Source: Flectobacillus sp.
GTDB taxonomy: Bacteria; Bacteroidota; Bacteroidia; Cytophagales; Spirosomataceae
Reading direction: 5' to 3'
NCBI RefSeq assembly: GCF_049240685.1
Contig: NZ_JBMLSD010000409.1
Span: 32 to 64,031, forward strand
DNA: 64,000 nt
Position 1 is the first letter of the stretch. The number at the start of each line of letters is the position of its first letter. Shown here piece by piece: positions 1 through 64,000 of this stretch. Both the position numbers and the translations under genes were made by a program. The notes beneath the pieces were generated by a model that saw nothing but the letters and a program-made list of their open reading frames with translations, ran no database searches and was not told the origin of the DNA.

Positions 1-36
1 CCGAAATTTGGGTGATGCCCCATTATAGGATTTACT

Positions 37-738
37 TTGCTATTTAGTTTATACCATATAGCAGAATTTATGATTGTCAAGAAAAATAGCCCTTTAGGCT
101 TCTTGTCTATTCAATTATTATTTTTTGTAACTGCATGGTTAATCGCAAAGCTGCAATTTGGTAATGGTTTCTCTGATTGGGGATTTATAAGGTCTACAAA
201 AATTTTCAAACAAATGGGCTTTGGATTGCTAATCGGAATTATAATTTATGGAGTTACATTTACCATATCTATTCTTTCAGGTGCTGAGAGAATTATACTT
301 GTACCAACAATTAAAGAAGCAATAATCCCTTTTTCATTATTTGTCTTTGGTAACTTCTTTTCATCTTTTTCAGAAGATATTCTTACAAGAGGGTATGTTT
401 TTGCACATACTAAAAAAAAAATAGGAAATATTGCAATTATTCTCGTCTCATCATCAATCTATGTGTTGAACCATATCTACAGATTAGGTGATGGTATAGA
501 AACTTACAGCTACTTGTTTCTTCTTGGAGTTATTTTTATAATTCCACTTGTAAAAACAAAACAAATCTGGACAACTGGTTCAATACATTGGGCAGGTAAT
601 TGTACCTTTTACTTTACTCACGAAATAATTAAAACTCAATCTCAAAACAGTTTTTTATCACCCAATATTATACTGTCAATTGTAATCATCTGTTTTATAA
701 TTTTTTTCCCTCACGATTTCCAAAAGATTCTGGAATAG
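37..738 (+). CDS. CPBP-family intramembrane protease (CAAX/Abi-like), polytopic membrane protein
   Basis: Hydrophobic throughout. CPBP motifs are visible: SEDILTRG (EExxxR-type), LNHIY (xxxH), HWAGN (HxxxN). Start is uncertain (TTG at 37, first ATG at 70). The stop codon abuts the IS256 end. Confidence 0.6.
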   Translation: MLFSLYHIAEFMIVKKNSPLGFLSIQLLFFVTAWLIAKLQFGNGFSDWGFIRSTKIFKQMGFGLLIGIIIYGVTFTISILSGAERIILVPTIKEAIIPFSLFVFGNFFSSFSEDILTRGYVFAHTKKKIGNIAIILVSSSIYVLNHIYRLGDGIETYSYLFLLGVIFIIPLVKTKQIWTTGSIHWAGNCTFYFTHEIIKTQSQNSFLSPNIILSIVIICFIIFFPHDFQKILE

Positions 739-776
739 TTCACTAAACTGTGTCTAGGTTAAAAAATATGTAAGAC

Positions 777-817
777 AGGGACTGGCTAGGAGGCCGAAGG
801 CCTCCTAGCCAGTCCCT
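777..817. terminator. Perfect 19-bp GC-rich hairpin inside the IS, downstream of the transposase
   Basis: AGGGACTGGCTAGGAGGCC gaa GGCCTCCTAGCCAGTCCCT: 19-bp perfect stem with a 3-nt loop. Confidence 0.5.
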
Positions 818-823
818 ATGGAA

Positions 824-2062
824 TTAACATTTTTGCGGTACTCTCTGTGGGTAAAGTTCCATGATTTCCCGTTGGATGGAGGTCCATCCATTCGCCTTTC
901 TCTTCCATGATTTCTCGTTCCTGGTGATGGATAAATAGAGCTGTTTTAACAAAGCCGTTTCTGATACTCAAGCCGCCTTACTTTTGACCAACTTACGCAT
1001 AATGCGATGAAGTGCTTCCACCGGATTGGTCGTATAAATCATTTTTCGCATCGGTAATGGAAAGTCCAAAAAGGCCATCAATTCTCCCCAGTTTTCCCTC
1101 CATTGCTTGAGGATATATTTGTATTTCTTACCCCATTTGGCCTCAAAAGCGGCAAGTGCAGTTCTTGCACTTTCTTCCGTGCTGGATGTATATACCTGAC
1201 GTAAATCCTTACTGATTGCCTTTTTGTCCACTTCATCCACGTATTTTAGCGAATTCCGCATCTGGTGGACAATACATTTTTGGACAATAGATTGAGGAAA
1301 AACCTCCTGAATCTGTTCACTGAACCCCTGTAAATCGTCCGTACACACCACTAAAATGTCTAGCACACCTCTGGACTTAAGGTCTTCCATCACTAAGCCC
1401 CACTTCTTAGCTCCTTCGCCACCCGAGTTGATATACAACCCCAATACATCCCGATTCCCTTCCCAATCTACCGAATAAACCGTGTAGAAGGCGCTCTGGG
1501 TATATTTGCCGTCCTGACGCACTTTGAAGTGAATGGCATCCAAATATACAATCGGATAGAAACTTTGTAGGATTCTTGTACGCCATTCTTGGATCTGAGG
1601 AAGTATCTTATCGGTAATCTGTGAAATACGCCCCGCAGAGATACCAACCCCATAAATATCTTCCACCAAACGTCTGACGTCTTCCACCGAGTTCCCTTGA
1701 GCATAGAGCGCCAAAATCTGTTCATCCAAGCCACTACTCAATTCTCGTTCTCGTTTGCCGATTAGTTCTGGCTCAAAGTCGCCGTTACGGTCTCGAGGTG
1801 TCGAAATATCTAAAGAACCCATTTCGCTCAAAACTCGTTTGGGTGTCTTCCCATTCCGTTTATTAATACTACCTGTGGATCGTTCTTCAGCAAGAAAACT
1901 GTCGATCTCTCCCTCAAGCATCGTGTTGACCATCTCTTGTAAAATCTCACTAAAGGGACTCTCTTTACCCAGAATACCCTTCTTACTGTAAAGATGCTCT
2001 TTCAAGCGAGCTGTCATCGTGGGATCTGTCAGAAGACCCTCAACTGTCTGTTTTTTCTTCAT
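824..2062 (-). pseudogene. IS256-family (Mutator-like) transposase interrupted by an in-frame TGA
   Basis: The 364-aa ORF (968-2062) carries IS256 signatures (YLDAIHFKVR, VVCTDDLQGF, CIVHQMRN, TTNPVEALHR). After the TGA at 968-970 the same frame continues for 47 codons (VSETALLKQLYLSITRNEKSWKRKANGW...) to a TAA at 824-826. That stretch is the normal conserved C-terminus of this family. Confidence 0.75.
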
Positions 2063-2280
2063 TGGTAGCTAAGTTAGCAGACACACTTAATTGAACAATC
2101 TCTTTTTGTATAAGTATTTTTATGTGTCATAATATACCGTTTACTATCAATATCATTGCTAATTAAAAACCATATCCTTTTCTTGCTTGATATGCTTTAC
2201 CTATTTTTTAATAAACTTAAAAAAGTCATTATATATTTTGCTATTGCTTATAAAATTACCACATCACAAAACTAATTAAT

Positions 2281-2919
2281 ATGATAATATCTGTAACAAG
2301 CTTGAAGGGCGGTGTAGGTAAGTCTACTATTTCTCAGAATTTGGCGGTATGCTTTGCTCATGGTGGATATAAGGTCTGCATTGCCGATGCTGATGCAAAC
2401 CAGAGTGCATTACGCTGGTCTAGTTTACGAGGTGAAGATTTACCATTGATTCCAACTTTTGGGACACCTGAAAAAACATTGGCTGCTAATATCAAACAGC
2501 TAGCTAGAGATTATGAGATTGTAATCATCGATGGCACACCATCGTTGGATAAAATCACCAGTAAGATTATTCTTTTGGCGGATTTGCTGTTAGTACCAAT
2601 CTTACCTAGTGGTTTGGACATCTGGGCGACTGAACAATTTATGCAACGTTTTGAGGATGCAAAAGTCGAAAAGGAGGAAGATATTCCTGCTCGCTTTATT
2701 CTAAATCGATATAGACCTAATACCAATCTGAGTAAAGAGGTCAAAGAAATTCTTCAGGAAACAGGGATAGGTGTTGTAGACACAACTTTAAAAGATAGAA
2801 CTGCTTATGCTGAGGCCGTAATTAAAGGTCTTGGAGTACTAGAATATAAAGATGAAAAAGCTAAACAGGAATTGATTTCACTTTACACAGAGGTATTGTC
2901 ATTACTACCAATTAAGTAA
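2281..2919 (+). CDS. parA: ParA/Soj-family partition ATPase (small, type Ib-like)
   Basis: Deviant Walker A near the N-terminus, SLKGGVGKST. 212 aa. A small RHH gene follows, and the pair lies next to iterons and a rep gene. Confidence 0.85.
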   Translation: MIISVTSLKGGVGKSTISQNLAVCFAHGGYKVCIADADANQSALRWSSLRGEDLPLIPTFGTPEKTLAANIKQLARDYEIVIIDGTPSLDKITSKIILLADLLLVPILPSGLDIWATEQFMQRFEDAKVEKEEDIPARFILNRYRPNTNLSKEVKEILQETGIGVVDTTLKDRTAYAEAVIKGLGVLEYKDEKAKQELISLYTEVLSLLPIK

Positions 2920-2965
2920 ATAAGTATTTAAACTTTTGAGTATATACTTATTTACTTAATTGGTA
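2906..2965. terminator. 22-bp perfect palindrome overlapping the parA stop codon (terminator or centromere-like site)
   Basis: TACCAATTAAGTAAATAAGTAT (2906-2927) pairs with ATACTTATTTACTTAATTGGTA (2944-2965), followed by GCCTTTTT. Confidence 0.55.
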
Positions 2966-3045
2966 GCCTTTTTGATACATAAGTAAAATATTAGCATTGA
3001 TAATCAGAGTTTTACAAAATAGTAAATACTTAAATAAAAAAGAAT

Positions 3046-3324
3046 ATGGCTAAAGATAATAAATCAAATATTGGATTAAGAAATGTTTCAAACTTACTGC
3101 CTAAAAAGGTGGAATTGAAAACTACAGAAATAGATGTAAAAACTACAGATAAAGTGGTGCAAAAAATACATAGCACTCAAGGGAAACAGACTCGGCTCAG
3201 TGTTGATGTACCAGAAGAACTTTATCAGCCAATTAAGATTAGACAACTGACAAAGGGATATAAAACTACTAGAGAATATATCCTTGATTTGATAAATAAA
3301 GATCTTGAAGAGGGTAATAAATAG
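3046..3324 (+). CDS. Small ribbon-helix-helix protein, ParG-like centromere-binding candidate
   Basis: 92 aa. The C-terminal RLSVDVPEELYQPIKIRQLTKGYKTTREYILDLINKDL resembles a CopG/Arc/ParG RHH fold. It sits directly after parA. Confidence 0.5.
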   Translation: MAKDNKSNIGLRNVSNLLPKKVELKTTEIDVKTTDKVVQKIHSTQGKQTRLSVDVPEELYQPIKIRQLTKGYKTTREYILDLINKDLEEGNK

Positions 3325-3657
3325 AAATACATTAGAGAGCACCTATGGATATTAGAATTATAGGTGTTTTTTTGATTTTAAGAGACGTTTACCACACTAT
3401 CTATATAAGTAATCATTTGAACCAAAAATAACGCCTTAAAATCGAAATATTAAAACTAAACATTTAGTTCACGGCCCTACTTGCTACAATTTAGTTTGAT
3501 TTTTGAAATTTTCCATTTTGACATTTTTATTCTTGGTCTACTTTTTTGAAAATTTTAACTTTAAAAAACAAATCATGATTTTATTTATTTTATCAATTAA
3601 ATATTTGATTGATTTAGGGGCCTCCTATTAAATTGATTTACAGGCAATTGCAAAGAG

Positions 3658-4006
3658 AATAATGACAAATTGAAAGGCAAATAATGACAAATTGAAAGGC
3701 AAGGGTGTGGCAAATAATGACAAATTGAAAGCCAAATAATGACAAATTGAAAGCCAAGGGTGTGGCAAATAATGACAAATTGAAAGCCAAAATTTGGCTA
3801 AAAATCGCAAGTTATCCACATAATTCTTGAGTTATCCACAATGAAGTACGGCAAATAATGACAAATTGAAAGACAAAATTTGAGTCAATCTTAACATATA
3901 TCAAGATGATTTTTAGAATAATGACAAATTGAAAGGCATAAATGCTTAGGCTGGAAAATAATAATTCAAAAAGAATAATGACAGGTATATTATTATGTCA
4001 TTATTC
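3658..4006. repeat. Iteron array of replicon 1 (7 direct copies plus a palindromic half-site pair)
   Basis: AATAATGACAAATTGAAAG(G/C)CA starts at 3658, 3680, 3713, 3735, 3768, 3854 and 3917. Two iteron pairs are each followed by GGGTGTGG, giving a 55-bp higher-order unit. The palindrome GAATAATGACA-N12-TGTCATTATTC (3973-4006) lies just upstream of rep. An AT-rich stretch at about 3490-3615 is a candidate unwinding element. Confidence 0.85.
3812..3840 (+). promoter_or_regulatory. Two consensus DnaA boxes (TTATCCACA) within origin 1
   Basis: TTATCCACA at 3812-3820 and 3832-3840, both perfect matches to the 9-mer consensus, embedded among the iterons. Confidence 0.7.
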
Positions 4007-4061
4007 TCCTTAACTTTGTGTAAATGAGAGATTAAAAATTAATATTTTACAACTATTGCTT

Positions 4062-5021
4062 ATGTCTACTGAACTATTTCAACTAAGAAAAAATAATTTT
4101 CAACCTAACAGCCTGACCTTATCGAGACAAGAATGGGGGTTGAATGAAAGAAAAATCCTATCGGTAGTTTTAAATCAATTGGATCATGTAGGCAAATATG
4201 AAGGTCAATCCACTCATACTTTCAAAATTCCCATAATAGATGTTGCCAAACATGTTCAATATAAATACATCAAAGAGTGTTTAGAAAACCTTCAGCAGAA
4301 GAAAGTTCAGTATCACTCTGAGGTAAAGAACCAATTGCTAAGTATCGTTTTGTTTCCAGACATAAGATATAATATCAATAACAATGGAATGCTTGAATTG
4401 CTTGTAACTCGCTCATCGTTGGACTTTTTGCTAAACTTGGGACAAGAATATACGAAGTATAATATTGACATTTTTCTTCAGTTTCAAAGTGTATACTCTC
4501 AAAGAATGTACGAAATTGTAATGATGGAGTTACGAAATAGCAACAGAAAAACGTTTGTTATTGAAGTAGCTGAATTACAAAAAATATTCAATACGAATTA
4601 TGCCTATGCTGATTTTAAAAAGCGTGTATTGGAAAAAGCAAGAGCCGATATTTATGAAAAGGCAGATATTGTCATAAATTATGAGCCGCATCAAAAGAAG
4701 GGTAAAAGCGTCATATCCTTGGCGTTTGCAATAACTACGGTGCGAGATGTAAAATACAATTCGGTAGAAGAAGAACTTGACGGATTTAGGAGCGCTAATC
4801 CTAATATGGTTAGACTAATTGCTCAAGGAATTCTTGAAACAGAATATACGTTTAACAAGGAGCAAATGAAAATGATTCTCTCAAATGACGACCTGTTGGA
4901 GAAGTTTGCTGAAGTTAATTCAAAAATAGATAATGGAATTATTCTGATTAAGAGCTCTAAGACTCAGTATATGGCAAAATCATTAGGATTTAATAAAACT
5001 TACAAATCGACAAATAAGTAG
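4062..5021 (+). CDS. rep: Plasmid replication initiator (RepB/Rep_3-like), replicon 1
   Basis: It sits immediately downstream of the iterons and DnaA boxes. The N-terminus (NSLTLSRQEWGLNERKILSVVLNQL) is typical of iteron-binding Rep initiators. ATG at 4062 is preferred over TTG at 4056. Confidence 0.7.
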   Translation: MSTELFQLRKNNFQPNSLTLSRQEWGLNERKILSVVLNQLDHVGKYEGQSTHTFKIPIIDVAKHVQYKYIKECLENLQQKKVQYHSEVKNQLLSIVLFPDIRYNINNNGMLELLVTRSSLDFLLNLGQEYTKYNIDIFLQFQSVYSQRMYEIVMMELRNSNRKTFVIEVAELQKIFNTNYAYADFKKRVLEKARADIYEKADIVINYEPHQKKGKSVISLAFAITTVRDVKYNSVEEELDGFRSANPNMVRLIAQGILETEYTFNKEQMKMILSNDDLLEKFAEVNSKIDNGIILIKSSKTQYMAKSLGFNKTYKSTNK

Positions 5022-5025
5022 TCAA

Positions 5026-5058
5026 AAAGAGGTAGCAGTATAGCTTTGTTACCTCTTT
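5026..5058 (+). terminator. Rho-independent terminator after rep
   Basis: AAAGAGGTA ... TACCTCTTT stem followed by a T-run (TTTTTTG). Confidence 0.6.
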
Positions 5059-5317
5059 TTTTGTTATCTGTAACAAAAAAGATAAATATTTGAAACTTCA
5101 AAAAATGCAAAATGCTGACTTTTAAACACTTAGTAAAAACTAGATTGTTATTTATAAATAATTTTATTCGTATATATACTAACGTTTTGAAATAAATAAA
5201 TCCTGTTATACATTTGCACAAATTAATACAATAAAATCTACAACGTATTAGTACCAAAACTGTCTTCAGATAAGTTTATTATAATCACTAAATAAGTAAA
5301 ATAGAATTTCATTCAAT

Positions 5318-6538
5318 ATGAAATGTACAAAAAGAGAGGTGTATATTTCCGACGTAGAAAAGGAAATACACAAATTTGAGCAGGAAGCTCCAAGCAAAAA
5401 TAGTTCAAACACCTTTGTCCGAGTCAAAAAAGCATTACTTGACTTTGATTTGAGACTAGACTCGATTAAGCTTGATTTAGAAATATCTCCTAAAGGGCTG
5501 AATAAGTTTGAAACTTTAAATGACTCTAATTTATATGTGAGTCTAAGGGAACAAGGAATTAAGATATCTAAATCTGATTTTCGAGAAATTCTAAAAAGTG
5601 ATTTTGTCCCTAAAGTCAATCCTATAGATAACTACTTCAAACAACTAAAGAGCTATAAACCAGAGGAACCTGACTACATTGATAAATTAGCAAACTTTGT
5701 ACAAGCGGAAAATCAAGGAGAATTCAACAAACAATTTAAAAAGCATTTAGTCAGAACTGTTAAATGTGCTTTAGACGATGACTACTTCAACAAACAAGCT
5801 TTCATTCTAGTACAAGCTGGACAAAATACAGGTAAAACTACCTTCTGTCGATTCTTAACTCCTCCTACATTAAAGGATTACTTTGCAGAAGATATTACCA
5901 CAGACAAAGATGGACTCATCTTATTAGCTAAGAACTTTATTATCAATCTTGATGAATTAAGTACCTTACACAAAGCTGAGATAAATGCTTTAAAGTCCTA
6001 TTTCTCAAAGACTTCCATTAATGTTAGACTACCGTATGAGGCTAAAAATAGCAATATAGTTCGACGCTGCTCTTTCATAGGATCAACAAACTTGGGACAA
6101 TTCCTATCTGATGAAACTGGTTCTGTTAGATGGTTATGCTTTCAAATAAATTCAATAAACTGGGAATATAAGTCAAGCATTAATATTGATGACGTTTGGA
6201 GACAGGCATTCTACTTATATCAAAGCCAATTCCCTTGTGATCTAAGTCAACGAGAAATACAAGAAAACGAGATTCGAAATTCTCAATTTCAAATGCTATC
6301 GGTTGAGGATGAGTTGATTCATAAATACTTAGATGTTCCTAATAGTACTAATGATCATCAAAAGGAGTTTCTACAAGCGTCTGAAATAACAACATATCTA
6401 AAAGTAAATTCAGGGATTTCTAAAATTAATCATGTCCAAATGGGAAAGGTTCTTTCAAAATACTACCAAAGAGACAAAAGAGTAAAAAATGGAATACAAG
6501 TATATGGCTATTGGGTAGTTAAAAGCTTAAACTTCTAG
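5318..6538 (+). CDS. VirE/VapE-family P-loop protein (primase-associated helicase-like)
   Basis: Walker A AGQNTGKTTF in the central domain. 406 aa. It is adjacent to a Toprim primase and a DUF4248-like gene, an arrangement common in Bacteroidota mobile elements. Confidence 0.65.
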   Translation: MKCTKREVYISDVEKEIHKFEQEAPSKNSSNTFVRVKKALLDFDLRLDSIKLDLEISPKGLNKFETLNDSNLYVSLREQGIKISKSDFREILKSDFVPKVNPIDNYFKQLKSYKPEEPDYIDKLANFVQAENQGEFNKQFKKHLVRTVKCALDDDYFNKQAFILVQAGQNTGKTTFCRFLTPPTLKDYFAEDITTDKDGLILLAKNFIINLDELSTLHKAEINALKSYFSKTSINVRLPYEAKNSNIVRRCSFIGSTNLGQFLSDETGSVRWLCFQINSINWEYKSSINIDDVWRQAFYLYQSQFPCDLSQREIQENEIRNSQFQMLSVEDELIHKYLDVPNSTNDHQKEFLQASEITTYLKVNSGISKINHVQMGKVLSKYYQRDKRVKNGIQVYGYWVVKSLNF

Positions 6539-6543
6539 AAATT

Positions 6544-6709
6544 AAGTTACCTACTTACCTATTTACAAGTAATATTCTCATAACCAGTAAATTAATATAT
6601 TTAGGTAACTTTACAAGATAGTCATAATCCGTTCTTACCTACCTACATATAAATCTCATAAAGTTCTAATTATTAATAAGATACAATACATTAGGTAAGT
6701 AGGTAACTT
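6544..6709. promoter_or_regulatory. 18-bp perfect inverted repeat pair plus extra TTACCTA/TAGGTAA motifs upstream of the primase gene
   Basis: AAGTTACCTACTTACCTA (6544-6561) is the exact reverse complement of 6692-6709. Related copies lie at 6601-6612 (TTAGGTAACTTT) and 6634-6647 (CTTACCTACCTACA). Confidence 0.5.
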
Positions 6710-6731
6710 TAAAACTACAACTTTTAAAACT

Positions 6732-7748
6732 ATGACTTTTAGATATTCATTAGATAAAACGACTCCGACTAGGTTGTACAAGTGTCCAAGCTGCGGAAAA
6801 CGAACATTAAAAAGATATTGGGACAACGAGAATGGTAATTACATGCCAGATGATGTTGGGAGGTGCAACAGAGAAGTAAATTGTGCATATCATCTAACTC
6901 CGAAGGCTTTTTTAGAGAAAATTGGTAGCAATTATGCACCAATAGCGATTGGAAGACACTCAAAAGAGTCAATATTGCTACCAACGTATATACAAAAAAG
7001 TTATTTGGATAGAACAATGAATAGAGATGAGCCCAATAATTTGATTAGGTATCTTAGGCGGCTCTTTAAAGAAGACTTAACTCTGTACTTAGTAAATCGC
7101 TTCAAACTGGGTACCTCTACCTACTGGAAAGGTAGTACAATGTTCTGGCAGATTGATGAACGGATGAATATACACGCAGGAAAAATCATGCTTTATGATT
7201 CCGATACAGGGAGAAGGTGTAAGCATCCGTTCAATCATATTCAATGGGCTCACTCAGTAGCCAAGTGGAAAGATTTTAGACTCAATCAGTGCTTTTTTGG
7301 ATTACATCAAATTAATACCCACGAAGCCAAAAGCATCTGTATTGTTGAATCCGAAAAAACAGCAGTGCTTATGACAGCATTAATTCCAAACGTGATTTGG
7401 TTAGCGTCTGGGGGAATGAATTTGTCAATTGAAAACTTTAGACCCCTAAAGCAATTTAAGTTAATTCTTTTCCCTGATGTAGGAGTGGAAGATAGAAACG
7501 GTAAAACACCTTACCAAAAATGGCAAGATAAAGCCTCTCTTCTTGAAATCTTGGGATACACAGTTTCAGTATCAAGTGTCTTAGAAAATAAAGCAACGAT
7601 TCAACAAAGGGAGAAGGGATATGATCTAGCAGATTATCTAATGAAAACAGATACAGAACTAGGACTTGCGCTAAATGACAATAACTATCCCGTGTCATGG
7701 GATTTTAATTCAAATACTTTTCCAAATCAACAATACCATAAACACTAA
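6732..7748 (+). CDS. Zinc-ribbon / Toprim-domain DNA primase-like protein
   Basis: N-terminal CPSCGKRT...CNREVNC zinc ribbon. Toprim-like acidic motifs VESEKTAV and LFPDVGVED. Confidence 0.65.
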   Translation: MTFRYSLDKTTPTRLYKCPSCGKRTLKRYWDNENGNYMPDDVGRCNREVNCAYHLTPKAFLEKIGSNYAPIAIGRHSKESILLPTYIQKSYLDRTMNRDEPNNLIRYLRRLFKEDLTLYLVNRFKLGTSTYWKGSTMFWQIDERMNIHAGKIMLYDSDTGRRCKHPFNHIQWAHSVAKWKDFRLNQCFFGLHQINTHEAKSICIVESEKTAVLMTALIPNVIWLASGGMNLSIENFRPLKQFKLILFPDVGVEDRNGKTPYQKWQDKASLLEILGYTVSVSSVLENKATIQQREKGYDLADYLMKTDTELGLALNDNNYPVSWDFNSNTFPNQQYHKH

Positions 7749-7933
7749 TGTACAAATACCGAACCACCACTCGCACAAAATTAGCACAAGAATACCAAGT
7801 ATGTCTCAAGACATTTAACAAGATGTTGATGCGTATTCCCAACTCCCAATTTCAACTTGATAAAACGAGAAGGGTGCTAACCCCTAAAGAGGTAGAAGCT
7901 ATTATTAACCACCTAGGTCCTTTAAGTGATTAA
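7748..7933 (+). CDS. Small DNA-binding protein, DUF4248-like
   Basis: 61 aa. The TRTKLAQEY...RRVLTPKEVEAIINHLGP pattern resembles the DUF4248 family that accompanies VirE/primase genes in Bacteroidota. Its ATG overlaps the primase stop. Confidence 0.45.
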   Translation: MYKYRTTTRTKLAQEYQVCLKTFNKMLMRIPNSQFQLDKTRRVLTPKEVEAIINHLGPLSD

Positions 7934-7956
7934 TTTGAAATAACCTCCTTTCAACA

Positions 7957-8058
7957 GATTAACCCATGTTAACATGAATTAACTGGAATTAACCCGAATT
8001 AATTGGGATTAACCTAGATTAACCTAGATTAACCTAAAAGTGTCTAACATGGGTTAAT
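7957..8058. repeat. 10-bp phased (G/A)ATTAAC(C/T) tandem array bracketed by a 14-bp inverted repeat
   Basis: Units at 7976, 7986, 7996, 8006, 8016 and 8026 (GAATTAACTG, GAATTAACCC, GAATTAATTG, GGATTAACCT, AGATTAACCT x2). They are flanked by ATTAACCCATGTTA (7958-) and TAACATGGGTTAAT (8045-8058). Confidence 0.8.
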
Positions 8059-8112
8059 TAAGTTTGAGAGGTAAACACATAAACAGGAGGGTGGCCTCCA
8101 ATAATTCACTAC

Positions 8113-8517
8113 ATGAATCACCTCAAAACGGGTAGAGCTCTACAACTGGAAGGACTAGAGTTCGCAACAAACAAAGTAACAATTGGATTTAAGTGCGACG
8201 CAGGTACAAAAATCCAACTCGCTCAAGAAGCTAATCTATACGGACTAACGCTAAGTGAATACGTTGATACGATTCTTGGGCAAAGACATCATCAAACAAA
8301 GCAGCAGAAAACAGAAATGACCTATTCAAAAGAAGAACTAGAGGTACTGATTAAAAAGATTGCCTTCTATGAAAATGATAGAATGCAGCAAGCCTACGAA
8401 ACTCATAAAGGAAACACACTAAACATTATGTGTGTAGATAATACTGAAAGACAATTTCAGGTTAACCACATAGAAGACATTTTTACCATCATCATGAACC
8501 TAGTAAAACTTTCATAA
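8113..8517 (+). CDS. Hypothetical protein, possible RHH/MobC-like DNA-binding N-terminus
   Basis: 134 aa. KVTIGFKCDAGTKIQLAQEANLYGLTLSEYVDTILG looks like a strand-helix-helix module. No other motif was seen. Confidence 0.3.
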   Translation: MNHLKTGRALQLEGLEFATNKVTIGFKCDAGTKIQLAQEANLYGLTLSEYVDTILGQRHHQTKQQKTEMTYSKEELEVLIKKIAFYENDRMQQAYETHKGNTLNIMCVDNTERQFQVNHIEDIFTIIMNLVKLS

Positions 8518-8521
8518 ACCT

Positions 8522-8746
8522 ATGTTTGAAGTAACATCACAACCATTTGGAACGAGTACAAGAGAAGAACTCACTCTATCAGGGCACAGTACGTTCTTAG
8601 AGTCAAGGTATAAATCCTCTAAATCATCATCAGGGATATTGAGTGTAATACTAATTTTTGGATTAGTCATTGTTGGATTGGCGGCTTTATTCTGGGATGA
8701 GTTGGAGGATAGAATATCTAACCTTCAAATCCCTGGTAAGACCTAA
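8522..8746 (+). CDS. Small hypothetical membrane protein
   Basis: 74 aa with one clear TM helix (ILSVILIFGLVIVGLAALFW). Confidence 0.3.
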   Translation: MFEVTSQPFGTSTREELTLSGHSTFLESRYKSSKSSSGILSVILIFGLVIVGLAALFWDELEDRISNLQIPGKT

Positions 8747-8976
8747 AATATATACACCTCATATACTTTCTTCTTGATTTTTACATTCCTTGGGATGAGT
8801 GGGCGTAGTAAAGAAACTTCTCATAGGTTTCCTATCATACTCTTCCCAATAAAGCTTAAAAGTATTGTGTAAGCTTCCCCAAAATAGTACGAATTGAAAT
8901 TAGAGAGAATCTTTAACCTTTAAATCGTATTATTTTGGAGAAACCTAACAAATGCTTTGGTAGATATTTAAGCGAT

Positions 8977-11900
8977 TCAATTTACATCAAATACCAAAGT
9001 ATATAATAGGTCTTGATTTAGCTTTTGCTGAATCAATAAATTGTCTATTCCACAAAGGGATGAAGAATTTGCATGTTTGTTATTTACAAACCAACCATGC
9101 TCAATACCAGCATCAGGTCTTATTGTAATCAAGGTCTTATGCTTGTTTCGAATCGACAAGAAACGATAGTGAGGAAGATGTTGGTCTAATTCAACATTGA
9201 CTGACTCAATACCACAATCCTTTGCTATTCTTTGAATAAAGAATTTACGGGAGTTTTCATCATTAAATTGCTCAGTAATATTTCCTTTGTTTTGTTCATA
9301 ATATGGAGCTTTCATTTGTTGCAATTGAACTGTCAACTCGGTTATCTCGAAATTTAATTTCTCTTTCATAGTATTTATAAATTGAACAAGCAACAAGCAT
9401 CCCAAGGGCTTCATAAGGTATCTGTCAGAATACGTAAGATGAACTTTTTCTCCTGCTAGAACTTGGGCAAGTTTATCTTGAACATCATCATTCAAACGTT
9501 CATGAAACATGTTGTAAAAATCTAACGAGTTAATATATTTACTAGGCGCTGGTATTTTTACTTCAAAAATGTTTCCAATCAAATCATCAAATTTTATATC
9601 ATAAATGGGAAGAGTCCACTGACTAAAAGCTTCCTGCTTGTATATATAATTGCTCCTCGAATTACCCCAGTCTGCATCTAATTGGGTATGGAAGTCGTTT
9701 GTAAAATAGTCATACAGTTGATTATTCACAAGCTTTACCCTTGCAATTTGCTGTAAGTTCCCAACACTGAAACTATCAATATAATTAAGTTGCGCCCATA
9801 CTCTTGTTTGAATAAGGGTAAGTTTATGCTCAAGAGATAATTGCATGGGATGACCACGAAAAACTAAATGAATAGAAATACCATTCAATTTCATACTATT
9901 TAGAAGTTGAAAATTATCAACATTCCAGTTATCTATGTTGTCATAGTCTACCAATAACCACACCTCTTGCATTTGTTTTTTACTCAGTAATCTTGCCCAA
10001 TCATTTATGATTGTCCCAATATTTTTTTTAGGTTGATTTGTTAATAACATTTCAACCTCGTAAGGTACCTTATTGTCAACAATACTAGACAACCATTCAA
10101 TAGCACTATGTCGATCTAATTTATCAATATAATACTGAGATTTACGGTCAATCAAGCATTTGGTACAAGCAGATTCACAATTACACCTTTTCAGAAAATC
10201 TAAAGCGTTATTACAAACATCCTCGAAATAGGTGGCAGACTGAGAAACATAGCCGGCACCTCCTTTGGCAGTATCAAAAAGAAAAATACTTGAATAACCA
10301 CGATATTTCTTTAGACCAAAATCAACTTCCTGATCTTCTATACCCAGAAATGTAGTAAGACTTTTCGAAATGGCTTGACCTAAGGAATATAGAGTGGCTT
10401 CATTATTGATAAGGTTCCCATTTGCATCCTTACACCTTATTTCAAAAAAATCAGTTTGGAAACGGCCAACCAATAAAACATTATTTCGAATAGCATATGG
10501 ATTATCATTTCCCTTACAAAGAGAATTATCTCTTTCGTTTTTCCCTCCCCTTAATCTTGTATGACCGTTCAATGAATTTTGATTTATATCCGCACGTCCA
10601 CATTCTAAACAAACAGAATATCCTTCGCCAGCTCCATAATTATAATAAAGTATTTCTGCATTTTCTTTACTATCCCTAAATTCAAAAACAGGATGAGTAT
10701 CATCACTCCAAGATTCAACACCAATTAGTAAAGGTTCAACATACTGAACATTTGAAAGTTCAGTAATCTCCCTTGTTTTATCTTCAAATAAGTCTACAGA
10801 GAAACCCGCAGGCTCGATTATTTCAGTGTATAAACTTTGAGAATTAAGTCCTTTTAGTGTGTCATTTTTACAGTCAGGGCACGTTCTTGAAATAGACTCG
10901 TTACTTACAATATGTTCAAAGCCACAGGCAGTACAGTGTTGTAATATTCGTTTTGTTGCCTCGCCGCCCCAGTTATTTTTTAATGAAATACCTGCAGATT
11001 TATAACTCCAACCATCAATTACTACCTTTGTACCAGGGGCATACTCTGAAAGTGCTCTAGTGATATGATAAGAAGGAAGTTGCTTGGGTTCATCAGCACT
11101 TCGCTTTAAATCCGTAATATTTATATTATTAAAATCAACTACTCCAGTTGGAATTCCTCCAGCAGGTAAAAACCCTTCTTCAGATAGATAGGATAATAGG
11201 TTTTTATGTAAAAATTGATTTTTCTGATAGTTAACAGCTTTGTATGCTGGAGAATCTTCGTTATATCCTTTAAGTTCTAAAAACTTCTTCAAAGAAGTAT
11301 CAAAATCGACCCTCTTTTGAAGAATAGTATTGACTAAAAATTCAAAGTTTGAATAAACTTTATTGATAATTGCCATTGTAGTATGATTACTCAAAGGGGT
11401 ATTCCTAATTATTTGTGCAATTGAATCTAACAATTCTACCGGAACACCTTCAAGTAGAAACTCCATCAATAATTGCGAAGCATTTGCTTGTTTTCCTGCT
11501 AAATTTATGAAGAAAAAACTTTCTATTGTTTCTTTAACATTAATGCCAGCTAGCTGATTTTGGATAAACTTTCCAAGCATAAAAGCATTAATATGGCGTT
11601 GTACTACTGCATTACTGCTAAAGGAAAGCATTGGAGGTGCTATCTTATGATTTAAGGCCCATTCAGGTTTAGCCATCACATTAGATCCTATTGGGTTTGC
11701 AGCACATATGGTGAAAGCAAGAGATTTATTTTCACCTCTTCTGCCTGCTCTTCCCGTTCTTTGTAAATAATTGGCTGGACTAGGTGGCACATTACTCATG
11801 ACAACAGCTGAAATACCGCCAATATCCACCCCCATTTCCATGGTGGTTGAACAGCTTAATATGTTTATTTTGCCGTCCTGAAATTTTGTTTCGAGGTCAT

Positions 11901-14900
11901 CTAATCTGGATTTTTGTTGCTGAGCTGAATGCTCTCCAGCTAAATACAATGGCTTAAAATTTATAATTCGTTCATGAAGGCTATTCCATAATCCTTTAGT
12001 TTTAAAAAATTTAACTTCGGAATTTGTATCAATCCATTGTAATGTAGGTTCTGTATTGTAATTGTTATCTTCATCCCTATTAAAAGGGTAATAAAACATT
12101 GGAAAATTGATAGAGTTTCCTACTTTGAACGCTCCAATATTTGATGCATTACCGTTAATCCAAGGTGAATAACCTCTAAAATTAGTATCAATAAGCCTTT
12201 TTTTGACCGGACACAGCCATAGCTTATCTGCTAATTCAAACGCAACTTTTTCTTCTAAATTTAGCTTATAGCCACCTTCGTTTCCATAAGCTGTTAAGAA
12301 ATTCCTCCTAATTGTTATCCACAATTGTTCGAGTAACGCATTAATTTGATCTTGAATTTCATTATCAATCGTATTTAGTTCATGATATCCAAGTCCAGCA
12401 CATATTAAAAGTACCAAACGGTTTGGCCTTACACGATTTCTATCGAATACTGGCCACTTAGAGACATTTGCAATTGGCGAATCACTCGGGTAAATAGCAA
12501 AACTTTTATGATTTGTTGAAGCCATTCCTCTCACACTAGGAGAAATAGAATAATAGAATTTATACCTAATTACATAATCTAGCGCAATTTTCACAAGACT
12601 TTTCCACTCATTGCTCTCAATTCCTAATCCAGATGCAATATCAGGAGTAGTCAAGTTATCTAAGTCGGGATAAATCACATTGACCATGCCTAAATTTTCC
12701 AAAGAGCGGTCTCTGGGTAACCTTCTGGCAAATTCATTGTAAAGGAGTGAATTTAAGTAATCTTTTCCCTGAGAAGATATATTACCGCCTATATTATGAT
12801 TGAATAAATTTGTAAATTCATTTTCACTACGCTCCAATATTTCCAGCATTTCCTTCCAAGTAATCCGACTTTGTTGTACACTCGGAGGTACCGAATTAAT
12901 TATAGCTTCATATTGCTCAATGTCAGCCTTTTTTTTATTAATAAGAATAGGGATTTTTATCGTCGGTAATTCTGCTTTTAATTTTTCTAATTCTTTGATA
13001 CAAGCAATTTTGTCCTCTTCATTTAATTGAGGAAATTGATTTTGTAACTCTATTCTTTCTTTACACAAAGAATGAAATACCTGCGATCTCAACCAGTAGG
13101 TTTCACTATCTATGTTAATGAGGGCTGATATTTTTGCCGTCCCTTGTCTGCTATCTGTAAAGGAAATGTATTTTTTCCCCTCCCAAAGCATTTCTTTACT
13201 AATTTGGTTTGCACTATTTGTTTGTTCAAGAATCAAATCTGACATCAGCCTATTTAGAAATGCTGCTGATAATCTAAAATGGAAAGGACGCTCAAGATTA
13301 CATCCACAATATGGACAACCTTCAGTATTAGGTACTTCAAAGAGAGGCCCTAAAGTATCAAAATTTAAGGTGCTATCAATATTGATTTTAACTGGTACAA
13401 GATTCTCAGAAATAAATGGTCTACCCTTTAACTGTTTGGCAAGAATAAATCTACTTGGTATAGGATTCATGCTTAAATTATCTTCATTATCCTCATCATT
13501 TTCATCATCTACCTGAAAAAAGTCATTACTTTGCTTAGAACTTTGTTTGACTACATTCCCCTCTTTTTCTCCTTCCATCATGTAGGTGCCACAAGTTTTA
13601 CAGGAAATTAATTCTAGCAATGGGTAACCACATTTGCACTGCTTTTTAGAAATAGTAGTAAGTGTGCCTATGATGTGTTCAGGGACATTTCGATGAATCG
13701 TGCAAGTAGGATTGGTACATGCATATATTCCACTTATATTTCTTGCAAAAAAATGTCCTCTGACTGGGAGAAAAGATTGACCATTATCAGAAATATCAGC
13801 TAAACTATCAATATATGCAAGCTGGTCAGAGCGATTAGGGAGCTTAGTAGTTTTTCCAATTACCTCTAAATTCAGACAAGTATTTTCGTATAGCTGCTTA
13901 CGTAAATTGAGGGCAATATCAGAATCCTCTATATCACTTTTATCCAGTAGGCTAGCGTCAAAACTTGGTAGTATTCTTTTCCCTTTAATAATTTCGATAT
14001 TCGATGTTTGAATACCACATAAATCAGCCATAAACTGCTTTAAGTAATCATCGTTTCCATCCCCAACTGTTGCCGAAGTTACTGCAAACCTTACAGTATT
14101 GATATCTACGTCAAAAGCATCGATAACTCTCCTAATCAGAAGAGCCATTTCTGTAGCTTTTGACCCCACTAAAGTATGAGCTTCATCTAACAAAATCCAC
14201 CTCAATTTTCCTTTTGAATTTTGAAGTAATTGGGTGTCCTTATCCCTAACCAGCATATATTCAAGCATAGTTGGATTTGTGAACAAGATTTGTGGGGTCT
14301 GTTCTCTTATGTTTTTCCTTGATATGATTTCAGGAAAAGCCTCATTTTGTTTTAGCTGCGGTACAGTTTCTGCAGTATTTCCATTGTACACGGCATATTT
14401 AATATTTCCTAATGCCTTACACCATGCATGCATACGCTTTTTTTGACTACCAATCAAAGCATTTAATGGATAAAGAAATATAGCATTAACACCTATCTCA
14501 TTTGGGCTATTGGTATAAATATCTTGTAAGACTGGTAACATAAAACATTCTGTTTTTCCAGAACCTGTACCAGTTGTAACTAAGATTGATTTCTTTTCAT
14601 CTATAGATGCTTTCCAACTACTTAACTGATGTAAATAAGGAAGCCTATCTGCTGAAAAACGATATTCTTCATTTTTTATGCTATCAAGTTTTTTGATAAA
14701 GTCAGGATTAAACATAAAACTCAATTGCCCAAACGTTTCTTGAGAAGGTTCCCAAGGGAACATATTTTGAAATACGGGCTTGGCTAATATTTTCTCATCC
14801 TCTTGGTTCAAAATATATTTAAGATAGGTCTGCATCTCGGCATCTCCTGTTGCCCAAAGCGATAGAACGGTATCGATAATTCTTTGTTCAGTACTAGTGT

Positions 14901-14922
14901 AAAATTTTCTAAAGTTCATCAT
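8977..14922 (-). CDS. druE: Giant SF2 DEAH-box helicase with DUF1998/MrfA-type zinc module and ~480-aa unknown C-terminal extension (DruE-like)
   Basis: 1981 aa. Walker A TGTGSGKT, motif II LLDEAH, motif III TSAT, and helicase-C MEMGVDIGG...QRTGRAGRRG. Cys clusters: CTNPTC..CKCGYP..CKTCG, CPYCGC, CTACG..CPDC, CLECG. DUF1998-type CNCESACTKCL...LDRHSA. Size and architecture fit Druantia DruE. Confidence 0.7.
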   Translation of the reverse strand: MMNFRKFYTSTEQRIIDTVLSLWATGDAEMQTYLKYILNQEDEKILAKPVFQNMFPWEPSQETFGQLSFMFNPDFIKKLDSIKNEEYRFSADRLPYLHQLSSWKASIDEKKSILVTTGTGSGKTECFMLPVLQDIYTNSPNEIGVNAIFLYPLNALIGSQKKRMHAWCKALGNIKYAVYNGNTAETVPQLKQNEAFPEIISRKNIREQTPQILFTNPTMLEYMLVRDKDTQLLQNSKGKLRWILLDEAHTLVGSKATEMALLIRRVIDAFDVDINTVRFAVTSATVGDGNDDYLKQFMADLCGIQTSNIEIIKGKRILPSFDASLLDKSDIEDSDIALNLRKQLYENTCLNLEVIGKTTKLPNRSDQLAYIDSLADISDNGQSFLPVRGHFFARNISGIYACTNPTCTIHRNVPEHIIGTLTTISKKQCKCGYPLLELISCKTCGTYMMEGEKEGNVVKQSSKQSNDFFQVDDENDEDNEDNLSMNPIPSRFILAKQLKGRPFISENLVPVKINIDSTLNFDTLGPLFEVPNTEGCPYCGCNLERPFHFRLSAAFLNRLMSDLILEQTNSANQISKEMLWEGKKYISFTDSRQGTAKISALINIDSETYWLRSQVFHSLCKERIELQNQFPQLNEEDKIACIKELEKLKAELPTIKIPILINKKKADIEQYEAIINSVPPSVQQSRITWKEMLEILERSENEFTNLFNHNIGGNISSQGKDYLNSLLYNEFARRLPRDRSLENLGMVNVIYPDLDNLTTPDIASGLGIESNEWKSLVKIALDYVIRYKFYYSISPSVRGMASTNHKSFAIYPSDSPIANVSKWPVFDRNRVRPNRLVLLICAGLGYHELNTIDNEIQDQINALLEQLWITIRRNFLTAYGNEGGYKLNLEEKVAFELADKLWLCPVKKRLIDTNFRGYSPWINGNASNIGAFKVGNSINFPMFYYPFNRDEDNNYNTEPTLQWIDTNSEVKFFKTKGLWNSLHERIINFKPLYLAGEHSAQQQKSRLDDLETKFQDGKINILSCSTTMEMGVDIGGISAVVMSNVPPSPANYLQRTGRAGRRGENKSLAFTICAANPIGSNVMAKPEWALNHKIAPPMLSFSSNAVVQRHINAFMLGKFIQNQLAGINVKETIESFFFINLAGKQANASQLLMEFLLEGVPVELLDSIAQIIRNTPLSNHTTMAIINKVYSNFEFLVNTILQKRVDFDTSLKKFLELKGYNEDSPAYKAVNYQKNQFLHKNLLSYLSEEGFLPAGGIPTGVVDFNNINITDLKRSADEPKQLPSYHITRALSEYAPGTKVVIDGWSYKSAGISLKNNWGGEATKRILQHCTACGFEHIVSNESISRTCPDCKNDTLKGLNSQSLYTEIIEPAGFSVDLFEDKTREITELSNVQYVEPLLIGVESWSDDTHPVFEFRDSKENAEILYYNYGAGEGYSVCLECGRADINQNSLNGHTRLRGGKNERDNSLCKGNDNPYAIRNNVLLVGRFQTDFFEIRCKDANGNLINNEATLYSLGQAISKSLTTFLGIEDQEVDFGLKKYRGYSSIFLFDTAKGGAGYVSQSATYFEDVCNNALDFLKRCNCESACTKCLIDRKSQYYIDKLDRHSAIEWLSSIVDNKVPYEVEMLLTNQPKKNIGTIINDWARLLSKKQMQEVWLLVDYDNIDNWNVDNFQLLNSMKLNGISIHLVFRGHPMQLSLEHKLTLIQTRVWAQLNYIDSFSVGNLQQIARVKLVNNQLYDYFTNDFHTQLDADWGNSRSNYIYKQEAFSQWTLPIYDIKFDDLIGNIFEVKIPAPSKYINSLDFYNMFHERLNDDVQDKLAQVLAGEKVHLTYSDRYLMKPLGCLLLVQFINTMKEKLNFEITELTVQLQQMKAPYYEQNKGNITEQFNDENSRKFFIQRIAKDCGIESVNVELDQHLPHYRFLSIRNKHKTLITIRPDAGIEHGWFVNNKHANSSSLCGIDNLLIQQKLNQDLLYTLVFDVN

Positions 14923-14937
14923 AAATAGGTTTTGTTT

Positions 14938-17900
14938 TTATAATATTCGATTGATAGTATAAGTAACTGCTAAATCATACCATTGATTATCAAGATTTTC
15001 ACAATAAATAATATTTCGTCTGATTTCATGATTATTCAGATGCCATAAATCAACGATTTTACCTCCATTAGGCAGTTCCGATTCATAAAGATTTAATTTT
15101 ACTAGAGCAATAGCTATAGGACACCTTGTCATTATTTTTAATTTTTTGTTATCAATAGGAATAATTGTTTTTCTGTTTTCGGGTATAAAAGGTCTCCAAT
15201 GCGGCAATTCATTTATCACTGATTCTCCTAGTCTTTGCCGCATACTATTCATGGAAGTATTTAAGTGAAATCCTTCTGGCATCTTCCAATCATTGTTGTT
15301 GAACATTAGAAATTTTCTATCAATAATTAGGCTTGATTTTTCAAGGATTAAACCGATAGCATCATTCCCATGATTATCAATTATACTATTAAAGTTTTTT
15401 TGAATCGATTCAAAAGAGCACCAATGAAATCTAAACCCTAACTCTTCTTCCATTTTCCCACAAGTGCGAATAAAATCTTCATTACTATGTGTATAGCAGA
15501 TCAGAAAGAAGAAAAGTTTAGCACAAATATCAGATGATGAACAAGCTGCTCTAATTATATCAAATGCAGAAAAAGGAAGATTAAACTGATTACAAATTTC
15601 AATATATCGATATAATTTTTGCCACTCCTGATCGTCTATCGAATCATCTGATAATTGACGGTAGAATTCAGTAATCCTAACTAACTTATTTTGATAAAGA
15701 ACTTCTGGTGCTGGTGGCGAAATTATATAATCCTGATTAATAGTTACATAGGTAGGGAGAATCTTACAATTGATATCTTTATTCGTATCAAAAACAATGA
15801 ACTCCTGATTACTAATGATTTCAGGAATATAAAAACTATCATTATCCCTGTCTAATTCAATAGAATTGATATCTTTAAGCTCGCAGTTCAAGGGCACTGC
15901 ATAGAGCAAGTAATTTGATTGAGGGGTATAATTAATATCTAAATCATCACTTTTTTTAAGATTAATAAGTAATTTTTTATCTTCCGATTGTCTCAAAGCC
16001 CCATCTTCATTTAGGTAAGAGAGACGAGTATTATATGCTTTAAACTGAATTCTTTTACCCTGCATTTCCATTACGACTATGTTACTAGATGCCATTGAGT
16101 CTGCTAATAGAAATAACTTTTGAATTATTGTATTAAAGTTTCTTAGTGGGATTAATCCAGATTGTAGCGTCTGACGAATAATCAGCTTTGGATACTGTTC
16201 ATTATAAAACTTAATGGTTTGATTTTCTCCACTTATGATTCGGTATCCATCTATGTTATTCAACAAAAAAATGTGGTTATTACCCACCACTTTATCCTCT
16301 TTATCAACTAACTCAATGCCCTTAGCTGGCAGTAGTATATCGAATAATAAATTTCCATATTTACTTTTTATATAGGCTTTGATGTATTTAGGTATTTGAT
16401 TTGTGTTAGTGATATTTACTACAATAGATTTATCCGTGTTAGAGATATTATAGCAGCTATTATTGTCAACTACTTCTAACATCAAATCATTATGATTAAA
16501 ATAGATTGCCGGTCTTAAAATATCAGAGCTGGAGAATCTCAATGTAGAGTCTCCAATATTGAATACTTTTTCGTACTCAGTAACTCCAGCGATACAAAAT
16601 TGCAGTTCTATAATTCCCACAGGAATCGAACCATTATATTCATGCCATACATACTCCCCCTTTCTTCGCCATTTTTTACTTATCTGATTATCACTTATTC
16701 TTTTTCCATCATCATTAAAAAAATAAATTTTAGGCAAAGCTTTCACAACTACCGTATTTGCTTTATGTAACCAATGGGGTCTCGTTTCTTGAATATACCA
16801 ATCAAAAGAGGTAGTATTTAGTTTGAAGTGAACAGACTCATTTTTACTAGTGATTAAGGTAGTAGCTTCTTGTATTTCAAAAAGATAAAATATTTTGTTT
16901 TCAATTATCAATTTCAGACTTTTCTCAGTACAATGACTAGGTTCAGAGGTCAAAACAAAGGCACTGTCCCCGTTATGATTTTTCTTGGATAGCATTATCC
17001 AACGATTTTCTTCAACTTGAACCCAAAGACTTGGAATGCTAGTATCTGGCAATACTTTTATCTGAGAAGAAATAAAATATTTTTTCCCAGAAGTATCTGC
17101 AAAATACAATTCTGGTAGGTGTTTGTTTCCGGGATTCCACAAAATGGGGGTCAAAGACGAATAATATTTTATAAAATCCCCCTTGATATCCTTTCGGTAA
17201 GTTGCCAATAAGGTTTCATCACAAAAGAAATTGTATGAAGCAGATAACTCATCATCGGAAATGAGGTTAATCATCTCAGCAAATAATGTGCTGTTTATTT
17301 TATCAGGTAAAACCGATTTTAATACAATATTGGCTTCCTCGGAAGACTTCAAATTCAATTCAAAAAATGTTTTTATTTTGGCTTGAGATTTTACTGCCTT
17401 TTCTATTTCCGTTTTGCGTTTTTTTAGGGTATCTACTAAATCTCTTTGTTGATTCAGCTCTAATAGGTCAAGTATTTCTCGACCTTCCTCTGTATCATCC
17501 CAAATGGCTCTCGAAATACTCAAGGCTGCTTCAAAAACAATTTCATTACGAGTAGACATTGGCAAATCCTTAATCACTTCATAATTATCTGCAATATCAC
17601 TGATAATAGCGGGTCTCTGTTCAATTACTTTCAATAAAAACTTACGGTATGCTGTTCCATATTTCAGCAAGTTTTTCAAAGGGATACCTCCTTGAAGTAA
17701 AAGTGTCCTAAAGTACAAGGTATTCTCTTTCTGAATCCATTTCCAGCCTAACTTTTTACCTCCTTCTTTTGCTTTTTGATATAAATCTTCTGCCGAAAAG
17801 CTTTGATCTGTAGAGTATAAGGAATTAAAAATCATATCCTTGGATGGCTTTCCTTCAACATAGGAAAATTTCCACCACAAGCCGAAGAGTATGGCACAAT

Positions 17901-18018
17901 CTCTTGAATCAATACTAGTTAATGAAGACTTTTCCCTAAAATATCTTTTAATACTTTCGAAAAAATCTTCATCAAAGTTTCTTAAACTTTTCCCTTCTAA
18001 ATTTGTATAGTAGTGCAT
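14938..18018 (-). CDS. 1026-aa protein of unknown function, upstream partner of the giant helicase (in the DruH position)
   Basis: Long uninterrupted ORF, 15 nt upstream of the helicase start on the same strand. No P-loop, nuclease, TM or signal motif is recognisable by eye. Confidence 0.55.
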   Translation of the reverse strand: MHYYTNLEGKSLRNFDEDFFESIKRYFREKSSLTSIDSRDCAILFGLWWKFSYVEGKPSKDMIFNSLYSTDQSFSAEDLYQKAKEGGKKLGWKWIQKENTLYFRTLLLQGGIPLKNLLKYGTAYRKFLLKVIEQRPAIISDIADNYEVIKDLPMSTRNEIVFEAALSISRAIWDDTEEGREILDLLELNQQRDLVDTLKKRKTEIEKAVKSQAKIKTFFELNLKSSEEANIVLKSVLPDKINSTLFAEMINLISDDELSASYNFFCDETLLATYRKDIKGDFIKYYSSLTPILWNPGNKHLPELYFADTSGKKYFISSQIKVLPDTSIPSLWVQVEENRWIMLSKKNHNGDSAFVLTSEPSHCTEKSLKLIIENKIFYLFEIQEATTLITSKNESVHFKLNTTSFDWYIQETRPHWLHKANTVVVKALPKIYFFNDDGKRISDNQISKKWRRKGEYVWHEYNGSIPVGIIELQFCIAGVTEYEKVFNIGDSTLRFSSSDILRPAIYFNHNDLMLEVVDNNSCYNISNTDKSIVVNITNTNQIPKYIKAYIKSKYGNLLFDILLPAKGIELVDKEDKVVGNNHIFLLNNIDGYRIISGENQTIKFYNEQYPKLIIRQTLQSGLIPLRNFNTIIQKLFLLADSMASSNIVVMEMQGKRIQFKAYNTRLSYLNEDGALRQSEDKKLLINLKKSDDLDINYTPQSNYLLYAVPLNCELKDINSIELDRDNDSFYIPEIISNQEFIVFDTNKDINCKILPTYVTINQDYIISPPAPEVLYQNKLVRITEFYRQLSDDSIDDQEWQKLYRYIEICNQFNLPFSAFDIIRAACSSSDICAKLFFFLICYTHSNEDFIRTCGKMEEELGFRFHWCSFESIQKNFNSIIDNHGNDAIGLILEKSSLIIDRKFLMFNNNDWKMPEGFHLNTSMNSMRQRLGESVINELPHWRPFIPENRKTIIPIDNKKLKIMTRCPIAIALVKLNLYESELPNGGKIVDLWHLNNHEIRRNIIYCENLDNQWYDLAVTYTINRIL

Positions 18019-18050
18019 ATCATGTAAGTATTAACTCTGTAAAACTATGT

Positions 18051-18081
18051 TTCAACTATGCAGTGGTGGTGCATAGTTGAA
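18051..18081 (-). terminator. Hairpin between the hsdR stop and the 1026-aa gene start
   Basis: TTCAACTATGC (18051-18061) pairs perfectly with GCATAGTTGAA (18071-18081), leaving a 9-nt loop. Confidence 0.5.
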
Positions 18082-18194
18082 ATTACTTTATAGGTATATT
18101 AAACTTACTTTGCACTAGTACTTACTCATAGTCGGACAAATCCAAGATTTTTAGTAGTCAATAAGCTAGTAAGTCTTCTTGCTAGTACCTATTT

Positions 18195-21100
18195 CTACGC
18201 CACTTCAGTATTCTGAATAATTGTTTCTAACAAAGTGATGATTTTAGCAGATGTTTGTTCATCGAAGACGCCCATTATGCCGCTTGTGTTTATATCAGTA
18301 AATGGTGAGTCGAATAGTTTTGCTGGTTCGATAATCCCTTTGACGTTCAGAAAATTGATAATAGTATCTATGAATCTAATTTGCTGTGAATTAAGCGTTT
18401 GATTATTCAATATCTCGCCAAATGCTAGTTTGGCAGCATTGATATCCAAGCCTACTATTCCTCTGATGAAGCGGCCTAGTGGTTGCTCTCCATACACTTT
18501 AATAAACTCTTCTCTAGTGCCTAAGTTTCCTTGTTCAAACAGTAGGTGCTCCAATGCGTTTAACTCGCTTTGGGTGATAGGCACATTGTTACGAAGCTTA
18601 TGAATCGTTAAGTTATTACTTTGAGATTTAAGATATTGCTCTACTTTACGCTTGTAGGTATCCAAATCATTAAAGTTATAAACCAATGGTTGCTCTTTGA
18701 TGCCAGATTCTATCACTTCATCTTGATAAGAGGAGTAATAAATGGGCGTTTTCTCCTTTTCCAAAAACTTCATCAATTCACGAAGTTCTAGCCTTACTTT
18801 TTCTAGATCAGGAATAGACACACGTTCCCAAAATGACTTTTCTTGAAGATCATGAATAAGCTCTTTTCGTTGTGCTACCGACGGGATTGTTAGCTTTTTG
18901 CTTAGCTTCTTGGCTGTTATTACCACATTTTGAATAATTCCAAGCTGTCTTTTCTCTCCCTTGAGTATGCTCAATTGCAAATCGAGCATAATGGCATCAA
19001 AACGTTTTGCTTGTTCATCTTGCTCTATTTCTGTAATCAATGGTGCTATGTGATCAAATATCTCTTTGATATTCAAATCGGTAAGAGTATTCCACTGACT
19101 AGCATCTTGATATTTCTCTACTATTTCCCAATGCTGACGTACTAGGAAACTTTGCATGTTGAGTGCTTGTACTTGCCTTACTAAATAGGATATTAATTCT
19201 TGAGCATATTTTTTTAACTCAGGAGCTTCTTGCGCTTCTAATAACAAAGAGAGTTTTAACCGTAATTCAAATAAGCGTTGACTCAAAGATTTGCCTGTTT
19301 CGGTTTCAAAACCTCTCGGGTTATCATTGAAGAACTCTATATTTTCGCAAAAGTCGAATATGACAAATTCCTTTTTATCTTCATCAACGCCAAATAAGTT
19401 TTTACAAAGACGGGTACCTCTACCAATCATTTGCCAGTACTTTGTACGACTTCTGATAGGCTTAAAAAATACCAAGTTACACACTTCTGGCACGTCAATG
19501 CCTGTATCGAGCATATCAACTGATACCGCAATTTGTGGCATTTTGGCTTTGTCTTTAAACTTGTTTAAGAGGTCATATTTATATTCCTCCTGATAGTCTA
19601 TAACTTTCAGAAAATCACCCTTATACTCTGGATATTGCTTATTAAAACGTTCTTCGATAAACTTGGCGTGCAGGTGCGATCTGGCAAAAATAATGCTTTT
19701 TGCAAGTTTGTCTCCACCTTCTACTTTGATACCGTTTTGCATCAAATGTCCAATAACTTTATCAACTGTATCGGTATTGAATAACCAGGTGTTAAGAGCT
19801 GCGGCATCTATTTCTTCAGGAAAGTCTCCTGTCAATGGGTTACTAAATTGCTCTTCGTACATCAGCTTTTCGGCTTCACTCAACTCTGCATATTTAATGC
19901 CTTTTCGCTGAAACTTAATAGGTACTGAAATAGCTTTAGGTGGTACCAAAAACTGGTCATTTACTGCTTGTTCCAGTTCGTAGGCGTAGGTTGGGTTATT
20001 GGGTTCCATATCAAACAACCCATAAGTATCTTTATCACCATGCGAGCGTGGTGTTGCAGTTAAACCAATTCTGATACCGTCAAAATACTTAAATATATGC
20101 TTATAGCGATTATAGACCGAACGGTGAATTTCATCAAAAATAATCAGGTCAAAATGACCGATGCCATACATACGATTGTCGCCGTCGGCTTCGCCATCAA
20201 TCATGTTAATCATGGTTTGATAGGTCGAAAATACGATTCGGCTGCTGTCATCTTCTTTCTCTTTTGTTAAATCTACCGTTGGAAGATGGGGCAAATAATC
20301 ATTCAAATTGACTTTTGCTTGATGTACAAGAGCATTTCTATCTGCCAAAAACAATACTCTTTTTATCCAGCCTGCTTTACTCAAAAAATCAATAATAGAG
20401 GCCGAAACCCTTGTTTTACCTGTACCTGTTGCCATTACAAGCAAGGCTTCTCGCTGATTTCTCTCTAATACTTCAGCAACTTTTCGGATAGCTTCTTGCT
20501 GATAATAACGATCCGTAATAGCTGAGTTAATCGTTTGATTAACAAGACTCTTTCTTAACGTTCTTCGTTGTACGAGTGCCTGTAGTTCGTCCTTGGTATA
20601 GAAACCATAAACCTCTCTTGGGGCATAGTTGAGGTCGTCCCAAAGCCATGTCTGATAACCATTTGAATAGAAAATAACTGGGCGTTGACCATATACTTGC
20701 TGCAAACCATCGGCATAGCATTTGGCTTGATGCTGGCCTACTCGTGGGTCACGTTTGGTACGTTTGGCTTCTACTACGGCCAGAGGTTTACCATCGTCGC
20801 CCCATAAAACGTAATCAACAAAGCCATTACCCAAACTACCGTCGGCTTGGGGCATACAGTTGTGTACTGCAAATTCTCGTACATTAGTACCAGACGGATT
20901 CCAACCTGATTCTGATAGTAATAAATCAATATAGCGCTGGCGTGTAAAAGCTTCATCAGGGTCAACTGCTGGTATAGCCGTAATAATATTTTGCTCCTTG
21001 ATGGCCTTGATACGCTCTAGTTCGGCTTCGAGTTGTTGGAGTTTGCTCTGTTGAGCATGATATGCTTGTTCGAGTTGCTTGAGCTCTTCCTTACTTTTGT

Positions 21101-21533
21101 CTTTTCCGAGTTCTTTGGGCACTAAGGCTTCATCGAAAGGCTTAATGCTGATTCTTTTTTCGTTATATACCTGAACTACCCATGCCAAAAATCCATGCAA
21201 AAGCTTTAGTCCATGCAAGGCATCTTCGGGCTTTAGCCTAATATTCGTATGTACGGCATCGTTACCTTGCTTTCTGATAAGATTGAGCTGCTTAAACTGG
21301 TTGGGAGCTACCAACTGTTTGAATGCTGCATCATGTATCAATGAACTTAGCGAGGTATCATGTGGAAGTACCAAGTCTGGATCATGCTGATAGATCCATC
21401 TTACCCACTCTTCTAAGCTTTTGCGACAAAGCATTGCACAGTAAAGAGGGGCATGATACACATGTTGCTCAGCTTCTTGCGGAGCAGCGGCTAAAGAAGC
21501 CCAAGGAGTAGATATAAACGAAAAATTACTCAT
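18195..21533 (-). CDS. hsdR: Type I restriction enzyme R subunit (DUF4145-like N-terminus, PD-(D/E)xK nuclease, SF2 motor, EcoEI-type C-terminal domain)
   Basis: Nuclease motif FVDYVLW...AVVEAKR. Walker A MATGTGKT, DEIH box (IFDEIHR), LTATP, QMIGRGTR. The ATGA overlaps the hsdS stop. Confidence 0.9.
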   Translation of the reverse strand: MSNFSFISTPWASLAAAPQEAEQHVYHAPLYCAMLCRKSLEEWVRWIYQHDPDLVLPHDTSLSSLIHDAAFKQLVAPNQFKQLNLIRKQGNDAVHTNIRLKPEDALHGLKLLHGFLAWVVQVYNEKRISIKPFDEALVPKELGKDKSKEELKQLEQAYHAQQSKLQQLEAELERIKAIKEQNIITAIPAVDPDEAFTRQRYIDLLLSESGWNPSGTNVREFAVHNCMPQADGSLGNGFVDYVLWGDDGKPLAVVEAKRTKRDPRVGQHQAKCYADGLQQVYGQRPVIFYSNGYQTWLWDDLNYAPREVYGFYTKDELQALVQRRTLRKSLVNQTINSAITDRYYQQEAIRKVAEVLERNQREALLVMATGTGKTRVSASIIDFLSKAGWIKRVLFLADRNALVHQAKVNLNDYLPHLPTVDLTKEKEDDSSRIVFSTYQTMINMIDGEADGDNRMYGIGHFDLIIFDEIHRSVYNRYKHIFKYFDGIRIGLTATPRSHGDKDTYGLFDMEPNNPTYAYELEQAVNDQFLVPPKAISVPIKFQRKGIKYAELSEAEKLMYEEQFSNPLTGDFPEEIDAAALNTWLFNTDTVDKVIGHLMQNGIKVEGGDKLAKSIIFARSHLHAKFIEERFNKQYPEYKGDFLKVIDYQEEYKYDLLNKFKDKAKMPQIAVSVDMLDTGIDVPEVCNLVFFKPIRSRTKYWQMIGRGTRLCKNLFGVDEDKKEFVIFDFCENIEFFNDNPRGFETETGKSLSQRLFELRLKLSLLLEAQEAPELKKYAQELISYLVRQVQALNMQSFLVRQHWEIVEKYQDASQWNTLTDLNIKEIFDHIAPLITEIEQDEQAKRFDAIMLDLQLSILKGEKRQLGIIQNVVITAKKLSKKLTIPSVAQRKELIHDLQEKSFWERVSIPDLEKVRLELRELMKFLEKEKTPIYYSSYQDEVIESGIKEQPLVYNFNDLDTYKRKVEQYLKSQSNNLTIHKLRNNVPITQSELNALEHLLFEQGNLGTREEFIKVYGEQPLGRFIRGIVGLDINAAKLAFGEILNNQTLNSQQIRFIDTIINFLNVKGIIEPAKLFDSPFTDINTSGIMGVFDEQTSAKIITLLETIIQNTEVA

Positions 21534-22675
21534 GCTACTAATTCTCCATTAAATGCTTTTTGTAATAGGGAGTTGAAAAGATTTTCACTTTTAAAGGTTA
21601 TATCCTGACATTGACACTCTATATTTTTCAATACTTCAAGAAAAACGTTTTGTTGTATTATTGGCGGTACAGGGATTACTAATCCTTCTAACACTCCTGT
21701 ATTCATATGAGTAAAGCCATTATCAGAACCAGTCCGAAGCCTTCCGATTTTTTTTCCAAAATACTTCATAAGAGATGTAAAATAGAAAGGATTTATTTGG
21801 TTAGAATCAAGACTAATCTTAATAAGATTTGTACTAATAATTGATTTTGGAATGTCAGTATCAACAACGCACATTTTACCTACAGTTCCAGCCCTAGATA
21901 TAATTATATCTCCATTTTGTGTGGAATATGACTTTAAATCTTGATATTTTTTATCATCTATAAATAAATTACATTGCTTAGAAAACTTGTAATTTATGAT
22001 ATTATCCATGTTCCAAACAGGGATTCCAAAAGTTACAAACTCTTCTCGTTTTAAAGCACTCCCAAATGGTCCACATTTAACAGGAGACTTAAATAGATCC
22101 CCCAACTTCTTCACCTCCCAACCTTTTTCATTTTTAACTGGGTCGCCGAACATGTCGATAAAAATAGCTTGAGCCAACTCATCGTATTTTTTAAGTAGGG
22201 CTTCATCTTTTCGGCGAAGGGCATCCGCTGTATCCAATATCTCAGCAATCCGCTTTTGTATCGGTAGCGGTGGGAGTGGGATTTGAATTGAATCTAATGC
22301 AGATTTTGTTAATTTTCCTCTTGTTGAACCTGTAATAAATTGTGTTAAGTCTTTAGCATTAAGATAATACATCAAATATTTTAAGTCTGACTTACCGTTT
22401 GATGAAAGGACATGAGCGTGATTATTAACCCAACATTTTTCTGAAAAATACACCACACATTTTTGATTTTCGCCCCAACTACCCCCATCTTCTGCAATAC
22501 AAATTATTTCTTCATCAAATAAATATTCATCTACATAATCCATTATATTATTAGCTCCAATATATGGGTACAGTTTTTTCTTAGATATTTTATTTCTCTC
22601 TTGCTCATTTAAGGGCTTTCTCCTATTATCTAAATTAATAGTAATGTCCTTGATTTTAACTTTCTCCCACATCAT
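21530..22675 (-). CDS. hsdS: Type I R-M specificity subunit
   Basis: Two target-recognition halves are separated by the conserved spacer LPPLPIQKRIAEILDTADALRRK. A repeat of it lies at the C-terminus (PVPPIIQQNVF...LLQKAF). Confidence 0.85.
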   Translation of the reverse strand: MMWEKVKIKDITINLDNRRKPLNEQERNKISKKKLYPYIGANNIMDYVDEYLFDEEIICIAEDGGSWGENQKCVVYFSEKCWVNNHAHVLSSNGKSDLKYLMYYLNAKDLTQFITGSTRGKLTKSALDSIQIPLPPLPIQKRIAEILDTADALRRKDEALLKKYDELAQAIFIDMFGDPVKNEKGWEVKKLGDLFKSPVKCGPFGSALKREEFVTFGIPVWNMDNIINYKFSKQCNLFIDDKKYQDLKSYSTQNGDIIISRAGTVGKMCVVDTDIPKSIISTNLIKISLDSNQINPFYFTSLMKYFGKKIGRLRTGSDNGFTHMNTGVLEGLVIPVPPIIQQNVFLEVLKNIECQCQDITFKSENLFNSLLQKAFNGELVA

Positions 22676-22687
22676 ACTTCTAACTAT

Positions 22688-23815
22688 TTAATGATTATAT
22701 TTTGCAATTTCGTTTTTGATAAAAGCCTGTAGGGCTTCTTTGGGTGGTAGTTCTAACAAATATTTAGAAACAAACAGGTGGTTGTCCATGCCTGCGGTGG
22801 CGTATTCTACCAGTGTATGATTTTTATTAGTTACCAACAAAATCCCTACCGTTGGGTTATCGTTGGCTTGCATCACCTGTGCTTTATAGTAGTTTACGTA
22901 GGTGTTTAGTTGTCCAATATTGTGGTGGCTAAACTCTTCTACTTTTAGCTCTACCAGCACATGACATTTGAGAATTCGGTGGTAAAAAACGAGGTCAATA
23001 AAAAAGTACTCGTCCCCAATCAAAATCTTTTTTTGGCGTGCCTCCAAACAAAAGCCATGCCCCATTTCGAGCATAAAATCTTGTAGGTTTTCGAGCAAAG
23101 CAGCTTCCAAATCACTTTCTTCTACGGCATCTTGGTGTTTCAAACCCAAAAACTCAAAAGCATATACCGATTTTACAATCTCTGTAAGATTCGTAGTTTC
23201 TGCTTTGGCGTTAGTTATGGCGCTAAGTTTTTCGGGTTTTGCACTCATATTAGACCGTTCGTAATAGAGGCTATTTATTTGGCGCTTTAGTTCTCGGACA
23301 CTCCAATTACCTTTTATACACTCAAGTTCATAGAAGCTGCGTCTGATGGGGTCATTGATTTTAATTAATAATTCAAAATGTGTATAAGATATTTTACTAG
23401 TAATAAGCTCTCCGTTAAGCTGATAAGCCGATAGTTCAAATTCGGAGGTCGCTGACCTCCGAATTTGTTGAGTGCTGGGCAAAACAATTCCTTTTTCAGA
23501 ATCATAGCTTGCTAAACTCCGAAATGATGGACTTTCAACCACAGTCTGAATCTGAGGGTATATTTGGTAAAATAGCCTAAAGTTTCTGAATGTACGTTCA
23601 TCTAAGCCCTTAATATGCTTACATTTTTGTGCTAAATTTACCAGAAGTTTTTCGCCATATTTTGCACGCTCTTCCCCATTTTGTTCAAATTCCACAATGT
23701 AATAACCAATCAGCCAATTACGTAATGTAAGGCCAATATTAATAGCTTTTGAGGCTTGCTCTTGAAAATACTGATGAGTTTGTTGGATATTATCAACTAA
23801 TAATTCAAATTTCAT
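22688..23815 (-). CDS. DUF1016/YhcG-like PD-(D/E)xK nuclease-fold protein embedded in the hsd operon
   Basis: The C-terminal FFIDLVFYHRILKCHVLVELKVEEFSHHNIGQLNTYVNYY is the characteristic DUF1016 nuclease core. Its start overlaps the hsdM stop by 4 nt. Confidence 0.75.
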   Translation of the reverse strand: MKFELLVDNIQQTHQYFQEQASKAINIGLTLRNWLIGYYIVEFEQNGEERAKYGEKLLVNLAQKCKHIKGLDERTFRNFRLFYQIYPQIQTVVESPSFRSLASYDSEKGIVLPSTQQIRRSATSEFELSAYQLNGELITSKISYTHFELLIKINDPIRRSFYELECIKGNWSVRELKRQINSLYYERSNMSAKPEKLSAITNAKAETTNLTEIVKSVYAFEFLGLKHQDAVEESDLEAALLENLQDFMLEMGHGFCLEARQKKILIGDEYFFIDLVFYHRILKCHVLVELKVEEFSHHNIGQLNTYVNYYKAQVMQANDNPTVGILLVTNKNHTLVEYATAGMDNHLFVSKYLLELPPKEALQAFIKNEIAKYNH

Positions 23816-25275
23816 ACAAGCAGTTGTTTTAATTGTTTCAGCAATTCGGCACGTTCAGCGTCAAGGGCTTCTATTTCGCTAATAATCGTGCTAGGAGCAG
23901 CATAGGTTTTCTGCTCATATACCACCTCTTTGTAACGATTGATACTTAAATCATACTTGTTTTCACGAATTTCGGCCACAGGTACCATAAAACTCTGGTC
24001 GGTACGACTACGAGTACTCTCAGCATCAAGATTATGGTAGCGAGCTACTATATCAGCAATATTATTTGCCTCAACAGGCTGGCGCTTATCGTCGAGGCTA
24101 TAGCCATCGGCTTGCATATCATAAAACCACACGTTTTCGGTACCGCCACTATCGGTTCTTGTAAAGATCAAAATAGCAGTACTTACCCCAGCATAAGGTT
24201 TGAAAACGCCACTTGGCATTGAAATAACAGCCTGTAGCTTTTGATGATCAATAATCTCGGTTCGTATTTGTTGATGAGCTTTACTACTACCAAAAAGAAC
24301 GCCATCAGGAACAATTACAGCCGCACGACCACCCAAAGTCAACCCTTTCAAGATAAGAGCCAAAAATAGTAATTCTGTTTTTTTACTATCAACGACCTTC
24401 AAAATTTTACCATCAACAGCCTCACGGTCGAGACTACCCTTAAAAGGCGGATTGGCCAAGATAAGCGATGCTTTTTCGGTAAAACCTGTATTCGCTTCAC
24501 TCAAGGAGTCCACATCAAAAAGTTGTGGGTTTTCGATACCATGAAGAATCAAGTTCATACCACCAATACGAATCATGGTAGGATCAAACTCCATACCCAT
24601 AAACATGTGATTCTGGAAATGTTCTTTAACCGTATCAGAGTAAAGCTCTGTCGAATAATGCTCACGTATATACTCACCCGCCACAGTCAAAAATCCAGCT
24701 GATCCACAGCTCGGATCACAGATAACATCTTCGAGTGTTGGCTGAGTCATATCCACCATCAACTTAATAATATGGCGAGGCGTGCGGAACTGCCCATTTT
24801 GTCCAGCAGAAGCGATTTTACTGAGCAAATATTCATAGACATCACCTTTTGTATCACGGTCACTCATATCAATATTCGAAAGCATTTCGACCACCTGCGC
24901 CAGCAAGCGAGCCGTAGGAATCATAAACGTAGCACCTTTCATAAACTTACTGAAAGCAGCACTACGATTCCCTACATTACGAAGAAAGTCAAAAACACCC
25001 TTTTCTTTAGTGAAAAGTTTGTGCATCTCTTCAGGATCAATATTTTTGAAACGACTCCAACGCAATTCGTACTCATCTTCGGTATAAATAGGCTCTTCGA
25101 TAGCCGTTCTAAGCAAGTTAGCTTTTTGTTCTTTTTGAGTCTGGAGCTCGTCGAGCCTACGAACAAAAAGCAAATAAGTCATTTGTTCAATAACTGTGAG
25201 AGGGTTTGATAATCCGCCTGTCCAGAACGCTTCCCATACTTTATCAATTTGTGACTTTAATTCTCCAGTAATCAT
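23812..25275 (-). CDS. hsdM: Type I R-M N6-adenine DNA methyltransferase subunit
   Basis: Motif I DPSCGSAGFL and motif IV NPPF (LANPPFKGS), plus an HsdM N-terminal domain. ATG at 25275 (MITGELK) is preferred over the track start at 25305, because a promoter-like box lies inside the longer version. Confidence 0.9.
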   Translation of the reverse strand: MITGELKSQIDKVWEAFWTGGLSNPLTVIEQMTYLLFVRRLDELQTQKEQKANLLRTAIEEPIYTEDEYELRWSRFKNIDPEEMHKLFTKEKGVFDFLRNVGNRSAAFSKFMKGATFMIPTARLLAQVVEMLSNIDMSDRDTKGDVYEYLLSKIASAGQNGQFRTPRHIIKLMVDMTQPTLEDVICDPSCGSAGFLTVAGEYIREHYSTELYSDTVKEHFQNHMFMGMEFDPTMIRIGGMNLILHGIENPQLFDVDSLSEANTGFTEKASLILANPPFKGSLDREAVDGKILKVVDSKKTELLFLALILKGLTLGGRAAVIVPDGVLFGSSKAHQQIRTEIIDHQKLQAVISMPSGVFKPYAGVSTAILIFTRTDSGGTENVWFYDMQADGYSLDDKRQPVEANNIADIVARYHNLDAESTRSRTDQSFMVPVAEIRENKYDLSINRYKEVVYEQKTYAAPSTIISEIEALDAERAELLKQLKQLLV

Positions 25276-25302
25276 GAGGTAATTTTTAAATGAATTTTTT
25301 TG

Positions 25303-25310
25303 CAAATTTA
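25303..25310 (-). promoter_or_regulatory. Bacteroidota -7 promoter box candidate (TAAATTTG) for hsdM
   Basis: The minus-strand sequence TAAATTTG matches TAnnTTTG, about 28 nt upstream of the ATG at 25275. No clear -33 TTTG was found. Confidence 0.4.
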
Positions 25311-25678
25311 GGGTAATCTACCCGTGTTTGAGGTTTATTATTTGATATTACCTCAGTTATTTTAATTGAATATAACTCTTATGGCTCAAATAAACTCCAA
25401 ACGCATAGCTAAAATCCTGTGTTATGAAAACTTTATGCCAAAATGTTATCACATATTTCGAATAATACATTGTGCCCCTTTATTATACTTACACCTTTTA
25501 ACAGCCTTTCTTCATGAAGAATTAGCAAGAACAGTACAAATAAGATTCACTCTCATTTACTTCATTCCTTGCAATGTCAAAATGGCCTTTGGTATATAGT
25601 TTTGTGTTATGTCTCTATTATAAATTGGGCTGTGATAATACAAAATTATTTCTAATCTATGCGCTACACCTGCACAGG

Positions 25679-26692
25679 TTAATTATATTTCTGAAAGAGC
25701 TTATCCAATCGATTCTTAATTTTACTTCTTAAATGCTCAGGAGATAACACTTCTATAACCTCTCCTCGAGATAATATGAGGGTCTCTAATTCGAAATTCA
25801 CTTTAAGTTGAAGCTCAATGATAATATAGTCCTCGTGTCGTTCCAATACTTTTTGGGATCCATGAAATGGTTTTGTCTCAATATATGGCCATGTTTGTAT
25901 ATCTATTTTTAAAACAATTTTCTCTACCTCTATCCCATCAACTGTCACACCAATTGCATCCTCAAAATATTCCTCAAAGTCTATAGTTTCATTAGCTATG
26001 TATGGATTATTGCTTTCCATAAAATGTAGAATTCTGTCTAGAGCCAGATGAGAAGGTTTTTGATATTGTGGATTGAACCCTATTAAGAACCACCGATTAC
26101 TATATTGTTTAAGATAGTATGGGTGTATTTCCATTACCATAGCCTCAACTTTTTTGAAGTTCTGATAATGTATTGTCAGTGTTTTTTTATACAAGATTGC
26201 ATTAAATAGATCCCCAAAGAATTCCAGTCCTTTTAAATACTGGTTTTGTTCGAACCCAACAATAGAGGATGCGCTACTAATATTCAAATTCGTAAATGTT
26301 GATTCCAATCTCACTAATATTTCTTCAATCCATTCAAACTGAGGCATTCCTTTGAATCGTGATAAAATAGATAACGTTTCCTTCAGTTTTCCTAACTCAG
26401 ACTCGTTGATAGCCTGCTTCTTTATCGAGAAGTTTTTGTCAGAGTATCGATAAAATACACGTTTACCGTCTTTATGTCTTTCCAGAGGTATATCCCAACC
26501 TTGTTCACTTTCCATAAACCTAATATCATCGAAAATCTGTCTTCGTTTTATACCATCCGAAATTCCACAGAATTCTACAAGCTCATTATTACAAGCCTCA
26601 ATTAAGTCTTCAATAAAGTATCTGCGATTGAAATTTGAAAAGCATTTATCAAGTGCATGATATCGAATAGTTGCGTGTTTATTGGTGGCCAT
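25679..26692 (-). CDS. wHTH + WYL-domain transcriptional regulator (BrxR/CapW-like position at the head of the defence island)
   Basis: The N-terminus ATIRYHALDKCF is typical of the HTH part. The WYL-like core is HPYYLKQYSNRWFLIGFN. ATG at 26692 is preferred over TTG at 26707. Confidence 0.7.
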   Translation of the reverse strand: MATNKHATIRYHALDKCFSNFNRRYFIEDLIEACNNELVEFCGISDGIKRRQIFDDIRFMESEQGWDIPLERHKDGKRVFYRYSDKNFSIKKQAINESELGKLKETLSILSRFKGMPQFEWIEEILVRLESTFTNLNISSASSIVGFEQNQYLKGLEFFGDLFNAILYKKTLTIHYQNFKKVEAMVMEIHPYYLKQYSNRWFLIGFNPQYQKPSHLALDRILHFMESNNPYIANETIDFEEYFEDAIGVTVDGIEVEKIVLKIDIQTWPYIETKPFHGSQKVLERHEDYIIIELQLKVNFELETLILSRGEVIEVLSPEHLRSKIKNRLDKLFQKYN

Positions 26693-26912
26693 ACAAAAAA
26701 TAATCAATCCCTAAATAGTACCTATGTAAGCCATAATTTAAGAAATATTATTTCCAAATCTATCCTAGTAATTTGAGAAAGGGTAAAATGTTCAAAAATC
26801 AATAGTTTCAAATTTCAGAAACTATGTTTATTGGTACAAGTATTCTATACAACTAATAGCATTTACTGTAGGTATTTTTATACAATGTTATTTTGTACCT
26901 CTTAAAGAGCGT

Positions 26913-27100
26913 TTTATGATTTCGTTCGTCCACACATATCTCTGGGTAGTATGAGTCCTGTTATGATAGAGTAAAAAACAAAACACCCATCTTGGGCTGA
27001 CTGTGGTGGAACCTGTCTCAGCCCAAGATGGGTTAAAAACATAGTCGAAGCAGACAGATTATGTATATTTATATCTGTACTAAAAATGGGAAGCTGACAG
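26913..27100 (+). repeat. Left copy of a ~188-bp repeat (inverted relative to 29924-30112)
   Basis: It aligns end to end with the reverse complement of 29924-30112. It contains a 16-bp perfect hairpin, ACCCATCTTGGGCTGA (26985-27000) with TCAGCCCAAGATGGGT (27018-27033). Confidence 0.85.
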
Positions 27101-27412
27101 AAGCGCTTAAAATTGAGTTATTAATGACTACAGATACGCTTTTGAGAGAGGCATAAATATCCCTTCAGGAAGGGCAATAGCTAGGGCTAATATGCTGTTT
27201 TTTTCACACTGAAACGTAGATGTTTTTACAAGTTGTAAACTAAACCTGTCTTTAGTATGTGTTAGTTGGTAGCTTTAACACCTCAGGTATTTACTCGTTT
27301 CATGTTCGAAAAATTAAGTAGTGTCCCTATCATTTCAAGGGCTTTTCTGTAAGCCTTTGAAAATTGGCGATTTTAGTTTAAACATTATATTTTGTTAACA
27401 GGCACATAAGAC

Positions 27413-27460
27413 AAAACAACCCCTAAAATTGCCATTATTGACATATTTTGGGGTTGTTTT
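27413..27460. terminator. Hairpin downstream of the 129-aa lipoprotein gene
   Basis: AAAACAACCCC(T)AAAAT ... ATTTTGGGGTTGTTTT, with an 11-bp perfect core stem. Confidence 0.45.
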
Positions 27461-27541
27461 ATTTGTAATATACTAATTTTTAAATACTGATATCATTCAA
27501 GATGCGCTCATCTTTCAAACTAATAGCTCGAGTGCTATTAG

Positions 27542-27931
27542 TTATTTCCAGCTCACTGCAACTCCTTTGATATTAAAATCTGTAACGTCAAGTCTAATGA
27601 CAGCGTTGGCTCCATAATTTGCTGCCAATTTTTTTAAGATAATCAAATTTTTATTTGCTGCATCTGAATCATTATTACTTCTTGTTCTAACATATATGAT
27701 TCCTATTTCATGATAAGGTCTTGCTGGTAGCTGTGTAATATATAACTGTACAGAATCTGCTGAAGTAGCTTGGTAATATCCCCCCGAACTTAATGGAATA
27801 AAAGAATCAGGAAATAATTGATTACTACAGCTCACTCCTCCAGTAGCTAGAAATATAAATAGGGATATTAATTTAGCTTTATAGCATTTTACGCTACTAA
27901 TAAATTGAAAATAATTTGATAAGTTTTCCAT
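27542..27931 (-). CDS. Hypothetical lipoprotein
   Basis: Signal/lipobox-like LFIFLATGGVSC. The C-terminal LKKLAANYGANAVIRLDV...GVAVSW is faintly YbjQ/DUF1471-like. Function is unknown. Confidence 0.45.
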   Translation of the reverse strand: MENLSNYFQFISSVKCYKAKLISLFIFLATGGVSCSNQLFPDSFIPLSSGGYYQATSADSVQLYITQLPARPYHEIGIIYVRTRSNNDSDAANKNLIILKKLAANYGANAVIRLDVTDFNIKGVAVSWK

Positions 27932-27935
27932 GGCT

Positions 27936-29326
27936 TTAATTTATATGAATAGTGTAATAGTTTACGATAGTAGCACAATTAACGGTGGCAGTACATTTCA
28001 AGTTAGCATATCCTGCATGTCTATCCCACTTAATCCCAACTTGAGTTGAGTTTACTCCCCACATAATCGTCCCGGTGGTGGAGTAATTAGGATAACCAGA
28101 TGGAATTATTTCCCATTGAATATTGGCGTTTGTACTATTCACTGGACCCTGTATTAGATAACTCATAACAGTTGATGAATAAGGGTCAGGAATATCTGAA
28201 ACATTAAAATTAGAATTTCCAGAAAATGTGAAATACGGTTTGCCCAAATCTGATAGATTAAACCAACCGAACCATAGAGGATTTCCATTGCTACAGCTTG
28301 TTTGACATTTAACTGCTACAGAAGTTACACTATTACTGGTAACATAGTTTCCTGGAAGATAGAGATAGTCATTGCTTGTAAAATTTGAGTACAGTGCGTT
28401 ATTAAGATTGTTATTATAACTGAAGCTAAATGTGAATTGTGAAGGCGATGTATTTCCATACCCAACAGCTTCACAAAGTAAAGCATCACCATAATTGTAT
28501 CAAGTATAGGGAAATGCAACTGAAATAGGATCTTGACACACATTCTTATTTGTACTTCCAGTGCATGTAACAATACCGTTTATAATGCCAAATGCAACTC
28601 CAATAGCGGCTCCAACAACTGAATAGTTTGCAGCGGATGCTAAAGTGGACCCCGTTGCCCATGCAATTGAGGTAGCGACTCCCGCACCTGTTCCAGACCA
28701 CCCACTTATTGCACCTACCCAACAAGCTAAGTCAGACCAAAAATCTTGGCTTTGAAATAATCTTGCTCCTTTTATATTTGGGATTTGTTCTAATTTCCAA
28801 TTTAAAGCATATCTTACAAGTGCCTGATGGCTTAAAATTTGTTTTTTTTCCTCAAATGTCAGAGAATTATCATTTCTGATATTATTTTCTTTATCAATTC
28901 CCCATTTATTTATGCTATTCAAATCAGAAGGGCTTGTTGTTAAATAAGAGGATAGGTCTTTAATATGCTTCTTGATTAAGGAACCAGATTTCTCAGTGTA
29001 ATATTTTTGACCAACAAGATCATCAATAATTTCATCGTGTGATTTTGCTTATATCTTTCTTTCCGAGATTCAAGTTCTTTTTTAAATAGCTCCTGATGCT
29101 CTTTTGGAAGATAAGAAGTTAAATCAACAGATCCCATATAATATTTCAAATGTGTATAAAGAAATTTTCCATCTAATTCGTTGTTAAACATAGTGGAGTC
29201 AACTGAAGGAATTGAGGTTCGATTCCCTGAGGAGTTAATCATCGAATCGTTGAGGGGAATATCTTTAGTACATTGAGTTAAAAGCGCTAGTACAAATACT
29301 AGCATAGGAAGAATGATTTTTTTCAC
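27936..29326 (-). pseudogene. Single ~464-codon lipoprotein gene (glycine-zipper middle, N/S/T/Y-rich C-terminus) broken by a 1-nt homopolymer frameshift and an in-frame TGA
   Basis: Lipoprotein signal MKKIILPMLVFVLALLTQC. ORFs 28976-29326 and 28500-28922 rejoin if one A is added to the A4 run (plus-strand TTTT, 29044-29047). After the TGA at 28500-28502, the same frame stays open for 84 codons without an ATG before the track TTG start of ORF 27936-28247. Confidence 0.55.
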
Positions 29327-29923
29327 GTTATTAAGGTTCTGTAGTTTTTCTCTCTTTAATAGGTGGAGATGACAACCTATACCAAATCAACTTTTGATAT
29401 ATCTTGATCTATATGATGCATGAACATATATTACTGATACCTCTTCTAACAGTTATAAGAATAGGCATTTATAATTTTTCTGATAAAATCTATTTCTTGA
29501 TTTCTTATAGCTAAAATTCTTAATTAAGGATTAATAATAGTTACTCACAAACTAAAAGAATCAAAAGAGTCCTGAATAAGCATAGATACTCTGTATGCTA
29601 TCGTAGAACACCCTAAAGCTTACTTTTGACACATGTTTTTTGTTGGATATGACTACAGCTATCATCCTTCTGTGAATACATTAACTTTTCTACCAGTGTG
29701 ATTAATGGAAAATGTTAATTGTATGAAATTGTGCTCTAATAAAATTAATCCGAATTGGTTAATTTCATTGGGATGGAAAGAATTAGGCAACAATAGAGTT
29801 TCAAACTATATATAGTTCAAATGTATATTAAAATATTAATATACAAAGGTTATTCCATAGATTTTTTTTGATGAACGAGAATAAGGAAAATTAAACGATG
29901 AAAAAAGATAAGATTATAGTTTA

Positions 29924-30112
29924 CTGTCGGCTTCCCATTTTTAGTACAGATTAAAAATATACATAATCTGATTGTTTTGATTATGTATTTACTCCTTCTT
30001 GGGCTTCGTTCCGCTGCGCTACACTCAGCCCAAGAAGGGTATTTTGTTTTTTTACTCTATCATAACAGGACTTATACACCCAGAGATAGGTGTGGACCAA
30101 CGAAATCATAAA
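29924..30112 (-). repeat. Right copy of the ~188-bp repeat
   Basis: Reverse complement of the left copy. The hairpin arms CCTTCTTGGGCT (29994-30005) and AGCCCAAGAAGG (30027-30038) carry paired substitutions relative to the left copy. It overlaps the last ~13 codons of ORF 30072-30632. Confidence 0.85.
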
Positions 30113-30632
30113 TACTGGTATTCAGAAACAACACTTTGGTTTCTTGTGGTCCGTGCAATTGTAAGGCATTTCCTTGCAAGTAAACAGCACTCACGCTCCA
30201 ATTGGGTGTAATTTGGTAATTGAGTGCAATTTCATAGGCCAAAAATCTCAACATTTCCGTAATTTCTTGCGACGCAGTGTTATCTGAAACAATTCTTTTG
30301 ACAAGCGTAAAAGCTGGATGTGCACTTACGCGTAAGCTAAACTTTTTTTGTTCGACTAATTGGTGTCGCAACCAAAAAATCATTCCTCCTTTGCTGGCAT
30401 CCGACACTAATCTTATGTCAGGATTGAAACTAAATCGGTTTTTACGCCATGCGAAATAGGTTACTACGGCCGGTCGATTTAAAGAGAAAGTAGGAATAAT
30501 TGAAAAGCCATTATTGGTCACTCCCACAAAACCGCTAAAGGTATTAATCGTTTTGGTACTGTCTTGTTGCCCATAAACGAGCCTACCCATGAGGGCAAAT
30601 GCCATCAGGGTACATAATTTCATCAAGTTCAT
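30072..30632 (-). CDS. Small secreted, probably outer-membrane beta-barrel-like protein
   Basis: Signal peptide MNLMKLCTLMAFALMGRLVYGQ and alternating beta-strand-like sequence. The C-terminal 13 residues are encoded by the repeat. Confidence 0.4.
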   Translation of the reverse strand: MNLMKLCTLMAFALMGRLVYGQQDSTKTINTFSGFVGVTNNGFSIIPTFSLNRPAVVTYFAWRKNRFSFNPDIRLVSDASKGGMIFWLRHQLVEQKKFSLRVSAHPAFTLVKRIVSDNTASQEITEMLRFLAYEIALNYQITPNWSVSAVYLQGNALQLHGPQETKVLFLNTSIYDFVGPHLSLGV

Positions 30633-30782
30633 TTATATTGTGTTTTTGGATAATGTAAATCAGTTTCAAAATTATACTTTTGAAAGTCTAGTTTTTTTAT
30701 AAATTTTACGGTTTAACTTACCACTTTTACTAGTCTATGCCACACGAATATTTTTCTTCCATAATTTAGAAGTATCAACAAA

Positions 30783-31679
30783 ATGGAAAAGACCATGGTT
30801 ATTTATGATACCGTCAAGCAGTATAGTCAGACATTCAACAACTCGGCGTTGCATCCTCTGATTAGTTTAGTCGATTTGGGGAAATCGAATCCCTTACCTC
30901 GTAGCAAATTCAAAATGGGAATTTATGCTATCATTATTAAGGAATCCAAATGTGGTGACTTGCGTTACGGCAATACTTACTATGATTATGATGAAGGGAC
31001 TATTGTATTTTTTGCTCCAGAACAAATCATTTCAACTGAGCCAGAAGGAGAAATGCATCAGCCCTTTGGCACTGCATTGGTTTTTCATCCAGACTTAATT
31101 AAGGGAACATCTTTGGGGCGACAAATTCATGAGTTTAATTATTTTTCGTATCAGTCAAACGAAGCATTACACGTATCTGAACGAGAAAAGGAAACTATCA
31201 TGAATTGTATCGAAAATATATCTTCTGAAATCAATCAAAATATTGATAGACATAGCAAAAAACTCATTATTGCTAATCTTGAACTATTATTGAAATATTT
31301 TTCAAGATTTTATGACCGACAGTTTATCACTCGAGAGGAAGTTCATCAAGGTATCCTTTTGCAATTTGACCAACTATTGACCGATTATGTATATGGGAAA
31401 GATTTGGCGACGAAAGGGCTTCCATCGGTAGCATATTTTGCAGATTGTCTGCATTTATCCGCTAATTATTTTGGAGATTTAATCAAGAAGGAGACAGGGA
31501 AAACGGCACTAGAGTATATCCAATTAAAATTATTGGATTTCGCAAAGGAACGAGTGTTAGATACCACCAAATCGCTAAGTGAGATTTCGTATGAATTGGG
31601 CTTTAAATATCCCCAACATTTTACTAGATTTTTTAAACAGAAACTAGGTGTCACACCATTAGAATATCGCTTAAATTAG
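30783..31679 (+). CDS. AraC-family transcriptional regulator
   Basis: C-terminal double HTH: ANYFGDLIKKETGKTALEYIQLKLLDFAKERVL...ISYELGFKYPQHFTRFFKQKLGVTPLEYR. Confidence 0.85.
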   Translation: MEKTMVIYDTVKQYSQTFNNSALHPLISLVDLGKSNPLPRSKFKMGIYAIIIKESKCGDLRYGNTYYDYDEGTIVFFAPEQIISTEPEGEMHQPFGTALVFHPDLIKGTSLGRQIHEFNYFSYQSNEALHVSEREKETIMNCIENISSEINQNIDRHSKKLIIANLELLLKYFSRFYDRQFITREEVHQGILLQFDQLLTDYVYGKDLATKGLPSVAYFADCLHLSANYFGDLIKKETGKTALEYIQLKLLDFAKERVLDTTKSLSEISYELGFKYPQHFTRFFKQKLGVTPLEYRLN

Positions 31680-31691
31680 CCATGAGCCATT

Positions 31692-31868
31692 CTTAATTGA
31701 GTGAATTGAGATTGAGTGAATGAGTGATTATCTTAAAATTAGGATTACATTCCAATTTTAAAATAATACAATACTTGATGACACAGCTTTATTAAGCTTT
31801 TACAAGTGAGAAAATTATTTTAAAAAAATAATCACTAAATCACTCATTCAATAATCACTCAATTCAAG
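31692..31868. repeat. MITE-like element or long bidirectional hairpin: ~40-bp imperfect inverted repeats of GAGTGA/TTGAGTGA words around an AT-rich core
   Basis: CTTAATTGAGTGAATTGAGATTGAGTGAATGAGTGATTAT (31692-31731) matches the reverse complement of 31828-31868 (CTTGAATTGAGTGATTATTGAATGAGTGATTTAGTGATTAT). It lies between the convergent araC-like and hipT-like genes. Confidence 0.55.
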
Positions 31869-31872
31869 CTTT

Positions 31873-32877
31873 TTATTTGTTCAGACTATTCCTTCGAGTA
31901 TTATACATTTGCCAATAGCCTCGTTTATTATTTTCATTCAAAAAAGAATGATTGATTAGGGTTTCAACTAATGGTTGTTTCTCTAACAATGGCGTAAGTA
32001 TTTTTTCTATTCTGCTTTCCAATACGCCTATTCTTTTACCTAATTCCACAAAATCTGCTTTTGCTGGGTGCCCTGATTTTTTGAATTCTACGCTTTGAAA
32101 ATCATCTATGAATAGCCCTCTATCCAAGGCAAAATCAGTATCATCGACATGAAGTCTTGTATTGATTAAATCATAAGCGGGACTCAACAGATAATCTCCT
32201 CCAGAAGATTCAAGCAAGGAAAAGTTTTTCAGATGGGCATCGCCGTTACTAAACAAATAATTGAATACCACCAACACAAAATACTTTTCAATCTCAACGC
32301 GCCACGCTGGTACGTACTGTTTTATGAGTGCGCCAATTTCTTCATAGCTATATTCATATTTGAAATTAGCACCCGCATTATCTTTTGTTTTTCCAGCCAA
32401 GGTTGCAAAATCCTCCTTACCCCATTTTCCTCCATCTTTCTTTACATCAAATCTTTTGGTGATATAGGCTGGCGAGCCATCTTTAAAAAATATCAAGGCA
32501 TTTTCAGCGGTATTGAGTCCGTATACTTGTTTAGCAATTTGCATGGTCAAATGCTCATTTGCGGGCACTTGATCAACTTTCTTTAAATCTCTAGGAATAG
32601 GTTTCAAAATATAAGTACCTTGTTCTCCTTGATGTGTTAAGCGAAGTTGATTTTTTTCGAGTACCAAACTCAATTTTTCTTGTACACCCGAAATAGAAAT
32701 ACGTTTACGATTTTCTATAAATAACTCGGCGACTTCCTCATTTTGCTGTGCTTGTTCATAAGGCAAAATATGGTTTACTTTTTTGCCATTAAACATATTT
32801 CTTAAGCAACTCGGACTGTAAGTGTTAAATCCTTCTGCTAATGTTCCAGGGCAATAAGTTAATTCATGTAGATTCAT
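31873..32877 (-). CDS. hipT: HipA-family Ser/Thr kinase toxin lacking the N-terminal subdomain (HipT-like)
   Basis: Catalytic motif SNGDAHLKNFSLL and P-loop-like ISGVQEKLSL. At 334 aa it is about 100 aa shorter than canonical HipA. Confidence 0.8.
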   Translation of the reverse strand: MNLHELTYCPGTLAEGFNTYSPSCLRNMFNGKKVNHILPYEQAQQNEEVAELFIENRKRISISGVQEKLSLVLEKNQLRLTHQGEQGTYILKPIPRDLKKVDQVPANEHLTMQIAKQVYGLNTAENALIFFKDGSPAYITKRFDVKKDGGKWGKEDFATLAGKTKDNAGANFKYEYSYEEIGALIKQYVPAWRVEIEKYFVLVVFNYLFSNGDAHLKNFSLLESSGGDYLLSPAYDLINTRLHVDDTDFALDRGLFIDDFQSVEFKKSGHPAKADFVELGKRIGVLESRIEKILTPLLEKQPLVETLINHSFLNENNKRGYWQMYNTRRNSLNK

Positions 32878-33203
32878 TTTTCTATCAAGGGTTTTACCGT
32901 TACGGCTCCGATGGTATCGCTTTGGGCTGTCGCCATCAATAGACCAAAACTATCGTCTTCATCTATGCGTAATTGTGTGCTTTGTAGTTTACGATTTACC
33001 CCTTCACTGAGCATATTAAAAAAGAAAGGGAACAGTACCTCACTAGTGTATTCTTGCTGGCTCTTAGGAAGCGTCAGACTTATAGCTGGCATTTGGGAGT
33101 CATCGAAATAATTTTTATCGTATTTGAAAACAAACTGCTTTCGATTTTCTTCTATGAGGATTCCTGCAAAAATACCATTTCGATAGACCGCTACTTTTCT
33201 CAT
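32874..33203 (-). CDS. hipS: Stand-alone HipA N-terminal-subdomain protein (HipS-like)
   Basis: 109 aa. The VYRNGIFAGILIE...FFNMLSEG pattern matches the HipA N-terminal coupling domain. A 4-nt ATGA overlap links it to the kinase gene. Confidence 0.7.
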   Translation of the reverse strand: MRKVAVYRNGIFAGILIEENRKQFVFKYDKNYFDDSQMPAISLTLPKSQQEYTSEVLFPFFFNMLSEGVNRKLQSTQLRIDEDDSFGLLMATAQSDTIGAVTVKPLIEK

Positions 33204-33206
33204 TAT

Positions 33207-33416
33207 TTACGCATTTTTTTTAATGTCCATGGATAAAACCAAACCAAGTACTTCTGCCAATTTATTGAGAACCTCTAAAGAAGGATTTCCCTGTCCTCGT
33301 TCGAGTTTATACAGAGTGTTTGTACTTATACCTGCCAATTCAGCCAAATGTGGCTGAGTAATTTTCAACTCCTTTCGTCGTGTCTTGATGATATTTCCTA
33401 AATCCTGAACTAACAT
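33207..33416 (-). CDS. hipB: XRE-family HTH protein (HipB-like)
   Basis: 69 aa. ITQPHLAELAGISTNTLYKLERGQGNPSLEVLNKLAEVLG is a classic Cro/C1 HTH. Confidence 0.8.
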   Translation of the reverse strand: MLVQDLGNIIKTRRKELKITQPHLAELAGISTNTLYKLERGQGNPSLEVLNKLAEVLGLVLSMDIKKNA

Positions 33417-33553
33417 TATATTGTGATTTTTATGTAAAAATATCTTTTTTCAGCAGAAATTCAAGCACAAAATCACATTATAATATGATTTATACGTAAT
33501 TTCTATTTCAAATGCTTATTCATTAAATAAAACACACATTATATTGTGATTTT
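33415..33553. promoter_or_regulatory. Three copies of a 16-bp candidate operator in the hipB upstream region
   Basis: ATTATATTGTGATTTT occurs at 33415-33430 (overlapping the hipB start) and at 33538-33553. An inverted copy AAAATCACATTATAAT lies at 33469-33484, with 1 mismatch. Confidence 0.55.
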
Positions 33554-33630
33554 ATCGTTATTTTCAGTATCATCAATCTATTAAATAAGTTGATGTTGTA
33601 CTCAAAAACAGACATTTCACTAAACTGAAA

Positions 33631-34090
33631 AACGACTTTTATAGGGATTTTTACTTTCCAAAAACGCCTATACACTTCATATTGACCAAAAGGACAAAAT
33701 GTCCGCTTGCGTAAAAGCTTACTCCAAACCTTCAATTAAAAACGACTTTTATGGGTATTTTAAAAATGGAGTTTTTGAAAACACTTACTAAAAATACTCC
33801 AAGAGGACAAAATGTCCGCTAGGTATTCTTTATTGAGAATTTTACACCATGCACAGATTTAACCTCAAAATTTTCGTGTTATGATTTTAGTCTTTTTCTC
33901 AAGCGGACATAATGTCCTCTTGGGAAAAAGACCAGTTTGAGTCATTTTAATAACGACTTTTATGGGGTCTTTAACAATAAATGAGCTATTGACATTATCT
34001 TTTAAAACTATAAAAAATACAATTTTATTCATATAAAAATATTGTAAAACTCAAACTATTAAAATAATAGCCCAAGCGGACAAAATGTCC
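33631..34090. repeat. Four GGACA-N3-TGTCC palindromes (parS-like) interleaved with three inverted copies of the replicon-2 iteron
   Basis: Palindromes (GC)GGACA(A/T)AATGTCC(GC) at 33692-33706, 33804-33818, 33903-17 and 34076-34090. AACGACTTTTAT(A/G)GGG at 33631, 33741 and 33952 is the reverse complement of the 37543-37666 iterons. The cluster lies just downstream of the parB-like gene. Confidence 0.7.
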
Positions 34091-34124
34091 ACTTGGGCTA
34101 TTCTTGAAAAAAGGACTTTATTAT

Positions 34125-35003
34125 TTAATCAATCATGAAGCCTTCGAGTGAATTTACCAATTGCTTGAGCTGGTCAAAATGAGTTTTTGATTTGGATGCT
34201 TGAACCGTCTTTAGCATAGCGTTAATATCCTTGAACACTTTATCAGGAGTAGCTTCTGACGAAGAAGTAGACAAAGAAGCTGGCTGTGACACTACCGAAT
34301 CCAGGGCTGCAATACTCGAAATAGGTTGTTCCACAACAGCTTTGCTCAATTGTTGAATAACTTTTTTGGGTACCTTTACTTCTCCTGAGAGAACTTGTTT
34401 ACGAAGATCAATATCCAATTTTTCAAGACCGCTGGCAAAGTCACCATCTCTACGAATAGTTTTTTCATCAACCTTAAACTGCTGCGCTATTTTTTCAGAG
34501 GTTTTTAATTCCATTCCCTCTGTTGAAAAATTAGATTCCTTGCTTGTCAATTTTTCAGCATTGTATCTCAATCCACGGTAATAGGCCATCTGTGTCGGGC
34601 TCAAATTGCGACGCCCCATTTGAAGGTCAAGCATATAATTGCGAGCTTCAAGGATGGTCTCAAAAAACATCAGCACAATATTGAAAGGCAGATTATGTTT
34701 CTGACAAATCAAGTATCTATTGTGACCATCTACCAATACAAATAACTCTTGGTCAGTCTCCGAATTGGGATTGACTTTCTGCTCGGTAGTTTGCCAAATC
34801 ACTAAAGAGTCCTTACAACCATTTGCCAAAATATTAGCTTCAAGTCCTTCTAATTCTTCTGTTTGTAAGGGTTGAATCAAGTCTTTGAGTTCGTCCAAAA
34901 TCGTGATTCGCTGCTTTATATTCTCATTCGAAATCAAACCAGAAGTTACAGTCTTAGTAACGTTCGATTTCATTTGAGCCTTAAAATCTATCTTCTTAGC
35001 CAT
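34125..35003 (-). CDS. parB: ParB/Srx N-terminal-domain partition protein
   Basis: ParB box VLVDGHNRYLIC. 292 aa. It directly abuts the parA stop. Confidence 0.7.
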   Translation of the reverse strand: MAKKIDFKAQMKSNVTKTVTSGLISNENIKQRITILDELKDLIQPLQTEELEGLEANILANGCKDSLVIWQTTEQKVNPNSETDQELFVLVDGHNRYLICQKHNLPFNIVLMFFETILEARNYMLDLQMGRRNLSPTQMAYYRGLRYNAEKLTSKESNFSTEGMELKTSEKIAQQFKVDEKTIRRDGDFASGLEKLDIDLRKQVLSGEVKVPKKVIQQLSKAVVEQPISSIAALDSVVSQPASLSTSSSEATPDKVFKDINAMLKTVQASKSKTHFDQLKQLVNSLEGFMID

Positions 35004-35972
35004 CTATTTCGAATTACGTTTTGAGTTAATATTATTGAGAAGTTCTAGCGCCAACTCATCATACGATTTGGCAGCGGCAGAGTTTTTATCAAAATCAAAA
35101 ATTGGTGCTTTCAAAGCTTGTGCTTTTTTAATTTCAATGCCTTTTTTGATTTCAGTATCAAAAATATTGACGCTTTGATAGTTTTCTCTAACTGCTTCTT
35201 TCATACTGGTATGCACAGTATTTTTTTCAACTATCGTAAACAAAATACCTTCGATATGTAAAGTTGGATTTGAGAAAATTTGTGTCTCATAAATTACCCC
35301 AAAAAGTGAGTTAAGACCATTTACCGCATTCATTTCTGGTTGCATAGCCACAATGCACGAGTTGGCTGCATTTAATGCATTGAGTGTCAAAACCGATAGG
35401 GAAGGAGGACAGTCTATTAAGATAAAATCATACACATCCAGAAATGGAACTAAAGCTCTTTGCAAACGTTGTTGGCTAGCTGGAGCTGAAAGTAGCGTTT
35501 GTTCAGCTTTTTGAAGTTCTAAGTCAGAGGGAGCAATATGTAAGTGTTCCGTAACTTCTTCGATATGCAATGGAATGGTATAGTTGACCAAGGAATTAAA
35601 CACTTGTCCATTCTCGGTAGTCACATTGAATATCTGACTTAAGTTACCTTGAGAGTCAAGGTCAATCAACAATACCTTCAAACCACGATTCGATAAGGCT
35701 TCACCCAAGTAAGCAGTTGTGGTTGTTTTTCCAACACCACCTTTATTATTGGCAATGGCAATAACTGTAGCTTTAAGATTGAAAGCTTCATTATAACCAT
35801 ATTTCATCAGAACAGGCAACAATTTGCTACGTTGCTTATCGGTAAGTTCGCGCTTAAGAGAGATAATTTGAGTGAGCGAGCGAATCGCCATGCCAGCTTC
35901 TTTTTCAATACCCGTAATGGTAAGGGCTGGATTTCTATTAAGAAAACGAATTAGTAAGTCTGTAGTAAGCAT
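35004..35972 (-). CDS. parA: ParA partition ATPase with N-terminal extension (type Ia-like)
   Basis: Deviant Walker A NNKGGVGKTT after a ~70-aa HTH-like N-terminal extension. 322 aa. Confidence 0.85.
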   Translation of the reverse strand: MLTTDLLIRFLNRNPALTITGIEKEAGMAIRSLTQIISLKRELTDKQRSKLLPVLMKYGYNEAFNLKATVIAIANNKGGVGKTTTTAYLGEALSNRGLKVLLIDLDSQGNLSQIFNVTTENGQVFNSLVNYTIPLHIEEVTEHLHIAPSDLELQKAEQTLLSAPASQQRLQRALVPFLDVYDFILIDCPPSLSVLTLNALNAANSCIVAMQPEMNAVNGLNSLFGVIYETQIFSNPTLHIEGILFTIVEKNTVHTSMKEAVRENYQSVNIFDTEIKKGIEIKKAQALKAPIFDFDKNSAAAKSYDELALELLNNINSKRNSK

Positions 35973-36041
35973 AAAAAAGCATTTATTGTGTAAATATAAT
36001 ATTTGTATTTTATCTACACAATAAATATCATTTTTTATATC

Positions 36042-37415
36042 TTATAAAACTAAGCCAAATTCTTTTGCTTTGGGAAGATAAGGATCCTTAATTTTTTGAA
36101 AATCTGAAATAAAATGACTTTTACACCAAGTTACAACAAAACTCGTTACCATAAACTGCTGATTCTGAATCGCTCCATAAAATTTCATAGGAATAGAACT
36201 TTCATTTGAGGCTAATATATATTCCCAAACTAGCTCGTCGGTAACTGTTTTGGGTCCATTTTCTATTTTATTTTTAAGCTCATTATAAATCGCAACTCCC
36301 ACAGTAGGATCAAACCTCAATAAATGAATCGCATATTCCAAACAGTCATCGTAATAGGCCTTGAGTAATGAATCTTTTTGATAAGTAATCGACTTTTCTT
36401 GAACTTTGATATTCTCTGTAATAATCAGTTGTTCTTGGTGAGCTCTAATCTTTAGCTCTTTCGTTTCTTGCTGTTTGACAATGTCTTCGGCACTTACCAT
36501 CTTTTGTAAGTAACGAGCTGGATCTTGTACTTTTCCTTGTTTTATTTCTTTAAGCGTATATTCTACTCCTGCCAAAATTTGGGCGTAAGGGTATTTCTTA
36601 AACCAGGTATTCACCACTGCTTCTGTGACATACTCTTTCACGAGTGTATGTATCTCCACAATTTGAAGTTGCAAACTTTCATCCACTTTTGTCTTTTGGC
36701 GATTTTCAATGATGATAAAACGCAAACGAATAACTTTTTTCCCTGATTTAATTTCTTCAAAATCAAAATATAAATCCGAACTACTTTCCAATTCTGTTCT
36801 GGCTTGTTGCAAGACTTTGAGCTTGAAATCAAAATAGTTTTTGTATCTGGTCGAAAGCCCTAAACGATCTTTCAAGTCTTCAACATCTAACTCAAACGAG
36901 CCAAATCTTTCATACTGTTTACAGAATTCATAAAATCGAATAGCGTAGATACTATCTAAAAAAAGCAGGTTACGTATATCTAATACCGTAAAATTTTCTT
37001 TAATCTGTAAAAGGAAGGGCTTGAGCTTATTAGAAAACTCAAAAATGAATTTTGCCTGAACTTTATCGTAAACGATTGAACTAAAGAAGTTTGCTTCTAA
37101 TTTGATTTTATCATCTTCGTAGTAAATATCTTTTTTACGAAGTTTGGTCAATTCTTCTTGTAAGTATTTTAATAAGTTTTTGGTTTTGCCACCCACAAAG
37201 TTTTGAAATTCTTTCAGAGAAATCTGCACGTCAGGCAAATCATCATTGCTCTGATCGACAGATGCAATGACTTTCAGAAAAACTTTCATCTGTACTGCAG
37301 TAATGTCAAACTTAGCATTGATAATGGGATTGGTCTTGACTAATCTGTTGGGATCTCTTGAAATAACTTCAATGGCTTTTTCTCTATGCTCTTTACTCAT
37401 GGACGATTTGGGCAA
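36042..37415 (-). CDS. rep: Plasmid replication initiator (RepB/Rep_3-like), replicon 2
   Basis: The N-terminus NPIINAKFDITAVQMKVFLKVIA is typical of iteron-binding initiators. The iteron array lies directly upstream. Confidence 0.75.
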   Translation of the reverse strand: MPKSSMSKEHREKAIEVISRDPNRLVKTNPIINAKFDITAVQMKVFLKVIASVDQSNDDLPDVQISLKEFQNFVGGKTKNLLKYLQEELTKLRKKDIYYEDDKIKLEANFFSSIVYDKVQAKFIFEFSNKLKPFLLQIKENFTVLDIRNLLFLDSIYAIRFYEFCKQYERFGSFELDVEDLKDRLGLSTRYKNYFDFKLKVLQQARTELESSSDLYFDFEEIKSGKKVIRLRFIIIENRQKTKVDESLQLQIVEIHTLVKEYVTEAVVNTWFKKYPYAQILAGVEYTLKEIKQGKVQDPARYLQKMVSAEDIVKQQETKELKIRAHQEQLIITENIKVQEKSITYQKDSLLKAYYDDCLEYAIHLLRFDPTVGVAIYNELKNKIENGPKTVTDELVWEYILASNESSIPMKFYGAIQNQQFMVTSFVVTWCKSHFISDFQKIKDPYLPKAKEFGLVL

Positions 37416-37507
37416 CGATTTAGATGGTAGAACGACTAAGTATTTGTTTAGTCGTTTTTACGAAATTAGTAGCTCTAGGTCACAAAAAAAAGTAAAAACG
37501 ACACATT

Positions 37508-37855
37508 TTATCCACAGTCGTTTTTGCAAAATGTGGATAATTCCCTATAAAAGTCGTTATTGACCCATAAAAGTCGTTTTAATATCCCATAAAAGTCGTT
37601 TTATGACCCATAAAAGTCGTTTTACATCCCATAAAAGTCGTTTTATAACCCATAAAAGTCGTTTTTATCATACTTAAATTATTGAAAATCAAATAGTTAC
37701 GAAGCCTGAAAGAATAGAAAGAAAAGGAAAGAAATGAAAGTATTTGACAAACAGCGTTGATTTTTTTTATTTTTTTAAAAGTTTAAAAATAAGGATTTTT
37801 TCATTCAGTGATTTAGAAATGATTGTCTATTGCGGTGCCCCATAAAAGTCGTTTT
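37508..37855. repeat. Origin 2: inverted pair of DnaA boxes, six phased 21-22-bp iterons, one outlying iteron and an A/T-rich tract
   Basis: TTATCCACA at 37508-37516 and its complement TGTGGATAA at 37532-37540. CCC(T)ATAAAAGTCGTT(T/A)T starts at 37543, 37564, 37586, 37607, 37628 and 37649, with an extra copy at 37838-37855. A purine-rich then A/T-rich stretch spans 37690-37800. Confidence 0.85.
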
Positions 37856-37931
37856 TCTTTTCTCGGTGAAAGAAGAAAAACAAAAAAGAAGTCATGTGAA
37901 AATTTGAGGTATTACTGTAATTCTAAAAAAG

Positions 37932-37969
37932 CTCTCATATTTTGATTTTAAGCTCTCAAAATATGAGAG
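37932..37969. terminator. 14-bp perfect hairpin downstream of the GntR-family gene
   Basis: CTCTCATATTTTGA (37932-37945) pairs with TCAAAATATGAGAG (37956-37969). Confidence 0.6.
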
Positions 37970-37984
37970 TAAGGAAATTGTTGT

Positions 37985-38695
37985 CTATTCAGCAAAAAGT
38001 CTCGCAAAATGATTTTCTAGGTGGTTTCTCATGCCATTGCGGAAAAGTTCTGGCGAGCCATTCTCCAAAATATCTACGAGACCTTTGTGAGAGACAAACT
38101 TCCGATGAGGCAAATCTTTTTTTAGCAGGCCGCTATTGTGGACATAATCAAAAATCGGGAGTAACATTTTCTGGAAACTTTTGAGCGTTTTGTTGCCAGT
38201 AATTTCATAGAGCTTCCCATGAAAATTTATTTCGTGTTCAATGTTGAACAAATGCGATTCGCTAGAAGTAGGTTCGTTTTTGACAATTTCCTTCAACTCA
38301 TCGATATCCTTTTGCGTGATTTTTTGAAAAATCAAATCAGCCATACCGATTTCCAAAACCAGACGCAACTCAAAAATTTCACGCAAAGTATCCTCATCCA
38401 GAATGTAAGGATTCATGCTTTTGCTCATGATGCCTACAATGTCTGGGCTTGTAATTACTGAACCTTTTTTCTTTTTGGATTCGATAATTCCCATAGTACG
38501 CAGTCGAGTAATCGCTTCACGAATTACGGTTCTACTCACGCCCAAGAGTTCGACTAATTCCACTTCTTTTGGAATTACATCACCAACTTTAAGTTTTCTG
38601 CTTTGGAGCAACTCCACCAAATTGGCCTCAACTTTATCTACCAACGAACTATTATCTACTGCGATAAAGCTATCGCTAAAGTCTTCATTTGTCAT
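37985..38695 (-). CDS. GntR-family (FadR/FCD subfamily) regulator, probable sialic-acid locus regulator
   Basis: N-terminal wHTH KVGDVIPKEVELVELLGVSRTVIREAITRLRTMGIIES with a helical FCD-like C-terminus. It is divergent from the susC-nan operon. Confidence 0.8.
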   Translation of the reverse strand: MTNEDFSDSFIAVDNSSLVDKVEANLVELLQSRKLKVGDVIPKEVELVELLGVSRTVIREAITRLRTMGIIESKKKKGSVITSPDIVGIMSKSMNPYILDEDTLREIFELRLVLEIGMADLIFQKITQKDIDELKEIVKNEPTSSESHLFNIEHEINFHGKLYEITGNKTLKSFQKMLLPIFDYVHNSGLLKKDLPHRKFVSHKGLVDILENGSPELFRNGMRNHLENHFARLFAE

Positions 38696-38700
38696 AATAT

Positions 38701-39025
38701 GTATTACTTATTTTTATAAAAGTAGTATAATTTATCGAATTTGAAAAGCAAAAACCATGAAATTTAGACCTGAAAGGCATTTAATAGCCATTTTATTATT
38801 TTGTCTAACATGAGGTATACATTTTTTGATAAATCAACTATGTTGTATAAATAAATCCTCATAGTTGTACTTATAAGTATTACATGTTATTGAATTAAAT
38901 ACATGAAAGTAAGTAGTAATACCTCAATAAAGTAAGTATTTACTACTAAATTAAAATAATTTATAAAAATTTTACTAAAAACTTGCATAAATGATTCGCT
39001 AGTCCATACCTTTGTTATGTAATAC
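38701..39025. promoter_or_regulatory. Divergent control region: four GTAWTAC palindromes and a TAccTTTG -7 box
   Basis: GTATTAC at 38701-38707 and 38877-38883. GTAATAC at 38916-38922 and 39019-39025. TACCTTTG at 39007-39014 lies 36 nt upstream of the susC ATG. GT-N3-AC fits the generic GntR operator core. Confidence 0.45.
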
Positions 39026-39049
39026 ATAATACATTAACTAAACTATATT

Positions 39050-42000
39050 ATGAAAAACATTTATCAGAGAGTGGGTTTACTCATGATTTGCATTTTGTGG
39101 ACATTTGTTTCATGGGGGCAAAGCAAAAAAGTGAGCGGAAAAATTACCGCCTTAGAAAGTGGCGAAGCGCTGCCCGGTGTTTCAATTCTCTTGAAAGGGA
39201 AAACACAAGGAGCCAGCACTAACGAAAAAGGAGAGTTTGCGTTGGTGGCTTCAGAAGGAGATATTTTGGTGATAAGCTATGTGGGATATATCAAGGAAGA
39301 AATCAAAATAGGAACTGCAACAAATCTGAGCATTCAGTTGCGTTCAGATGTTACTTCTTTGGGAGAAGTAGTGGTGGTAGGTTATGGCACACAATCGAGA
39401 CGAAATATTACGAGTTCGATTGGAAAGCTTGAAAAAGACATATTGGCGAATGCTCCAAGGGCTAACCTTGGGACAGCCTTACAAGGATCTTTGGCAGGTT
39501 TGCAAGTCATCAACCGTTCAGGAACGCCAGGAGCTGCACCTACTATTTTGCTTCGTGGGGGAGCTTCAATCAATAGCCCTGGAGCGCCATTAGTTGTAGT
39601 TGATGGTGTCATTAGAGCACTCAATGACATTGCTCCAGACGATATTGAATCGATGGAACTTTTGAAAGATGCAGCCTCAACAGCCATATATGGAGCAAGG
39701 GCCAACAATGGGGTTATTTTAATTACGACCAAACAAGGAAAAGCAGGTGTGGCAAGAGTGAATTACAAATTTACCTTGGGTTACAACCAAAATCGAGAAG
39801 GATATAAGTACATGAATGCTCGTGATTATATCTATTACAATCGCTTGGGAAATTTGAACTCAGGTAGAACATTAGCTCAAGTTAATGCCACTCGTGGGTA
39901 TGGTCTATTGACGGACGCCGCCAACTTAGGATTATTTGATATTCGTGCCAATACGCCTGCCAATGCTGGTTTGCTAGCGAAAGGTTGGCAATCGATGGAC
40001 GACCCTTATGGCGGTTCGATTTTATACAAAGATCATGGAGGCGAAATTGAGAATTTGGTTTTTAGAAATACCTATACCCAAGATCATTACGTGAGCGTAG
40101 AGGGTGGCAATGATAAAGGAAAGTACTTTGCTAGTTTTGATTATTACAATGAACAAGGCGTAATTGTTGGTTCTGACTACAAGCGCTACACAGGGAATTT
40201 GAATGGTTCTTACAAAGTAAAACCTAATTTAGAAATTTCGACGGGAGCAACATTTTCAACTTCCTCTCAAATCGGAACGCTTGGTTCTGAAGCGAATACC
40301 TTGTACAGAAGTTTAGCCATTTGGCCAACGATGAATCCTTGGTTAGATTCTTTGAAAACTCAGCCAAATCCTGGGAATAGTGTTACGGATGGAAACCCGC
40401 TGTACTGGTTACAAAAAACAAAGCGTGAAAATGAGGTAAATCGTATTACAGTCAATGCTTCGGCGAAGTATGATATTACCAAAGATTTATATTTGAAAGT
40501 CTCAGGTAATGCGTATTTGTTTGAGTCGCTGAATAACTCATTTAGTTTAGCTACTCAAAACTATACAAACTTGTACACTAATCCAGTGTCGTATAGCAAT
40601 ACTACTAGAAATGCGTCATCGCTATTCTCTCGTTCGTTTCAGCAACAATACAATGCGATTTTGAATTACCAGAAAAATCTGGGTGATAAGCATCATTTGA
40701 CTGCCATGATTGGTACGGAATATTTCAAACAAAAAACCTTTGAAATGCAAGTTCTAGGTCAAAATGCTCCAACTGATGATATTGAGACTGCCAATGCGTC
40801 GACCACTTTTGCTGCTGGAAGTAATTATTCTTACAAAGATGAATATCGTATTTTCTCACAATTTGGTCGTTTAAACTATGATTTTGATGAGCGCTATTTG
40901 TTGAATTTTGTCGTAAGAAGAGATGGTATTTCAAGTTTGGCTTCGGATAATCGATTTGGTATTTTTCCAGGAATGTCGGCAGGTTGGAATTTACACAAAG
41001 AGGAGTTTTTTAAAAATAGTACTTTGAGTGATTACGTGAGTTCGGTAAAACCAAGATTTAGTTATGGGGTAAACGGTAACGTAGCAGGTATTGGGAACTA
41101 TGAAGTACAAGGGGTTTATGGTTCGCAAGGAAATTACAATACCAATTTGGGCTTTTTGAGCACAAGTATTATTAACACAGGCTTGCGCTGGGAGAAAAGT
41201 ACTACCATGGATGTTGGTGTAGACGTTGGTTTACTCAAAAATCGTATCAGCTTGATGGTGGATTATTATGACCGTCGTACCAGCGATTTGTTGACCAACT
41301 TGACCCTACCAAGTTATACAGGATACAGCTCAGTACGTACCAATTTGGGAACGTTCCAAAACACGGGGTTAGAATTGACTTTGAATGCAACAATTCTACA
41401 AAAACCAAACGGATTAGTTTGGAATGTTGGGGGTAATGTTTCTTTTGTTGCCAACAAAATTTTACAACTTCCATTCAACGGCAATGAAAATAATCGCCAA
41501 GGCGGATTGCAAGTGTATGACCCTGCACAAGGAAAAGTCGTGTGGGTAGGAGGTTTGCAAGAAGGTCAGCCATTGGGAGCTATTTATGGCTACAAACAAG
41601 TGTCGATTTTCAAAAATGATGAAGAAGTAGCTCGTATTGCGGGTAATAGAGTAGATAATATCGCAGGAATTGGCGGTCCATCGACAACGATGACTAATAA
41701 AATTGCCCCAGGAGATGTCAATTGGCTCGATGTAGATAACAACAATATCATCGACTCTCGCGACCAAGTGTATTTGGGAAATGTCAACCCTAATGTCATA
41801 GGAGGTTTTACTTCAACCTTGTCTTACAAACGCTTTTCGCTCTTTACCAGATTTGATTTTGCATTAGGACATACGATTTATAATGATCTTGTGGCTCGTA
41901 CACTGGGTAACTATCAGGGTACTTTCAACTATCTCGAATTGCAGAAAAATGCTTGGTCACCAACCAATACCGATACTGATATTCCAAAGGTGTATTATGC

Positions 42001-42322
42001 AGACCAAGTAGGAGCACCAGCAGGAAAGAAAAACTATACAAGAGCCAATAACGGTGGAGCGGTTTTGAATGGCAACAACTCAAGGTTTTATGAAAAAGGA
42101 GATTACTTAGCTTGTCGTGAAATTACCCTTTCTTATGATTTATCGAAAAGCATCATAGTGAATAAACTATTCTCCCAAGCTCGCATTTACGCCAACTTCA
42201 ATAATCTTTTCTATATCACGAAGTTTAGCGGTCCTTCGCCAGAGCCAGCTTCAGGAGGAATCTATTCGGGTACGTATCCAACGCCAAGAACTGTTGTGAT
42301 GGGAGTACAAGTGTCATTTTAA
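39050..42322 (+). CDS. susC: SusC/RagA-family TonB-dependent outer-membrane transporter
   Basis: Signal peptide, carboxypeptidase-regulatory-like N-terminus (KVSGKITALESGEALPGVSILLKG), plug region (VVVGYGTQSRRNITSSI) and a C-terminal aromatic residue. 1090 aa. Confidence 0.9.
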   Translation: MKNIYQRVGLLMICILWTFVSWGQSKKVSGKITALESGEALPGVSILLKGKTQGASTNEKGEFALVASEGDILVISYVGYIKEEIKIGTATNLSIQLRSDVTSLGEVVVVGYGTQSRRNITSSIGKLEKDILANAPRANLGTALQGSLAGLQVINRSGTPGAAPTILLRGGASINSPGAPLVVVDGVIRALNDIAPDDIESMELLKDAASTAIYGARANNGVILITTKQGKAGVARVNYKFTLGYNQNREGYKYMNARDYIYYNRLGNLNSGRTLAQVNATRGYGLLTDAANLGLFDIRANTPANAGLLAKGWQSMDDPYGGSILYKDHGGEIENLVFRNTYTQDHYVSVEGGNDKGKYFASFDYYNEQGVIVGSDYKRYTGNLNGSYKVKPNLEISTGATFSTSSQIGTLGSEANTLYRSLAIWPTMNPWLDSLKTQPNPGNSVTDGNPLYWLQKTKRENEVNRITVNASAKYDITKDLYLKVSGNAYLFESLNNSFSLATQNYTNLYTNPVSYSNTTRNASSLFSRSFQQQYNAILNYQKNLGDKHHLTAMIGTEYFKQKTFEMQVLGQNAPTDDIETANASTTFAAGSNYSYKDEYRIFSQFGRLNYDFDERYLLNFVVRRDGISSLASDNRFGIFPGMSAGWNLHKEEFFKNSTLSDYVSSVKPRFSYGVNGNVAGIGNYEVQGVYGSQGNYNTNLGFLSTSIINTGLRWEKSTTMDVGVDVGLLKNRISLMVDYYDRRTSDLLTNLTLPSYTGYSSVRTNLGTFQNTGLELTLNATILQKPNGLVWNVGGNVSFVANKILQLPFNGNENNRQGGLQVYDPAQGKVVWVGGLQEGQPLGAIYGYKQVSIFKNDEEVARIAGNRVDNIAGIGGPSTTMTNKIAPGDVNWLDVDNNNIIDSRDQVYLGNVNPNVIGGFTSTLSYKRFSLFTRFDFALGHTIYNDLVARTLGNYQGTFNYLELQKNAWSPTNTDTDIPKVYYADQVGAPAGKKNYTRANNGGAVLNGNNSRFYEKGDYLACREITLSYDLSKSIIVNKLFSQARIYANFNNLFYITKFSGPSPEPASGGIYSGTYPTPRTVVMGVQVSF

Positions 42323-42340
42323 TATTAAAGAAACCGATTT

Positions 42341-43876
42341 ATGAAAAAAATATTTAAGATAACCTTTTTGGGAATAGCGATAGGTTTGGGAATGACCGCT
42401 TGTAATACAAGCCTCGACCTAGCACCTATTAGTAGCATCAGTGACGCTAATTATTGGAAAACAGCCGACCAGTTCGATGCTTTTGTTTCAGGAGTTCATT
42501 CAAGACTGAGAAGTCATAATGCCAATATTCAAGCCTTGGGCGAAATGCGCTCTGATATATTTGGTACTGAAGCTAATAGTGCCAGTACCTTCACGGGTGA
42601 GGCCACACAAGGCTTAGAAAGAATGTGGCAACATACCCTCGATTTAGACAATTCAGGCGTGAGCAATTTTGGCGGATTTTATACCAATATTGTACAGTTA
42701 AATTTATTGATTAGTAAGTTAAATACGACCAATATCGTAAGTACTACCAACAAGAATTACTATTTGGGTATAGCCTACGGAATGCGTGCCTATTACTACT
42801 TCCATTTGTATCGCACATGGGGTAGCGTAGTGATTCAGACTGAGCCAGTTTTGTCCATTGATATTGCCAACTTGGCGAAGGAGGCTTCTCCAGAATCAGC
42901 AGTGATGGATTTGATAAAATCAGATATTGATAAATCTATTGCTAGTTTTGGCAGCGACTATTCTTTCAGAAATAATAAAGGCTATTGGTCAAAAGCCGCT
43001 TCATTGATGCTCAAAGCAGAAGTGTCTTTGTGGAATAGTCAAAGAGGTGGTGGCGTAGCGGATGCTACAACAGCATTGAATGCTTTAAACGAAATCAGAA
43101 CCAATATCCCAAACCTTACGCTGTTACCAAGTTTTAGCAATGTTTTTGCCTCAAATAATAAAGGTAATAACGAAATCATTTTTGCTATTCGATATGTGTT
43201 GAATGAAGCAAGTATGGGTTTTGTATCAAGTAGCTTTGTTCCACAAACAGGCTTGATTTCAAACTTTTATGACTTGAATGGCTCTCGCCAGTTCAATGTT
43301 AATGTTGACAACTGGAGTGGCTTATTGCGTGCCCCAGTGCGTATTGCCACATTCAAAAAATTTGATGAAGCTGATACTCGTCGTTTGTCTTCGATTCAGC
43401 CAGCTTTTGAGAAGCGTAGCACAGGTTTTGAGCTAGTAGGATGTTTTACCAATAAATTCCAAGGCGAGCAAAATGCAGGCTCACGTGTATATACCAACGA
43501 TTATCCGATTTATCGTTTTGCTGATTTGTTATTGCTTACTGCCGAAGCGAAAATACTGTTAGGTCAAGATCCTTCTACCGAAATCAATCAGGTGCGTGCT
43601 AGGGCTTTTGGTGCTAATTATGTGGCTAGTAAATATGGCTTTCCGAATCAAGCCAGAGATAAAGACCCTAAAAATGCTATCTTAGATGAACGTTTGTTTG
43701 AGTTCATTTTTGAAGGAAAACGTTGGTACGACCTTCGTAGATTTGGTAATAGCTATGTTTTTGCCAATACGACTTTATCAAGCAACGAAGCTTACAAAGT
43801 GCTATGGCCAATCGATCGTAACTCATTGACAAATAACCGTTCACTGGTACAAACAACGGGGTATCCAAGCTTTTAA
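42341..43876 (+). CDS. susD: SusD/RagB-family nutrient-binding lipoprotein
   Basis: Lipoprotein signal GLGMTAC. 511 aa, immediately after susC. Typical C-terminal motif RWYDLRRFG. Confidence 0.9.
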   Translation: MKKIFKITFLGIAIGLGMTACNTSLDLAPISSISDANYWKTADQFDAFVSGVHSRLRSHNANIQALGEMRSDIFGTEANSASTFTGEATQGLERMWQHTLDLDNSGVSNFGGFYTNIVQLNLLISKLNTTNIVSTTNKNYYLGIAYGMRAYYYFHLYRTWGSVVIQTEPVLSIDIANLAKEASPESAVMDLIKSDIDKSIASFGSDYSFRNNKGYWSKAASLMLKAEVSLWNSQRGGGVADATTALNALNEIRTNIPNLTLLPSFSNVFASNNKGNNEIIFAIRYVLNEASMGFVSSSFVPQTGLISNFYDLNGSRQFNVNVDNWSGLLRAPVRIATFKKFDEADTRRLSSIQPAFEKRSTGFELVGCFTNKFQGEQNAGSRVYTNDYPIYRFADLLLLTAEAKILLGQDPSTEINQVRARAFGANYVASKYGFPNQARDKDPKNAILDERLFEFIFEGKRWYDLRRFGNSYVFANTTLSSNEAYKVLWPIDRNSLTNNRSLVQTTGYPSF

Positions 43877-43908
43877 TTTGAATTAAGAAAACTATAAAAA
43901 AGGCAATT

Positions 43909-43954
43909 ATAGAGGTACAAGTGAAAAGATTTTAGTGTGAAACTGTACCTCTAT
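43909..43954 (+). terminator. Intra-operon hairpin after susD
   Basis: ATAGAGGTACA (43909-43919) pairs with TGTACCTCTAT (43944-43954). Confidence 0.45.
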
Positions 43955-43992
43955 GCCTTTAATTCATTGTCCCAGAAATAAATAATACTAAT

Positions 43993-44922
43993 ATGAAAAT
44001 AGCTCATCTTCAAGGACTTATTGCTGCTCCTTTTACTCCTATGCACTCAAATGGAAGTTTGCATCTGAAATTGATTGAAGAATATTACCATTTGCTCAAA
44101 TCCAATGGTGTGACAGGTGCCTTTATTTGTGGCTCAACAGGCGAAGGTGTTTCGTTGACGCATACCGAAAAACGAGCGGTTGCACAAGCTTGGGCGAACG
44201 CAACTTTAGGTGATCCTGATTTTAAAGTAATGCTCTTTCTGGGTGGTACAAGTATTGCCGATTGTAAAGAGTTGGCGCTATATGCTCAAGAATTAGGCTT
44301 GTATGCTATTTCGTTTACTTCGCCCTTTTATTTTAAACCAAGTTCTGTAGAAAAGCTTGCAGAGGTTTGTCAAGAAGTAGCTTCTGTAGTGCCCGAGATG
44401 CCTTTTTACTATTACCATATTCCTGTGTTGACTGGGGTAAACTTTGCCATGTATGATTTGTTGAAAGCCATAGATGGAAAAGTACCCAATTTTGCAGGAA
44501 TCAAATATACGCATGAGGATTTCATGGATTATCAGTCGTGTTTAGAATTTCAAAGTAGGAAATATGATATGCTTTGGGGACGCGATGAAAATATGCTGGC
44601 AGCTTTGAGTTTAGGAGCAAAAGGTGCCGTAGGCAGCACCTTCAATTATGCTGCACCTTTGTACCATGATTTGATTGAGGCTTTTGACAAAAATGATTTA
44701 CCTAAAGCCAGAGCCTTACAAATGCAATCTATCGAAATGATTCGTTTGTTGGGCAAATATGGAGGAATCTCCACTGGAAAAGCCTATATGAAATTGGTTG
44801 ATATGGATTGCGGAACGTTTAGATTACCCGTTAGAAATATGACAGATTCTCAATTCGAACTTTTCAAGAAGGATGTCGAAGCATTGAATTTCTCTGTATT
44901 TTGTTCAAAAATGCATGCTTAA
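43993..44922 (+). CDS. nanA: N-acetylneuraminate lyase (DHDPS/NAL family)
   Basis: GSTGE motif (CGSTGEGVSL) and Schiff-base lysine context FAGIKYT. Sialic-acid gene neighbourhood. Confidence 0.8.
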   Translation: MKIAHLQGLIAAPFTPMHSNGSLHLKLIEEYYHLLKSNGVTGAFICGSTGEGVSLTHTEKRAVAQAWANATLGDPDFKVMLFLGGTSIADCKELALYAQELGLYAISFTSPFYFKPSSVEKLAEVCQEVASVVPEMPFYYYHIPVLTGVNFAMYDLLKAIDGKVPNFAGIKYTHEDFMDYQSCLEFQSRKYDMLWGRDENMLAALSLGAKGAVGSTFNYAAPLYHDLIEAFDKNDLPKARALQMQSIEMIRLLGKYGGISTGKAYMKLVDMDCGTFRLPVRNMTDSQFELFKKDVEALNFSVFCSKMHA

Positions 44923-44925
44923 ACT

Positions 44926-46068
44926 ATGAAAAATTTACTTATGTCTACGATTATTTCTTGTATGGGATATACCAACGATGTGTTGAGTGATGTACCGCCT
45001 CAAATTCAGTGGTCGGTATTACATTCATTGCCAGTAGCTAATGGACATACCAAACAAGCGGGTTTGGCTGGACCAATCGTTGGGGTATCTCAAAATGTGT
45101 TGATGATAGCTGGTGGAGCTAATTTTGAAGATGCTTTGCCTTGGGAGGGTGGAAAAAAGAAGTATTTCGATGACATTTATGTATTACGCAAAGATACTAA
45201 CAAGGCGCTTTTCTGGCATTCTCAAACTTTTCGACTGCCTCAAAAAATGGCTTATACGACCACCGTTCAGTCTTCTCAAGGGCTGATTTGCATCGGTGGC
45301 GAAGACCAAGAAGGTTATCGAAAAGAGGTTTTTGTTCTGAAATGGAATCCGCAAAAGGAACAACCAGCCATAGAATCTTTACCTGATTTACCACAAGGAA
45401 TTAGTAATGCGGCAGCCACCATTGTTCATGATTCGGATATTTATTTGGCTGGTGGCGAAACCCCAACGGGTGTTTCGAATCAGTTACTCAAATTGGATTT
45501 GAAACATATATCACTTGGTTGGCAACTCGTTGCAGAGCTTCCTGTGCGTCTTTCACATTCTTTACTGTTTAATCTCAACCATCAATTATATATAGTTGGC
45601 GGACGCCAAAGGCAAGCCAATGGCATAAGCGACTTTTACGATTCTTGCTATTCTTTTGATAGTCATAAAAAAGCTTGGACTGCAAAAAAATCTTTGCCTT
45701 ATGCTATTTCGGCAGGAACTGGGGTTGTAGTAGGCAAAAATCAATGTATGTTATTTGGTGGAGATAAGGGCGAAACTTTTCATCAGGTAGAAATTTTGTT
45801 GGCACAAATCGCCCAAGAATCTGACCCTGAGAAGAAGGCTAAACTCATTGCTCAAAAAAATAATCTACAGGTCAATCACCCAGGTTTTAGTCGAGAAATA
45901 TTACTGTTTGATTCCCAGAAAAATACATGGAAAAAGCTTGGCAAAATTCCTTTTTCTGTGCCAGTAACCACTACGGCTATTACTTGGGATAACAAAGTCA
46001 TTATTCCTTCAGGCGAAATAAAAGCAGGAGTAAGAAGTGTAGAAATATTAGTAGGAGAAATCAAATAG
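44926..46068 (+). CDS. nanM: Kelch-repeat N-acetylneuraminate mutarotase/epimerase
   Basis: Repeated GG-x-hydrophobic Kelch blades (IAGGANF, CIGGEDQ, LAGGET, IVGGRQ, LFGGDKG). It sits next to nanA. Confidence 0.7.
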   Translation: MKNLLMSTIISCMGYTNDVLSDVPPQIQWSVLHSLPVANGHTKQAGLAGPIVGVSQNVLMIAGGANFEDALPWEGGKKKYFDDIYVLRKDTNKALFWHSQTFRLPQKMAYTTTVQSSQGLICIGGEDQEGYRKEVFVLKWNPQKEQPAIESLPDLPQGISNAAATIVHDSDIYLAGGETPTGVSNQLLKLDLKHISLGWQLVAELPVRLSHSLLFNLNHQLYIVGGRQRQANGISDFYDSCYSFDSHKKAWTAKKSLPYAISAGTGVVVGKNQCMLFGGDKGETFHQVEILLAQIAQESDPEKKAKLIAQKNNLQVNHPGFSREILLFDSQKNTWKKLGKIPFSVPVTTTAITWDNKVIIPSGEIKAGVRSVEILVGEIK

Positions 46069-46160
46069 GGTTTTAGAAGAGGTATTTGTTAGTGATGAGT
46101 TATGAATTGTGAGTTGTGAGTTGTCCTTGCCTAAAATAGGTTGCCCTCAAAAATCAACTA

Positions 46161-46556
46161 ATGATGGCAACTTCAAAATCTAAAACTGGGAAAAGTACAA
46201 AATACGAGATTCGTCAAAGTCGTATTTTCAGTGAGTCGTTCAAACGAGAAAAAGTCGAAGACATTCTCAACAAAAGGATTAGTATCATCGAATTTTGTAA
46301 ATTGTGGGATGTAAGTAGCACAAGCGTTTATCGCTGGATTTACCAATATTCTCCCCACTACAAAAAAGGAACTAAGATGATTGTACAACAAGATTCCGAA
46401 GAGGCTAAAACCCAGGAGCTACTCAAAAAAGTAGCTGAACTTGAGCGTATCCTTGGGCAAAAACAAATGGAAATTGACTATCAGTCAAAGCTCATTGAGA
46501 TTGCCTCAAAGGAACTCGACATCGACCTAAAAAAAAGTTTCAAACCGACACTTTAG
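46161..46556 (+). CDS. IS3 OrfA (HTH / leucine-zipper part of the transposase)
   Basis: 131 aa. HTH ISIIEFCKLWDVSSTSVYRWI, followed by a coiled coil. The slippery A-run at 46529-46536 lies near its 3' end. Confidence 0.85.
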   Translation: MMATSKSKTGKSTKYEIRQSRIFSESFKREKVEDILNKRISIIEFCKLWDVSSTSVYRWIYQYSPHYKKGTKMIVQQDSEEAKTQELLKKVAELERILGQKQMEIDYQSKLIEIASKELDIDLKKSFKPTL

Positions 46557-47496
46557 AGTACTTTCGCCAAAATATTACCCAACATTCTTACCAAATGAAG
46601 CATTTATATGCGCTTTGTGGTATTTCCAAACAAGGACATTATCAAATGCTCCGCAGAATCGAAGAATGGAAGGTAAAAGAAAGTCTTTATGTGGGCTTGA
46701 TGCTCCAAATTAGGGAGATTCACCCTGCTATGGGTCTGAGAACCATGTATGACTATTATCGACCAGAAGGAATCGGACGAGATGCCTTTATCAGCATCGG
46801 ACTCTACTATGGCTTTAGGGTAAAAGCCTATAGAAACCTCTGTAGGACTACTTTTTCAAGTCCTTACAGTCGTTATAAAAACCTTTTGGTTGATAAAGTC
46901 CTCACAGACATTAACCAACTCTGGACGAGTGATATTACCTATTTTAAAGTAAATGATCGGTTTTACTACATCGTTTTTGTCTTAGATGTTTACTCGCGTT
47001 TTATCGTTGGATATTCTCTTGCAGATAATATGAGAGCAGAAAACAACATCATTGCTTTAAAAATGGCATTGAAAACTCGGAAACAGAATAAGTTCAAGCA
47101 TGAGCTTATTCATCATTCAGACAGAGGAAGTCAATACATCAGCGAAGCCTATGTCAGCCTTTTGAATGAGGCTGAAATTAGCATCAGTATGTGTAATGAG
47201 GTCTATGAAAATGCGCGGGGACGCCTAGTCACGTTGAAAGAGTGAATGGCACGATTAAAAATCAGTATCTGATTTATAAAAATATTACAAATTTTGACGA
47301 ATTAGCCACTGAGCTTAAAAAAGCAGTTCACACATACAACCATCAAAGACCACACGCAGCCCTGAAAGGACTAACACCTTTTGCGTTTGAACAGTACATC
47401 AAAGAACTAAACAATGAAAACAAACCTAATTTACCCATTTGGACATGTGATTATTCAAAAAACACAAACCCAAATCAAACTATTTTACAATTTTGA
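46529..47496 (+). pseudogene. IS3 OrfB (DDE catalytic domain) disrupted by a 14-nt insertion just before the catalytic Glu
   Basis: The -1 frame is open from the A-run. DDE residues sit in WTSDITYF, HHSDRGSQY and (NA..)ERVNGTIK. Removing CGGGGACGCCTAGT (47216-47229) restores ENAHVERVNGTIKNQYL and joins ORFs 46595-47245 and 47242-47496. Confidence 0.8.
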
Positions 47497-47766
47497 TTAA
47501 TTTAACTTGGCTAAAACTCAGGGCAACCTATTTTAGGCAAGGACAAATTTTTAAATTAGTACTGTACGAAGGTTGAGCTTTATCATTAGAATAAAATTGG
47601 TGTAGCGGTAACTCTTGCAGTTACCTCATTCAAAATATAAAATATTTGTAAACAAAAGTTGACGCAAAGAACTCAGCACTCATACTTAATTCGTTTGTTC
47701 AGTTTTTCATAAAACACAATACCAAAGCTGATATCCGCAATCAGAAATCCAAAATCAATAATCAAA

Positions 47767-48987
47767 ATGTTATCGAATTCCAAAAACTATAAATGGCTTG
47801 TTGTAGCGCTACTTTGGGTGGTAGCATTGCTCAACTATCTCGACCGACAGATGCTTTCGACCATGAAAGCAAGTATGCAGGTATCGATTGTTGAGCTTCA
47901 GACTGCTACAAATTTTGGGCAATTAATGGCCATTTTTCTTTGGATATATGGGCTTATGAGTCCTATCTCAGGATTGGCTGCCGACCGTATTAATCGCAAA
48001 TGGATTATTGTCAGTAGCTTGTTTGTATGGTCTGCTGTGACATTATTGATGGGTTTTGCTCAAAATTTTCCTCAATTATTGGCTCTTCGGGCATTGATGG
48101 GCTTTAGCGAATCGTTGTATATTCCTGCCGCTTTGTCACTTATCGCCGATTACCATGACTCCAAAAGCCGTTCAATTGCCATTGGCATTCACATGACGGG
48201 CTTGTATATAGGTCAATCGCTTGGTGGATTTGGAGCAACGATTGCGGCATCTTTTTCATGGCAGGCAACTTTTCAATTATTTGGTTTTGTCGGTGTGGGA
48301 TACGCCCTTTTACTAATGGTTTTATTAAAAGAAAATCGAAAAAAAGTAGAAGAGAGTAGTGTTGAATTGTCAGAAAATCAGATAGTTAATAATTTGAAAA
48401 GCTTGTTTGGGAATACCGCTTTTATCTTGTTATTACTTTATTTTACGATTCCTAGTTTGTCAGGCTGGGGTATCAAAAATTGGCTTCCTACGCTATTTTC
48501 TCAAAGTCTCAATATTGATATGGCTCAGGCTGGTCCGCTGTCTACCATCACTATGGCTTTTTCCTCTTTAGTTGGCGTTCTTGCGGGGGGATATTTATCT
48601 GATCGATGGATACAAACGCATATTCGAGGACGAATTTTTGTGAGTGCTATTGGTTTGGGACTCACGATTCCTGCCTTGTTTTTACTCGGTTTTGGTACGG
48701 AAGTTTGGCATTTGGTAGGAGCTGCTATCTGTTTTGGGTTAGGATATGGCATGTTCGACGCCAACAATATGCCTATTCTTTGTCAAATCGTTTCCGAAAA
48801 ACAACGCGGTACTGCCTACGGACTTATGAATATGTGTGGGGTATTCGCAGGAGCATTGATTACCAATATTCTAGGAAAATCTACCGACCAAGGAAATCTA
48901 GGATATGATTTAGCGAGTTTGGGAGGCTTAGTTTTTATCGCTTTAGGGATTTTTCTAGCATTAATAAAACCCAAAATAGCAAAGTGA
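47767..48987 (+). CDS. MFS transporter (probable sialic acid/hexuronate-type permease)
   Basis: About 12 TM helices. MFS loop motif GLAADRINRKW. nan-locus context. Confidence 0.75.
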   Translation: MLSNSKNYKWLVVALLWVVALLNYLDRQMLSTMKASMQVSIVELQTATNFGQLMAIFLWIYGLMSPISGLAADRINRKWIIVSSLFVWSAVTLLMGFAQNFPQLLALRALMGFSESLYIPAALSLIADYHDSKSRSIAIGIHMTGLYIGQSLGGFGATIAASFSWQATFQLFGFVGVGYALLLMVLLKENRKKVEESSVELSENQIVNNLKSLFGNTAFILLLLYFTIPSLSGWGIKNWLPTLFSQSLNIDMAQAGPLSTITMAFSSLVGVLAGGYLSDRWIQTHIRGRIFVSAIGLGLTIPALFLLGFGTEVWHLVGAAICFGLGYGMFDANNMPILCQIVSEKQRGTAYGLMNMCGVFAGALITNILGKSTDQGNLGYDLASLGGLVFIALGIFLALIKPKIAK

Positions 48988-49100
48988 AAATTGGATAGTT
49001 ATGGACAAAGGGAAGAGCGGTTGATTACCTGATGTGTACATGCTTCATCAAGGTAAGGCTCTCCCTTTTCTTTCAATTTCTAAAAAATATACAATCCAAA

Positions 49101-50285
49101 ATGAACATCCAACGACTTACAACATTAAGAGATTTTTATCAAAAACAATTACTAGAAGATACCATACCCTTTTGGTTTCCTCGAAGTATAGATTGGGAAT
49201 ATGGCGGTTATCTGCTCATGAGAGATCAAGATGGATCGCTCATCGACGATGATAAAGCCGTTTGGATTCAGGGACGAGCCGCTTGGACACTTTCGACTTT
49301 GGTAAATACTTTTGGCGAAAATGAAATGTGGCTCAATGGTGCCAAAAACGGGATAGATTTTCTGAACAAACATTGCTTTGATACCGACGGACAGATGTTT
49401 TTTCATGTAACTCGGCAAGGCGAAGGTATTAGAAAACGTCGTTACTATTTCTCTGAAACTTTTGCTGTAATTGCTCACGCTGCTTATGCCAAAGCATCGG
49501 GTGATGAGGCTGCGGCTCAAAAAGCTCGTGAGTTATTTGGTAAATGTTTGGAGTACGCTACCAATCCAACCTTACTACCAGCAAAGTTTACGAATACGCG
49601 CCCAACACGAGGTATAGGTGTGCCGATGATTATGATGAATACCGCCCAGCAACTTCGTGAAACCATTGGTGATGAACGCTGTGATGTTTGGATTGAAACT
49701 TGGATTCAGCAAATAGAACAGTATTTTGTCAAAGACGATATTCGCTGTGTGATGGAAAGTGTGGCGCTCGATGGCAGTATTATCGACCATATCGACGGGC
49801 GTACTCTCAACCCTGGACATGCGATTGAAGGCGCTTGGTTTATTTTGCACGAAGCTCAATACCGTAACAACGACCCACATCTGATTGAATTAGGTTGTAA
49901 AATGCTCGATTATATGTGGGAAAGAGGTTGGGATAAAGAACATGGTGGTATTTTGTATTTTAGAGATGTTTACGACAAACCTGTACAAGAATATTGGCAA
50001 GATATGAAGTTTTGGTGGCCACATAACGAAACTATTATTGCCACTTTACTGGCGTACTTGATGACAGGAAATGAAAAATACGCACAGTGGCATCAAATGG
50101 TACATGACTATGCCTACCAGCACTTTCATGACCCTATTAATGGTGAATGGTTTGGGTATTTGCATCGTGATGGAAGTCTTGCGCAAACTGCCAAGGGTAA
50201 TTTGTTTAAAGGGCCTTTTCATTTACCTCGCCAAGAATGGTATTGTTATAAAATTTTGAATGAGTTTTTAGAAAAAAGAGGATAG
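49101..50285 (+). CDS. N-acylglucosamine 2-epimerase (AGE family)
   Basis: ATG at 49101 (MNIQRLTTLRDFYQ...) is preferred over the track start. The alpha/alpha-barrel family pattern is present (FWFPRSIDWEYGGY, GHAIEGAWF, WWPHNE). nan context. Confidence 0.75.
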   Translation: MNIQRLTTLRDFYQKQLLEDTIPFWFPRSIDWEYGGYLLMRDQDGSLIDDDKAVWIQGRAAWTLSTLVNTFGENEMWLNGAKNGIDFLNKHCFDTDGQMFFHVTRQGEGIRKRRYYFSETFAVIAHAAYAKASGDEAAAQKARELFGKCLEYATNPTLLPAKFTNTRPTRGIGVPMIMMNTAQQLRETIGDERCDVWIETWIQQIEQYFVKDDIRCVMESVALDGSIIDHIDGRTLNPGHAIEGAWFILHEAQYRNNDPHLIELGCKMLDYMWERGWDKEHGGILYFRDVYDKPVQEYWQDMKFWWPHNETIIATLLAYLMTGNEKYAQWHQMVHDYAYQHFHDPINGEWFGYLHRDGSLAQTAKGNLFKGPFHLPRQEWYCYKILNEFLEKRG

Positions 50286-50315
50286 AATATCAGCGTTAGA
50301 TATTTAACTATAACT

Positions 50316-51470
50316 ATGAAAAAAATACTAGTAATCATTCTAAGTGTCTTGTTGACAAGTCAATTGTGGGCACAAGTGCCTGTTTTTACCTCAGGACAAG
50401 AGGGGCATAAATCTTTTAGAATACCTGCCATAATCGGTTTACCTTCGGGCGAATTATTGGCTTTTGCCGAGGGAAGAGTCAACGGAAGTGGCGATTTTGG
50501 CGATATTAATATTGTCCTGAAACGTAGCAAAGACCAAGGAAAAACATGGGGTAATATCGAAGTTGCTATCAATTATGGTTCTCTTCAAGCGGGTAATCCT
50601 GCGCCAGTCGTTGACCTTACCGACCCAAAGTATCCGCAAGGACGTATTTTCTTGTTTTATAATACTGGAAATAACCACGAAGGTGAAATTCGGAAAGGCC
50701 ATGGAATTAGAGAAGTTTGGTTTGTGACCTCTGTTGATGCAGGTCACACGTGGTCGAAGCCTCAGAATATCACCACGCAAGTACATAGACCTAACCAACC
50801 GAAGATTAATCCTGCCTATCAGTTTCAGGAAGATTGGCGTTCGTATGCCAATACGCCTGGGCATGCTACACAGTTTTTGAAGGGCAAATACAAAGGGCGC
50901 ATCTTTGTGGCTGCCAATCACTCGCAGGGCGAACCACAGGCTCATTTTGTAGATTATTTTGCGCACGGGTTTTATAGCGATGACCATGGAAAAACTTTTC
51001 ATTTGAGCGAAACCATCAACATTGCAGGAGGGAATGAAGCTACAGCAGCTCCTTTGTCAGGCAATAAATTGATGTTTAATGCTCGTAATCAAAAAGGAGA
51101 TATTCGTCAGCGAATTGTAGCGATTAGTAACGATGGTGGACAACATTGGCACGATACCTATTTTGACCCAAACCTTCCAGATCCTGTATGTCAAGGAAGT
51201 ATTCTGAGTTTTACAGAAGGTAAAAAGACGATTCTTGCTTTTTGTAATGCCGCAGATACCAAAAATAGAGATAACCTCACTTTAAGAATTAGTTATGACG
51301 AAGGAAAAACGTGGGTGAAAAATTGGGTTATCGACAAAGCCGAAGCAGGGCATTCACGCGACAATGTCGCCTATTCGGATATTGTGCAAGTGGGAAAAGA
51401 CCAAATTGGAATTTTGTATGAAAAAGACAATTACAAACAAATCATTTTTCATACTGTGTCATGGAAGTAA
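50316..51470 (+). CDS. GH33 exo-alpha-sialidase
   Basis: Signal peptide and FRIP motif (FRIPAI). Five Asp-boxes: SKDQGKTW, SVDAGHTW, SDDHGKTF, SNDGGQHW, SYDEGKTW. Confidence 0.9.
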   Translation: MKKILVIILSVLLTSQLWAQVPVFTSGQEGHKSFRIPAIIGLPSGELLAFAEGRVNGSGDFGDINIVLKRSKDQGKTWGNIEVAINYGSLQAGNPAPVVDLTDPKYPQGRIFLFYNTGNNHEGEIRKGHGIREVWFVTSVDAGHTWSKPQNITTQVHRPNQPKINPAYQFQEDWRSYANTPGHATQFLKGKYKGRIFVAANHSQGEPQAHFVDYFAHGFYSDDHGKTFHLSETINIAGGNEATAAPLSGNKLMFNARNQKGDIRQRIVAISNDGGQHWHDTYFDPNLPDPVCQGSILSFTEGKKTILAFCNAADTKNRDNLTLRISYDEGKTWVKNWVIDKAEAGHSRDNVAYSDIVQVGKDQIGILYEKDNYKQIIFHTVSWK

Positions 51471-51534
51471 AAGTGATTGGCAAAATCCCGTGAAATGGAT
51501 GTTTACAGTTTTGCCATTTTTTGAGTAATCAATC

Positions 51535-53067
51535 ATGAAAAAATATCTTTTTACCAAATTGCTGTGCTTGAGTCAATTGGCGCAAGCACAGCTTGAATTA
51601 CCCGCTATTTTTAGCGATAATATGGTATTGCAGCAGAAAATGGCTATTCCTGTTTGGGGAAAATCATGTCGAGCTTGTGAGGTGAACGTTTCGTTTGATG
51701 GTTTTTCCCTAAAAACTAAAACAGATAAGAATGGTCATTGGAAAGCCAATATGCCTGCTCATACTGCGGGTGGTCCTTTTCAATTACTGGTTACCTCTCA
51801 AAAGCAGCGACTAGTTTTTCAAAATATTCTAGTGGGCGAAGTGTGGCTTTGTGCTGGTCAGTCCAATATGGAATTTCGTTTGGAACAAACCAAAAATGCT
51901 AAACAAGAAATATCTCAAGCAGATAATGTTCAAATTCGATTGTTTCGCATGACACCCCGTGCTGCGGCTCGTCCCTTGGCTAAGGTGGTATTTAGTGATA
52001 GTCTTTTGTCTGATTTACAAGCAGGTAAGTTTTATGAGCCTACGAACTGGCAACTATGTACGCCCGAAACGGCTGCTAAATTTTCAGCGGTGGGTTATTA
52101 TTTTGGTAAACAATTACAGCAAAAGCTCAATGTACCAATTGGGCTAATTTGTAATGCCGTTGGCGGTACTACTACCCAAGCTTATATCGATTCGGCAAGT
52201 TTGGCTTCGCATCCTCAATTACAGCAGTTTGTGGAGAAAGATTGGTTACAAAAAGCCCAAGATATTCATCCTTGGGTATTGGAGAGAAGCAATGAAAATT
52301 TGGCTCTTGTGTTACAAGATGCTACGCCCAATCGTAAATTATTACATCCATTTGCAGGTTCTTTTTTGTTTAATAATGGCATAAAACCTCTAGCGCCCTT
52401 TGCCATCAAAGGCGTGATTTGGTATCAGGGTGAATCCAATGCCACACATCCCGAAATTCACAAGCCTTTGTTTGAGGCTTTGGTAAAAAGCTGGCGAAAA
52501 ACATGGAATCAAGGGGATTTTCCTATTTATACAGTCCAGCTTCCTGCTATTGCTAATCGTTCTGGTTGGCCTGCTTTTCGTGCAAGTCAGTTTGAGTTGA
52601 GTCAAAAAATCAACAACGTTGGAATGGTTGTGAGCATCGACACAGGGGATTCCTTGGATGTTCACCCGACTGATAAAAAGCCTATTGGCGAGCGACTGAG
52701 TTTATTAGTTTTGGCCAAAACCTATCAGTTATCCCTTGATTATTCAGGACCTATTTTTAAAGAATATCAGCAAAAAGGAAATACTATTGAACTTAGTTTT
52801 GACTTTGCTAGACAACTGCAAACCAGTGATGGATTAAATCCCAGAGGCTTTATCTTACAAGGATTTAATCTAGGAGGAACAGAAGCATCTTTCTTTTATC
52901 CTGAAAAAATAACGCTCTTTTCTGATAAAATAATCCTTACCTTGCCTTCGGATAAACAGGTTACCCAAATCAATTATGCATGGCTTCCTAATCCAAAATG
53001 TAATATTGTCAACGAGGCTAATTTACCATTGATGCCATTTAAAATAGAATTAAATGGGAATTTTTAA
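51535..53067 (+). CDS. Sialate O-acetylesterase (SASA/DUF303 family)
   Basis: Signal peptide and GQSNM active-site motif (CAGQSNMEF). 510 aa, following the sialidase. Confidence 0.8.
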   Translation: MKKYLFTKLLCLSQLAQAQLELPAIFSDNMVLQQKMAIPVWGKSCRACEVNVSFDGFSLKTKTDKNGHWKANMPAHTAGGPFQLLVTSQKQRLVFQNILVGEVWLCAGQSNMEFRLEQTKNAKQEISQADNVQIRLFRMTPRAAARPLAKVVFSDSLLSDLQAGKFYEPTNWQLCTPETAAKFSAVGYYFGKQLQQKLNVPIGLICNAVGGTTTQAYIDSASLASHPQLQQFVEKDWLQKAQDIHPWVLERSNENLALVLQDATPNRKLLHPFAGSFLFNNGIKPLAPFAIKGVIWYQGESNATHPEIHKPLFEALVKSWRKTWNQGDFPIYTVQLPAIANRSGWPAFRASQFELSQKINNVGMVVSIDTGDSLDVHPTDKKPIGERLSLLVLAKTYQLSLDYSGPIFKEYQQKGNTIELSFDFARQLQTSDGLNPRGFILQGFNLGGTEASFFYPEKITLFSDKIILTLPSDKQVTQINYAWLPNPKCNIVNEANLPLMPFKIELNGNF

Positions 53068-53108
53068 AACGGATTTTACGATAAACGAACATATTTAACA
53101 TTTCATCT

Positions 53109-53792
53109 ATGAAAATCAGATTTGCAATAGGCTGTGTATTCGGCCTATTTTTTGCCTTTATGGCACAGGCTCAACAAGTAAAGTATCGTTTTCCAGATTC
53201 TTTATTTTCAACCTATTACCATCAAAGAGTAGCTCTTTTTAAAGTTTTGCCCAAAACCTCAAAAGATATCATTATGTTGGGCAATAGTATTACCGACGGC
53301 GGAGAATGGGCTGAAATGTTTCAAAATCCTCATATTAAAAACAGAGGTATCAGTGGCGATATTAGCGCAGGAGTATTGAACAGGATCGATGAAGTAGCTG
53401 AAAGAAAGCCAGCCAAAGTATTTTTGTTAATAGGCACAAATGATTTGGCAAGAGGTATTTCACCTGATAGTGTGGCCAAAAATATTCGTCAGATTGTGGC
53501 AATTTTGCATGAAACATCGCCTAAAACGCAGATTTTTGTACAAAGTATTTTTCCTGTGAATGAATCTTTCAAGAAATTCGGGGGGCATACTAGCAAAAAA
53601 GCTGAAATCATTCAAGTAAATCAGTCTTTGAAAAGTTTGAGCGAATCAATACCATTTGTCTACGTTGATGTATATACAAGTTTGGTAGACGAAACAGGTC
53701 GCATGAATCCAAAATTTACCAATGATGGACTTCATTTGTTAGGAGAGGGATATTTAGCATGGAAAAAAGTGATAGAAAAGTATCTCAAGTAG
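53109..53792 (+). CDS. SGNH/GDSL-family esterase
   Basis: Block I LGNSITDGG, block III GTNDL, block V DGLHL. Signal peptide present. Confidence 0.8.
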   Translation: MKIRFAIGCVFGLFFAFMAQAQQVKYRFPDSLFSTYYHQRVALFKVLPKTSKDIIMLGNSITDGGEWAEMFQNPHIKNRGISGDISAGVLNRIDEVAERKPAKVFLLIGTNDLARGISPDSVAKNIRQIVAILHETSPKTQIFVQSIFPVNESFKKFGGHTSKKAEIIQVNQSLKSLSESIPFVYVDVYTSLVDETGRMNPKFTNDGLHLLGEGYLAWKKVIEKYLK

Positions 53793-53814
53793 AAATTAAT
53801 AATAGCTCATTTAT

Positions 53815-54456
53815 ATGTTGTCCGAAGAGAAAATTTATAACTATCTAAATAAACGTTGTGTACCTCAACATCCCGATTTTATATTGGTATTGGGAAGCAG
53901 TGATATGCGTGTACCGAAGTTTGCGGCTGAATATTTTTTACAAAATCCTGTAAGTTATATCGTCGTTTCAGGTGGTTTGGGAAAAGTCACCAATGAAATC
54001 TGGACGGAGACAGAAGCACAAAAGTTTTCCCAAGTCATGATAGATTTGGGCGTTCCATCTGAGAAAATTTATTTAGAAGAAAAGGCCTCTAACACAGGTG
54101 AAAATATACTTTTTTCCAAAAAAATTATCGAACAATATGACTTACCGTATCGTGAAGGTTTATTAATAGCCAAACCTTATATGACTCGCCGAGCTTATAA
54201 TACTGCTTCCCAACAGTGGACTGAGGTAAAATGGTCGACCGCAGCCGAACCACTGACTTATCATGAATATTTAGAATTGGTAGACGATCAAGAAACCTTT
54301 ATTCACTTGATTGTCGGTGATTTGCAACGTATAAAAGTATATGGAGAATTGGGCTTTCAAATTCCAGAACAAGTTCCTGAAGATGTTTGGTCTGCATTTG
54401 AAGAGTTAGTCAAAAGAGGGTATAATCGATATGTTTTCCGTCAAGAAAGTAGGTGA
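53815..54456 (+). CDS. DUF218 (YdcF/ElyC/SanA-like) protein
   Basis: FILVLGSSD...VVSGG...NTGENILFS matches the DUF218 pattern. Confidence 0.6.
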   Translation: MLSEEKIYNYLNKRCVPQHPDFILVLGSSDMRVPKFAAEYFLQNPVSYIVVSGGLGKVTNEIWTETEAQKFSQVMIDLGVPSEKIYLEEKASNTGENILFSKKIIEQYDLPYREGLLIAKPYMTRRAYNTASQQWTEVKWSTAAEPLTYHEYLELVDDQETFIHLIVGDLQRIKVYGELGFQIPEQVPEDVWSAFEELVKRGYNRYVFRQESR

Positions 54457-54715
54457 ATTATGTAACATTACTACCAAACTTCACCAGTAATGGAATGACA
54501 ATAAAGTGGTTAGTCTCTTTTCCTTTTCTGATGACTTTATCGAAAACTGCTTTTACTTTTTGACTCCTACTGCAAGACAGATTGGATTAAAGTCGAGTTC
54601 TCTTGAAATATCGCTGAATGAAAAGCTCAAATCGGCATCGATTCGTTTCTTAATAAGCCAAGAGTGAGAATTTTGGTTATTAGAAATTTGTAGAATAAAA
54701 TATAATGGCTATGGC

Positions 54716-54916
54716 ATGCTAAGAATAAAAAACGCTGAATTGATAAACCAACTCATTGACCAGGTGTATCAGTTCAGCAGAATGTACTGGAAGAGTGTAA
54801 GCCAGCAGAACCTGCCGGTTACGATCAAGTACCCCGAAATGGTGGCCGAGATTTTCCCTCATTTCCAACACGATAAACTACCCGACTTTGGCAGGGAAAG
54901 CCTTTGGTTCTTATAA
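54716..54916 (+). pseudogene. Possible C-terminal remnant of a prokaryotic Argonaute (PIWI end)
   Basis: The 66-aa ORF contains ...YWKSVSQQNLPVTIKYPEMVAEI... and ends ...SLWFL. This resembles the conserved PIWI C-terminal block (LP-x-T-x-x-Y-x-x-x-A) and the hydrophobic ...FL terminus of long pAgos. Stops lie upstream, so it is a fragment only. The call is from memory of the family, not from a search. Confidence 0.35.
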
Positions 54917-54929
54917 AATATTTTATTTT

Positions 54930-55811
54930 ATGAAACATAAGTTTAGTAAATATCTAAATCAGCCTTATCCATTTTCTGTACTAGAAAATAACACGAAAAG
55001 GAACATATTTTTTTCTCTTTTTGTTACTGCCTTTTTGTTAATTTTTAAACCCTTTGGTTTATCTGTTTACGGATATGAACGCAGTTATATCATTATAGGT
55101 TACGGGCTTATCATTTGGCTAACATTGCTTTTTACTGATTTTATTGCTTATAGATTTTTTAAAAGTATTTTTTCTGAAAAAAAATGGACAGTAGCATCCC
55201 AGATCATTTGGGCTATAACGCAATTATGTATCATTGGTATTACCTGTTTTTCTTATGCTATTGCAATTGATGCATTTCCCCAAAATATATCGAGCTTTCT
55301 TAAAATAGAGTCTTATGTTCTATTGTGTTCCATAATCCCAATAATTATTATTGTACTAGTAAAACAAAACTACTTGCTTCGTCAAAATTCTCAAGAAGCT
55401 CTAATATTGGATAATGAATTACATCAAAGCAAAAATGCAAATAGTGAATATCAAGAGTCCAATAAAATTGTTTTTACTGGCGATAATCAGAATGAGCAGT
55501 TGGCACTCAACTCAGATGATATAGTTTATATTACCTCACAAGACAATTATTTTGAAATAGTTTGGCAGGAAAACGATAAAGTAAAAAAACAACTTTTTCG
55601 AGGTACACTTTCTAAAGCTGAGGAAACGGTACAATCATTCCCCTTTTTATTTCGTAGTCATAGAGCTTATATCGTTAACCTCAAAAAAGTAGCATCCATA
55701 GACGGAAATGCTCAGGGATATCGTCTTAAATTAAATGTTACTTCTGAGGTTGTTCCCGTTTCCCGCAGTAAAGGGCCATCCTTATATCAGCTTTTACAAA
55801 CGATTACTTAG
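54930..55811 (+). CDS. Membrane-anchored LytTR-domain DNA-binding protein
   Basis: N-terminal TM helices. C-terminal LytTR pattern: IVYITSQDNYFEIVW...FRSHRAYIVNLKKVASIDGNAQGYRLKL. ATG at 54930 is preferred. Confidence 0.75.
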   Translation: MKHKFSKYLNQPYPFSVLENNTKRNIFFSLFVTAFLLIFKPFGLSVYGYERSYIIIGYGLIIWLTLLFTDFIAYRFFKSIFSEKKWTVASQIIWAITQLCIIGITCFSYAIAIDAFPQNISSFLKIESYVLLCSIIPIIIIVLVKQNYLLRQNSQEALILDNELHQSKNANSEYQESNKIVFTGDNQNEQLALNSDDIVYITSQDNYFEIVWQENDKVKKQLFRGTLSKAEETVQSFPFLFRSHRAYIVNLKKVASIDGNAQGYRLKLNVTSEVVPVSRSKGPSLYQLLQTIT

Positions 55812-55966
55812 TCAAATCGTGCAATTCATCCCTGTATGTTTGTATTCCATCCCAATGCTTGTAATTCATCCCAAATTATTGATAATCAACCCTCTAATTT
55901 GGATACCCCTAAGAGGGCAAAATATTTTTGCATCGTAATCATTCGTCAACTTAAAAAGTTTACGCC

Positions 55967-58591
55967 GTGCAAAAATCAATTTTCAGTAAAAAAATCACTT
56001 TACTATTTTTAAGTGCTGTAGCTACATTATTATTAGGTAGATATTTTCAACTATCATTTCTGTTATTTCTTTTTCCTGTTTTTGCAATAAGATATTTAAG
56101 AAATCAGGAACTACTAAAAGGTTTTTTATTACTATTTGCAGGAAGCCTTACGGCAATTCTTATTTCATTTTGGGGTATTGCAGCTCATATGTTTAGCTCA
56201 AATGCTGTATTTGTTGTAGTGATGGCTGTTTCTACTTTAATTGGTTTGATGCCCATTTTATTAGATGCCTGGTTATTCAAAAAAGGGTTCAATCAGTTAT
56301 GGCTTATTAGCATTTATCCATTTTCTAAAATTTTCCTCGAATACATTGGTTCTGCAAATAGTCCTTTTGGCATTTGGGGTTCGCAGGCAAGCTTACTAGC
56401 AGGTTGGGAACCACTTAATAATATTGTCGCTTATGGTGGCATTTGGGCTCTATCCTTACTAGTGTCATTTTTCTCTTCGATTTTAGTTTACCTACTTCAA
56501 AATAGACCTAATAACAATAAATCAAAGTCATTAATGCTTAGCTATGGCTTGGTTGTGGCTGTAATAGCCATTTGGGGAGCGAAGGACATTAAAAAGTATA
56601 ATCCACAAGAAAAAGTAAAAGTTGCAGTGGTTTTGGCAAATGACAGCCTTAGAACCGAACCTGTTAATAGAATCTACCATCATTTATTAAACCAAAAAAT
56701 ACAAACAGTTTCTGCAACTGATTCAATGTATTACCACAATGCTTTTGAACTATCTAATACTGAATTATTAAATCAAGCTGTAAAAGCTGCCGATAGTGGA
56801 GCTAAAATTATTTTTTGTGCCGAAGGAAACGTTGTGTTAATGAAAAATGATGAGCAGGCATTTATAGAATCGGTTAAAAAAATAGCAAAAGAGAAGTTGG
56901 TTTATATAGGAATTGCAGCCGAAGTATTTAGTGCTGATCAACCTAAACCGGTTGAGAATAAAATTATTTTCATACGTCCTGATGGTAGTATTGGTTTTGA
57001 ATATTTCAAACATTATCCTATTGGTATTGAAAAAGATTTAATGGTGGTTGGCGATGGAAATATTCCGGTATGCAATACTGAATATGGAAAAATATCGGCA
57101 GTAATTTGCTTTGATACAGACTTTATTACTTATGCCCGAAAAGCAGGTAGCCTAAGTCCTGATATTTTGTTTGCACCATCAAACGATTGGGAAGCAATTG
57201 CAGTATTAAGAGGTAAAATTACCCGTTATAGAGCCTTAGAAAATGGTTTTACATTGGTTCGTCCTACATCACACGGAGTTACAGAAATGGTTGCACCTAA
57301 TGGCAAGTTAATCTTTGCAAATAATTATTTCCAGAATCCAACCCGTGTTTTATTGGCCGATGTGCCTTCAAAAAATAAAACAACTGCTTATATAAAATGG
57401 GGCGATTGGCTGCCAAAATTGGCTGCAATAATGTTGGTGATTTTATTAGTAACCTATTTTATAAAATCTAAAAGAAAAATGAGCAATAACAATACGCTAC
57501 TCTTTTGTATGGCAATACTTTTTTGCCTTCCTGTAATGTCTATGGCACAAAATAATAATAGTATAGATACAACTAAAAAAGGTCCTACTTCAAGAATCAA
57601 AAAATCAAAAACAGTGTTGTTTCCTGCTATTTCATATGCACCTGAAACCAATCTTGCTTTAGGGGTATCTGCTATGCATTTTTATAAGCAATCAGGCAAT
57701 GCTACTCTTTCAAATATTAGTTGTAATCTACTGTACACTTTTAATAAGCAATTCATTAATGAACTCAATGTTGTTCACTATACATCCAATAATAATTATC
57801 TTTTTAAAGCAGCTTTTGCATTCAATAAATTCCCGGAAAATTTTTATGGTATTGGTAATAAAACTGAAGAACAAAATCAGGTGACAATATCATACAATGC
57901 AGTAAAGGCAGATATTTCAACACTTAAAAAAATACATACCAATACTTATTTCGGACTGTATTATTCTTATGCTAACTATTATAATATATACGCTGACAAT
58001 ACGAATTCAAATTTGCTTGATACATTAAACGGAGGTAAAAATAATATCAAGTCTGGCTTAGGTTTTGAAGTATTGTACGATTCAAGAGACAACATCAACA
58101 ATAGTTCGAAAGGGTATTATGCTTCCTTGAAAACAAGTTGGATGAATAAAGCATTAGGTTCAAGTACCAATTATTTCTCTGTTGATGCAGATGTGAGAAA
58201 ATATCGTCAGTTGAAATCTGGAGCAATATTGGCTTTGCAAGGTGTAGCTAAAATTAAAGAAGGCGAAGTGCCTTTTACACAGCTTTCTTATTTAGGTGGC
58301 AATAATATAATGAGAGGATTTTATGCAGGGCGTTTTCGTGATAATGATTTGATAGCATTTCAAGCTGAATACAGAAGGCATTTGTGGCGTCAATGGGGCT
58401 TTGTATTATTTGCAGGTACAGGTAAAGTAGGCAGCTCAATAGAGGAAATAAATACCAAAGAGTTGCAACATTCTTTAGGTTTTGGTTTCAGAAGAACCAT
58501 CAGTAAACAACAAAAATTGAATTTACGTATTGATGTAGGTTATGGTAATGGACAATGTAATTTTTATGTAAATATTGGTGAAGCTTTCTAA
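55967..58591 (+). CDS. In-frame fusion ORF: Lnt-like polytopic CN-hydrolase acyltransferase (aa 1-504) plus an Omp85/surface-antigen-type beta-barrel with its own signal peptide (from M505, nt 57479)
   Basis: The N-terminal half has multiple TM helices and a nitrilase-type E/K/C candidate triad (FCAEGN, KHYPIG, AVICFD), then a final TM. MSNNNTLLFCMAILFCLPVMSMAQ follows. The barrel has an MRGF loop motif and a terminal ...NIGEAF. Confidence 0.6.
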   Translation: MQKSIFSKKITLLFLSAVATLLLGRYFQLSFLLFLFPVFAIRYLRNQELLKGFLLLFAGSLTAILISFWGIAAHMFSSNAVFVVVMAVSTLIGLMPILLDAWLFKKGFNQLWLISIYPFSKIFLEYIGSANSPFGIWGSQASLLAGWEPLNNIVAYGGIWALSLLVSFFSSILVYLLQNRPNNNKSKSLMLSYGLVVAVIAIWGAKDIKKYNPQEKVKVAVVLANDSLRTEPVNRIYHHLLNQKIQTVSATDSMYYHNAFELSNTELLNQAVKAADSGAKIIFCAEGNVVLMKNDEQAFIESVKKIAKEKLVYIGIAAEVFSADQPKPVENKIIFIRPDGSIGFEYFKHYPIGIEKDLMVVGDGNIPVCNTEYGKISAVICFDTDFITYARKAGSLSPDILFAPSNDWEAIAVLRGKITRYRALENGFTLVRPTSHGVTEMVAPNGKLIFANNYFQNPTRVLLADVPSKNKTTAYIKWGDWLPKLAAIMLVILLVTYFIKSKRKMSNNNTLLFCMAILFCLPVMSMAQNNNSIDTTKKGPTSRIKKSKTVLFPAISYAPETNLALGVSAMHFYKQSGNATLSNISCNLLYTFNKQFINELNVVHYTSNNNYLFKAAFAFNKFPENFYGIGNKTEEQNQVTISYNAVKADISTLKKIHTNTYFGLYYSYANYYNIYADNTNSNLLDTLNGGKNNIKSGLGFEVLYDSRDNINNSSKGYYASLKTSWMNKALGSSTNYFSVDADVRKYRQLKSGAILALQGVAKIKEGEVPFTQLSYLGGNNIMRGFYAGRFRDNDLIAFQAEYRRHLWRQWGFVLFAGTGKVGSSIEEINTKELQHSLGFGFRRTISKQQKLNLRIDVGYGNGQCNFYVNIGEAF

Positions 58592-58610
58592 ATTTTTAAA
58601 ACTATATTTT

Positions 58611-59966
58611 ATGGCACGAAAACTAATAATCATTGTTGCTTTTTTCAATGCAACATTAATGGTTAATGCTCAAGAAGCATTTGATTCTGTTAATTATGCT
58701 AACAGGTACAATCAATTATTCCCGGCATTTAATAACAGTCATTCTGTGAGTAAGCAATTATCAAGAACTGAAAAAATTGCGGGGCTTAGTACTTTTTGGA
58801 GCGAAGCAAAATTTGGTTTTGCCAACTTTGATTTAGTGCCTAGTTTAAATTGGGATTCAGCTTATTTAGCTTTCATTCCCAAAGTTGAAGCAACAAAAAC
58901 AGTTAGCGGTTATTACAAGGTTTTGAAACAGTTTAATCAGCTGTTAAAAGATGGGCATAGCCGAATTATGGAACCTCAATATTTATTTGAACAGTCAACT
59001 TTTTCAGTACCGCTACAAGTAAAATGTATTGAAGGAAAAGCCATTATTACTGCATTGTTAGAAAATAAAAATCTGCCATTATCTGTTAAAGTTGGTAATG
59101 AAATTATAGCAGTTGATGATGTGCCAGTTCAGCAATTTATTAGAAACAAAATTTCACCATTTATTAAATTCTCAACCTCACAGGATAGCATTGCACGTAT
59201 ATATAGTTATGAGTTACTTAGCGGTGCTAAAAACAGTAAAGTGCAACTCACTTTAAAAGACAATAATGGTGTGCAGCAGCAATACATTCTTTCTAGAACG
59301 AGAGATTTAAATGAAATAACACCTGTAACTTTTACTTGGTTAAAAGACAGTATAGCTTATATTTCTATAAATAGTTTCATCAGTAGTAAAACCCCTGAAC
59401 AATTTGATAGTTTATTCAATGTTATAGCTGTTTCAAGAGGGCTAATAATTGATGTTAGAAACAATCGTGGTGGAAATAGTAATAACGGCTATGAAATATT
59501 AGGAAGGCTAACTGACACAGCCTTTGCTACAAATCAAAGTATTTTTCACAAATATAATCCTGCACAACGTTCATGGGGTAATCCAGCTAATGAAATTGAA
59601 AAAAACCAGTTTTGGTGGAAGCCATATAAAAAAGATACTTATAAAAAGCCTGTGGTATTGCTAACTGGTGCATTGACCTATTCTGCCGCAGAAGATTTTA
59701 CAGCAGCATTTAAGTGTATGAAAAGAGGTCTTGTTATAGGTGAGAAAACAGGTGGAAGTACTGGTAATCCAATGGCATTTGCGTTACCAGGTGGTGGTAT
59801 TGGCTTTGTTTGTTCTAAAAGAGATTTGATGCCCGATGGAACAGAATTCGTAGGAAAAGGCATTAGCCCCAATATCGAAATAGCCGAAAAAATCGAAGAA
59901 ATAAAAGGGGGGAAAGATGTTGTCCTTGCAAGAGCTATTCAGTCAATTACTCAATTAATAAAATAA
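58611..59966 (+). CDS. S41-family (tail-specific/C-terminal processing) peptidase
   Basis: Signal peptide from ATG 58611. Motifs IIDVRNNRGGNS and LLTGALTYSAAEDF. Confidence 0.75.
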   Translation: MARKLIIIVAFFNATLMVNAQEAFDSVNYANRYNQLFPAFNNSHSVSKQLSRTEKIAGLSTFWSEAKFGFANFDLVPSLNWDSAYLAFIPKVEATKTVSGYYKVLKQFNQLLKDGHSRIMEPQYLFEQSTFSVPLQVKCIEGKAIITALLENKNLPLSVKVGNEIIAVDDVPVQQFIRNKISPFIKFSTSQDSIARIYSYELLSGAKNSKVQLTLKDNNGVQQQYILSRTRDLNEITPVTFTWLKDSIAYISINSFISSKTPEQFDSLFNVIAVSRGLIIDVRNNRGGNSNNGYEILGRLTDTAFATNQSIFHKYNPAQRSWGNPANEIEKNQFWWKPYKKDTYKKPVVLLTGALTYSAAEDFTAAFKCMKRGLVIGEKTGGSTGNPMAFALPGGGIGFVCSKRDLMPDGTEFVGKGISPNIEIAEKIEEIKGGKDVVLARAIQSITQLIK

Positions 59967-59977
59967 ACGATCATTTT

Positions 59978-60364
59978 ATGAAATACTTAATCTCAGTAAT
60001 TTTTTCACTAACAATTTCTTTCACAATGGCACAGCAAAACGGAATAATCAGAAAAAATTTAGACACTGTAATAATGAATCAAATAGTTTCAAAAGTTGAA
60101 GTACAAGAAATTACATTTCCACCTAATCAGGTTGCACCAAAGCATTTGCATCCTTGTCCTGTAGTGGGTTATATCAAGTCAGGGGCAGTACTTTTTCAAA
60201 TAGAAGGCAAAGAGCCTGTTATACTTAAAGAAGGTGATTCCTTTTATGAACCAAAGAACTCAAATATTATTCATTTCGACAATGCTTCGAAAGATAAGCC
60301 AATGACTTTTATCGCTTTCTATATAAAAGAAGCAAATGAAGAAAATGTAAAGTTGGTACAATAG
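59978..60364 (+). CDS. Secreted cupin-domain protein
   Basis: Signal peptide. Cupin motifs APKHLHPCPVVGYIKSG and GDSFYEP. Confidence 0.6.
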   Translation: MKYLISVIFSLTISFTMAQQNGIIRKNLDTVIMNQIVSKVEVQEITFPPNQVAPKHLHPCPVVGYIKSGAVLFQIEGKEPVILKEGDSFYEPKNSNIIHFDNASKDKPMTFIAFYIKEANEENVKLVQ

Positions 60365-60424
60365 TATAATTAACCATTGTGTTTTAAGCATTTTTATTGT
60401 TAGACTATTAAATCAAAATTAATT

Positions 60425-60823
60425 ATGCCATTTGTTCGTATTAGTCTTCCTGATTCGTTAACGGATGTTACAAAAGAAAACATATCAATATCTGTACATC
60501 AATCATTAATGCAGGAATTTAATATACCCGAAAACGATTTTTTCCATGTAATAGAAGAGTTAAAACCTAATCAAATAAAATTCCCTAAACATTATTTAGG
60601 AGTATCTCATACTTCAGATATTGTATTCATTCAGATTATTGCAGGAAAAGGACGCACAGTAGAACAAAAAAGAGGCTTGTATAAAGAAATTGCAAGAAGA
60701 ATTACGAGTACAACATCTATTACTAAAAACAATATTATTATAGTGCTTGTCGAAAATGAAGGTAAGCAAAATTGGTCCTTCGGAAACGAAGAAATACAGG
60801 AACCTAAACATTTATTCAAATGA
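60425..60823 (+). CDS. Tautomerase-superfamily protein
   Basis: It starts MPFVRISL (catalytic Pro1 after Met removal). 132 aa. Confidence 0.5.
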   Translation: MPFVRISLPDSLTDVTKENISISVHQSLMQEFNIPENDFFHVIEELKPNQIKFPKHYLGVSHTSDIVFIQIIAGKGRTVEQKRGLYKEIARRITSTTSITKNNIIIVLVENEGKQNWSFGNEEIQEPKHLFK

Positions 60824-61203
60824 ATATATCAAATATATGCCGTTGCTTAAATAATGCAGTAGTAGACGAAAATGTAGGCATAAAATTAGCCTTTTTAACA
60901 GGTAATGAAAAAATGTCTGTGTTTGCAATCGAATTGGCAATTGAACAATCTATTCCTGCTCACTACCATAAACAAGATATAGAAACCTATTATATTCTCG
61001 AAGGTTCTGGTACTGTTTATAAAGGAAATCTTGAGAATGAAAAGACAAACTGGAATACGGAAATAATTGTGAATCAGGGCGATTGCTTTACAATTTATCC
61101 CAACGAAGTTCACAGGTTTAAAAACACATCAAATACAAAGCTTCGTATTCTTGGTACAGCACCGCTGAGCCATAGTCTGTACGACAGATATTTTGTTGAA
61201 TAG
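60820..61203 (+). CDS. Cupin-domain protein
   Basis: PAHYHKQDIETYYILEGSG ... GDCFTIYPNEVHRF. A 4-nt overlap links it to the upstream gene. Confidence 0.6.
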   Translation: MNISNICRCLNNAVVDENVGIKLAFLTGNEKMSVFAIELAIEQSIPAHYHKQDIETYYILEGSGTVYKGNLENEKTNWNTEIIVNQGDCFTIYPNEVHRFKNTSNTKLRILGTAPLSHSLYDRYFVE

Positions 61204-61276
61204 AAATGAGCCAATCTTCTAAGAAACACTAATAATAAATCAACTTAAATACATACAAAAGTTAAAAATATTAAAC

Positions 61277-61795
61277 ATGACAGATAAGACCATCTATCAA
61301 AATGCACCGGAATATTGTCATTATTATTTCGACCTAGTTGAAACAGATGACTTAATCGCAGAACTAGAAAAAAGTTATTATGAAACACTAAAGTTATTGA
61401 GTGTAATTACACCCCACAATGAAAACTATAGCTATCAGGCGGATAAATGGTCAATAAAGGAGGTTGTAAGACATATTATTGACTGTGAAAGGGTTTTCGC
61501 ATATAGAGCATTTCGTTTTTCAAGATTTGATGAAACACCACTATCTGGCTTCGATGAAAATAAATACATAAATAGTCTTAAAGGCGTTGATATAAATCTA
61601 ACTGGGCTAAAAGATGAATTCGAAGATGTTAGAAAATCTACATTGACCATGTTTAAAGCAATGACAAATGATATGTTAGATTTTAAAGGTAGAGCTAACA
61701 ATGTTTATTTTACTACAAGGTCTCTCGGATTTATGATTGTTGGTCATACTATTCATCATACCAATTTTTTACAAAAAAATTATTTAAAATGTTAG
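61277..61795 (+). CDS. DinB-family (DinB_2) four-helix-bundle protein
   Basis: SIKEVVRHIIDCERVF ... VGHTIHHTNFL histidine pattern. Confidence 0.6.
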   Translation: MTDKTIYQNAPEYCHYYFDLVETDDLIAELEKSYYETLKLLSVITPHNENYSYQADKWSIKEVVRHIIDCERVFAYRAFRFSRFDETPLSGFDENKYINSLKGVDINLTGLKDEFEDVRKSTLTMFKAMTNDMLDFKGRANNVYFTTRSLGFMIVGHTIHHTNFLQKNYLKC

Positions 61796-61896
61796 AACCT
61801 GATAACATCATTATAGCTAGTGTTTATATGATGAAGTTTTGACATTAACGTGATTCAATCATACCTTAAAATTAAAAAATCAATAAAACTTAATTT

Positions 61897-62181
61897 ATGT
61901 TCATTATCCAACTAACTTATACTAAGTCATTAAGAGAAGTAGATAATTTTCTTGCAGAGCATAAACAATACCTGCAAAAATATTATGATAGAGATATATT
62001 CTTATTGTCTGGTCGTAAAAATCCACGAACTGGTGGTGTCATCTTAGCTAATGCAAAAGACAAAGCAATTATTGAACAAATAATAACAGAGGATCCATTT
62101 CATAAAAATGGTGTAGCAGAATATACAATTATTGAATTTTTGCCTACTATGGCAGGCAACTCTTTGAAGCACTTAATATAA
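61897..62181 (+). CDS. YciI-family protein
   Basis: 94 aa. LLSGRKNPRTGGVILA...DPFHKNGVAEYTIIEF matches the YCII pattern. Confidence 0.6.
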   Translation: MFIIQLTYTKSLREVDNFLAEHKQYLQKYYDRDIFLLSGRKNPRTGGVILANAKDKAIIEQIITEDPFHKNGVAEYTIIEFLPTMAGNSLKHLI

Positions 62182-62186
62182 TCGAA

Positions 62187-62969
62187 ATGAGAAAGCTTCA
62201 TAACAGATATTTATATTTTTCAATATTATTGCTAACATTCCAACTAGTTAATGCACAGCAAAGTGATACCATCAACATTACAGCTTCAAATATCAAACTC
62301 AATGAATTAAAATTCACAAAAGCTTGCTATTTAGTCTATAATACGAAGACAAAAAATAGTCCAGCTGAAGGAATTTACATGGTCAATATAAATGTCACCA
62401 AATCCATTTATAAACAACAACCTGCTGTTATAATAAACCAACAATGGGATGGTAAGGATACAATTATACACCAAGCATATACTGTTTTAAAAAAAACAGA
62501 TTTATCCACCCGTTTTCATTCAATATATTGGCGTGGTCTTAAATATTCTGCCAAGTTTGATTTTGATGAAAGAAATATTTCTTTTCAAGGAGTAATTGCA
62601 GATAGTAATAAACAAAAAATAACTACGGCATTCAATGAGTCATTTGAGACATACAATCTAAACTGGCATTCTGATTTATTTGTTTTCACTTGTTTGCCTT
62701 ACAAAACTTTTAGAACATTTAGAATAAACTTTTTTGATCCTGGTTTTGGTAGACCAAGTCAGGAATTTTATACTGTCATTGGTAGTGATGCACTAAAAAT
62801 TTCTAATAGGAGGATTCATTGTTGGGTAATGCAAAGAACAGGTAAATCGGCAGGTAGTTATCAAAAATTTTGGATAGATAAGAAAACAAAGCTTGTCATC
62901 AAAGAAGAAGACTTCTCTAACAATGGCTATCGATTTAAACTAAAAGTAGAAGTTGACGAAAATGCCTAA
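62187..62969 (+). CDS. Hypothetical secreted protein
   Basis: Signal peptide ILLLTFQLVNAQ. No motif was recognised. Confidence 0.4.
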   Translation: MRKLHNRYLYFSILLLTFQLVNAQQSDTINITASNIKLNELKFTKACYLVYNTKTKNSPAEGIYMVNINVTKSIYKQQPAVIINQQWDGKDTIIHQAYTVLKKTDLSTRFHSIYWRGLKYSAKFDFDERNISFQGVIADSNKQKITTAFNESFETYNLNWHSDLFVFTCLPYKTFRTFRINFFDPGFGRPSQEFYTVIGSDALKISNRRIHCWVMQRTGKSAGSYQKFWIDKKTKLVIKEEDFSNNGYRFKLKVEVDENA

Positions 62970-63018
62970 CAAAATCCAGGAAAATATTTGTTATATAAAT
63001 TGGTAATTAATTAAAATT

Positions 63019-63996
63019 ATGCAAATGAAAGCGTTAATCTTTAATCAAAAAGGAGCAACAGATCAAATTTTAGAATACAGTGAAGTAGTTCTTAATAATA
63101 GATCATCGAATGAAGTAACAGTTAAATTATTAGCTAGTCCTATTAACCCTGCTGATTTTATGTTTATTGAAAAATCATACAGAATTGAACCTGTATTTCC
63201 CCAAATCGCAGGTTTCGAAGGTGCAGGTTTAATTATAGACAATGGAGGAGATGAAAATTATCCAATAGATGCACTTGTGGCATTTCGCCACAAAAATGTA
63301 TGGGCAGAGTTTGTCAACGTTCCAAAAGATAAAATAATAATGCTACCCCAGCACATGCCTATCGAAAAGGCTGCTCAGCTTTCATTAAACCCTATTACAG
63401 CATGGGCGTTACTAGAATTATCTGAAGCTAAAAAAGGTGAATGGATAATTCTTTCTGCCGCAAATTCAGCTTTATGTAAGTTAATAATCCAGTTCGCAAA
63501 AAGTAGAAGTATTAAAACCCTGGCAATTATTAGAAATGAACACGAAGCAAATGCAGTATTGGAGTTAGGTGCAACAGAGTTTATTATCGATAAAACAAAT
63601 AATTTCGAAAATAAAATGACTGCTCTTACAAATGGCGAAACAATAGCTGCATTCCTAGATGCTGTTGGAGGTGAACTTGCTACTAAAGTCATAAATGTAA
63701 TTTCTAAAAACGGAAGAATCATACACTATGGGTTATTTAGTGAAGACCTCGTTTCTTATCACAACAGTTCTATAATATTTCGAAACTTACATATTATGGG
63801 TTTTGGTATAGATGCTTGGTTGGAATCCAAAACAAAAGAAGAGTTGCAAATAATTTGGGATTCAATTATTGATGCTTTGAACAATTCCGATTTCAAAATG
63901 GAAGTTATTTCAAAACATTCTTTAGAAGATTACAAAAATGCTATTACAAATAGTAAATCTGGCAAGTCTGGCAAAGTACTCTTCTGGCTCAATTAA
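63019..63996 (+). CDS. MDR-superfamily NAD(P)H oxidoreductase (quinone reductase / enoyl reductase-like)
   Basis: INPADFMFIEKSY and GFEGAG N-terminal GroES-like part. Rossmann segment ILSAANSALCKLIIQFAK. Confidence 0.65.
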   Translation: MQMKALIFNQKGATDQILEYSEVVLNNRSSNEVTVKLLASPINPADFMFIEKSYRIEPVFPQIAGFEGAGLIIDNGGDENYPIDALVAFRHKNVWAEFVNVPKDKIIMLPQHMPIEKAAQLSLNPITAWALLELSEAKKGEWIILSAANSALCKLIIQFAKSRSIKTLAIIRNEHEANAVLELGATEFIIDKTNNFENKMTALTNGETIAAFLDAVGGELATKVINVISKNGRIIHYGLFSEDLVSYHNSSIIFRNLHIMGFGIDAWLESKTKEELQIIWDSIIDALNNSDFKMEVISKHSLEDYKNAITNSKSGKSGKVLFWLN

Positions 63997-64000
63997 TGAA

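Follow-up and report, generated by a model that had tools for sequence, protein, structure and literature searches.

The closest described relatives of the locus analysed here are the Druantia III-A systems of Escherichia coli ATCC 8739/EDL933 (DruH, PDB 9tud; DruE, PDB 9tu7-9tuc) and Pseudomonas aeruginosa. In both, druH is followed by a co-directional druE, DruHE alone is sufficient, and DruE combines RecA1/RecA2, a large insertion, OB/Zn, an MZB Cys4 module and two PLD-like domains. Five studies published in 2026 supply structures and biochemistry, and the mechanism, which the first-pass annotation of this DNA had still given as unknown, is largely worked out. The published roles of DruH disagree: (i) a 3' exonuclease, (ii) an ssDNA binder that has no nuclease activity and that ATP inhibits, and (iii) a dimer-dependent nickase/sensor. 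Similarly, the PLD domains of DruE are essential in P. aeruginosa but dispensable in E. coli. Defence by Druantia III is abortive in M. smegmatis, and regulation was not addressed in the mechanistic studies consulted. Among more distant systems, Druantia III-B likewise pairs a YprA-like helicase with DruH, but its DruE lacks the PLD domains that our DruE has; in ARMADA a YprA-like helicase is also central, but with Vsr-type nucleases and other partners.

The locus that we describe lies in a 64-kb window (the whole stretch of Flectobacillus DNA analysed, 64,000 nt). It consists of two giant genes, which are both on the minus strand, so that druH precedes druE:

14938..18018, minus strand: druH, first gene of the pair, encoding a divergent YjiT/DruH-family protein of 1026 aa.
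8977..14922, minus strand: druE, encoding a Druantia type III-A YprA/MrfA-like SF2 helicase of 1981 aa with a PLD-like C-terminus.

Between the stop of druH and the start of druE lie 15 nt (AAACAAAACCTATTT), and at the ~33% G+C of this DNA ORFs as long as these are far beyond chance; in coordinates, strand, length, spacing and co-orientation the pair had been described exactly in the first-pass annotation. Two plus-strand ORFs internal to druE and druH (13112-13516 and 17286-17555) are taken as shadow ORFs. We suggest, with a probability of roughly 0.87, that the two genes form a Druantia type III-A anti-phage system of a Bacteroidota lineage, complete and apparently intact, on a plasmid-like element and within a defence array that has a WYL-domain regulator at its head and is split by a type I R-M operon. 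The two genes are thus an ordinary further example of a known two-gene system. The identity of both proteins, the intact helicase, zinc and PLD motifs, the synteny and the genomic context are known from the present analysis. The two-gene content typical of Druantia III was found at the locus: PADLOC scans of the neighbours gave R-M, PDC-S02, WYL and weak PDC-M matches, and none to DruA-D, DruM, DruF or DruG near druH-druE.

With the E. coli and P. aeruginosa systems the window shares gene order, DruE domain content, the DruH layout, and the PLD2 DRY/HxR/D-x-G signature and MZB cysteines of DruE. It differs from them in its Bacteroidota host, its plasmid-like element, and its neighbours, i.e. 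WYL and type I R-M genes rather than Zorya II or ARMADA II. Window DruE is ~31% identical to EcDruE over aa 2-1614, with the PLD region left unaligned by tblastn; window DruH is ~15% identical to EcDruH and ~90 aa shorter (1026 vs 1119 aa).

Other Bacteroidota loci, including those on Chryseobacterium balustinum plasmid NZ_CP033935.1 and in Aquirufa esocilacus, have the gene order of the window and a DruE lineage that is 45-60% identical and full length with PLD. In C. balustinum the order is WYL-DruH-DruE-DUF2130-type I R-M, so that WYL and R-M genes are linked on a plasmid as in the window, but with the R-M genes after druE rather than between WYL and druH. The closest species representative is 46% (DruH) and 60% (DruE) identical, and the distribution is patchy. 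The survey of homologues covered 63 GTDB loci, 59 of which have room downstream and could be assessed: a druH homologue lies immediately upstream of druE in 58 of these 59 Bacteroidota loci, at a distance of 2-70 nt in 56 and within ~0.5 kb in 2 more. This adjacency also holds in the clade of the window DruH itself (L067, L068).

Upstream of druH we find the following genes:

25679..26707, minus strand: WYL-WCX domain protein (Pfam WYL and WCX; PADLOC WYL).
18195..25305, minus strand: hsdM-yhcG(PDDEXK)-hsdS-hsdR type I R-M operon, between the WYL gene and druH.
23812-25305, minus strand: hsdM (PADLOC MTase_I, 611.9 bits; Pfam).
22688-23815, minus strand: YhcG/DUF1016 PDDEXK gene, inserted in the R-M operon (PADLOC PDC-S02, 401.3 bits).
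21530-22675, minus strand: hsdS (PADLOC Specificity_I, 222.3 bits).
18195-21533, minus strand: hsdR (PADLOC REase_I, 598.7 bits).

The type I R-M operon, which had been placed directly before the pair and was found there by PADLOC and Pfam with hsdM, hsdS and hsdR, is a neighbouring defence module outside Druantia proper. The WYL-WCX protein is probably a transcriptional regulator at the head of the defence array, and may control druHE; the PDB gave no sequence match for it that would place it with BrxR/CapW. In 36 of the 63 GTDB loci the gene directly upstream of druH is a WYL homologue, and in 9 more one lies in the vicinity. In Bacteroidota loci other defence modules sometimes sit between the WYL gene and druH; cargo found there elsewhere comprises M.S-fusion methyltransferase pairs, and PDC-S26 and AAA_15 ATPase pairs.

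The spacer between hsdR and druH is 176 nt long and contains a hairpin:

18050..18082, no strand assigned: 13-nt perfect inverted repeat TTTCAACTATGCA/TGCATAGTTGAAA with a 7-nt loop, 32 nt upstream of the druH ATG.

This repeat may act either as an operator or as a terminator-like hairpin. A role as operator for the WYL protein finds no support: the window has no second copy beyond chance, no counterpart is conserved upstream of druH in ten related loci, and the repeat is not kept in loci with WYL next to druH. In a related locus, L031, an analogous repeat of 16 nt comes after hsdR. The plasmid backbone proposed earlier is consistent with two Rep_3 + ParA modules that flank the region, and the closest Rep (48% identical) is on Emticicia oligotrophica plasmid NC_018743.1. 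No megablast match to 8977-18018 or 27000-51000 was found in PLSDB, which places the source replicon outside PLSDB, and the 64-kb window contains no tRNA genes and thus no sign of integration at a tRNA site.

How far does the functional unit extend? Alternatively to a two-gene system, DruHE could be one arm of a co-regulated island (WYL, type I R-M with the YhcG nuclease, and DruHE) in which ends or ssDNA tails generated by the R-M system feed DruHE. The seven genes share one orientation; in most Bacteroidota loci druH has a WYL homologue in front of it; ~20 of 63 loci carry, within 10 kb, an hsdM homologue that is at least 44% identical; and the order hsdR-druH-druE recurs in L031. However, DruHE is sufficient by itself in E. 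coli and P. aeruginosa; the R-M genes vary in position and type and are absent from many loci, including that of the closest relative (L004); clustering of defence genes is generic; and the hairpin-bearing spacer splits hsdR from druH. We therefore consider this larger unit unlikely and favor the two-gene Druantia III-A system. A regulatory variant of the Druantia III-A reading appears possible, if doubtful: in Bacteroidota, Druantia III-A would be the fixed terminal module of a WYL-regulated island, the WYL-druH spacer would be an insertion slot for defence cargo, and the divergence of the window DruH clade would reflect an Ig-like sensor retargeted to other phage cues.

The helicase matches PADLOC DruE3 (PDLC00036) with 2149.9 bits, aa 2-1979 aligning to positions 3-2021 of the 2023 in the profile, compared to 536.8, 310.6 and 296.2 bits for DruE1, DruE2 and DruE4. 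By phmmer it matches PDB 9tu7_Y with E 5.8e-206 (aa 8-1870, extending into the PLD region) and the MrfA structure PDB 6znp with E 2.1e-23; Pfam recognizes DEAD, Helicase_C and MZB. Its parts are:

14062..14631, minus strand: RecA1 (aa 98-287; Pfam DEAD, E 4.5e-20; Walker A, DEAH, TSAT).
13300..13719, minus strand: Cys clusters C402/C407, C429/C431, C441/C444 and C536/C539/C541, in the insertion between RecA1 and the RecA2 core.
11734..11979, minus strand: RecA2 core (aa 982-1063; Pfam Helicase_C, E 2.2e-14; motif VI).
10501..10935, minus strand: CxxC pairs C1330/C1333, C1348/C1351 and C1438/C1441 plus C1469, at the position of the OB-fold/Zn-binding (OBZ) domain.
10153..10380, minus strand: MZB/DUF1998 zinc module (aa 1515-1590; Pfam MZB, E 1.1e-12, 48.9 bits vs a cut-off of 24.2).
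8980..10089, minus strand: tandem PLD-like domains (aa ~1612-1981; AF2 model and Foldseek; conserved residues).

Walker A (GTGSGKT, aa 118-124, K123, nt 14551-14571), the DEAH box (LLDEAH, aa 244-249, E247, nt 14176-14193) and motif VI (QRTGRAGRRG, aa 1054-1063) are all intact, and TSAT is at aa 282-285; accessory domains of ~690 aa separate RecA1 from the RecA2 core. The Cys-cluster motifs CTNPTC (402-407), CKCGYP (429-434) and CKTCG (441-445) lie where the double Zn-binding domain (dZBD), with two zinc-binding motifs, is found in EcDruE, and the clusters from C402 to C541 may correspond to it; the OBZ designation is likewise borrowed from the published EcDruE domain names and would apply by analogy. 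C1438, C1441 and C1469 are kept in 48-50 of 51 aligned DruE proteins. In the MZB module, CNCESACTKC spans aa 1580-1589 and LDRHSA aa 1602-1607; C1580, C1582, C1586 and C1589 correspond to EcDruE C1681, C1683, C1687 and C1690, are kept in 50-51 of 51 DruE proteins, and are the positions at which the EcDruE mutants C1681A/C1683A and C1687A/C1690A lose defence. The helicase, Cys-cluster and DUF1998 motifs quoted in the first-pass annotation are thus all present in this protein. A locus in decay or already inactive, a remnant like yjiT/yjiV in E. coli K-12, is brought to mind by a related locus in which druE is split into three ORFs (P0008, L069); given that the window ORFs are uninterrupted and of full family length, with catalytic and zinc motifs intact, we regard this as very improbable.

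The C-terminus of DruE, described earlier as about 480 residues without a recognizable motif, comprises ~390 aa after MZB (1591-1981) and is a tandem PLD-like module, which defines subtype III-A and is absent in III-B. The AF2 model of aa 1560-1981 (pLDDT 80.6) revealed a PLD fold by Foldseek, the PDB matches including two-domain PLD proteins (PLD3, Tdp1, PLD2), single PLD domains (MITD1, TMt 0.59; Nuc, BfiI, Zucchini) and also PPK. Conserved in this region are W1666, Y1831, D1833-R1834-Y1835, H1918-x-R1920 and D1937-x-G1939, which are kept in 45-51 of 51 aligned DruE proteins, E. coli and P. luteola included; D1833-R1834-Y1835 and H1918-x-R1920 are kept in 50-51 of 51 (D1947/Y1949 and H2037/R2039 in E. 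coli), and the sequence YSDRYL aligns to EcDruE. From their sequence, D1833/R1834/Y1835, H1918 and R1920 are a putative PLD2 active site that would correspond to PaDruE D1917/R1918/Y1919, H1999 and R2001, a mapping inferred because it was made by motif and spacing (85 vs 82 residues), for these residues.

Homology of the 1026-aa protein to DruH emerges from profiles and intermediates. Matches to two independent canonical DruH HMMs are collinear but below the curated cut-offs (PADLOC DruH3 PDLC00047, E 4.6e-5, 19.4 bits; NCBIfam NF038336 YjiT_fam, E 3.6e-6, 25.2 bits vs a cut-off of 150), and automatic pipelines would therefore not call the protein. In a library of 1.84 billion proteins, the profile of its own clade, A2, reaches P0180 (E 5.6e-48) and P0140 (E 2.6e-65), which match PADLOC DruH3 PDLC00045 over their full length with 854.6 and 329.8 bits. 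The protein has hundreds of relatives, with a continuous chain of full-length homologues to canonical DruH3, and the wider family profile, A1, matches PDB 9tud_A "DruH" collinearly (E 6.8e-14). Plasmids of E. coli and P. luteola supplied the canonical DruH/DruE references. The hhalign match between A2 and a 693-aa fragment of EcDruH is collinear but not significant alone (E 0.059), and with this fragment as query of a large protein database only one protein, a truncated one, was found. Only P0001-P0016 reach 42% identity or more to the window DruH, and the main Bacteroidota clade shares 27-30% with it; the rarer subclade of the window DruH differs from that clade in escaping the PADLOC DruH models. 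By sequence, we conclude that the protein is a DruH of the YjiT / STY4851-ECs_5259 family, from a rarer, divergent subclade.

The first-pass annotation had called it an orphan partner without recognizable motif and, were it unrelated to DruH, a new helicase-partner pairing. The lack of a Pfam match stands, as do searches of the PDB in which phmmer gave noise only and A2 nothing at E<=10, and the close clade members P0005, P0008, P0015 and P0067 have no PADLOC match; orphan status does not stand. Against an unrelated partner argue the homologue chain, the collinear matches to two DruH HMMs and the family-profile match to the PDB DruH, together with the same length class, three-part architecture and place immediately upstream of druE; DruH is also reported to diverge far more rapidly than its partner DruE. 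A new pairing is thus scarcely tenable, and the Druantia type III assignment holds: DruE by its full-length DruE3 match, and DruH by profile and transitive homology, architecture and strict synteny.

The AF2 model of DruH (pLDDT 84.9; helices 1-207, strands 216-760, helices 771-1025) divides it into three parts:

17398..18018, minus strand: N-terminal alpha-helical domain (aa 1-207; AF2 secondary structure; WW..Y..GKPSK and TLYFRTLLLQGGIP motifs).
15739..17373, minus strand: central beta-rich Ig-like domain array (aa 216-760; AF2, all-beta segments).
14941..15708, minus strand: C-terminal alpha-helical domain (aa 771-1026; AF2 model).

This layout is the published DruH layout, the comparison being with published descriptions as the Foldseek PDB library ends on 2026-04-08, before 9tud. 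The top PDB matches are tandem Ig arrays (SbsC, neurofascin, contactin, NCAM, titin) with low TM-scores; matches of the same kind are reported for PaDruH. W48, W49, Y53, S59, F103, T105, Q109, G110 and P113 are invariant N-terminal columns, and the N-terminal motif aligns to EcDruH GYLHTLACEGGLPIR; P. luteola DruH numbering differs from that of the PaDruH N-terminal cleft residues R22, K28, E64 and E220. Conserved C-terminal columns are W799, Y805, D820, W866, P967, W992, R1000, R1001 and N1002, with R1000 and R1001 forming a basic patch after the shared W992 (Ec W1056). The EcDruH ssDNA/ATP pocket (Y670, N672, H689, Y733, R1031, H1062, R1064, K1067) falls in columns not recognizably conserved in window or P. 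luteola DruH, in a MAFFT alignment of 57 DruH proteins that is unreliable at ~15% identity. In PaDruH the C-terminal helical domain contacts the DruE stalk (Loeff et al.), and by analogy that of the window DruH may do the same.

Bacillus subtilis MrfA/MrfB (YprA/YprB) resembles the pair in its SF2 3'-5' core with N, OB and MZB/DUF1998 domains and in having a DNA-end-processing partner, but lacks stalk/insertion and PLD domains and sits in a housekeeping context, and MrfB, a DEDDh-type exonuclease, has no relationship to DruH. A housekeeping MrfA/YprA-type repair helicase with an accessory protein would share the helicase core and MZB domain, but 1981 aa compared to ~750 aa in MrfA, DruE-specific insertions and a PLD module, no MrfB-like exonuclease partner, and patchy distribution on a plasmid-like element amid R-M, WYL and toxin genes leave this reading a negligible chance.

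For the Druantia III-A system, the most likely mechanism is extrapolated in every biochemical step from the E. coli and P. aeruginosa work. DruE would be a YprA/MrfA-like helicase with ATP-driven 3'-to-5' activity, kept as an (auto-inhibited) dimer; it would engage ssDNA/duplex junctions of the invader, for example at forks, at tailed ends and in intermediates of replication or recombination. DruH would dock on the DruE stalk via its C-terminal helical domain and bind or trim ssDNA 3' ends and/or sense a phage component. DruE would then unwind the foreign DNA and degrade the same DNA via its C-terminal PLD-like module, and the outcome would be direct, non-abortive clearance.

The significance of the locus is modest, and in other respects it is a defence island of the ordinary kind, carried by a mobile element. 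At ~31% (DruE) and ~15% (DruH) identity to E. coli, the window pair is a distant natural variant in which the PLD2 signature and MZB cysteines are still present, and being distant and yet so conserved it is useful for the dispute on whether PLD domains and nuclease activity of DruH are essential. A recent census relying on PADLOC found Druantia III "predominantly in Proteobacteria"; because the whole DruH subclade lies below PADLOC/NCBIfam thresholds, the system is probably under-called in Bacteroidota. The recurrent upstream WYL gene provides a testable lead on Druantia III regulation. If the terminal-module scheme with its WYL-regulated island were true, surveys requiring both PADLOC matches would give too low a count of Druantia III outside Proteobacteria, and DruHE would be expressed on induction instead of constitutively.

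An ORF scan agrees with the first-pass annotation in finding two large, co-oriented ORFs that are 15 nt apart and follow a type I restriction-modification (R-M) operon, and the motifs quoted there were all found where it had placed them. Because the G+C content of the region is only ~33%, uninterrupted open frames of 3 and 6 kb are not attributable to chance. The two genes and their upstream neighbours are:

8977-14922, minus strand: druE, 1981 aa
14938-18018, minus strand: druH, 1026 aa
18195-21533, minus strand: hsdR, directly upstream of druH
21530-22675, minus strand: hsdS, upstream of hsdR
22688-23815, minus strand: YhcG/DUF1016 PDDEXK gene, between hsdM and hsdS
23812-25305, minus strand: hsdM, start of the type I R-M operon
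25679-26707, minus strand: WYL-WCX protein, head of the co-oriented array

The nested YhcG/DUF1016 nuclease gene corresponds to the PADLOC candidate system PDC-S02 (401 bits), and HsdR combines an N-terminal DUF4145 domain with a C-terminal EcoEI_R_C domain and additionally matches the candidate PDC-M16A over aa 2-199. The 176-nt hsdR-druH spacer holds an inverted repeat of two perfect 13-nt arms around a 7-nt loop (18050-18082), 32 nt 5' of the druH start, which may act as a terminator or as an operator; a comparable 16-nt repeat lies 3' of hsdR at another locus with a DruH relative (L031, 9811-9847).

The identity of the helicase is clear. DruE matches the PADLOC profile for Druantia type III DruE, PDLC00036, end to end (2149.9 bits, aa 2-1979 against 3-2021 of 2023), with a score far exceeding those of the type I, II and IV DruE models. 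In a PDB sequence search the closest solved structure is EcDruE from E. coli (9tu7, a 2108-aa DEAD/DEAH helicase; E 5.8e-206, aa 8-1870), with 9wae (a 1970-aa helicase) and MrfA/YprA (6znp) next. Pfam places a DEAD domain at aa 98-287, Helicase_C at aa 982-1063 and MZB at aa 1515-1590. The RecA1 to RecA2 core is interrupted by a ~690-residue insertion bearing Cys clusters; in EcDruE this position is occupied by the double Zn-binding, duplex-binding and dimerisation/stalk domains. When 51 DruE sequences are aligned (48 from Bacteroidota loci plus those of the window, E. coli and P. luteola), EcDruE C1681/C1683/C1687/C1690, the mutation of which abolishes defence, fall into the columns of the window's MZB cysteines C1580/C1582/C1586/C1589.

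Subtype III-A is defined by two C-terminal PLD-like domains in DruE and III-B by their absence. The first-pass annotation had described the C-terminus as ~480 aa free of motifs; the region following MZB comprises ~390 aa and is PLD-like by structure model, Foldseek and conserved residues. Alignments to DruE obtained by tblastn from proteobacterial plasmids end at around residue 1614, and the phmmer alignment to 9tu7 extends to residue 1870; YSDRYL aligns exactly. W1666, Y1831, D1833, Y1835, H1918-x-R1920 and D1937-x-G1939 are kept in the Bacteroidota, E. coli and P. luteola proteins of the 51-sequence alignment and, judged by motif and spacing, would be equivalent to the D1917/R1918/Y1919 and H1999/R2001 pocket of PaDruE from P. 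aeruginosa. An AlphaFold2 model of aa 1560-1981 (pLDDT 80.6) retrieved PLD-family folds in Foldseek, the matches being PLD3, Tdp1, PLD2, polyphosphate kinase, MITD1, Nuc, BfiI and Zucchini; MITD1 is also the nearest fold given by Loeff et al. The conserved residues and the PLD-fold matches together therefore assign DruE to the III-A type.

The 1026-aa protein had been labelled an orphan and, should it prove unrelated to DruH, a member of a new helicase-partner pairing. Taken singly it gave no match in a Pfam scan or a PDB sequence search, and its direct profile matches are weak: PADLOC PDLC00047 (19.4 bits at E 4.6e-5, aa 332-596 aligned to 391-674 of 1118) and NCBIfam NF038336, YjiT_fam or 'STY4851/ECs_5259 family' (25.2 bits where the cut-off is 150, E 3.6e-6, aa 368-674 aligned to 409-739 of 1090). 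These two matches are independent of each other and collinear. A database search yielded 55 relatives of ~1000 aa, from Bacteroidota in all cases that carry names, that form a close clade (P0001-P0016, at least 42% identity) and a larger clade (P0017-P0055, 27-30% identity over 96-100% of the length, E 1e-111 to 1e-85). Members of the larger clade match the PADLOC DruH3 profile PDLC00045 over almost their full length (E 1e-31 to 1e-56); members of the close clade gave no score with it, and a profile of the close clade alone gave no match in the PDB. A profile of 54 family sequences matched EcDruH (9tud_A, a PDB entry named 'DruH') with E 6.8e-14; the alignment falls into two collinear stretches and takes in a common TLYFRTLLLQGG(I/L)P / GYLHTLACEGGLPIR motif. 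Searched against 1.84 billion protein representatives, the close-clade profile found 304 proteins at E<=1e-3 and reached both P0180 (E 5.6e-48) and P0140 (E 2.6e-65), which are full-length members of DruH3 (854.6 and 329.8 bits), so that the homology chain to DruH3 is complete without hanging on a sole intermediate. The orphan label is thereby withdrawn, and the new pairing is rejected on this chain, the 9tud_A match and synteny with druE.

PF27201, which is found on the main DruH clade of Bacteroidota, and PF27116 (YjiV_N), found on DruE, are newer Pfam families outside the release scanned; precomputed labels record PF27201 for most of P0017-P0055 and for none of P0001-P0016. In four relatives, P0119 (1345 aa), P0158 (1280 aa), P0165 (1661 aa) and P0167 (1560 aa), the DruH-like region is preceded by 300-630 additional N-terminal residues; these proteins may be fusions or mis-called genes.

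A neighbourhood survey of homologues, proposed at the first pass, covered one genome per GTDB species and gave 63 loci, nearly all from Bacteroidota. A DruE homologue (33-60% identical, mostly full length) begins after the DruH homologue in 58 of the 59 loci having downstream sequence, with a gap of 2-70 nt in 56 loci and ~0.5 kb in two distant ones, in agreement with the published strict pairing of DruH with DruE. The window's own clade keeps this pairing in Aquirufa esocilacus (L004) and at both P0005 loci (L067, L068). The P0008 locus of a Bacteroidetes MAG (L069, 13032-19002), in which druH is intact and druE is split into ORFs of 449, 121 and 1361 aa, exemplifies decay of the pair. DruH is reported to evolve much faster than DruE, and our survey data are compatible with this.

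Of the 63 loci, 36 have a WYL homologue 104-320 nt 5' of druH, 5 further ones have it 0.8-4.3 kb 5' of druH, and 4 have it 3' of druE; it is also present on a Chryseobacterium balustinum plasmid. Where the regulator gene and druH are apart, further defence genes lie between them: the window has type I R-M with YhcG there, L015 and L019 have M.S-fusion methyltransferase pairs, L038 has PDC-S26, and L067 has an AAA_15 NsnB/AriA-like ATPase pair. We therefore suggest that the WYL-druH gap may be an insertion slot within a putatively WYL-controlled island. Type I R-M systems have been reported as enriched near Druantia III, and WYL regulators heading defence islands are a general phenomenon (BrxR family, PMC9122601); our literature search found no paper connecting WYL with Druantia III.

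The setting is plasmid-like, with two distinct replication and partition modules:

2281-5021: ParA and Rep_3 initiator, first module
35004-37415: ParA and Rep_3 initiator, second module

Finding both within 64 kb would fit a multi-replicon or cointegrate plasmid. The nearest match to the larger Rep is the Rep of Emticicia oligotrophica plasmid NC_018743.1 (48% identity), a similarity that points to a putative Cytophagales-type plasmid. The same stretch carries a VapE-like protein with a Zn-ribbon/DUF6371 protein and an adjacent IS256-family (Mutator) transposase (5318-7748, plus strand, and 968-2062, minus strand). VapE-like and DUF6371-type primase/helicase-like pairs are typical of mobile elements. 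At 31873-33203 (minus strand) a 109-aa ORF precedes the gene of a HipA-like kinase (HipA_C, E 4.4e-39); the two weakly match the PADLOC candidate pair PDC-M03A/B and could represent a toxin-antitoxin pair or a candidate defence pair. A GntR/FCD regulator with a SusC/SusD-type TonB-dependent receptor pair (37985-43876) is cargo for polysaccharide utilisation; it confirms that the host belongs to Bacteroidota.

The AlphaFold2 model of DruH (pLDDT 84.9, pTM 0.64) consists of helices (1-207), an all-beta region (216-760) and helices (771-1025), and Foldseek retrieved tandem Ig arrays, among them neurofascin, contactin, NCAM and titin. Such matches are likewise reported for PaDruH, a likeness by description, the PDB set searched predating 9tud.

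The premise of the first pass that the mechanism of Druantia III is still unknown is outdated, published biochemistry on the E. coli and P. aeruginosa proteins having addressed it. In the studied homologues DruE forms a dimer and has 3'-5' helicase activity, which is switched on by ssDNA/duplex junctions; PaDruE is in addition an ATP-dependent PLD nuclease, the auto-inhibition of which is lifted once DruH and forked DNA turn the dimer into a 1:1 complex in which the DruH C-terminal domain contacts the DruE stalk. The PLD domains are essential in P. aeruginosa and dispensable in E. coli. DruH has been described as (i) a 3'-5' exonuclease, (ii) an ssDNA binder that has no nuclease activity and is inhibited by ATP, and (iii) a dimer-dependent, phage-sensing nickase. 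By analogy with these homologues, from which every step is taken, the window pair would act in the same manner; its proteins retain all elements for the helicase-nuclease model, and the EcDruH nucleobase pocket is not mappable.

The full-length DruE match, the DruH homology chain and synteny support the original reading of a Druantia III DruH-DruE system. The locus encodes a genuine Druantia III-A pair, the DruH of which is unusually divergent, and lies on a plasmid-like element within a WYL-headed defence array.

What the first reader, a model, noticed from the sequence alone, without database searches (positions are those of the whole stretch)
26913..30112. Two ~188-bp inverted repeats with a covarying internal hairpin bracket a 2.8-kb gene cassette
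Bases 26913-27100 align over their whole length with the reverse complement of 29924-30112. The outer ~90 nt and the inner ~50 nt are highly similar, while the centre has diverged. Both copies keep a central hairpin, and its arms differ by paired substitutions: CATCTTGGG/CCCAAGATG on the left versus CTTCTTGGG/CCCAAGAAG on the right. That pattern indicates selection for the structure. The right copy supplies the last ~13 codons and stop of ORF 30072-30632 (YDFVGPHLSLGV*). The left copy carries the same coding tail (YDFVRPHISLGS...) with no gene attached. No recombinase or transposase lies between or next to the repeats. Possible explanations are an invertible segment acted on in trans, a composite MITE-flanked cassette, or an inverted duplication scar.
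Basis: seen in the sequence. Interest (0 to 1): 0.65.

Follow-up and report, generated by a model that had tools for sequence, protein, structure and literature searches.

The report
Two decayed insertion-sequence ends flanking a cassette
The two 188-bp inverted repeats are leftover right-hand ends of an IS3-family insertion sequence at recombination joints in a mosaic plasmid, so this is ordinary mobile-element debris and not a switch or a new RNA gene.

Summary
The repeat is real: 26913-27100 (+) matches 29924-30112 (-) at 84% over 188-190 nt, and the window holds no other copy. Each arm is the last ~187 nt (positions 1079-1265) of a 1265-bp IS3-family insertion sequence. That IS is multi-copy in Flectobacillus genomes and in the runs that hold this window. 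It has TG...CA terminal repeats, an orfA and an orfB, and an A7G frameshift site. The "coding tail" YDFV(G/R)PH(L/I)SLG is the transposase C-terminus. The hairpin lies just after the transposase gene. A T-run follows it on the antisense strand, so it looks like a terminator against inward read-through. Both IS tips point inward at the 2.8-kb segment, and neither arm has a left IS end or a transposase gene. The right arm cuts a DUF2490-like outer-membrane gene after codon 174 (254 aa in relatives). The left flank continues differently in related samples. The arms are mosaic, which explains the "diverged centre". The cassette holds a broken ~463-aa lipoprotein gene and a 129-aa ORF. The window looks like a cointegrate plasmid (two Rep_3, two ParA). 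I found no invertase and only one orientation in contigs. Both arms break at the same IS position, and I could not explain that.

The parts
26913..27099 (+). Left arm: remnant of the right end (IS positions ~1079-1265) of an IS3-family insertion sequence. The IS tip (..GGGAAGCTGACA) is at 27099 and faces the cassette.
   Evidence: BLASTN to the 1265-bp IS from Flectobacillus roseus locus L007 covers IS 1079-1258 at 80%. It aligns end to end with 12 Flectobacillus copies, and flanks diverge exactly after ..GACA. X3 and X8 hold contigs 98% identical to it.
26914..26973 (+). Orphan transposase C-terminal coding remnant (YDFVRPHISLGSMSPVMIE*).
   Evidence: It is homologous to the end of OrfB of the full IS...WLRDYNFVRPHVSLGGMSPVDYR.... 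OrfB hits rve/rve_3 and NCBIfam IS3 transposase.
26985..27033 (.). Left-arm palindromic hairpin (ACCCATCTTGGGCTGA / TCAGCCCAAGATGGGT). On the - strand it is followed by GTTTTGTTTTTT, so it is terminator-like for transcripts leaving the cassette leftward.
   Evidence: Fold; the T-tail on the - strand was picked up; family-wide covariation.
27039..27065 (.). Second small hairpin of the IS right end (ACATAGTC..GATTATGT).
   Evidence: present in all Flectobacillus-type copies.
27075..27099 (+). Right terminal inverted repeat (IRR) of the IS, left arm: CTGTACTAAAAATGGGAAGCTGACA.
   Evidence: It matches the IRR of all full copies and is the inverted partner of the IRL TGTAAGGTTCCCCAAAAATAGTAC.
27101..27324 (+). 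Conserved non-coding element at the left edge of the cassette. The IS tip sits exactly at its start.
   Evidence: 78% identical to F. longus L029:94-309, where no IS is present and homology starts at GAAGCGC. Part of it (27154-27201) is multi-copy in X3 and X8.
27542..27931 (-). 129-aa ORF of the cassette, with a lipoprotein-like N-terminus. No family assigned.
   Evidence: The only hit is a weak FvfA match, E = 0.007, far below the cut-off.
27936..29326 (-). Pseudogene of a ~463-aa lipoprotein. It has a 1-nt frameshift at 29042 and an in-frame stop near 28500.
   Evidence: X3 carries an extra T after 29042. The read-through gives one 463-aa frame with full-length homologues of 452-469 aa at 41-45% identity and 100% coverage.
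29925..30112 (-). Right arm: remnant of the same IS right end, inverted, with its tip at 29925 facing the cassette. It is a mosaic: positions 1-71 are like the left arm and 72-187 are like the standard Flectobacillus IS.
   Evidence: IS 1079-1265 at 82.5%. Segment identities: 93% to the left arm in 1-71, and 94-97% to L023 in 72-187.
29994..30038 (.). Right-arm hairpin (CCTTCTTGGGCT / AGCCCAAGAAGG). On the + strand it is followed by GTATTTTGTTTTTTT, so it is terminator-like for transcripts leaving the cassette rightward.
30111..30632 (-). Truncated DUF2490-like outer-membrane beta-barrel gene (codons 1-174 of ~254), fused in frame to the transposase remnant at 30072-30110.
   Evidence: Homologues are 253-257 aa and cover only 94% of the query. 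P0001 is 97% identical over residues 1-174. The intact locus L041 continues with Fer2 and molybdopterin-binding genes. X2 and X3 contigs show the uninterrupted gene diverging at 30110.
8868..8990 (+). Third IS fragment in the window: a decayed left end (IRL TGTAAGCTTCCCCAAAATAGTAC plus about 100 nt of the 5' region).
   Evidence: BLASTN to IS 1-33 at 88%. The local alignment extends to about IS position 132 (score 77); significance was not tested for this region.

Best explanation
Each arm is a dead fragment of an IS3-family insertion sequence: its last ~187 nt. That fragment contains the final ~20 codons of the DDE transposase, a palindromic hairpin just after the gene, a second small hairpin and the 25-bp right terminal repeat. 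Shown: the same 1265-bp IS is intact and multi-copy in Flectobacillus species and in the samples that hold this window. Also shown: the two IS tips face inward onto the 2.8-kb segment, and the outer edge of each arm is an internal IS position joined to unrelated DNA. On the right that DNA is an outer-membrane gene cut after codon 174. On the left it is a flank that continues differently in related strains. Inferred: two IS (or miniature IS) copies once sat in inverted orientation on either side of the 2.8-kb segment, as full copies do in F. roseus locus L026. Recombination among the many IS copies then placed this segment between two otherwise unlinked loci of a cointegrate plasmid. The right arm is a recombinant, which fits this. 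The IS bodies were then lost by short-homology (T-run) deletions, much as flanking IS copies are lost from other composite transposons. What remains cannot move by itself because it has no left end and no transposase. It is not an inversion switch. Its likely residual effect is passive: the two hairpin-plus-T-run modules face outward from the cassette and should stop transcripts leaving it. The right arm also gives the truncated membrane gene a 12-residue foreign tail and a stop codon.
For: The arms match IS positions 1079-1265, and homology to 12 Flectobacillus copies stops exactly at the IS tip. The full IS has these features: IRL/IRR with TG..CA ends; orfA = HTH_Tnp_1 and orfB = rve/rve_3; NCBIfam IS3 transposase at 188 bits against a cut-off of 160; and a GAAAAAAAG slippery site between the frames. 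It is multi-copy: about 28 Flectobacillus loci, many at contig ends, and depth over the whole IS is 6-20 times the genome depth in X1, X2, X3 and X8. Within the arm, only the terminal ~140 nt is high-copy at 88% likeness. The outer-membrane gene is truncated. The uninterrupted allele occurs in X2 and X3. Alternative continuations of the left flank occur in X3 and X8. The arms are mosaic. The left IS tip sits exactly at the start of a conserved element that has no IS in F. longus. The cassette gene is a pseudogene. The plasmid is a mosaic with two Rep_3 and two ParA genes, an IS256 transposase and a third IS fragment. F. roseus L026 holds an inverted pair of this IS (one complete, one 5'-truncated) around 2.7 kb of unrelated DNA. 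Decay of IS-flanked units by 2-4-bp microhomology deletions is described in bioRxiv 10.1101/2023.06.07.543989.
Against: Both arms break at the same internal IS position (flank|ATGATTTCG, just after GGGATTT). Two independent random deletions would rarely do this, and I could not explain it. Target-site duplications were seen for only about 1 of 12 full copies, so the insertion history cannot be read from them. The ancestral full-length flanking copies are inferred and not observed at this locus. All public runs are available only as contigs, so rare inverted or excised forms cannot be excluded. The terminator role of the hairpins is read from sequence only.
Confidence: 0.85

Rival explanations
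1. The arms descend from one truncated IS end that was duplicated in inverted orientation. One copy was later partly overwritten by gene conversion from a standard IS copy. On this view the shared breakpoint is inherited and was not hit twice.
For: Both arms start at the same IS position. In positions 1-71 they are each other's closest relatives (93%, against 71-79% to any Flectobacillus copy), and they share indels there. At 88% likeness, that 5' part is present only twice in the source metagenome X1.
Against: The duplicated piece would have to begin exactly at the old breakpoint and end exactly at the IS tip, because no similarity extends beyond either edge. No known duplication process copies just that piece. 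The left tip sits at a natural IS insertion boundary. X3 and X8 hold a 98% identical unit attached to the IS 5' end, so this sequence type exists outside the window as a longer element.
Confidence: 0.3
2. The 3.2-kb unit is a mobilisable cassette: a composite or MITE-flanked transposon moved in trans by the transposase of full-length IS copies.
For: Full copies of the IS, and so presumably its transposase, are present in the same samples. An internally deleted miniature form of this arm type exists in X3 and X8. Cassette sequence occurs at a different depth from both flanks in X3.
Against: The IS tips point inward, and the outer ends of the unit are internal IS sequence with no terminal repeat. 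There is no target duplication at 26912/30113. The two flanks are not contiguous in related genomes. The left arm has no detectable left-end sequence upstream (108 of 500 shuffles score as well). The two inward tips could only mobilise the rest of the replicon.
Confidence: 0.05
3. The segment 27100-29924 is a phase-variable invertible element, flipped by recombination between the arms.
For: The only support is the geometry: inverted repeats around a gene-bearing segment.
Against: No invertase or integrase is encoded in or near it. The arms are 84% identical with short identical runs. Contigs of X1 run through the whole left arm and the cassette in the window's orientation at the same depth as the flanks. 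The few opposite-strand joints listed are explained by the arms matching each other and by the palindromic hairpin. The main gene inside is a pseudogene.
Confidence: 0.03
4. The unit is a structured small-RNA gene present in two copies.
For: The folds are stable and the stem covaries strongly across relatives.
Against: There is no Rfam match in the window or in ten related IS loci. The structure lies inside a transposon end and overlaps the transposase stop codon. Stem changes are almost all Watson-Crick to Watson-Crick, with a single G-U. The loop occurs in both orientations among near-identical copies. These last two points suggest a DNA palindrome more than an RNA under selection.
Confidence: 0.04

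Closest known systems
IS3-family insertion sequences (for example IS911, IS3, IS150, IS629), and solo or partial IS copies left by their decay
   Same: The parent element is 1265 bp with about 25-bp terminal repeats ending 5'-TG..CA-3'. It has orfA (HTH_Tnp_1) and orfB (rve DDE core) in -1 frame relation with an A7G slippery site. OrfB scores above the NCBIfam IS3 cut-off. The element is present in many copies with unrelated flanks.
   Different: In the window only the last 187 nt survive, twice. The subgroup was not assigned because no ISfinder comparison was available. Target duplications are mostly not visible. The element carries a long palindrome with a conserved core just after orfB, which as far as I recall is not a described family feature.
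Decaying composite transposons such as ISApl1-mcr-1-ISApl1 (Tn6330), whose flanking IS copies are lost by microhomology deletions
   Same: A short segment sits between two copies of one IS. The IS bodies are gone, the junctions fall in short homologies (T-runs here), and the remaining structure is immobile (for the published model; for the junctions).
   Different: The ISApl1 deletions remove almost exactly one IS length and leave little behind. Here 187 nt of the inner end stay on both sides, the outer flanks are not the original insertion site, and the IS copies are inverted.
MITEs derived from IS elements by internal deletion
   Same: X3 and X8 hold a copy 98% identical to the left arm, directly preceded by the IS 5' end up to the orfA start (..ATTATGAAAAGGAGGGA|TTTATGATTTCG). 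This is an internal-deletion derivative.
   Different: Neither window arm has the 5' part (the right arm abuts the membrane gene). They lack one terminal repeat, and their 5' portion is not multi-copy in the source sample.
Small inversions of hairpin loops between short inverted repeats, well known from plastid non-coding DNA
   Same: The ~20-nt loop between the 14-15-bp stem arms occurs in both orientations among otherwise near-identical IS copies in one genome, for example L003 against L005 and L023 against L027.
   Different: Here it sits inside a bacterial IS and changes the transposase C-terminal tail: the stop codon is either in the loop or 13 codons later. The plastid comparison is from my own knowledge; one plastid paper turned up.

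Membership tests
IS3-family insertion sequence (parent element of the arms) | Terminal inverted repeats of about 20-40 bp ending 5'-TG...CA-3' | tested here: met
   IRL TGTAAGGTTCCCCAAAAATAGTAC and IRR ..GTACTAAAAATGGGAAGCCGACA occur in about 10 full copies. The window arms keep the IRR only.
IS3-family insertion sequence (parent element of the arms) | orfA (HTH) and orfB (DDE/rve) in 0/-1 frames with a slippery A6-7G site | tested here: met
   Translation of the L007 IS. Pfam HTH_Tnp_1 at 9.6e-18 and rve_3 at 2.5e-20 / rve at 1.4e-12. GAAAAAAAGCTC lies at the orfA end. Frameshifting itself was not assayed.
IS3-family insertion sequence (parent element of the arms) | Transposase above the curated IS3 family threshold | tested here: met
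   NF033516 IS3 family transposase at 188 bits against a cut-off of 160. The next best, IS481, is below its cut-off.
IS3-family insertion sequence (parent element of the arms) | 3-5-bp target-site duplication | tested here: inconclusive
   Only L007 shows a 4-bp repeat (TAAC). The other full copies show none, perhaps because of recombination among copies.
IS3-family insertion sequence (the arms as intact members) | Both ends and a transposase gene present | tested here: not met
   The arms cover IS 1079-1265 only. There is no IRL next to either arm. They are remnants, not elements.
Composite transposon | Two IS copies whose outer ends are functional IS ends, with a target duplication around the whole unit | tested here: not met
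   The outer edges are internal IS sequence and the tips face inward. There is no direct repeat at 26912/30113. The flanks are not contiguous elsewhere.
MITE | Short non-autonomous element with terminal inverted repeats at both ends, in many copies | tested here: not met
   No left terminal repeat was found. At 88% likeness, the 5' 48 nt of the unit occur only twice in X1. A related true internal-deletion form is glimpsed in X3 and X8, but only 20-33 nt of its 5' part are visible.
Site-specific invertible segment (Hin/Gin/Fim-type or Bacteroidota invertible promoters) | Cognate recombinase nearby | tested here: not met
   Pfam and NCBIfam scans of all neighbouring ORFs found no recombinase.
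Site-specific invertible segment (Hin/Gin/Fim-type or Bacteroidota invertible promoters) | Both orientations present in a population | tested here: inconclusive
   Only the window orientation appears in contigs of X1 and X2. No raw reads were available, and contigs drop rare variants.
Known structured RNA family (Rfam) | Covariance-model match | tested here: not met
   No hit at gathering score in the window. Nothing relevant at E<=1 in 26700-30300. Nothing at E<=0.1 in ten related IS loci.
Intrinsic (Rho-independent) terminator | G+C-rich stem followed by a U-run on the transcribed strand | tested here: inconclusive
   15-bp stems are followed by GTTTTGTTTTTT (left arm, - strand) and GTATTTTGTTTTTTT (right arm, + strand). 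The simple scanner caught only the inner part of the left one because the loop exceeds its limit. No transcript data were examined.

The most novel reading that the evidence does not exclude
The palindromic module just after the transposase gene may be a functional part of this IS3 subgroup that has not been described. Its outer stem covaries freely. Its ~37-nt core (GCTTCG..GGCTACGCC..CGC) is symmetric and conserved across elements only 70-75% identical. Its loop flips orientation between near-identical copies. It could be a binding site or cruciform, or an antisense terminator that controls transposition or transposase C-terminal variants. The recurrent breakpoint about 187 nt from the tip (two window arms, plus the internal-deletion form 6-9 nt away) could mark a defined right-end module or a preferred site of abortive copy-out.
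Probability: 0.12. Interest if true: 0.5.

Novelty: new member of a known kind. Interest (0 to 1): 0.2.

Why it matters
For annotation, 30072-30632 should be called a truncated outer-membrane gene fused to a transposase fragment. Region 27936-29326 should be called a pseudogene, and the arms should be called partial IS3-family copies. For plasmid biology, the window is a clear example of a Spirosomataceae cointegrate plasmid (two replication and two partition modules, a defence island, a toxin-antitoxin pair) stitched together at IS fragments. The IS itself is abundant in freshwater and wastewater Flectobacillus-like bacteria and appears to be unnamed. Its conserved, flipping palindrome and the repeated breakpoint are small open questions about how IS3-type elements decay and protect themselves from read-through. 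None of this changes current understanding of mobile elements.

Tried and rejected
1. Plasmid database (PLSDB): searching the 6.2-kb region (near mode) and the unit (distant mode) gave no match.
2. Rfam: nothing relevant in the window or in related IS loci.
3. Metagenome scan for the window-type 5' part of the unit (TTCGTTSGTCCACACMTATCTCTGGGT): no hit. The second scan, with the IRR, returned mostly 70-75% related IS elements and solo ends.
4. Idea that the left arm is a whole miniature element with a decayed left end upstream: the anchored alignment was not better than shuffles (108 of 500 for the IS 5' part, 292 of 500 for the window's own IRL remnant). An IRL-like stretch at 26708-26722 was also not significant. 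Rejected.
5. Idea that the IRL remnant at 8868 and the left arm are two halves of one element split by the 18-kb defence island: the IRL remnant extends to about IS position 132, not to the arm's breakpoint, and the flanking bases do not form a target duplication. Rejected.
6. Idea that the left flank is a decayed paralogue of the outer-membrane gene, which would make the two junctions homologous: the alignment score was below the shuffle mean. Rejected.
7. Idea that the F. roseus inverted IS pair (L026) carries the same cassette: no similarity.
8. The apparent joint 26978->29994 and the opposite-strand joints in X3 are other IS copies with the loop in the other orientation. They are not an empty site or an inversion.
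9. The sequences that follow the left flank in X3 and X8 are absent from the window.
10. Look-up of the WYL protein found no contig.
Full report
**1. Observation**

Bases 26913-27100 on the + strand align over their whole length with the reverse complement of 29924-30112. Identity is 84% over 190 columns, BLASTN E = 1.7e-48, and the 64-kb window has no third copy. Unit positions 1-71 are 93% identical, the hairpin region 72-120 is 69%, and 121-187 is 85%. Each arm folds into a long hairpin plus a second small one. The right arm supplies the last codons and the stop of ORF 30072-30632. The left arm carries a similar orphan reading frame.

**2. What the unit is**

Laying public contigs on the region showed that part of the unit is six to eight or more times deeper than its flanks in several samples. 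So it belongs to a dispersed repeat. A scan of one genome per species with the hairpin as pattern returned about 28 loci in Flectobacillus longus, F. rivi and F. roseus, many at contig ends. All of them align with the whole unit.

In those genomes the unit is preceded by coding sequence. Similarity among copies ends sharply at ..GGGAAGCCGACA. Extending four copies defined a 1265-bp element with these features:
- a left repeat TGTAAGGTTCCCCAAAAATAGTAC and its inverted partner at the right end;
- an 88-aa orfA (HTH_Tnp_1);
- a GAAAAAAAG slippery site;
- an orfB with rve/rve_3 domains that scores 188 bits on the NCBIfam IS3 transposase model, whose cut-off is 160.

The window arms correspond to IS positions 1079-1265. 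The tail YDFV(G/R)PH(L/I)SLG is the transposase motif ..YNFVRPHVSLGG... The full IS is present at 6-20 times genome depth in X1 (the metagenome that holds the window), X2, X3 and X8.

**3. Geometry**

The IS tips are at 27099 and 29925, and both face the 2.8-kb segment. The outer edges of the arms are internal IS sequence. The window contains only three IS-end-like sequences: the two right ends and a decayed left end at 8868-~8990. Neither arm has a left end or a transposase gene. The 3.2-kb unit is therefore not a composite transposon, and the arms are not MITEs.

**4. The junctions**

Right junction. Homologues of ORF 30072-30632 are 253-257 aa, and some sources name them DUF2490 or outer-membrane beta-barrel proteins. 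The window keeps residues 1-174, which are 97% identical to P0001. No sequence for the missing 80 residues exists anywhere in the window. In an intact locus (L041) the gene is followed by Fer2 and molybdopterin-binding genes. X2 and X3 also contain the uninterrupted allele, which diverges from the window at 30110.

Left junction. The flank up to 26914/26915 occurs in X3 and X8 joined to other sequences (CTAAAATAATTTTC.. and AGGAAAACC..). These are absent from the window.

So both outer junctions are novel joints between loci that are not neighbours elsewhere. Both fall in a T-run and at the same IS position (flank|ATGATTTCG).

**5. Mosaic arms**

In positions 1-71 the two arms are each other's nearest relatives and are only 71-79% identical to the Flectobacillus copies. 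From position 72 to the tip, the right arm is 94-97% identical to the L023-type IS and only 69-85% identical to the left arm. The right arm is therefore a recombinant. This explains the "diverged centre".

A unit 98% identical to the left arm exists in X3 and X8. There it is directly preceded by the IS 5' end up to the orfA start codon, which makes it an internal-deletion miniature derivative. Its deletion joint lies 6-9 nt upstream of the arms' breakpoint.

**6. The segment between the arms**

The minus strand carries one long gene broken by a frameshift at 29042 and an in-frame stop near 28500. X3 has the extra base at 29042. The read-through of 463 aa has full-length homologues of 452-469 aa in Spirosomataceae and in a phage-like contig. 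A 129-aa ORF follows it.

The first 224 nt (27101-27324) are a conserved non-coding element. It is 78% identical to a stretch downstream of abortive-infection genes in F. longus, and the homology starts exactly where the IS tip ends. That marks the left tip as a true insertion boundary.

**7. Context**

The window looks like a cointegrate plasmid. It carries:
- two Rep_3 initiators (4056-5021, 36042-37415);
- two ParA genes (2281-2919, 35004-35972);
- an IS256 transposase (968-2062);
- a VapE-like gene;
- a large DEAD/MZB helicase;
- a type I restriction system with a YhcG nuclease gene inside it;
- a WYL regulator;
- a HipA gene.

IS fragments sit at module borders.

**8. Mechanism**

Most likely, two copies of the IS or its miniature form flanked the 2.8-kb segment in inverted orientation. 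An inverted pair of this IS (one complete, one 5'-truncated) does this around unrelated DNA in F. roseus L026. Recombination among IS copies then moved the segment between two loci, and the IS bodies were lost by short-homology deletions. Loss of flanking IS copies by 2-4-bp microhomology during copy-out-paste-in transposition has been described for other elements (bioRxiv 10.1101/2023.06.07.543989).

The identity of the arms, the junctions and the mosaic are shown. The order of events is inferred. The shared breakpoint is unexplained. It could be inherited from one truncated ancestor, or it could reflect a preferred break site. The nearby deletion joint of the miniature form hints at the second option.

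**9. The hairpin**

Across thirteen relatives, some only 70-75% identical overall, 14 of the 16 outer stem pairs change on both sides and 97% of cells stay paired. No shuffle and no slid control comes close.

Three further points bear on how to read it:
- Almost all changes go from one Watson-Crick pair to another, with a single G-U.
- The loop has a conserved symmetric core.
- Among near-identical copies in one genome the loop occurs in both orientations, for example L003 against L005 and L023 against L027.

These points suggest a DNA-level palindrome, or a hairpin needed on both strands, more than a dedicated RNA gene. There is no Rfam match.

A T-run follows the hairpin on the strand antisense to the transposase. 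In an intact IS it would stop transcription entering through the right end. In the window, the two copies face outward from the cassette.

**10. Inversion**

No recombinase is nearby. Contigs of X1 cross the whole left arm and the cassette in one orientation at flank depth. Only contigs were available, so rare events cannot be excluded.

**11. Verdict**

This is ordinary mobile-element debris: partial copies of an apparently unnamed IS3-family element at recombination joints of a mosaic plasmid. Two minor open points remain: the repeated breakpoint and the flipping, conserved palindrome of this IS group.

Noticed in passing
L003/L005 (F. longus), L023/L027 (F. rivi); window 26985-27033 and 29994-30038: The ~20-nt loop of the IS hairpin occurs in both orientations (GAGTGTAGCGTAGCGGAACGAA or its reverse complement) among otherwise near-identical IS copies of one genome. 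Flipping moves the transposase stop codon: it is in the loop in one form and 13 codons later in the other. Many assemblies break at this point.
   Followed up: partly
L048, L050, L052, L054, L056, L058, L059, L061, L062, L063, L069 (IS right ends from metagenomes): IS3-family relatives only 70-75% identical keep a hairpin at the same place. The outer stems are completely different but complementary. The inner core is conserved and symmetric (..CGTTNCGCTTCGGCTACGCCTTCGCTNCAC..). There is no Rfam match.
   Followed up: partly
window 31692-31868: A ~175-bp element with 40-nt GAGTGA-rich terminal inverted repeats lies between the AraC gene and hipA. It is 6-20 times deeper than its flanks in X1 and X3, and contigs from two samples (L001, L041) end inside it. 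It is probably a separate high-copy MITE.
   Followed up: partly
window 8868-8990: A decayed left end of the same IS (IRL plus about 100 nt) lies just downstream of the 1981-aa helicase gene, 18 kb from the left arm and in the same orientation. It does not share the arm's breakpoint, and there is no matching target duplication.
   Followed up: yes
window 27101-27324; L029:94-309: A conserved non-coding element of about 224 nt contains a CCCTTCAGGAAGGG hairpin. It is 78% identical in F. longus, where it lies downstream of AbiC/AbiTii-like genes. Part of it is multi-copy in X3 and X8. In X2 another copy has an IS left end inserted after the position equivalent to 27186. It may be a preferred IS target or a repeated intergenic element.
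   Followed up: partly
window 37-8517 and 34125-37415: There are two separate replication and partition modules (Rep_3 at 4056-5021 and 36042-37415; ParA at 2281-2919 and 35004-35972), plus an IS256-family transposase at 968-2062. The window looks like a fusion of two plasmids.
   Followed up: partly
window 8977-26707 (- strand): A compact one-strand gene block carries a 1981-aa DEAD/Helicase_C/MZB (DUF1998-type) protein, a 1026-aa protein with no family, hsdR, hsdS, a YhcG-type PDDEXK nuclease inserted between hsdS and hsdM, hsdM, and a WYL/WCX regulator. It is a probable defence island. The helicase pair was not compared with PADLOC models.
   Followed up: no
X8 and X3 contigs, junction ..ATTATGAAAAGGAGGGATTT|ATGATTTCG: In the miniature IS derivative the deletion joint creates a strong ribosome-binding-like AAGGAGG five bases before an ATG that opens a 12-codon frame (MISFVHTYLWVV*). 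This is probably chance.
   Followed up: no
L074 (ENA contig, 9.9 kb): A full-length homologue of the cassette's broken lipoprotein gene lies next to many small ORFs and a tape-measure gene. So this rare gene family (14 proteins found) also travels on phage-like DNA.
   Followed up: no
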